Assembly: GCF_014199525.1 (NCBI RefSeq)
Contig: NZ_JACHNU010000005.1
Coordinates: 295,255 to 319,254 of the forward strand
Source of the DNA: Conexibacter arvalis
GTDB lineage: Bacteria; Actinomycetota; Thermoleophilia; Solirubrobacterales; Solirubrobacteraceae
Direction: 5' to 3'
DNA length: 24,000 bases
Shown here piece after piece: positions 1 to 24,000 of the stretch. A program made the position numbers and the translations under genes. Under the pieces are notes generated by a model. The model had not been told where the DNA came from, made no database searches, and saw only the letters and a list, made by a program, of their open reading frames with translations. Position 1 is the first letter of the stretch, and every line of letters starts with the position of its first letter.

Positions 1-162
1 GGCCTCGCCGCCGTCGGCGCCGCGGCCGAGCGGGCCCTCGACGGCGATGCCGGCGTCGCGCAGCGCAGGCGCGAGCGCGCGGCCGAGGCGGCCGGCGCCG
101 ACGATCGCGCAGCGGAGGCGCGTGAGATCAGGGAGATCCGATTCCCGTTCCAGTTCCCACAT
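1..162 (-). CDS. N-terminal 54 aa of a Rossmann-fold NAD(P)-binding protein, truncated by the window edge
   Basis: The reverse complement of 1..162 starts with ATG (162..160) and reads MWELERESDLPDLTRLRCAIVGAGRLGRALAPALRDAGIAVEG..., containing a GxGxxG dinucleotide-binding loop (IVGAGRLG). It is absent from the ORF track (short, truncated). The family cannot be assigned from 54 aa. Confidence 0.4.
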   Translation of the reverse strand, partial: MWELERESDLPDLTRLRCAIVGAGRLGRALAPALRDAGIAVEGPLGRGADGGEA

Positions 163-238
163 GGGAGATACCGGTCGAGCAGCAGTGCGGTTGCGACACG
201 GACATCACGTCCGCCCCCGAAGGTGGCGGCTTCGCACC

Positions 239-1045
239 ATGGTAGTACAGCCGGCCGGCGACGTGAATACCATCGGGGCGGTGAGCACCGCCGTCGAACG
301 CCGCGAGCGCCTGAAAGAGGTGTACCGCGAGGCGAGCCAGTGCACGAGATGCGCGCTCGCAGAGACCCGCACGACCGTCGTCTTCGGCGCCGGGAACGCC
401 GACGCGGACCTGATGTTCGTCGGCGAGGCGCCTGGCGCCAACGAGGACAGGGGCGGCCTGCCGTTCATCGGCCAGGCCGGCAGACTGCTCGACAGACTGC
501 TGGAGGAGGTCGGGCTGGTCCGCGGCGACGTCTTCATCGCCAACGTGCTCAAATGCCGCCCGCCCGGCAACCGCGACCCGCGGCCGAGCGAGATCGACAC
601 CTGCCGCGAATACCTCCACCGCCAGGTCGAGCTGATCGAGCCGAAGGTGATCTGCACGCTCGGCAACTTCTCGACGAAGCTGCTGCGCGAGGACCCGACC
701 GGCATCTCGAGGGTCCACGGCCAGGCGGAGGTGCGGCTGCTCGGCCGCCGCGCGGTCACGATCCTGCCGATCTACCACCCGGCCGCCGCGCTCTACACGC
801 CGCGCATGCTCGACACGCTGCGGGCCGACTTCGCGCTGCTGCCCGACCTGCTCGCCGCGCCGGCGCCGCCGCAGCCCGATCCCGAGATCTTCGAGGAGCC
901 CGAGCCCGAGCCCGACCCGGCGCTGGCGGCGGCCGCGCCGCTCGACGCCGAGCCCGATCCGGCGGCGACCGCGGCCGACGGCGCCGACAGCGCCGCAGCC
1001 AAGGATCTCCCGGCGGTGAACGAGCAGCAGCTCGGCCTCTTCTGA
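239..1045 (+). CDS. Family-4 type uracil-DNA glycosylase (Fe-S cluster UDG) with a long acidic/Pro-rich C-terminal tail
   Basis: Track ORF 47..1045. Motifs seen: CTRCAL (CxxC), [24 protein letters not shown] (GEAPG motif A), [32 protein letters not shown] (motif B). Start chosen at ATG 239 (MVVQPAG...) because the upstream in-frame part is Arg/Ser-rich and overlaps the divergent gene at 1..162. The start is uncertain by tens of bp. Confidence 0.85.
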
Positions 1046-1101
1046 GGCCCGCTCCGACTTCTGGGGTGGAGGATGGCGCGTCAGCGCCGTATCGTGCGCG
1101 C

Positions 1102-3201
1102 ATGGCGACGATCGGGGCACGGATCGCCGAGCGCGACCGCCGCAGATTCGTGGGACGCGACGCCGAGCTCGCCTTTCTGGAGCGCTGTCTCGACGGCGAG
1201 CGCGGCGCCAGCGTCGTGCTCGTCCACGGGCCCGGCGGGATCGGCAAGAGCACGCTGCTGCGCGAGCTGGCGCGGCGGGCCGGGGCACGCGGCCGCCGCG
1301 CCCACTTCGTCGAGGGCCGCGAGCTGGCGCCGGTGCCGGCCGCGCTCGACGCGGCGCTCGCGGCTGCCCGCGAGGAGCTGGAGCCGCTGGTCCTGATCGA
1401 CACCTACGAGCAGATGGGCGGCCTCGACGGCCACGTCCGCAACGCCGTCGTGCCGAGCCTGCCCGAGCGCGCCCTCGTCGTGATCGCCGGCCGCGAGCGG
1501 CCCGGACGCGGCTGGCTGGAGGGAGGCTGGGAGCGCGTCGCGGTCCAGCTGCCGCTGAGCGGCCTGTCCGCGGCGGAGGCGCGCGAGCTGCTCGCCGTCC
1601 ACGGCGTCGCCGACGACGCCCGCACGCGCGAGCTGATCCGCTGGGCGCAGGGCTCGCCGCTGGCGCTGGCGCTCGCCGGCGACGAGGCGCTCGGCGCCGC
1701 GGGGGCGGCGGGGGGCGACGAGGTCGAGCGGCCGGAGCTGGTGCAGGCGCTGATCCGCCGGCTCGCCGAGGCCGAGATCGACGGGCCGCATCTCGGCCCG
1801 CTCGCGGTCGCCGCGATCGCGCGCGTGACGACGATCGAGCTGCTGCGCGAGGTGCTGCCGGAGACCGACGCCCTCCAGGCCTACATGTGGCTGCGCGAGC
1901 GCAGCTTCACGGAGCCGCTGGGGGAGGGGATCGCGCTCCACGAGCTGGTCCGCAAGGCGCTGCGCGCCGACCTGCGCCACCGCGACCGCGAGCGCGAGCG
2001 GGCGCTGCGGCGGCGGATCGCCGACCACCTCTACGCCCGCGCTCGCGCCGGCCAGCAGCTGCTGTCGATCGACCTCGCCCATCTCGTCCGCAACGAGGCG
2101 ATCCGCTGGGGCTTCTCGTGGGAGGGCGCCGGCGAGCACCGGCTCGACGAGGTCCGCCCCGGCGACGCGGAGGAGATCCGCCGCCTGCTGGCCCGCTGGC
2201 GCGTGCCGGAGCGGTGGGCGCCGGCGGCGCCGTACTTCGAGCAGGCGCCGGAGCGGATCGCCGTCGTGCGCGACCTCGACGACCGCATCCGCGGCTTCGA
2301 GCTGTCGGTCACGCCGCAGAACGCGCCGCCGCTGGCCTACGCCGACCCGGTCCTCGGCCGCTGGCTCGCCCACGCCCGCGAGCACGGCGGCGGCGGCGCG
2401 GTGCTGTGGCAGGTCGCGATCGACTTCACCGGCGACCCGCGCGCCCGCGTCCAGGCGATGCTCGGGATGTCGGGGATCATCCGCTCGGGGCTGGCGAACC
2501 CGCGCTGGGCCTACCTGCCGATCGACCCGCGCCTCGAGCGCGCCGTCGCGTTCGCGCAGGCGGCCGGCGCCCGTCGCCTGCCGCAGCTCGACTGCGAGCT
2601 CGACGGCCACCCGACCCACTGCTACCTGCTCGACTACGGGCCCGACGGGCTGCTCGGCGCGCAGCGGGCGCTGATCTACCGGGAGCTGGGGCTGGCGCCG
2701 GCCGACCCGCCGGCAGACGGCGCGGCCGGGTCTCCGTCGCCGGGACGCTCGCCGGAGCCGCCCGGGGCGCCGGGGGTGAGCGCGCCCGCCGCGAGGGCGG
2801 CGGGGACGACGGGGCCCGCCGCGGGCGCGGCGGCCGTCTCGGGCGCGGCGTCCGCCGCCGGGGCGGCGGCCGTCTCGCTCGACGACGTGCGCGAGGCGCT
2901 GCGCAACCTGGGCGTGCCGCACAAGCTCGCCGACAGCCCGCTGGCGCGCGGCGAGACGCTCGAGCAGCGGGCGGCGTCGGTCCGCGCGCTGCTGACGGAG
3001 ACCGCCGCCAGGGCCTTCGGCGACACGCCCAACGAGCAGCTGCTGCGCCGCGTGCTCGAGCGCGGCTACCTCGACCCGGCGTCGAGCCACGAGCAGGCCG
3101 CCGACGAGCTGGCGCTCAGCCGCGCGGCGTACTTCCGTCGACTGCGGACCGCGGCCGAGCGCCTCGTCGAGGTGCTGGCGCGTCCGCCCGGGGGCCGCTG
3201 A
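1102..3201 (+). CDS. STAND/NB-ARC-like P-loop NTPase with uncharacterised middle domain and C-terminal sigma70-region-4/LuxR-like HTH (putative signal-transducing transcription regulator)
   Basis: Same frame as track ORF 223..3201, with ATG at 1102 (MATIGARIAERDRRRFVGRDAELAFLE...). Seen: FVGRxxEL lead-in, Walker A GPGGIGKST (nt 1228..1254), Walker B-like LVLIDTYE, and NB-ARC GxP-like motif GSPLALALAG. A helical region follows, then an alpha/beta-looking region (EVRPGDAEEIRRLL...AVAFAQAAGARRL), an Ala/Gly/Pro linker and a terminal HTH (HEQAADELALSRAAYFRRLRTAAERLVEVL). Confidence 0.7.
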   Translation: MATIGARIAERDRRRFVGRDAELAFLERCLDGERGASVVLVHGPGGIGKSTLLRELARRAGARGRRAHFVEGRELAPVPAALDAALAAAREELEPLVLIDTYEQMGGLDGHVRNAVVPSLPERALVVIAGRERPGRGWLEGGWERVAVQLPLSGLSAAEARELLAVHGVADDARTRELIRWAQGSPLALALAGDEALGAAGAAGGDEVERPELVQALIRRLAEAEIDGPHLGPLAVAAIARVTTIELLREVLPETDALQAYMWLRERSFTEPLGEGIALHELVRKALRADLRHRDRERERALRRRIADHLYARARAGQQLLSIDLAHLVRNEAIRWGFSWEGAGEHRLDEVRPGDAEEIRRLLARWRVPERWAPAAPYFEQAPERIAVVRDLDDRIRGFELSVTPQNAPPLAYADPVLGRWLAHAREHGGGGAVLWQVAIDFTGDPRARVQAMLGMSGIIRSGLANPRWAYLPIDPRLERAVAFAQAAGARRLPQLDCELDGHPTHCYLLDYGPDGLLGAQRALIYRELGLAPADPPADGAAGSPSPGRSPEPPGAPGVSAPAARAAGTTGPAAGAAAVSGAASAAGAAAVSLDDVREALRNLGVPHKLADSPLARGETLEQRAASVRALLTETAARAFGDTPNEQLLRRVLERGYLDPASSHEQAADELALSRAAYFRRLRTAAERLVEVLARPPGGR

Positions 3202-3398
3202 GCGCCGGTCTTCGGAGCCGCGGGGCGGACCGGCGAAGGCGACGGGCCGCGGCGGCCGCGGTCGGAGCCCGCGCGTGCGGCGGCGAAGCGGGCGCGAGCG
3301 GCGAAGCGGGCGCGCAGGCGCTCGCCCCGGGTCGGCGGGGCGCGGTGGCGACGGGCTTCGGCGGGGTCGGGCGGGGCGGCGGGAACGAGACCGAGTTG

Positions 3399-3430
3399 GG
3401 CGATTTCTCCGCACGTTGCAGGAAATCGCC
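3399..3430. promoter_or_regulatory. 9-bp perfect inverted repeat (GGCGATTTC-N14-GAAATCGCC) upstream of the LPXTG gene; candidate operator or RNA hairpin
   Basis: Read directly: ggcgatttc at 3399..3407 and gaaatcgcc at 3422..3430. It sits in the least GC-rich patch of the 270-bp intergenic region, 42 bp upstream of the start at 3472. Function is not established. Confidence 0.25.
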
Positions 3431-3471
3431 GGCCGGTTCCGACGGCGCCGGCGTTATGGTTCCGCGCCCCG

Positions 3472-4071
3472 ATGCCTCGCACTGCTCAGTTCACCGCCGT
3501 CACGCTCGCCGCCGCGCTGGCGCTGCCCGCGCCGGCGCTCGCCGACGACGCTCCCCCGCCGCTCGCGGACACCGCTCCCGCCGAGCTGCTCGCCGACACC
3601 TCGCCCGTCGCGCTCGCCGACACCGCTTCCGCCGAGCTGCTCGCCGACACCTCGCCCGTCGCGCTGACCGACACCGCCTCCGTCGCGCTGCTCGCCGACG
3701 CCTCGCCGGTCGCGCTCGCCGACACCACGCCGGGCGCGCTCGCCGACACCACGCCGGGCGCGCTGCTCGCCGACTCCGCGCCGCTGACCGACGCGCCGGT
3801 CCCGCGCGACGCGCCGCAGGCGACCGCGACGCCGCTGGCGGCGGACGACCACGAGATCCTCGCCGACGCCGGCGACCCGGAGCGGCTGCTGGCCCAGGCG
3901 CCTCCCGCGACCGACACCCCGCCGGCCGCCAGGCTCCCGCACACCGGCACGGAGCTGCTGGTGACGCTGCTCGCCGGCGGCGGGCTGCTGCTGACCGGCG
4001 CTGGCCTGCGCATCGGGATCGGGCGGCCCGACGGGATCGCCTCGCTGCCGACGGCCGACGGGCCGCGGTGA
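3472..4071 (+). CDS. Sortase-anchored (LPXTG-type) cell-surface protein with about 10 tandem 8-9 aa LADTxPxxL repeats
   Basis: Track ORF 3472..4071. N-terminal signal peptide (FTAVTLAAALALPAPALA|DD). Repeat block LADTAPAEL/LADTSPVA/LADTASAEL... C-terminal sorting signal LPHTG, then a hydrophobic segment (TELLVTLLAGGGLLLTGAGL) and a basic tail (RIGIGR...). Confidence 0.7.
   Translation: MPRTAQFTAVTLAAALALPAPALADDAPPPLADTAPAELLADTSPVALADTASAELLADTSPVALTDTASVALLADASPVALADTTPGALADTTPGALLADSAPLTDAPVPRDAPQATATPLAADDHEILADAGDPERLLAQAPPATDTPPAARLPHTGTELLVTLLAGGGLLLTGAGLRIGIGRPDGIASLPTADGPR
3562..3798 (+). repeat. In-frame tandem DNA repeats encoding the LADTxPxxL units
   Basis: ccgccgagctgctcgccgacacctcgcccgtcgcgct occurs at about 3580 and again about 51 bp later (about 3631). 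cgccgacaccacgccgggcgcgct occurs twice in tandem (about 3718..3765, 24-bp period). Confidence 0.8.
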
Positions 4072-4523
4072 GCCCCCGGCGCCCCTCGCTGCCCGCAGGA
4101 GCGCACCGGACCGCCGGTCCGGAGGAGACGGAGGCGCTGGCGGCGCGTGTCGCCGCCGCGCTGGAGCCGGGCGACGTCGTCCTGCTCTCCGGCGACCTCG
4201 GCGCCGGCAAGACGACCTTCGTGCGCGGCGCCGCCCGCGCGCTCGGCGTCGAGGGGGCGGTCACCAGCCCGACCTTCACGATCGGCCAGCGCTATCACGG
4301 GCGCGTCGGCGTCTCGCACCTCGACCTGTACCGCCTCGGCGACCTCGCCGACGAGGACCCGGCACTGCTCGCCGACTACCTGACGCCGGAGCGGATCGCG
4401 TTCGTCGAGTGGCCGCGGGCAGCCGAGCCGGCGCTCGCCGACGCCGGCGTCACGGTCGCGGCGCGGGTGCGCCTGGAGCACGCCGGCGGCGACGCCCGCG
4501 TCATCACCGTCGAGCCCGTCTGA
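4068..4523 (+). CDS. tsaE: tRNA t6A37 biosynthesis ATPase TsaE (YjeE family)
   Basis: C-terminal part of track ORF 1887..4523. P-loop VVLLSGDLGAGKTTFVRG, then SPTFTI and HLDLYRL motifs typical of TsaE. The only plausible start is GTG 4068, overlapping the upstream stop (GTGA). Confidence 0.85.
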   Translation: MSPRRPSLPAGAHRTAGPEETEALAARVAAALEPGDVVLLSGDLGAGKTTFVRGAARALGVEGAVTSPTFTIGQRYHGRVGVSHLDLYRLGDLADEDPALLADYLTPERIAFVEWPRAAEPALADAGVTVAARVRLEHAGGDARVITVEPV

Positions 4524-5487
4524 CCGCCTGCCGCCCGCCGCGCCGCTCGGCTTCGCGATCGCCGTGCCCGCGGAGCCGCGCCTCGCGCCGCTCGGCTCCG
4601 TGCCGCCGCCGCTCGCCCTTCCTGCTGCCCCGCTCGCGACCACGCCCGCGCCGCTCGCCCGGTTCGCCGCGGCGTCCACCTCTCGCACCGCCGCGCCGCT
4701 CGGCTTCCCGGCCCCGCCGCTCGCCTCTCGCGCCGCCCCGCCGCTCGCCCTTCCGGCCGCGCCGCTCGGCTCTCGCGCCGCCCCGCCGCTCGCCGCAGGC
4801 GCGGCCGCTGCGGGCGCCGAAGGCGACGACGAAGGTCGCGGTCGGGACGGTGCGGCCGCGCAGGCGCGGATGGCGGACGGGCGCGCCGCGCACGACGGCG
4901 ACGCCGACGTCGCGGAAGGCGGCGGCGAGGACGTTGGCGCGGTGTGGCGGACTGCGCAGCCAGCCGCGGACCGCCGCCCGCGCCGTCGCGCGCTGCCCCG
5001 CGCCCCACGCGAGGTTCTCGCCGATCCGCCAGCTGCCGCGGCGCGGGACGTAGCCGGCCGCCTGCGCCCGCTGGGCCGGCGTGCGGCCGCGCCACGAGGA
5101 GTGCGCGAAGTAGCGCCGGTGGACCATGTCGCGCGCGTGGCGCTCGGCGGCGCGGTCGAGGCAGCGGTCGTAGCGCAGCGGCCGCAGGCGCGCGGCCGCC
5201 CGGCGCGCGTTGAGCAGGCAGCGAACCGTTCGCTCGACACGCGCGGTGCCGCGCAGCGCGCGGATCCCGGCTGGGCTGCAGCGGCGTGCGTCGCTGCCCG
5301 CCCGGGCCTCCGTCGCGCGGGTCGGCGGCGCATGACATCGGCGTGCGGCGTCCGGGCCGCAGCGCCGCAGGTCACCTGCCGCGTCGGCGCGCGTCGCGGC
5401 AGCGGCCTGCCAGGCGAGCGCGCCGAGGACGGCGAGCGCTGCGAGCACGACGCGGGCCCGACCTCGACGTTCCCTCGTCCACGACAT
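4504..5487 (-). CDS. Secreted or membrane-anchored CAP/SCP (YkwD-like, PR-1 superfamily) domain protein with about 100-aa Arg/Gly/Glu-rich repeat tail
   Basis: Track ORF 4504..5487 (-). N-terminal hydrophobic signal/anchor (RARVVLAALAVLGALAWQAAAA). CAP-like core: CLLNARRAAARLRPL, DRAAERHARDMVHRRYFAHSS, IGENLAWG, AVRGWLRSPPHRANVL, FRDVGVAVV. The tail (aa about 226-327) is GERRGGAR-type repeats. The 3' end overlaps the tsaE 3' end by 20 bp (convergent). Confidence 0.7.
   Translation of the reverse strand: MSWTRERRGRARVVLAALAVLGALAWQAAAATRADAAGDLRRCGPDAARRCHAPPTRATEARAGSDARRCSPAGIRALRGTARVERTVRCLLNARRAAARLRPLRYDRCLDRAAERHARDMVHRRYFAHSSWRGRTPAQRAQAAGYVPRRGSWRIGENLAWGAGQRATARAAVRGWLRSPPHRANVLAAAFRDVGVAVVRGAPVRHPRLRGRTVPTATFVVAFGARSGRACGERRGGARAERRGRKGERRGGARGERRGREAERRGGARGGRRGEPGERRGRGRERGSRKGERRRHGAERREARLRGHGDREAERRGGRQAVRRARR
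4507..4812 (-). repeat. Degenerate tandem repeats (about 21-24 bp units, + strand core gccgctcg[g/c]c) encoding xERRGxxx units
   Basis: On the + strand, cgccgctcggc / ccgccgctcgcc recurs more than 10 times between about 4540 and 4800. The near-identical block ctcgcgccgccccgccgctcgcc occurs twice (about 4727 and about 4772). Confidence 0.7.
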
Positions 5488-5636
5488 CGGTCGGCGCCGA
5501 CCCTATGCGAGCCGGCGGTCAGACTTCGCGGACGAAACGCGAAGAAAAGGCGGATATCCCGCAAAGTGGGGAAAGAAGCGGGCGTGTCGGCGTTCGCTGC
5601 GCATCATCGCGCCCGGTGCGCGACGATTTCGACGCG

Positions 5637-6488
5637 ATGACGATCCTCGCCTTCGACACCGCGACCCCGGCGACGTCGGTCGCGCTGGCGCTCGACGACG
5701 GCCGACTCCTCAGCCGCCGCCACGACCCGGCCCCGGGCGAGCGTCCCGGCCACCAGGAGCTGCTGCTCGGCTTCGTCGTCGCGCTGCTGGAGGAGGCCGG
5801 GGTCGAGCTGCCGGCGGTCGACCGGATCGCCGTCGGCGTCGGGCCCGGGACCTTCACCGGCCTGCGGATCGGCGTCGCGACCGCGCGCGGCCTGGCGCAC
5901 GCCCACGACCTGCCGCTCGTCGCCGTCTCGACGCTTCACGCGCTCGCCGCGCAGGCCGCCGCCCCGCCCGCCGCCGCCGACCAGGCCGCCGGCGAGCACC
6001 CCGCCGCGACCGCTGACCAGGCCGCCGCCCCGCCCGCCGCCGGAGAGCCCGCCGCGACCGGCGACCAGGCCGCCGCCGGGCAGGCGCCCGCGGACGGCGA
6101 GGCCCCGCCGGCGCTGCTCGCCGTCCTCGACGCCCGCCGCGGCGAGGCGTTCGCCGCCGCCTGGCCGCACGCCGCCGCCGCCGACCCGCGCGCCGCGCCG
6201 CTGCTGGCGCCGGCCGCACTCTCGCCGGAGGCGCTCGCCGCCGCCGTCGCCGAGCTGCCGGCCGCGTCGCTGGCGGTCGGGGACGGGGCGCTAAGGTTTC
6301 GGGAGCAGCTTCAGGCGGCCGGGGCGGTCGTCCCGGCGGACGGGTCGTCGCTGCACCGGGTCGACGCGGTCGCGCACTGCCGGCTCGGCGCCGCGCTCGA
6401 GCCGCTCGCCCGTGACGAGGTGGTCCCGACCTATCTGCGACTGCCCGACGCCGAGCTGGCGCTCCGCCGACGCGGCGAGCGGGAATGA
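5637..6488 (+). CDS. tsaB: tRNA t6A37 biosynthesis protein TsaB (YeaZ family) with an Ala/Pro/Gln-rich insertion
   Basis: In frame with track ORF 5286..6488, ATG at 5637. MTILAFDTATPATSVALA..., AVGVGPGTFTGLRIGVATARGLA and LLAVLDARRGEAF are typical TsaB motifs. The stop overlaps the rimI start (ATGA at 6485..6488). Confidence 0.85.
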   Translation: MTILAFDTATPATSVALALDDGRLLSRRHDPAPGERPGHQELLLGFVVALLEEAGVELPAVDRIAVGVGPGTFTGLRIGVATARGLAHAHDLPLVAVSTLHALAAQAAAPPAAADQAAGEHPAATADQAAAPPAAGEPAATGDQAAAGQAPADGEAPPALLAVLDARRGEAFAAAWPHAAAADPRAAPLLAPAALSPEALAAAVAELPAASLAVGDGALRFREQLQAAGAVVPADGSSLHRVDAVAHCRLGAALEPLARDEVVPTYLRLPDAELALRRRGERE

Positions 6489-7003
6489 GCACCCAGACCG
6501 TGACCGCAACGTCGACCCCGCTGAAGATCCGCCGCCTCACCTACGCAGACCTCCCGCAGGTGATCGCGCTGGAGCGGCGCGCCTTCCCGACACCGTGGTC
6601 GCTGGCGATGTTCGTGCTGGAGCTGTCGAAGTCGTCGGGCGTCTGCCTCGCGGCGCTGCGCGACGGCGAGCTCGTCGGCCACATGATCTGCTCCCGCTAC
6701 GACACCGTCTGGCACCTGATGAACATCGCCGTCGACCCGGTCCAGCGCCGCCAGGGCGTCGCGACGGCGCTGCTGAACGAGCTGATCGAGCGGATCGGCG
6801 GCGCCGACGGCTCGGCGCAGATCACGCTCGAGGTGCGCCCCTCCAACAAGGGCGCGATCGCCCTCTACGAGCGCTTCGGCTTCCGCTCGGCCGGCCGGCG
6901 GCGCCGCTACTACCAGGACAACGGCGAGGACGCGCTCGTGATGTGGCGCACGCCCGCGACGCTCGCCGGCCGGCTCGACGACATCCCGAACGTCGCGTTG
7001 TGA
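6485..7003 (+). CDS. rimI: Ribosomal-protein-alanine N-acetyltransferase RimI (GNAT)
   Basis: Track ORF 6485..7003. IRRLTYADLPQVIALERRAFPTPWS, MNIAVDPVQRRQGVATALL (Q/RxxGxG/A acetyl-CoA motif), RPSNKGAIALYERFGF, YYQDNGEDALVM. It holds the canonical position between tsaB and tsaD. Confidence 0.85.
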   Translation: MSTQTVTATSTPLKIRRLTYADLPQVIALERRAFPTPWSLAMFVLELSKSSGVCLAALRDGELVGHMICSRYDTVWHLMNIAVDPVQRRQGVATALLNELIERIGGADGSAQITLEVRPSNKGAIALYERFGFRSAGRRRRYYQDNGEDALVMWRTPATLAGRLDDIPNVAL

Positions 7004-8040
7004 GCGAGCGCCCGAACCGAGACGGCGGCGGGCTGCTGCTCGCCATCGAGACCAGCTGCGACGACACCTGCGCGGCGGTCGTCGCGCGGGACGGCGAGAT
7101 CCGCTCGAACGTGATCTCCTCCCAGGGCGTCCACGACCGCTACGGCGGCGTCGTCCCCGAGGTCGCCTCGCGCCACCACCTCGAGCTGATCGAGACGGTC
7201 GTCGAGGACGCGCTGGCGCAGGCCGGCACGACGCTCCCGCAGCTCGACGGGATCGCCGTCACGCAGGGGCCGGGCCTCGTCGGCGCCCTGCTCGTCGGCG
7301 TCGCGACCGCCAAGGCGCTGGCGGCCGCGCACCGGCTCCCGCTGGTTCCCGTCGACCACCTCCACGGGCACGTCGCCGCCTCCTTCGTGCAGCCCGACCC
7401 GATCGAGCCGCCGTTCCTGATCCTGATCGCCAGCGGCGGCCACACGCTGCTCGCGCACGTCAAGGACCACGGCGCCAGGTGGGGGAGGGACGGCTCGATC
7501 GAGGTGCTCGGCTCGACCCGCGACGACGCCGCCGGCGAGGCGTTCGACAAGGGCGCGCGCCTGCTCGGCCTCGGCTATCCCGGCGGCCCGGCGCTCCAGC
7601 GGCTCGCCGCCGAGGGCGACCCGGAGGCGTTCGCCTTCCCCGTCGCGGCGCAGGTGCCCGGGCTCGACTTCTCCTTCTCGGGGCTGAAGACCGCGCTGCT
7701 CTACAAGACGCGCGAGCTGGGCGAGGAGGAGACGGAGCGCCGCCGGGCCGACCTCGCCGCCTCCTACCAGCGCGCGATCGTCGAGACGCTCGCGCGGCGG
7801 GTCGAGCGGGCGCGCGCGGAGACCGGCATCGAGCGGCTGGCGATCGGCGGCGGCGTCGCCGCCAACGGGCCGCTGCGCGAGCGGCTGCGCCGGCTCGCGC
7901 CCGACCTGCACGTGCCGCCGCGCGAGCTGTGCACCGACAACGCGGCGATGATCGCCTCGGCCGCCCGCTTCGCGCAGCCGGTCGCCTTCCCCGGTTATCT
8001 GTCGCTCGACGCCTACTCCTCCGGCGAGCGGGGCCTGTGA
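7000..8040 (+). CDS. tsaD: tRNA N6-adenosine threonylcarbamoyltransferase TsaD (Kae1/Qri7/YgjD family)
   Basis: In frame with track ORF 6412..8040. GTG 7000 overlaps the rimI stop (GTGA). LLLAIETSCDDTCAAVV, GVVPEVASRHH, AVTQGPGLVGALLVG, VDHLHGH (metal-binding His pair), SGGHT, AGEAFDKGARLLGLGYPGGP, GGGVAAN, CTDNAAMIA. Confidence 0.95.
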   Translation: MSERPNRDGGGLLLAIETSCDDTCAAVVARDGEIRSNVISSQGVHDRYGGVVPEVASRHHLELIETVVEDALAQAGTTLPQLDGIAVTQGPGLVGALLVGVATAKALAAAHRLPLVPVDHLHGHVAASFVQPDPIEPPFLILIASGGHTLLAHVKDHGARWGRDGSIEVLGSTRDDAAGEAFDKGARLLGLGYPGGPALQRLAAEGDPEAFAFPVAAQVPGLDFSFSGLKTALLYKTRELGEEETERRRADLAASYQRAIVETLARRVERARAETGIERLAIGGGVAANGPLRERLRRLAPDLHVPPRELCTDNAAMIASAARFAQPVAFPGYLSLDAYSSGERGL

Positions 8041-8276
8041 GCCGCACCGTCGTCCTCTACGGCCGCCCTGGCTGCCACCTCTGCGACGATGCGCGCGAGA
8101 CGCTCGAGCGGCTGCGGGCCGAGCTGGCGTTCGCGCTGGAGGAGCGCGACATCGAGCAGGACGACGAGCTCCACCGGCGATACCTGGAGCGGATCCCGGT
8201 CGTCGCGCTCGACGGCGAGGAGCTGTTCGACTGGTTCGTCGACGAGGACGAGCTGCGGCGGCGGCTGGCCGCGTGA
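8037..8276 (+). CDS. Small glutaredoxin-like protein (thioredoxin fold, CxxC; DUF836/YruB-like)
   Basis: In frame with track ORF 7479..8276. GTG 8037 overlaps the tsaD stop (GTGA). VVLYGRPGCHLCDDARETL...IPVVALDGEELF is the classic short glutaredoxin-like layout (beta1-CxxC-alpha1 ... cis-Pro region). Confidence 0.6.
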   Translation: MSRTVVLYGRPGCHLCDDARETLERLRAELAFALEERDIEQDDELHRRYLERIPVVALDGEELFDWFVDEDELRRRLAA

Positions 8277-8322
8277 CGGGCAGAGGACGGCTCCGGCGAC
8301 CGCGCCGGTACAGTGAGGTGCG

Positions 8323-8988
8323 ATGAGCTCCATGATCGAGAACGACGCCGAGACCCCGTTCGGGAAGGTCGGGGACAAGCTGACGCTCGGCGTCGCGGCT
8401 CGCCTGTCGCGCTACCTGCAGGTGCTGACGCAGGCGAAGAAGATGGGCAAGGAGACGATCTCCTCCCAGGAGCTCTCCGACTACACGCACGTCAACTCGA
8501 CGCAGATCCGGCGCGACCTCTCCGGCTTCGGCAAGTTCGGCAAGCGCGGCGTCGGCTACAACGTCGACTCGCTCGTCTCGCAGATCCGCAAGATCCTGCG
8601 CACGTCGGGCCAGCACAACATCGCGCTGTTCGGCGCCGGCCACCTCGGCCGCGCGATCGCCAGCTCCGACATCTTCGCCGACCACGGCTTCCGCGTCGTC
8701 GCGATCTTCGACAACGACCCGGGGAAGATCGGCGAGCTGGTCGGCACCCACCGCGTCCGTCCGGCCGGCGACCTGCGCGCGGTCGTCGACGAGGAGGACA
8801 TCGTCGTCGCCGTCCTCGCCGTCCCGACCGCCGCCGCGCAGATGCTCGCCGACGACCTCGTCTCCGCCGGCGTCAAGATCATCTTCAACTACTCCGAGGC
8901 GCTGCTGCAGGTCCCGCCGGAGGTGACCGTGCACACCTCGAGCCCCGCGGTCGACCTGCTCTACGCGCTCTACTTCTACCTCACCTGA
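8323..8988 (+). CDS. rex: Redox-sensing transcriptional repressor Rex (NADH/NAD+ sensor)
   Basis: Track ORF 8323..8988. RLSRYLQVL, ISSQELSDYTHVNSTQIRRDLSGFGKFGKRGVGYNV (winged helix), ALFGAGHLGRAI (Rossmann GxGxxG), KIIFNYS. It matches the Rex family end to end. Confidence 0.9.
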   Translation: MSSMIENDAETPFGKVGDKLTLGVAARLSRYLQVLTQAKKMGKETISSQELSDYTHVNSTQIRRDLSGFGKFGKRGVGYNVDSLVSQIRKILRTSGQHNIALFGAGHLGRAIASSDIFADHGFRVVAIFDNDPGKIGELVGTHRVRPAGDLRAVVDEEDIVVAVLAVPTAAAQMLADDLVSAGVKIIFNYSEALLQVPPEVTVHTSSPAVDLLYALYFYLT

Positions 8989-9025
8989 GGCCGCGCGCCG
9001 CAGGCCTCCGACGGTCCGCAGACCG

Positions 9026-10171
9026 ATGAGCATCGACTTCGCCAACGCCCGCCGCGTCTTCGAGGAATCGACCGACTTCACCGTCGGCCTCGAGGAGGAG
9101 TTCGCCGTCCTCGACGCCGGCTCGCTGGCGCTCGTCCCGCGCTTCGAGGAGCTGCGCGACGCCGCCGGCGCCGACCCGCTGATGGCCGAGTCGATAGCCG
9201 GCGAGCTGATCTCCTCCGAGATCGAGATCCGCTCCGGCCGGGGTGCCGACCTCGCCGACGCCCGCGCCCGCCAGCACGAGCGCCGGCGGCGGCTGTTCGC
9301 GCTCGCCGTCGAGCGGGGGATCGCGCTCGGCGCGACCGGCACCCACCCGTTCTCCGACTACCGCGACCAGCGGATCATCGACACGGAGCACTACCACCGC
9401 GTCGAGGAGGGGCTGAAGTACGTCGCGTGGCGCAACAACACCTTCTCGCTCCACGTCCACGTCGGGGTCCGCGGCGCCGACCGCGCGATCCAGGTCTGCG
9501 ACCGGCTCCGTCCCGTGCTGCCGCTGCTGCTGGCGATCTCGGCCAACTCGCCGTACGTCGACGGGCGCGACTCGGGCCTCCACAGCGCGCGCACGCAGAC
9601 GTTCACGAAGTCGTTCCCGCGCTGCGGCGTCCCCGACGCGTTCGGCTCGTGGAGCGCGTTCGAGCAATACCTCGACTTCCTGCTGAAGACCAACTCGATC
9701 GTCGAGTACACGCAGGTCTGGTGGTCGGTCCGGCCGCACCTCTCCTACGGCACCGTCGAGGTGCGGATCTGCGACGCCCAGTCGACCGCCGGCGAGTCCG
9801 ACGCGCTGGCGGCGCTGATCGTCGCCTGCGTCGCGCAGGCGGCACGCGACGTCGAGGAGGGCGTCCCGTTCGTCGACCCGGCGCCGCGGCTGATCGAGGA
9901 GAACATGTGGCGGGCGATCCGCCACGGCCTCGACGCCCCGCTGATCGACCTCGAGCGCGCCGTCGAGTTCCCTGGCGCGGCCGCGCTCGAGCGCCTGCTC
10001 GCGTGGACGGCGCCGCTGCGCGCCGAGCTCGGCATCGAGGTCGCGCTGCCCGAGTTGAACGGCGCCCAGCGCCAACGGCGCATGATCGACGCCGGAGCGG
10101 GCATCGAAGAGGTCTACGCGGCGACCGTCCGCGACACCCGCGAGACATACGCCCAGGAGGTGATCGTGTGA
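9026..10171 (+). CDS. ybdK: Carboxylate-amine ligase, YbdK / glutamate-cysteine ligase family 2 (GCS2)
   Basis: Track ORF 9026..10171. FTVGLEEEFAVLD, GELISSEIEIRS, GTHPF, SLHVHVGV, LLAISANSPY, GLHSARTQTF, WWSVRPH...GTVEVRICDAQ are the hallmark GCS2 motifs. Confidence 0.9.
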   Translation: MSIDFANARRVFEESTDFTVGLEEEFAVLDAGSLALVPRFEELRDAAGADPLMAESIAGELISSEIEIRSGRGADLADARARQHERRRRLFALAVERGIALGATGTHPFSDYRDQRIIDTEHYHRVEEGLKYVAWRNNTFSLHVHVGVRGADRAIQVCDRLRPVLPLLLAISANSPYVDGRDSGLHSARTQTFTKSFPRCGVPDAFGSWSAFEQYLDFLLKTNSIVEYTQVWWSVRPHLSYGTVEVRICDAQSTAGESDALAALIVACVAQAARDVEEGVPFVDPAPRLIEENMWRAIRHGLDAPLIDLERAVEFPGAAALERLLAWTAPLRAELGIEVALPELNGAQRQRRMIDAGAGIEEVYAATVRDTRETYAQEVIV

Positions 10172-10671
10172 GCGCAGAGGATCCGCAGCGTCAACCGACC
10201 GAAGAGGAGATGCGCGCCGCGCTCCAGGAGGAGCTGAAGAAGGTGCGCGTCGAGCAGGTCGTGCTGGAGGCGGCCGTCTCGATCCTCAACGTCACCGTCA
10301 TGCGCGCCGGGCTGGTGCCCGGCAGTGAGAGAGAGCGCGACCTCGACCAGGTCCGCGTCGGCATCGAGGGCGTCCGCTCGCTGCTGCCGCTCGTCGACCT
10401 GATCGCCGGCGAGCAGGCGAGACCGATCCGCGACGCGCTCTCCCAGCTGCAGCTCGCGTACGTGCAGGCGACCGAGCAGGGCGGCGCGACCGCCGGCGAG
10501 AGCCCGGCCGGCGCGCCGGGCGGCCCCGGCGGACCGGCCGCGCCGCAGCAGCCGCCGGCCGGTTCCGAGCCGGGCGCCGGCGCCGGCGCCGCGCCGCAGC
10601 CGCCGCAGCCGAGACCCGAGGGGCCGGGCCCGGCGCAGAGAAGCGGACGGCTCTGGGTTCCGGGGCAGTAG
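10168..10671 (+). CDS. Hypothetical protein: about 105-aa helical N-domain plus Gly/Pro/Ala-rich tail ending RLWVPGQ
   Basis: In frame with track ORF 9427..10671. GTG 10168 overlaps the ybdK stop (GTGTGA). No motif I can assign. The coding call rests on translational coupling, a plausible amphipathic sequence (EEMRAALQEELKKVRVEQVVLEAAVSILNV...) and the absence of a competing credible ORF. Confidence 0.5.
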   Translation: MSAEDPQRQPTEEEMRAALQEELKKVRVEQVVLEAAVSILNVTVMRAGLVPGSERERDLDQVRVGIEGVRSLLPLVDLIAGEQARPIRDALSQLQLAYVQATEQGGATAGESPAGAPGGPGGPAAPQQPPAGSEPGAGAGAAPQPPQPRPEGPGPAQRSGRLWVPGQ

Positions 10672-10740
10672 CGCTCCGAGAACCGCTGCGAGATCGCTCC
10701 AAACACGCGCCGAACGCGCGCTGACACACGCGGTTGAGAC

Positions 10741-10771
10741 TTGACCGCACGTCCATGACGTGCGGTAGGCT
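10741..10771 (+). promoter_or_regulatory. Putative hppA promoter (TTGACC-N19-TAGGCT) with an embedded perfect palindrome (candidate operator)
   Basis: ttgacc at 10741..10746 and taggct (TAnnnT) at 10766..10771. Between them, accgcacgtc-cat-gacgtgcggt (10744..10766) is a perfect 10-bp-arm inverted repeat. The 19-nt spacer is longer than optimal, so the promoter call is tentative. Confidence 0.35.
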
Positions 10772-10885
10772 CGCGCCCGCCTGATCGAGGTCGTGGAGAG
10801 CCTCGTCGCCGCGGCTTCGTCGCCTTGCCCGGCGCGCTGACCTGGCGTGCCGTCGTCGTTCAACTGAATCTGGAGGATCATCGTC

Positions 10886-12952
10886 TTGTCCAGTTTCCTG
10901 ACCGACCACGGCGTACTCGTCGCACTGGCGTGCGCAGCCTGCGCGCTGGTCTACGGCGCCGTCACCGTGCGGCAGCTGCTCGCGCTCTCGCCGGGCAACG
11001 AGCGGATGCGATCGATCTCCGGCGCGGTCCAGGAGGGCGCCTCCGCCTACCTCAACCGCCAGTACACGACGATCGGGATCGTCGGCGTCGTGCTGTTCGT
11101 CGCGCTGATCTTCATCCAGGACATCTGGGTCGCGATCGGCTTCGCGATCGGCGGGCTCTCCTCGGCGGCGGCCGGGTACATCGGCATGAACGTCTCGGTG
11201 CGCGCGAACGCGCGCGTCGCCGAGGCCGCGCGCGAGGGCGTGCCGAAGGCGCTCAGCGTCGCCTTCCGCGGCGGCGCGGTGACGGGGCTGCTCGTCGTCG
11301 GCCTGGCGCTCGTCGGCGTCGCCGCGTACTACGGGATCCTCACCGCCTGGGTCGACCAGACGCCGAAGGAGGCCGTCGACGCGCTGATCGGCCTCGGCTT
11401 CGGCGGCTCGCTGATCTCGGTCTTCGCGCGGCTCGGCGGCGGCATCTTCACGAAGGGCGCCGACGTCGGCGCCGACCTCGTCGGCAAGATCGAGGCCGGC
11501 ATCCCGGAGGACGACCCGCGCAACCCGGCGGTGATCGCCGACAACGTCGGCGACAACGTCGGCGACTGCGCCGGCATGGCCGCCGACCTGTTCGAGACCT
11601 ACGCGGTGACGGCGGTCGCGGTGATGCTGCTCGGCGTCCTCACCTTCCAGGAGGCGAGCGCGGTCGCGATCTACCCGCTCGTGATCGGCGCCGTTTCGAT
11701 CATCGCCTCGATCATCGGCACCTACTTCGTCCGCTCGGCGAGCGGCAACGTCGAGAACGCGCTCTACAAGGGGCTGATCGTCTCCGGCGTGCTGGCGGCG
11801 GCGGCCTTCTACCCGATCACGAACTGGCTGATGGACGACCTCTCGGCGATCGACGCCGGCGACATGGCGCCGTCGGTCGGCGAGCTGTACGTCTGCTCGC
11901 TGATCGGCCTCGCCGTCACCGGCCTGCTGTTCGTGATCACCGACTACTACACCTCGACGCGCTTCTCGCCGGTCAAGTCGACCGCGAGAGCGTCGGAGAC
12001 CGGCCACGCGACGAACATCATCCAGGGGCTCGCGCAGGGCTTCCAGTCGACCGCCGCGCCGGCGCTCGTGATCGCGCTCGGGATCCTGTGGGCCAACGAC
12101 CTCGCCGGCATCTACGGGATCGGCGTCGCGGTGATGGCGCAGCTGTCGCTGACCGGGCTGATCGTCGCGCTCGACGCCTTCGGGCCGATCACCGACAACG
12201 CCGGCGGGATCGCCGAGATGGCCGATCTGCCCGAGGAGGTCCGCAACGTGACCGACCCGCTCGACGCCGTCGGCAACACGACGAAGGCGGTCACGAAGGG
12301 CTACGCGATCGGCTCGGCCGCGCTCGCCGCGCTCGTCCTCTTCGCCGCCTTCGAGCACGAGCTCGACGTGGCGCTCAGCGACGCCGGCGAGGCGAGCGTC
12401 TCCTACGCGCTCGGCGACCCGGCGGTGCTGATCGGGCTGCTGATCGGCGGCATGATGGTCTACCTCTTCGCCGCCCTCTCGATGGAGGCGGTCGGCCGCG
12501 CCGGCGGCGCCGTCGTCGAGGAGGTCCGCCGCCAGTTCCGCGAGCGGCCGGGGATCATGGACGGCTCCCAGCAGCCCGAGTACGGCACCTGCGTCGACAT
12601 CGTGACGCGCTCGGCGCAGCGGGAGATGATCCTGCCGTCGCTGATCCCGATCGTGATCACCCTGGTCGTCGGCCTGCTGTCGGTCGAGGCGCTCGGCGGC
12701 CTGCTGATCGGCGTGATCGTCGTCGGCCTCTTCATGGCCGTCTCGATGACCTCCGGCGGCGGCGCGTGGGACAACGCGAAGAAGCTGATCGAGGACGGCG
12801 CCTTCGGCGGCAAGGGCTCGGAGGCCCATGCCGCGGCGGTCACCGGCGACACGGTCGGCGACCCCTACAAGGACACCGCAGGCCCGGCGATCAACCCGAT
12901 GATCAAGGTCGCCAACATCGTCGCGATCCTGATCATCCCGCTGATCGTGTGA
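10886..12952 (+). CDS. hppA: Membrane-integral H+-translocating pyrophosphatase (M-PPase), K+-independent-type signature
   Basis: Track ORF 10886..12952. TTG start preceded by GGAGGA at 10873..10878. [73 protein letters not shown] and [21 protein letters not shown] are diagnostic M-PPase motifs. GNTTKA carries Lys (codon 12284..12286) rather than Ala. Confidence 0.95.
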
Positions 12953-12963
12953 GGTCGGGAAAC

Positions 12964-12985
12964 GGGGTGCGGACAGCCGCACCCC
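12964..12985 (+). terminator. GC-rich stem-loop 12 nt after the hppA stop (GGGGTGCGG-acag-CCGCACCCC); candidate intrinsic terminator without U-tract
   Basis: 9-bp perfect stem read directly (12964..12972 pairs with 12977..12985). No T-run follows, so terminator function is an inference. Confidence 0.35.
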
Positions 12986-13108
12986 GGCCCGGGGGCGCCG
13001 ACCGCCCCCGCCGGAGGGTACGGGCAGCCGCACCCGCTCCGGGGGCGCCGACCGCCCCCGCCGGAGGGTACGGGCAGCCGCACCCGCTCCGGGGGCGGTC
13101 GGGGGTGG
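12964..13108. repeat. Intergenic tandem repeat: exact 50-bp unit x2 (12991..13040 = 13041..13090) flanked by partial copies, each unit holding two hairpins
   Basis: The unit is gggggcgccgaccgcccccgccggagggtacgggcagccgcacccgctcc, and the two copies are identical. Each contains GGGGGCG-ccgac-CGCCCCC (7-bp stem) and GGGTACGG-gcag-CCGCACCC (imperfect stem related to the 12964 hairpin). Confidence 0.85.
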
Positions 13109-13141
13109 CTTCCGGCGAGCCGGTCGAGTAGACATCACCTC

Positions 13142-14890
13142 ATGAGGATGCGCCTGTGGGTGGTGACCGCCGCGGCGGGGCTGGTGCTCGCCGACGCCTC
13201 GATCGTGACGCTGGCGCTGCCGGAGCTGCTGCGCGCGCTCGACACGACCGTCGAGGGGGTCGCGGCGGTGATCGCGATCTACACGCTCGTGCTCGCCGTC
13301 GCGCTGCTGCCCGCCGAGCGACTGATGCGGCGCGTCGGCGCGGCGCGCATCGGCGCCGTCGGCTTCCTCGTGTTCGGGCTCGCCTCGGCGCTCTGCGCCG
13401 TCGCCGACACGCTCGCGGTGCTGCTCGTCGCGCGCGCCGTGCAGGCGCTCGGCGGCGCCGCCGGCCTGGTCGCCGCCTTCACGCTGATCGACGGCGGGGC
13501 GCCGAGCGGCCGGCGCCACTGGCTCGGCGCCGCGGTGCTGTCGAGCGCGGTCGGCCCGGCGCTCGGCGGCGCGCTGACGCAGGCGTTCGACTGGCGGGCG
13601 ATCTTCGTCGTGCAGGTGCCGCTGGCGGCGGTCGCGGCGCTGGCCGCGCTCACCGGCCGGGAGGCGGCCGCCGAGCTGGCCGCCGCCGACGCCGCGGCCG
13701 CGGCCGGGCCGGCGGGCGGCGGGCCGTCCGCGGTGGGCGGCGCCGTGCGGGCCGGCCCGCACGGGACGCTCGTCGCCGCGCCGCAGTCCGACCCGGCGCA
13801 CGTCAGCGCGCCGATCAACCCGCTGCGGGCGCTCGCGCTCGCGCTGCTGTCGGCGGCGCTGACCGCCGTCCTCTTCCTGCTCGTCCTGCTGCTCGTCGCC
13901 GGCTGGGCGGTCTCGCCGCTGGCGGCGGCGGCGACGGTCACGATCCTGCCGCTCGCGGCGCTGGTCGGCGGCCGCGTCGAGGGGACGGCGATGCAGCGGG
14001 CGGTCGCCGGCTCGGTGCTCGTCGGCGCCGGCGTGCTGGCGCTGGCGTGGCTGCCGGACGCGAACGTCGCGTGGACGTTCGTGCCGCAGGCGCTCGCCGG
14101 GATCGGGATGGGGATGGCGCTTCCGGCCTTCGCCGGCGAGCTGATGCCGGAGCGCACGCCGCATGACGCCGCGTGGCTGCTGACGATCCGCCACGCCGGG
14201 ATCGCGGTCGTGCTGATCGCGGTCGCGCCGCTGATCGCCTCCCAGCTCGACACGACGACGCAGCGGGCCCAGGAGCGCGGCGTGGCGCTCGTGCTCGACG
14301 CGAGGCTTCCGCCGCAGGACAAGCTCCAGCTCGCGCCGGCGCTCCTCTCCGGGGTCGACGCCGAGCAGCCGCGCGCCGGGCTGGAGGAAGCGCTGGCGGA
14401 GCATCGCGGCGACTTCGACGGCGAGGAGCGAGCGGTCTACGACCAGCTTGCCGAGCGCGCCGACGAGACGGTCGTGACGGCGGTCGGCGAGGCGTTCCGC
14501 TCGGCGTTCGTGATCGCGGGTGCGCTCGCGCTCGCCGCCGCCGGGCTGCTCGCCGTCGCCGGCGCCGCGGGGGCGATGGGCGCGATCGCGCTGCTGGCGC
14601 TCGTCGTCCCGGGCGCCTACGCCGGCCTCCACGCCGCGGTCGCCCCCGAACCGGTGACGATCGCGGACCCGTGCGAGGATCGCGCGCTGCCCAGCTCGGG
14701 CGGCATCACCGGCTTCCTGCAGGATCGCGCGCTCGAGCTGGTCGACGCGGGCGCCTGCCGGCTCGGGGTCAGCCGGGAGGAGCTGGTCCTCGGCCTCGCC
14801 TCCGAGCAGGGCGCCAAGCGGTTCGAGCAGCGCCACGGCGTCGACCCGCGCTCGGTCACGAGCCTGCTCGGCGGGCTGCTGAACCCGTGA
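13142..14890 (+). CDS. MFS-like multi-pass transporter (drug:H+ antiporter-like N-half) with atypical soluble insert and Cys-containing C-terminal domain
   Basis: Track ORF 13142..14890. About 13 hydrophobic segments. The N-terminal layout (ADASIVTLALPEL...; LVARAVQALGGAAGLV; AVGPALGGALT) resembles MFS DHA-type TM1-TM6. There is an about 85-aa hydrophilic insert before the last two TMs and an about 70-aa tail (DPCEDR...GACRLGVSREELV). Confidence 0.55.
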   Translation: MRMRLWVVTAAAGLVLADASIVTLALPELLRALDTTVEGVAAVIAIYTLVLAVALLPAERLMRRVGAARIGAVGFLVFGLASALCAVADTLAVLLVARAVQALGGAAGLVAAFTLIDGGAPSGRRHWLGAAVLSSAVGPALGGALTQAFDWRAIFVVQVPLAAVAALAALTGREAAAELAAADAAAAAGPAGGGPSAVGGAVRAGPHGTLVAAPQSDPAHVSAPINPLRALALALLSAALTAVLFLLVLLLVAGWAVSPLAAAATVTILPLAALVGGRVEGTAMQRAVAGSVLVGAGVLALAWLPDANVAWTFVPQALAGIGMGMALPAFAGELMPERTPHDAAWLLTIRHAGIAVVLIAVAPLIASQLDTTTQRAQERGVALVLDARLPPQDKLQLAPALLSGVDAEQPRAGLEEALAEHRGDFDGEERAVYDQLAERADETVVTAVGEAFRSAFVIAGALALAAAGLLAVAGAAGAMGAIALLALVVPGAYAGLHAAVAPEPVTIADPCEDRALPSSGGITGFLQDRALELVDAGACRLGVSREELVLGLASEQGAKRFEQRHGVDPRSVTSLLGGLLNP

Positions 14891-14943
14891 CGGCGCCGTG
14901 AAAGCGGGCGCGTATCCGCTCGGGACCGATTAATCTGTCGCAG

Positions 14944-15804
14944 ATGCGCACGAAACCGATGCTCGTCGCGGCGGCAGCGGCGGCGGGAACGCTCCTCGCG
15001 CCATCCGCCGCGCTCGCCGCCAAGCCTCCGACCGCGAAGGCGCTCGAGCCGTTCGGGCTCACCGCCACGTGGCCGGTCAGGGGCGCGAAGGCCGAGGTCG
15101 CCGCCGGGGCCAAGCTGACGGTCTCGCTGCGGCGCGGCGCCCGAGCGCCGAAGGCCCGCCGCGCCTCCGCGCGTGTCACGCTGTTGCGGCTCGCCGGCGC
15201 CGGCGCTCCGGCGCGGACGGTCACCACGAGGCCCCTGAGGGGCGGGACCGGACGGGTCACCGTGAGGCTCCCGGCCGCCAAGGGCGTCAGCTACGCGCTG
15301 CGCCTGAAGGTTCGCGGCAAGCTGTTCGCCAGCCGGCTGAACGTGCCCGCGGCGCGGCCGGTGACGCCGGAGCCGTCGCCGGCCCCGCCGGCGCCCGATC
15401 CGGCGCCGGCGCCCGAACCGGCGCCGCCGTTCACGCCGGTCATCAAGCCGCCGGCCTGCCCGTCCGGAACGGCCGAGGTGACGCACCACCTGTGGAGCGA
15501 CGTGATCGTCGAGACCTCGGCCGACCTGACGCTGCGCAACAGCGGAACGGGCTGCCTGCGCTACACGTGGAGCTTCACGATCGAGCGCAAGCAGGAGGAC
15601 GGCAGCTGGACGGAGGTGCCGAGCGGCGTCGGCTTCCTCGCCGTCGTCAGACTGCTGCAGCCGGGCGAGACGGTCAGGTACGACTGGAAGGTGCCGGACG
15701 AAACGCCGCCCGGTCGCTACCGGCTCGTCCCCAATCGCTTCCATCCCGCCGACGACGGCGCGCCGATCGCCGCCGCGCCGCGGGAGTTCACCGTCACGCA
15801 CTGA
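14944..15804 (+). CDS. Secreted hypothetical protein: two beta-rich modules joined by a Pro/Ala/Glu linker
   Basis: Track ORF 14944..15804. Signal peptide (MLVAAAAAAGTLLAPSAALA|AKPP). Linker PVTPEPSPAPPAPDPAPAPEPAPP. The C-module has alternating beta-strand pattern and a Cys pair (ACPSG...GTGCLRYTW...LQPGETVRYDWKVPDETPPGRYRLV), reminiscent of Ig-like/BsuPI/CARDB-type sandwiches (weak, by eye). Confidence 0.5.
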   Translation: MRTKPMLVAAAAAAGTLLAPSAALAAKPPTAKALEPFGLTATWPVRGAKAEVAAGAKLTVSLRRGARAPKARRASARVTLLRLAGAGAPARTVTTRPLRGGTGRVTVRLPAAKGVSYALRLKVRGKLFASRLNVPAARPVTPEPSPAPPAPDPAPAPEPAPPFTPVIKPPACPSGTAEVTHHLWSDVIVETSADLTLRNSGTGCLRYTWSFTIERKQEDGSWTEVPSGVGFLAVVRLLQPGETVRYDWKVPDETPPGRYRLVPNRFHPADDGAPIAAAPREFTVTH

Positions 15805-15816
15805 CGACCGAGGAGC

Positions 15817-15848
15817 CGGGGGAGCCGGCGGCGACGCCGACTCCCCCG
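15817..15848 (+). terminator. Stem-loop CGGGGGAG-N16-CTCCCCCG, 13 nt after the stop at 15804
   Basis: 8-bp perfect stem read directly (15817..15824 pairs with 15841..15848). The loop is large and there is no U-tract, so this is low confidence. Confidence 0.25.
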
Positions 15849-15871
15849 AGTAGTACGCTGCCGGGCCGCCC

Positions 15872-16843
15872 GTGAGCGTGTCCGTCCAACTCGGCCTGCT
15901 GCTCTCCCTCGCGACGGCGCTCGCGAGCGTCGTCGGCTTCCTCTACAAGCACCGCGGCGCCCAGCTAGCGCCGGAGGTCGACTGGAAGCGGCCGCTGCGC
16001 AGCACCTTCGTGCTGTTCCGCTCCGGCTGGTACACGCTCGGGGTCGTCGTCGCGCTCGGCGGCTGGTTCTTCCACGTCGGCGCGCTGGCGCTCGCGCCGA
16101 TCTCGCTCGTGCAGTCGGTGATCGCCGGCGGCCTCGTGCTGCTGACCGTGATCGCCGACAAGCTGTTCGGCCATCGCGTGACGCGGCGCGAGTGGATCGG
16201 CGTCGCGCTGACCGCCGCCGGCCTCGCCTTCCTCGCGGCGACGATGGAGGGCGGCGCGAAGGAGGCTCACGGCGAGTATCAGACCGGGACGCTGCTGCTC
16301 TACGTCGGCCTGCTGTCGCTCGGCGGGACCGTCGCGGCGGTCGCGGCCGGCTGGGGCGGGGAGCTGGGCGGCCGCCTGTCGGTGACGCGGCGCGCGAGCG
16401 GCTACGCGCTGTCGGCCGGCCTGCTGTGGGCGGCCTCGGACGTCTCGATCAAGGCGGTCAGCGGCCATCTGGAGGACGACGGGCTGCTGCTGACCGTCCT
16501 CAACCCGCTGTCGCTGGTGATCCTGGTCGCCTCGCTCGCCGGGCTGCTGGTCTCGGCGAAGTCGCTCCAGCTCGGCGACGCCGTCCCCGTGATCGCCGTC
16601 ACGAGTGCCGCCGCGAACCTCACGACGATCGCCTCCGGGCCGCTCGTCTTCGGCGAGCCGATGCCGTCCGACCCGTTCGCGCTCGCGCTGCGGCTGCTGG
16701 CCTTCGGGCTCGTGATCGCGGCCGCCGCGATGACGCCTCCGCCGGCGCCGGCCGACCCCGTCGCGCCGCCGCCCGAGCCCCCGGCGCCGCCGCTGGCCGG
16801 CGCCGATGCCGCAGCAGCGGCGGAGGCGCCTGCCCGGGGCTAG
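15872..16843 (+). CDS. Polytopic membrane protein, DMT-superfamily (EamA/NIPA-like) by topology, with Pro-rich C-tail
   Basis: Track ORF 15872..16843 (GTG start). About 9-10 TM segments in two similar halves and a Pro/Ala tail (PPPAPADPVAPPPEPPAPP). The family call is from topology and general resemblance only. Confidence 0.45.
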   Translation: MSVSVQLGLLLSLATALASVVGFLYKHRGAQLAPEVDWKRPLRSTFVLFRSGWYTLGVVVALGGWFFHVGALALAPISLVQSVIAGGLVLLTVIADKLFGHRVTRREWIGVALTAAGLAFLAATMEGGAKEAHGEYQTGTLLLYVGLLSLGGTVAAVAAGWGGELGGRLSVTRRASGYALSAGLLWAASDVSIKAVSGHLEDDGLLLTVLNPLSLVILVASLAGLLVSAKSLQLGDAVPVIAVTSAAANLTTIASGPLVFGEPMPSDPFALALRLLAFGLVIAAAAMTPPPAPADPVAPPPEPPAPPLAGADAAAAAEAPARG

Positions 16844-16866
16844 CATCCGGCTGGGGAACATTCGAG

Positions 16867-18780
16867 ATGGCCCGCCGCCGACTCCAAGGCCTCGAGCGCG
16901 TGCTCGGGGTGAACGCGCTCTTCTCGACCGCCTACGGCAACGTCGGCTCGTCGATCTACTACGCCCTCGGCCTCGTCGCCTCGTTCGCGCTGGGCCTGAC
17001 GCCGGTCGTCTTCGTGATCGCCGGCGTGATCTTCTTCCTGACCGCCTCGACCTACGCCGAGGCGACCGCGATGTACCCGGAGGCCGGCGGCTCCTCCAGC
17101 TTCGCCCGTCGCGCCTTCAACGAGTTCTGGTCGTTCTTCGCCGCCTGGGGCCAGATGCTCAACTACACGATCACGATCTCGATCTCGGCGTTCTTCGTGC
17201 CGCACTACATCGGGTCGCTGTTCTGGGAGCCCCTGCGCCACGCGCCCGGCGACATCATCGGCGGCATCGTCTGCGTCGCGCTGCTGGCGGCGCTGAACGT
17301 CTTCGGCGCCAAGGAGACGGCCGGCCTGAACATCACGCTCGCGGTCGTCGACTTCGCCACGCAGCTGCTGCTCGTCGGGCTCGGGCTGGTGCTGATCTTC
17401 TCGCCCGAGACGCTGATCGACAACGTGCAGTGGGGCGTCGCGCCGACGTGGTCGAACTTCATCGTCGCGATCCCGGTCGCGATGATCGCCTACACCGGCA
17501 TCGAGACGATCTCGAACATGGCCGAGGAGGCGAAGGACGAGACGAGATCGATCCCGAAGGCGATCAACCGCGTCGTGATCGCCGTCTTCGCGATCTACGC
17601 GCTGCTGCCGGCCGTCGCCCTCTCGGCGCTGCCGGTCAGCTGCGAGGGCGGCGAGTGCAAGACGCTGCTCGGCCTGCCCGAGGACCAAGGCGGCTTCGCC
17701 GGCGACCCGGTGCTCGGGATCGTCGAGCACATGGACCTCGGCCCGCTCCAGCACGCCGGCGAGGTCTACGTCGGCCTGCTGGCGGCGACGATCCTCTTCC
17801 TCGCCACCAACGCCGGCATCATCGGCGTCTCGCGCCTGACCTACTCGATGGGCATCCACCGCCAGATGCCCGACAGGCTCCGCCAGCTGCACCCGCGGTT
17901 CCGCACGCCGTGGGTCGGGATCATCGTCTTCTCGGTGCTCGCCTGCCTGGCGATGATCCCCGGGCAGGCCGCCTTCCTCGGCAACCTCTACGCCTTCGGC
18001 GCGATGCTGTCGTTCACGATCGCGCACGCGGCGGTGGTGCGCCTGCGGCTCAAGCACCCCGACGCGAGACGGCCCTACCGGGGCCCGTTCAACCTCAGAT
18101 GGCGCGGCCGCGACCTGCCGCTGTTCGCGATCGTCGGCGGGATCTGCACCGGCCTCGCGTGGGTGGTCGTGACGGTCCTCTACCTCGACGTCGCGATCAC
18201 CGGCCTGTCGTGGCTGGCGATCGGCGTCGTCGTCTTCGTCGTCTTCCGCCGCCGCCAGGGGCTCGACCTGACGACGACGACCCGCGTCGCCGTCCCCAAG
18301 CCGGTGATCGACCACGAGGCCGAGTACGAGTCGGTGCTGGTCGCCTTCGACGAGCGTGAGTACGTCTCCGACGTGCTGCGCACCGCGATCAAGCTGGCGG
18401 CCCGCAGACATCGCGGCATCCACGTGCTCGTGACGATCACCGTGCCGCCGACCAGCCCGATCAGCGCCGCGATGCCCGAGCAGGAGCTGGCGGCGCAGGC
18501 GCTGATCGAGCAGGCGAAGGTCGAGGGCGGCCGGCGCGTCACCGGGCACTGGGAGAAGGTCCGGCCGGGCCAGGCCGGCCGCCGGATCGTCGACGAGGCG
18601 AAGGAGATCCAGGCGCGCGCGATCGTGATGCCGCTCCCGGTCCGCGCCGGCGGCGGGTCGATCTTCGGCCGCACGCTGGAGACGGTCCTGGCCGAGCGGC
18701 CCTGCCGCGTCATCATCGAGTCCGGTCGCGGCAGACGCCGCGAGGCGACCCGCAGAGCCGCGACGGAGGAGGTCGTCTGA
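16867..18780 (+). CDS. APC-superfamily permease fused to a C-terminal universal-stress-protein (Usp)-like domain, paralog 1
   Basis: In frame with track ORF 16192..18780, ATG 16867. VNALFSTAYGNVGSSIYYALG, YAEATAMYPEAGGSSSFARRAFNEFWSFFAAWGQMLNY and FTGIETISNMAEEAKD are typical APC (AA_permease_2-like) TM1/TM3/TM6 signatures. The C-terminal about 150 aa (YESVLVAFDEREYV...ARAIVMPLP...RPCRVIIE) has the Usp alpha/beta pattern. Confidence 0.85.
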   Translation: MARRRLQGLERVLGVNALFSTAYGNVGSSIYYALGLVASFALGLTPVVFVIAGVIFFLTASTYAEATAMYPEAGGSSSFARRAFNEFWSFFAAWGQMLNYTITISISAFFVPHYIGSLFWEPLRHAPGDIIGGIVCVALLAALNVFGAKETAGLNITLAVVDFATQLLLVGLGLVLIFSPETLIDNVQWGVAPTWSNFIVAIPVAMIAYTGIETISNMAEEAKDETRSIPKAINRVVIAVFAIYALLPAVALSALPVSCEGGECKTLLGLPEDQGGFAGDPVLGIVEHMDLGPLQHAGEVYVGLLAATILFLATNAGIIGVSRLTYSMGIHRQMPDRLRQLHPRFRTPWVGIIVFSVLACLAMIPGQAAFLGNLYAFGAMLSFTIAHAAVVRLRLKHPDARRPYRGPFNLRWRGRDLPLFAIVGGICTGLAWVVVTVLYLDVAITGLSWLAIGVVVFVVFRRRQGLDLTTTTRVAVPKPVIDHEAEYESVLVAFDEREYVSDVLRTAIKLAARRHRGIHVLVTITVPPTSPISAAMPEQELAAQALIEQAKVEGGRRVTGHWEKVRPGQAGRRIVDEAKEIQARAIVMPLPVRAGGGSIFGRTLETVLAERPCRVIIESGRGRRREATRRAATEEVV

Positions 18781-18974
18781 TGCCAGCGCCGAGAGAGATC
18801 CACGCGACGACGACCCGCCTGATGTCGGCGATCATGGTCGTGATCGGCGTCGCGCTGCTGGTGCGGACGCTCGCCGCCGGCGGCGGCCCGCTCGCGCTCG
18901 GCGTGCTGCTGGGGATCCTGTTCGTCGCCGCCGGGACCGGGCGGATCCTGCTGCTGCGCAGGAGCGGGCGCTGA
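18780..18974 (+). CDS. 64-aa two-TM membrane peptide between the two permease genes
   Basis: Track ORF 18780..18974. ATG overlaps the upstream stop (TGATG) with GGAGGAGG 8 nt upstream, and its own stop overlaps the next ATG (TGATG). There are two hydrophobic helices (LMSAIMVVIGVALLVRTLAAG; LALGVLLGILFVAAGTGRILLL) and a basic C-terminus. Confidence 0.5.
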   Translation: MPAPREIHATTTRLMSAIMVVIGVALLVRTLAAGGGPLALGVLLGILFVAAGTGRILLLRRSGR

Positions 18975-20959
18975 TGCGCCAGCCGCCCTCGCGCACGCTG
19001 AGCGCCCGCGCGCTGTTCGCGCTCGTCTACACGACCTCGGTCAGCTCGGTCTACTTCGCGCTGGGCGTCGTCGCCCACAGAGCGCTCGGCCTGACGCCGG
19101 TCGTCTTCCTCGTCGCCGGCCTCTTCTTCGCGCTCTCGTCGATGACCTACGTCGAGGGCGCGGCGCTCCACCGCGAGCGCGGCGGCTCGTCGGTCTTCGC
19201 CCGCTACGCCTTCAACGAGCTGGTCAGCTTCGTCGCCGGCTGGGCGATCCTGCTCGACTACGCGATCCTCGTCGCGGTCACCGCCTTCACGACGACCAAC
19301 TACCTGGCGCAGTTCTGGTCGCCGCTGGGCACGGGGCTGCCGGAGGTCCTCGTCGCGATCGGCGTGATCGGCGCGGTCGCGGCCTGGAACGTGATCGGCC
19401 TGACGGTCCGCCAGCTGCAGCGCCAGATCGTGATCGCCGGCGCCGACCTCGTTGTGCAGCTGCTGGTGATCGTGCTCGGCCTGATCCTCGTCTTCGACCC
19501 GGGCGCGGCGCTCGACACGATCGAGCTCGGCTCGCAGCCGGCGTGGGACGACGTGATCTTCGCGCTGACGATCGCGACGATCGCCTTCACCGGCCTGGAG
19601 GCGGCGGCGAGCCTCGCCGGCGAGGCGACGGCGTCGCGGCGCGAGCTGAAGCGGCTGGCCGGCCCCGGCGTCGGCTCGATCGTGCTCGTCTACGTCGGGA
19701 TCGCGGTCGTCGCCGTCAGCGCGCTGCCGGTCGGCGACGGCGCCTTCAGCAGAGAGGACATCGAGGCGCCCCTGCTCGGCGTCGCGGCCGCCTTCGACCC
19801 GGCGTGGCTCGCCGACGCGCTGCGGCCGATCGTCGCGCTCGCGGCCGTCACCGCGCTGGTCGCCGCCTGCAACGGCGCGATGCTCGGCACCTCGCGGCTC
19901 TCCTACGCGCTGGCGACCAACCGCCAGATCCCGGCCGCGCTCGGGCGCCTCCACCCGAGACGCGGCACGCCGTACGTGCTGATCGCGTGCGCCGCGGTCG
20001 TCGCCTCGGCGCTCGTGATCCCGGCCGACCTCGAGTTCCTCGTCGGCATCTACGCGGTCGGCGCGCTGCTCGCCTTCACGATCGCCCACCTGGCGATCGT
20101 CGTGCTGCGCTTCAGAGAGCCCGACCGCCCGCGCGCCTATCGGGTCCCGTTCAACGTCACCGTCAAGGGCCGCCCGGTGCCGCTGCCGGCGGTCGTCGGC
20201 GCGCTGCTGTCGGCGCTCGGCTGGATCAGCGTGCTCGTGCTCCACACCGGCGCGCGCTGGGTCGGCCTCGCGTGGCTGCTCGGCGGCGTCGCGCTGTACG
20301 TCGTCTACCGCCGGATCGACGGCAACCCGCTGCTGAAGCGCGTGATGGTGCCGGAGAGCGCGCTGATGCACGAGCCCGACGACGTCGAGTTCGGCTCGAT
20401 CCTCGTGCCGGTCTTCGGCCAGCCGCTCGACGACGACATCGTCCAGACGGCCGGGCGGCTCGCCGGCACCGTGCGCGACGACCTCGACGAGGAGGGCGCG
20501 ACGATCGAGGCGATCTGGGTCTTCGAGGTGCCGATGGCGCTGCCGATCGACGCCCGCCTGCCCGAGGCCCAGGTGAGACGCGCGCAGGAGGCGCTGCGGC
20601 GCGCGAAGGCGATCGGGGAGGAGTACGAGGGGGTCCAGGTCCAGACGGCGATGATACGAGCGCGCCGCGCCGGCCACGGGATCGTCAGCGAGGCGAAGCG
20701 GCGCGGGGTGGAGGCGATCGTGCTCGCCGCCGAGGAGCCCTCGCGCGTGCGCGGCGGGGCGCTGCTGGGCGGCTCCGGCGGCCCGCTCGAGAACTACGTC
20801 GGGGAGGCGACGAAGTACGTGCTGCGCAAGGCGACCTGCCGCGTGATCCTGACCGCGCCGGCCGCCGACACGACCGACCGCTGGGCGAGAAGGGCGGCGC
20901 CCGCGGCGCCCGCCGCGGAGGGCGGTTCGGCGGATCGGCCGGAGCAGCCCTCGCGCTAA
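18974..20959 (+). CDS. APC-superfamily permease fused to a C-terminal Usp-like domain, paralog 2
   Basis: Track ORF 18974..20959. Collinear with paralog 1 (LGLTPVVF, GGSS.FAR.AFNE, FTGLEAAASLAGEA), about half the residues identical by eye. Usp-like C-terminus (FGSILVPVFGQPLDDDIV...VEAIVLAAEEPS...GGSGGPLENYVGEATKYVLRKATCRVIL). Confidence 0.85.
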   Translation: MRQPPSRTLSARALFALVYTTSVSSVYFALGVVAHRALGLTPVVFLVAGLFFALSSMTYVEGAALHRERGGSSVFARYAFNELVSFVAGWAILLDYAILVAVTAFTTTNYLAQFWSPLGTGLPEVLVAIGVIGAVAAWNVIGLTVRQLQRQIVIAGADLVVQLLVIVLGLILVFDPGAALDTIELGSQPAWDDVIFALTIATIAFTGLEAAASLAGEATASRRELKRLAGPGVGSIVLVYVGIAVVAVSALPVGDGAFSREDIEAPLLGVAAAFDPAWLADALRPIVALAAVTALVAACNGAMLGTSRLSYALATNRQIPAALGRLHPRRGTPYVLIACAAVVASALVIPADLEFLVGIYAVGALLAFTIAHLAIVVLRFREPDRPRAYRVPFNVTVKGRPVPLPAVVGALLSALGWISVLVLHTGARWVGLAWLLGGVALYVVYRRIDGNPLLKRVMVPESALMHEPDDVEFGSILVPVFGQPLDDDIVQTAGRLAGTVRDDLDEEGATIEAIWVFEVPMALPIDARLPEAQVRRAQEALRRAKAIGEEYEGVQVQTAMIRARRAGHGIVSEAKRRGVEAIVLAAEEPSRVRGGALLGGSGGPLENYVGEATKYVLRKATCRVILTAPAADTTDRWARRAAPAAPAAEGGSADRPEQPSR

Positions 20960-20969
20960 GGTTCCGGCA

Positions 20970-21398
20970 ATGCTGATCCTGATCGTCGGTGCGGGGCGCG
21001 TCGGCTCCGCCGTCGCCAAGCAGGCGCTGGAGGCCGGACACGACGTCTCGGTCCTCGACCAGGACCCGTTGTCGCACGAGCAGCTCGACAAGGACCTCGT
21101 CGACACCTGGGAGGACGCCGGCGGCCGCTTCACCGTCGGGACGGCGCTGGAGGTCGACGCGCTGGTCGAGGCCGGCATCGAGCACGCCGACGTCTTCATC
21201 GCCTCCACGCGCGGCGACAACACCAACCTTGTCGTCGCGCAGATCGCCCAGAAGCGCTTCCAGGTGCCGCGCGTCGTCGTGCGCGTCGCCGACCCGGCGC
21301 GCGCAGCCTGGTACGCCGAGCAGGGTCTGCAGACGATCTGCCCGACCCAGCACGCGATCGATCTCGTGAAGGAGGCGGCTCTTGCCCCGATGGCCTGA
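20970..21398 (+). CDS. trkA: TrkA-N (RCK N-lobe, NAD-binding) protein lacking a TrkA-C domain
   Basis: Track ORF 20970..21398. MLILIVGAGRVGSAVAKQALEAGHDVSVLDQD (GxGxxG followed by an acidic residue), DVFIASTRGDNTNLVVAQIA. At 142 aa it is too short to hold the C-lobe. Confidence 0.85.
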   Translation: MLILIVGAGRVGSAVAKQALEAGHDVSVLDQDPLSHEQLDKDLVDTWEDAGGRFTVGTALEVDALVEAGIEHADVFIASTRGDNTNLVVAQIAQKRFQVPRVVVRVADPARAAWYAEQGLQTICPTQHAIDLVKEAALAPMA

Positions 21399-21417
21399 GC
21401 ACGGACGCGACGAGCCG

Positions 21418-22089
21418 ATGTACGTGATCATCGCGGGCGCCGGCAAGGTCGGCTGGAACCTCGCGCGCGAGCTGCTCGCCAAGCAGCACGAGGTGACGCT
21501 GATCGAGGACGACCGCCGTCGCTACCTGGTCGTCGAGCAGGAGCTGGAGCACGCCGTCCAGTACGGCGACGCGACCGAGCTGTGGGTGCTCGAGCGCGCC
21601 GGCATCCAGCGCGCCGACCTCGTGATCGCCGTCACCGGCGACGACGAGGACAACATGCTGATCTGCCAGGTCGCGAAGGAGAAGTACCTGACGCAGCGGA
21701 TCGTCGCGCGCGTCAACAACCCGCGCAACCTGCAGCACTTCAGACTGCTCGGGATCCAGCCGGCCGTCTCGGCGACCGACCTGATCCTGCGCCTGATCGA
21801 GCACGAGGTGCCGCAGTACGGCCTCGTGCAGCTGCTCGCGCTCGAGGGGGAGCGGCTGGAGATCATCGAGCTCGAGGTCTCCGAGGGCGCACCGGCGGCC
21901 GGCCGCAAGGTCGGCGACGTGTCGCTGCCCGACGGAGCGCTGATCATCTCGGTGCTGCGCGACGGCGGCGGCTTCGTGCCGAAGTCCGACACCGTGATCG
22001 AGGCCGGCGATGAGGTGCTGCTGATCCTCGACCCGGGCCTCGAGTCGGCGATCACGCCCCAGTTCACGACGAGCGCGGCGGCGGCGTGA
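21418..22089 (+). CDS. trkA: TrkA/KtrA-type RCK protein (TrkA-N + TrkA-C domains)
   Basis: In frame with track ORF 21382..22089. MYVIIAGAGKVGWNLARELLAKQHEVTLIEDD, VIAVTGDDEDNMLICQVAK, and C-lobe EIIELEVSEGAPAAGRKVGDVSLPDGALIISVLRDGGGFVPKSDTVIEAGDEVLLI. ATG 21418 is preferred, but TTG 21382 has a strong SD (AAGGAGG, 21369..21375) and would overlap the upstream gene by 17 bp. Confidence 0.85.
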   Translation: MYVIIAGAGKVGWNLARELLAKQHEVTLIEDDRRRYLVVEQELEHAVQYGDATELWVLERAGIQRADLVIAVTGDDEDNMLICQVAKEKYLTQRIVARVNNPRNLQHFRLLGIQPAVSATDLILRLIEHEVPQYGLVQLLALEGERLEIIELEVSEGAPAAGRKVGDVSLPDGALIISVLRDGGGFVPKSDTVIEAGDEVLLILDPGLESAITPQFTTSAAAA

Positions 22090-23339
22090 TGGCCGACCGG
22101 CACGTCGACCACCTGCTGATCGGCGGCGGGCTCGCCTCCGCCAACTGCGCCCGCTGGCTGCGCGAGGAGGGCGCCGACGGCGAGATCCTGCTCGTCGGGC
22201 GCGAGTCCGACCCGCCGTACAACCGCCCGCCGCTGTCGAAGGGCTACATGCAGGGCAGGGAGTCGCGCGACGAGGCCTACTTCCGCCCGGACGAGTGGTG
22301 GAGGCTGCAGCGGATCGACCTGCGCACGCGCACGAGCGTGATGAAGCTCGACACGGCCGCGAAGGAGGCGACGCTGTCGACGAAGGAGGTCGTCTCCTTC
22401 GACACGGCGCTGGTCGCGACCGGCGCGATGGTCAGACGGATCCCGGCCGACGGCAGCGAGCTCGACGGGATCCACTACCTGCGCGCCTTCGGCAACTCCG
22501 ACGCGATCAGAGCCGACGCGGCCGGCAGACGGGTCGTCCTGATCGGCGGCTCCTACATTGGCTGCGAGGTCGCCGCGTCGCTGACGGCGATCGGCGCCCA
22601 GGCGACGATCGTGATGCTGGAGGAGTTCACGCTCGAGCGCGGCTTCGGCAAGCAGGCCGGCCGCTGGCTCCAGCAGCGGCTGGAGGAGCACGGCGTGCGC
22701 GTGATCGCCCAGGACAGGCTGGCCCGCTTCGAGGGCTCCGGCGGGCGCGTCACCGCGGTCGTGACCGAGGGCGGCGAGTCGATCCCCGCCGACGCGGTCG
22801 TGATCGGCGCCGGCGTGATGCCCGACGTGATGCTCGCCCGCGCGGCGAGACTGGAGCTCGACGACGAGCGCGGCGGGATCCTCTGCGACAGCCGCCTGAG
22901 AACCTCGGCCGACGGGATCTACGCCGCCGGCGACGTCGCCTCCTACGACAGCGTCGTCCACGGCCGGCGGATCCGCGTCGAGCACTGGGACGTCGCCTTC
23001 AACCAGGGCCGGACGGCCGCGCTGAACATGCTCGGCCGCGACGTGCCGCACGACGTCGTCCCGTACTTCTTCTCCGATCTCGCCGACTGGGCGTCGCTGG
23101 AGTACGTCGGCCCGGCGGCGTCGTGGGATCGCGAGATCGTGCGCGGCTCCTTCGACGAGGGAGCCTTCAGCGTCTGGTACCTCGACGGCGCCCGCGTCGC
23201 CGGCGCGCTGTCGATCGGCCGCTCCGACGACCTCGAGGAGGCGCGTCGGCTGATCGCAGCGCGGGTCGAGCTGGACGACGGGGAGCAGGCGAGGCTCGGC
23301 GATGCGGCGACGGAGCTCGCCGCGATCGGCGCGCGGTAG
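22089..23339 (+). CDS. FAD-dependent NAD(P)H pyridine-nucleotide-disulfide-family oxidoreductase (ferredoxin-reductase/AIF-like)
   Basis: Track ORF 22086..23339 (GTG 22086 or ATG 22089, both overlapping the trkA stop TGA 22087..22089). HLLIGGGLASANCARWLRE (FAD GxGxxA), DPPYNRPPLSK, LVATGA, VVLIGGSYIGCEVAASL (NAD(P) site), IYAAGDVA, HWDVA, plus the reductase C-terminal dimerisation region. Confidence 0.85.
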   Translation: MADRHVDHLLIGGGLASANCARWLREEGADGEILLVGRESDPPYNRPPLSKGYMQGRESRDEAYFRPDEWWRLQRIDLRTRTSVMKLDTAAKEATLSTKEVVSFDTALVATGAMVRRIPADGSELDGIHYLRAFGNSDAIRADAAGRRVVLIGGSYIGCEVAASLTAIGAQATIVMLEEFTLERGFGKQAGRWLQQRLEEHGVRVIAQDRLARFEGSGGRVTAVVTEGGESIPADAVVIGAGVMPDVMLARAARLELDDERGGILCDSRLRTSADGIYAAGDVASYDSVVHGRRIRVEHWDVAFNQGRTAALNMLGRDVPHDVVPYFFSDLADWASLEYVGPAASWDREIVRGSFDEGAFSVWYLDGARVAGALSIGRSDDLEEARRLIAARVELDDGEQARLGDAATELAAIGAR

Positions 23340-23412
23340 CGCGAGCCGCCGGGGCTGGGAGGTCGGAGATCGCCTTCGCCGCAGCCACCGGAGCGCCGCC
23401 CACCGCCCGCCG

Positions 23413-24000
23413 ATGACGCCCGCCGAGGAGACGCGCGAGCGGATCGCGACCCTGGCGGTGACGCTGCGCGCCTTCACGCACGCGGCCGGCGCCGAGGCGG
23501 CGATCCTCCTGCTCGACCGCGGCGACGGCGGCCAGCCGTTCGTCGTCGACTGTCCGCAGGAGGGGTTCGTGACGCTGGCCGAGGGCGAGCAGCTGGTCGA
23601 GCTCGACCCCGCGCGCCTGGCGGCCGAACCGCTGCCGGTCCCGTCCGTTCGCCCGCTCGGCCCGTTCGCCATCGCCGCCCTGCGCGCCGAGCTGACCGCG
23701 ATCGCCGACGACGGACGGAGCGACCCCGACCTCCCGGCGGTCGCCGCAGACCCGGTCGTCGTGCCGGGCGCGGCCGCAGGCACAGGGGTCGGGGGCGGGG
23801 CGGGCGAGGCGCGGATCGCGCCGCTCGCACGGGCGCTGCGCGAGCTGACGGCCGGCTTCCCGGGGCGCAGCGTCCTCAGCGCGATCTTCGTCACGAACGA
23901 CCCCGAACGGCCGCTCCAGCTGACCGCCCGCGCCGGCGACGCGATGATCGCCTCGCTCGGCGAAGAGCAGTTCGAGCTCCCCGCTCGCTGGCCGCGCTGA
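23413..24000 (+). CDS. Hypothetical protein (195 aa), no recognisable motif
   Basis: In frame with track ORF 23302..24000, ATG 23413, and the stop TGA is the last 3 nt of the window. The sequence is plausibly globular, with an Ala/Gly/Pro loop in the middle. The coding call is based on length and the lack of alternatives. Confidence 0.4.
   Translation: MTPAEETRERIATLAVTLRAFTHAAGAEAAILLLDRGDGGQPFVVDCPQEGFVTLAEGEQLVELDPARLAAEPLPVPSVRPLGPFAIAALRAELTAIADDGRSDPDLPAVAADPVVVPGAAAGTGVGGGAGEARIAPLARALRELTAGFPGRSVLSAIFVTNDPERPLQLTARAGDAMIASLGEEQFELPARWPR

Follow-up and report, generated by a model that had tools for sequence, protein, structure and literature searches.

We wondered which membrane protein a pair of TrkA-type regulators might serve when no TrkH/KtrB-type pore lies near them. 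The question is raised by a 24,000-nucleotide stretch of Conexibacter arvalis DNA (contig NZ_JACHNU010000005.1; hereafter the window), whose source we describe as a Conexibacter-like soil actinobacterium. A sequence-only reading of the window had proposed an operon of six co-directional, closely spaced genes at 16867-23339, and all six ORFs were found at these positions:

DMT-like gene, 15872-16843, + strand: 10-TM protein with weak family matches; clade-specific neighbour, non-core
A1, 16867-18780, + strand: APC::Usp protein, 637 aa, ORF verified
S, 18780-18974, + strand: two-helix protein, 64 aa, ORF verified
A2, 18974-20959, + strand: APC::Usp protein, 661 aa, ORF verified
T1, 20970-21398, + strand: TrkA_N-only protein, 142 aa, ORF verified
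T2, 21418-22089, + strand: TrkA_N+TrkA_C protein, 223 aa, ORF verified
FR, 22086 or 22089 to 23339, + strand: ferredoxin-reductase-like flavoprotein, 417 aa, ORF verified

A1 begins 23 bp after the end of the DMT-like gene (16843). As read from the sequence, the A1/S and S/A2 junctions are both TGATG with an overlap of 1 bp, A2 and T1 are spaced by 10 bp, and T2 and FR meet at GTGATG with an overlap of 4 bp or 1 bp. T1 and T2 are 19 bp apart if T2 starts at ATG 21418, which we favour because homologues begin MY..IAG; the alternative TTG 21382 would give a 17 bp overlap. The A1 start codon is backed by the orthologue consensus MAERRLQGLERVLG, and ATG 18974 is the sole possibility for A2. GC at third codon positions is 0.90-0.99 in the called frames, so the coding is real, and since the arrangement is seen again in dozens of independent genomes it lies far beyond chance.

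Pfam agreed with every domain assignment made from the sequence: AA_permease_2 and Usp in A1 (1e-40 and 4.6e-12) and A2 (5e-38 and 5e-6), TrkA_N in T1 (3e-21), TrkA_N and TrkA_C in T2 (3e-29 and 3e-13), and Pyr_redox_2 (2e-61), here joined by Reductase_C (6e-13), in FR. TrkA_C was absent from T1. T1 and T2 share 32% identity and each carry GxGxxG followed by an acidic residue. Judged by these features, T1 is an RCK N-lobe only and T2 a KtrA-like RCK protein with N- and C-lobes. Essentially every T2-centred locus with upstream sequence has T1 immediately 5' of T2; the T1 matches there span only ~130-140 residues, and four distant loci have called TrkA_N-only products of 139-151 aa.

Linkage of the APC::Usp genes to the TrkA pair

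Searches in both directions bore out that the APC::Usp pair and the RCK pair are kept together outside the source genome. From the APC side, the A1-S-A2-T1-T2 core was present in 46 of 80 Thermoleophilia genome loci. From the T2 side, among loci with T2-like proteins of 53-92% identity, an APC::Usp gene lay immediately 5' of T1-T2 in ~40 of 50 informative loci. The observation that no TrkH/KtrB-type pore is in sight also extends well beyond the source genome: in tblastn with a single haloarchaeal TrkH query, neither the window nor 93 fetched loci nor 80 T2-centred loci yielded a TrkH/KtrB-like gene, and none of the T2-centred loci had a TrkH or Kup match beside T1-T2.

Distant relatives with 33-39% identity to A1 keep the APC/TrkA pairing in altered settings. 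The genes adjoin in L086 and on the P0193 contig, stand apart in L083 and L084, where two inserted genes follow A2 and precede T1, and are divergent in L087 with Kup downstream. Among Thermoleophilia and relatives, the single class that makes up much of the synteny sample, the core belongs to a longer conserved block (Rex-GCS2-H+-PPase-A1-S-A2-T1-T2), so inheritance of gene order may account for some of the linkage. Nor is the TrkA pair always found with the APC triad. The 24 loci of a second arrangement (type II, described below) lack any TrkA within 10 kb, and in seven T2-centred loci DMT and/or FR flank T1-T2 and A1-S-A2 is missing.

FR is a ferredoxin-reductase/AIF-type FAD/NAD(P)H oxidoreductase, which the sequence-only reading had taken for an integral component. 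This did not hold: FR adjoins T2 in 19 of 41 type I (A1-S-A2-T1-T2) loci and in many T2-centred metagenome loci, and is absent from the distant-relative loci L083, L084, L086 and the P0193 contig. It is therefore an optional, lineage-restricted accessory, and because it is not core the idea of a redox/NADH-responsive system remains speculative. The DMT gene is likewise a clade-specific, non-core neighbour. In family searches its product scored 29 bits against NCBIfam DMT_1 and stayed under cut-off for NIPA/TMEM234. Of 45 type I genome loci, 3 have the gene upstream; it is also immediately 5' of T1-T2-FR in L108, L118 and L132, and immediately 5' of S-A2-T1-T2-FR in L113.

Membrane subunits and the predicted substrate site

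A1 has the architecture of a 12-TM APC-fold carrier with a Usp-like domain at the C-terminus, and shares 37% identity with A2 over the full length. In overall sequence and fold it is nearer to amino-acid carriers than to KimA: the closest membrane-domain matches are xCT, BasC, GkApcT, CAT and LAT, the best NCBIfam match is an amino-acid transporter subfamily (TIGR00909, far under cut-off), and Foldseek comparison of the membrane domain of the AF2 model (pLDDT 81.6) with BasC/GkApcT gave target-normalised TM-scores of 0.81-0.88. The longest Foldseek alignments of the model were those to KimA and SLC12 cotransporters (~630-750 columns), whereas most amino-acid carriers align over ~450-500 columns; the long alignments are consistent with coverage of both the membrane and the C-terminal domains.

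The residues expected to line the site tell a different story. A profile alignment of A1 to KimA-like proteins reached a probability of 98.6%. A1 is only ~24% identical to KimA and, when its sequence was searched against the PDB, did not match KimA at E<=1e-3. Six of eight equivalents of the KimA functional residues defined in PMC6994465 are kept in A1 (Y43, T121, S125, T230, E233 and Y377), a pattern absent from BasC and ApcT. The equivalent of KimA D117 is Asp in A2, in the unpaired paralogue A3 and in distant members, and A1 carries N99. The equivalent of D36 is not Asp in A1; D36N abolished K+ uptake by KimA (PMC6994465). An invariant D162 occupies the TM5 lysine position of amino-acid carriers (ApcT K158; aligned lysine in BasC and LysP), which is Phe in KimA-like proteins. 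Across 81 A1 orthologues TM1 AYGNVGSSIYY, D162, Q166 and TM6 AYTGIETISN are invariant or almost so. Judged from this residue pattern, the predicted binding site of A1 resembles that of the K+ importer KimA, and A1 is probably the transport-competent subunit.

In A2 the TM1 glycines are gone (T/A/V), T103 is replaced by L and S107 is variable, while D99, D162, Q166 and E213 are retained. The TM1 motif is thus lost in A2, and in A1 GxG is reduced to GSS. The full residue set is found in 14 of 18 A3 copies, and the majority of distant members retain most of these residues. Complementary degeneration of A1 and A2 alongside a mostly intact A3 would fit an obligate heteromer. A2 is a degenerate-site APC::Usp paralogue whose role alongside A1 is probably regulatory or structural; the sequence-only reading had seen the diverged paralogue and missed its degeneracy.

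That reading had also taken the two paralogues for the sole membrane partners. Their paralogy stands, but their exclusivity does not, as S was overlooked. S is a conserved small, third membrane subunit: a two-helix membrane hairpin with a GGG turn at its centre, matching no family in the Pfam domain search and present in 57 of 80 genome loci in both locus arrangements. Small S-like ORFs also lie immediately 5' of APC::Usp genes in L083, L084, the P0193 contig and the archaeal (Hydrothermarchaeota) locus L090.

Potassium-related contexts and competing readings

In type II loci the S/A2/A1 triad lies beside kdpA/kdpB, a truncated kinase and a KdpE-like regulator. The kinase is KdpD-like and is without KdpD-N and Usp domains; the triad is immediately 5' of it and co-directional (gap 17 nt in L027). 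L091 has a split KdpD followed by APC::Usp, and Kup is present in L087, L015 and L038. These neighbours lend independent support to the link with K+ homeostasis suggested from the sequence. TrkA genes are adjoined independently by three different APC subfamilies. In Nonomuraea and Streptomyces BHT-5-2 the TrkA pair lies next to a full-length KimA orthologue without Usp match, and on Halobacterium pNRC200 and Natrinema pNATPE02 an APC permease is followed by TrkA between differing flanks. The haloarchaeal TrkA-linked permease has a canonical amino-acid signature (GxG and TM5 lysine), suggesting that ordinary APC carriers of the amino-acid type can also be partners of RCK proteins.

TrkA-type regulators together with an APC pair bearing a KimA-like site suggest a type of regulated cation uptake not described before. 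Giving it about an even chance, we favour the reading that the operon is a K+/monovalent-cation homeostasis module whose membrane component is an APC-fold heteromer and not a TrkH/KtrB pore. A1 would be the subunit competent for transport, A2 its degenerate partner and S a small two-helix subunit, with A1 and A2 each carrying a cytoplasmic Usp-like domain of the alpha/beta C-terminal kind found in KimA and SLC12 cotransporters. T1 (N-lobe) and T2 (N+C) may form a KtrA-like RCK assembly that docks at the cytoplasmic face and tunes transport through a nucleotide ligand, be it NAD(H), ATP/ADP or c-di-AMP, with FR as optional accessory. We infer the heteromer, the docking and gating by an RCK ring, K+ as the substrate and the transport direction, and couple A1/A2 to T1/T2 through guilt by association. 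Of the sequence-only interpretation, the domains, the missing SKT pore, the synteny, the K+ link and the mycobacterial parallel are retained, and FR as core is dropped. The missing D36 equivalent and the overall proximity of A1 to amino-acid carriers weigh against the cation module, as do possible inherited gene order, the separable TrkA pair and the plasmid-borne KimA-like genes, none of which (0/4) has a TrkA neighbour.

Where Kup or Kdp genes accompany them, the APC::Usp proteins could be sensors or regulators of K+ rather than its carriers. A1, A2 and S might then serve above all to report K+/osmotic status, as a sensor or 'trigger transporter' and not a bulk K+ carrier, their Usp domains relaying the carrier state to the RCK pair here or, in type II loci, to the truncated kinase, which would in turn control kdpFABC. 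We regard this as unlikely, although LysP, an APC permease, is a co-sensor for CadC. The position of the triad 5' of a kinase without KdpD-N and Usp domains in 24 loci, the APC::Usp gene after split KdpD in L091, the degenerate A2 site, the A1 site without its D36 equivalent and the Kup or KimA-like genes in some loci all agree with it, and KdpD is known to receive c-di-AMP/UspC input at its Usp domain (cited in PMC12699388). The kinase-Usp contact is, however, putative, and the transporter-like TM1/3/5/6/10 residues, fully conserved in 81 A1 orthologues, are unexpected in a pure sensor; transport and sensing are moreover not mutually exclusive.

Two further readings strike us as rather improbable. 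A1/A2 may carry an organic solute tied to osmotic/K+ balance (for example a polyamine, a compatible solute or an amino acid such as glutamate), with the RCK pair coupling transport to K+/nucleotide status. The fold and TIGR00909 matches, the partial TM1 G-S-S motif of A1 and the haloarchaeal precedent speak for such a solute; Asp in place of the TM5 lysine, the KimA-type TM1, TM3, TM6 and TM10 residues absent from BasC/ApcT, and neighbours that are K+ systems rather than amino-acid metabolism genes speak against it. In the other reading T1/T2 have no direct partnership with A1/A2: they would act on a channel, a TrkH/KtrB or some further transporter encoded elsewhere or, in this clade, on the DMT-like neighbour, and their place next to the APC genes would be inherited gene order. 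The GCS2-H+-PPase-A1-S-A2-T1-T2 block, the insertions in L083 and L084 and the TrkA-less type II loci would fit this, as would the seven T2-centred loci without upstream A1-S-A2, where DMT precedes T1 in three (L108, L118, L132) and FR follows T2 in six. That TrkA partners vary is seen in S. fungicidicus, where a TrkA pair shows translational coupling with a P-type ATPase. Yet A2 and T1 are 10 bp apart here and the junction overlaps in L086, the linkage holds down to 53% T2 and 34% A1 identity with differing flanks, three APC subfamilies adjoin TrkA genes independently, TrkH/Kup matches lie beside T1-T2 in none of the 80 T2-centred loci, and a published survey did not find TrkH/KtrB in Streptomyces venezuelae (PMC10117811).

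Relation to known transport systems

KimA (YdaO, a KUP-related K+/H+ symporter of B. subtilis; PDB 6S3K, 8B70) likewise combines an APC/LeuT fold with a cytoplasmic alpha/beta domain. Its alignment to the A1 model is among the longest (~630-640 columns), and the two have motifs in common in TM1 (xALxSxAYG), TM3 ([DN]YxxTxxxS), TM6 (TG[VI]E[AT]ISN) and TM10 (LY). The C-terminal domain of A1 scores as Usp, unlike that of KimA, and KimA is a homodimer directly regulated by c-di-AMP with no known RCK partner, whereas here two diverged paralogues are joined by a small subunit. SLC12 proteins (NKCC1, NCC, KCC) also join an APC fold to a cytoplasmic alpha/beta nucleotide-binding-type domain, and the KimA C-terminal fold also occurs in a prokaryotic CCC (PMC6994465). 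They gave the longest alignments (~650-750 columns) at a target-normalised TM-score of only ~0.4, but A1 shows no sequence-level membership, and SLC12 proteins are homodimeric and not known to have an RCK partner. ApcT, BasC and GkApcT, also AA_permease_2 members, are closest overall in sequence and fold to the A1 membrane domain; they differ in the TM5 lysine (Asp here), in the TM3, TM6 and TM10 residues (KimA-type here) and in the fused Usp domain found here.

Trk/Ktr systems share the KtrA-like T2 and the operon with membrane proteins. Their pore is of the SKT family, of which there is none in the window or related loci examined; here the membrane partners are APC-fold carriers and one RCK protein is without C-lobe. 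M. tuberculosis CeoB/CeoC and Rv2690c, a parallel drawn in the sequence-only reading, match in substance: again two tandem small TrkA-type genes lie beside a large membrane protein. In the literature, Mtb Trk is described as two TrkA proteins only, with no TrkH-type subunit named, and Rv2690c adjoins ceoB and has a Tn-seq phenotype in common with it. The Nonomuraea locus has the same divergent layout; the actinomycete TrkA proteins have both N- and C-lobes, unlike T1, and in Nonomuraea and Streptomyces a KimA orthologue takes the place of the APC::Usp pair as membrane neighbour. By analogy, Rv2690c is presumably KimA-like. The APC::Usp-RCK module thus bears on the mycobacterial CeoBC "Trk" system, whose membrane subunit is unnamed.

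A precedent for teamwork between RCK/KTN domains and a flavoprotein is KefC/KefF, a CPA2 antiporter with a KTN domain and an NAD(P)H-dependent flavoprotein ancillary subunit. The membrane partner here is not of the CPA2 family, and KefF has a flavodoxin fold, whereas FR is of the two-dinucleotide-domain ferredoxin-reductase type and occurs in about half of the loci; the likeness lies in the translational coupling of FR to the RCK gene T2.

A six-gene operon joining APC-fold permeases to RCK proteins

The sequence-only reading had described six co-directional genes at 16867-23339 as one operon, in which two APC-fold permeases fused to Usp domains (APC::Usp) are combined with a split TrkA pair and an FAD/NAD(P)H reductase. 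ORF calls and inspection of the sequence confirmed the genes and their junctions, and a Pfam search identified the expected domains:

16867-18780, + strand: A1, APC::Usp permease, 637 aa (AA_permease_2 1e-40 plus Usp)
18780-18974, + strand: S, two-helix membrane protein, 64 aa (no Pfam family)
18974-20959, + strand: A2, APC::Usp permease, 661 aa (AA_permease_2 5e-38 plus Usp)
20970-21398, + strand: T1, RCK protein, 142 aa (TrkA_N only)
21418-22089, + strand: T2, RCK protein, 223 aa (TrkA_N 3e-29 plus TrkA_C 3e-13)
22086-23339, + strand: FR, ferredoxin-reductase-like flavoprotein, 417 aa (Pyr_redox_2 plus Reductase_C)

A1 and S as well as S and A2 meet at TGATG, gaps of 10 bp and 19 bp separate A2 from T1 and T1 from T2, and T2 meets FR at GTGATG. 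Third-position GC ranges from 0.90 to 0.99 in the six ORFs, which are therefore real genes. NCBIfam was consistent with Pfam for the operon proteins, none of which reached an equivalog cut-off. The two permeases are 37% identical over their whole length and the two RCK proteins 32%. The A2 frame is open for 115 codons (18629-18973) upstream of its sole possible start, ATG 18974, and holds no ATG, GTG or TTG there; the S gene is read from this stretch in another frame.

The window has a GC content of 70-80%, and its proteins match those of Conexibacter and Solirubrobacterales (class Thermoleophilia). Its other genes encode UDG, TsaE, a CAP-domain protein, GNAT, TsaD, Rex, GCS2, a H+-PPase and MFS, Ig-like and DMT-like proteins. 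The known targets of RCK/KTN domains are SKT pores, K+ channels and CPA2 antiporters. T2 resembles the cytoplasmic RCK protein of Trk/Ktr systems in carrying TrkA_N and TrkA_C, and T1 has TrkA_N only. Unlike in those systems, an SKT-family pore (TrkH/TrkG/KtrB) is missing: a Pfam search of all large ORFs found no TrkH, KtrB, Kup or Kdp in the window, and no CPA2 gene is present there. Riboswitch control was discounted, as an Rfam search of the window and seven related loci matched no family, the c-di-AMP riboswitch included. The ORF 3' of FR (23302-24000) has no family match and is weakly conserved in three related loci (35-51% in L002, L004 and L005). Towards the start of the window, a region at ~1100-4100 (1081-4100) has 80% GC and long ORFs on both strands; its sole Pfam match is TsaE, at the end of a + strand ORF.

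Conservation of the permease and RCK genes

We examined conservation from both sides of the operon. A scan from the permease side, with one genome per species, gave 80 loci, all from Thermoleophilia, which we sorted by tblastn with the window proteins. They fell into two mutually exclusive layouts, apart from 10 loci that were mostly short contigs. Type I, A1-S-A2-T1-T2, was found in 46 loci in addition to the window. From the RCK side, a metagenome scan with alignment of T2-like proteins yielded 80 loci with 53-92% identity to T2, of which 50 had at least 1.3 kb of upstream sequence. APC::Usp genes lay directly 5' of T1-T2 in 39 of these 50; one further locus was missed through overlapping matches and another has APC::Usp 1.4 kb off. 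The proposed conservation beyond this genome was thus found from both directions, and much of this synteny lies within one class. The proposed lack of a TrkH/KtrB-type pore also held in the loci examined: tblastn with one haloarchaeal TrkH revealed no TrkH in 93 fetched loci or in the 80 T2-centred loci, and no Kup match adjoins T1-T2 in the latter.

The suggestion that the reductase serves as redox partner did not hold as a general feature. FR adjoins T2 in only 19 of 41 type I loci with enough flank, and we regard it as an optional addition to the module instead of a core redox sensor. FR may act at the RCK domain in the manner of KefF. With Pyr_redox_2 and Reductase_C, it differs from KefF itself, a flavodoxin-fold quinone oxidoreductase bound to the KTN domain of a CPA2 antiporter. 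Likewise, the DMT-like gene located 23 bp upstream of A1 was rejected as a general part of the module because it is found in only 3 of 45 type I loci, though it precedes T1-T2 in one clade.

In the 24 type II loci, the order is S-A2-A1, and genes for a histidine kinase and a response regulator come next. They often include A3, a third, unpaired APC::Usp paralogue, and sometimes a second kinase-regulator pair. On the other side, divergent kdpA and kdpB genes are present in 10 loci (KdpA: Pfam 1e-216, alongside the P-type ATPase). The response regulators are of OmpR type. The kinases have the architecture DUF4118-HisKA-HATPase_c, which is the C-terminal half of KdpD without the KdpD-N and Usp domains, and this suggests that the type II carrier stands in for the sensory half that KdpD lacks here. 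No TrkA gene was found within 10 kb of the type II triad. Examples of this layout are L021 (2036-18178), L027, L035, L036, L040-L042, L045, L063 and L073.

Seven T2-centred loci of one clade (L108, L109, L112, L116, L118, L119 and L132; T2 identity 81-84%) lack A1-S-A2. The DMT gene is directly 5' of T1 in L108 (6604-9915), L118 and L132, and all but one of the seven have FR after T2. The permease genes look to have been cleanly removed from the operon. This clade and the type II loci have corresponding identity levels, and the APC triad was possibly relocated to the kdp locus in this lineage, leaving the RCK pair behind. A related locus (L113, 1959-7456) reads DMT-S-A2-T1-T2-FR.

With a threshold of E<=1e-30, a full HMMER search recovered at least 853 representative clusters, the distant representatives being mostly metagenome proteins. 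We checked the neighbourhoods of nine full-length members with 33-39% identity to A1. Two of them (L086 and the P0193 contig) carry a TrkA_N plus TrkA_N+C pair directly after the permease genes, and in L083 and L084 the TrkA pair is ~2.5 kb off, past two inserted genes. In L087 (7158-12369), a T2-like gene is divergent from APC::Usp, and downstream of the latter come a Usp-like ORF of 150 aa and Kup (K_trans); in L091 (1-8950) kdpA-kdpB precede a kinase, a regulator, KdpD-N plus Usp, and APC::Usp. KdpD is split in L091, with DUF4118-GAF-HisKA-HATPase and KdpD-N plus Usp on either side of the response regulator. Three of the nine distant neighbourhoods have no K+ genes. The small S protein is encoded directly 5' of APC::Usp genes in distant loci, one of them archaeal, and this recurrence identifies S plus APC::Usp as an old two-gene unit. 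At L161, a KimA-like gene lies directly 5' of A1, an A3-like gene, T1 and T2.

Upstream of APC::Usp, genes for GCS2 and a membrane H+-pyrophosphatase occur in the window (8317-12952) and likewise in L083, L084, L086 and the P0193 contig; L083 also has Rex. In the window, MFS, Ig-like and DMT genes separate this block from A1. The H+-PPase was dismissed as a source of a K+ link, since the motif [10 protein letters not shown] in its sequence is that of the K+-independent type.

Fold and putative cation site of the permeases

By sequence, the nearest solved relatives of A1 are the amino-acid carriers xCT, BasC, GkApcT, CAT and ApcT, and A1 and A2 share the 12-TM LeuT/APC fold and AA_permease_2 with APC amino-acid/polyamine transporters. 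In contrast to these, the operon permeases lack the TM1 G-x-G motif, which is altered to G-S-S in A1 and V/A-S-S in A2, and the TM5 lysine, which is the proton site of ApcT (K158) and is aligned there in BasC and LysP. In the APC::Usp family the TM5 position is Asp (D162; 79 of 81 A1 and 62 of 67 A2 sequences), with Q166 one turn on. A free carboxylate at the Na2-equivalent site suggests that a free cation is bound, and D162 may substitute for the missing TM1 Asp.

The membrane domain of the A1 AlphaFold model (mean pLDDT 81.6) had its best Foldseek matches in BasC and GkApcT (target-normalised TM-score up to 0.88 to BasC). The longest alignments were those to KimA and SLC12 cotransporters (~630-750 columns versus ~450-500 for most amino-acid carriers); with KimA, they comprised ~630-640 columns and exceeded the membrane domain alone. 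These lengths are consistent with the KimA and SLC12 matches covering the C-terminal domain too. Like KimA/KUP symporters, A1 has a C-terminal cytoplasmic alpha/beta domain, the Usp domain at residues 487-617 after TM12 (Pfam). The KimA cytoplasmic domain has a fold in common with a prokaryotic CCC domain and nucleotide-binding PPAT (PMC6994465). Unlike these symporters, A1 is no member of their family at sequence level, as it has no K_trans match in Pfam and KimA is absent among its PDB sequence matches at E<=1e-3. The HHalign probability of 98.6% to KimA-like proteins denotes superfamily-level homology only.

We mapped the functional residues of Bacillus subtilis KimA (PDB 6S3K) onto A1 using pairwise BLAST, MAFFT and HHalign, all three of which agreed. 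Six of eight are retained: A1 Y23, T103, S107, T210, E213 and Y375 correspond to KimA Y43, T121, S125, T230, E233 and Y377, and the TM1, TM3 and TM6 motifs are common to both proteins. This pattern is absent from BasC and ApcT. At the position of KimA D117, A1 has N99, whereas A2, A3 and distant members carry Asp; the position of D36 varies in the family (Asn, Pro, Arg or Gly). The TM1 glycines are gone from A2, and Leu occupies its position equivalent to KimA T121. Such complementary loss, of the aspartate at position 99 in A1 and of the TM1 glycines and the T121 equivalent in A2, fits an obligate A1/A2 heteromer. Of 18 copies of A3, 14 have the full residue set, which is largely retained by most distant members too.

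By eye, the region of the ATP-binding motif of universal stress proteins (G-2x-G-9x-G-[ST]) reads ...RAGGGSIFGRT... in A1 and ...GGPLENYVGEA... in A2, with the full motif in neither. On visual inspection, both proteins also lacked SxS-X20-FTAxY, the c-di-AMP motif of S. aureus KdpD-Usp.

APC-fold neighbours of TrkA genes and a candidate K+ module

APC-fold permeases adjoin TrkA genes outside this family as well. On Halobacterium pNRC200 (L081:8923-11029), an APC permease gene overlaps the following TrkA gene by 10 bp, and the same pair occurs with different flanks on Natrinema pNATPE02 (L093:4920-7055); this haloarchaeal permease has a canonical amino-acid signature and no Usp domain. In Nonomuraea gerenzanensis (L096:4176-7660), a 691-aa AA_permease_2 protein, which is a full-length KimA orthologue (E 3e-120 to PDB 6S3K), is encoded divergently from two overlapping TrkA_N+C genes. 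In Streptomyces sp. BHT-5-2 (L098:3703-9672), a full-length KimA orthologue (E 4e-114 to PDB 6S3K) is followed by a TrkA_N-bearing protein, a tandem TrkA_N+C pair and kdpED/kdpB. No TrkA gene was found beside four plasmid-borne KimA-like genes, so KimA-TrkA adjacency is not universal.

The actinomycete layout is that reported for M. tuberculosis Rv2690c-ceoB-ceoC, and the mycobacterial parallel drawn in the earlier reading agreed in substance with the literature: ceoB is adjacent to Rv2690c, which is described only as an integral membrane protein, and Trk, which affects virulence and drug tolerance, is described as two TrkA proteins only. A Tn-seq study assigned ceoB and Rv2690c a common rifampicin-survival phenotype. 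For S. venezuelae, a review on Streptomyces names two KimA-like proteins; TrkH, KtrB and KtrD are absent from its list, and TrkA goes unmentioned (PMC10117811). In the open literature searched, we found neither a link between KimA and CeoB/CeoC nor a description of RCK control of an APC-fold carrier.

Taken together, the idea of an RCK-regulated APC-fold transporter is partly supported. The reading that we favour, at about even chance, is a K+/cation-homeostasis module in which A1, A2 and S would form an APC-fold heteromer with Usp-type cytoplasmic domains and act as membrane partner of the KtrA-like RCK pair. That the carrier mainly senses, and signals to regulators including the truncated KdpD kinase, appears unlikely; type II loci favour such a role. 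RCK-controlled transport of an amino acid or organic osmolyte would suit the nearest solved relatives of A1, and we consider it improbable given the Asp on TM5 and the KimA-type residues. Equally improbable to us is a linkage that reflects inherited gene order without direct partnership: the confinement of much of the synteny to one class speaks for it, and the TrkA pairs next to distant members speak against it.

If the partnership of permeases and RCK pair is real, it would add a new class of membrane partner for RCK proteins. The large family of at least 853 clusters, which sources name "basic amino acid/polyamine antiporters", would then consist of cation/K+-homeostasis proteins, and the translocating subunit that actinobacterial "Trk" lacks would have a concrete candidate. 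The finding is of clear interest because the question of that subunit becomes directly testable, by standard K+-uptake complementation. More tentatively, RCK (TrkA/KtrA-type) regulation of APC-fold cation carriers could be a general, undescribed class of K+ uptake. For Thermoleophilia this would imply a novel family of K+ transporters, in which an APC::Usp heterodimer is joined by a small subunit and has a KimA-like site whose essential carboxylate has shifted to TM5 from TM1. The carrier would be KimA-like in actinomycetes, M. tuberculosis (CeoB/CeoC plus Rv2690c) among them, and a different APC permease in haloarchaea; where the triad lies beside kdp, its carrier would double as K+ input for the truncated KdpD kinase.

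A further non-SKT membrane neighbour of a TrkA pair is a cation-transporting P-type ATPase on S. fungicidicus p1 (L095:3529-7657), translationally coupled to two TrkA genes through overlapping stops and starts. Several Usp genes, a nitroreductase and Hsp20 surround it.
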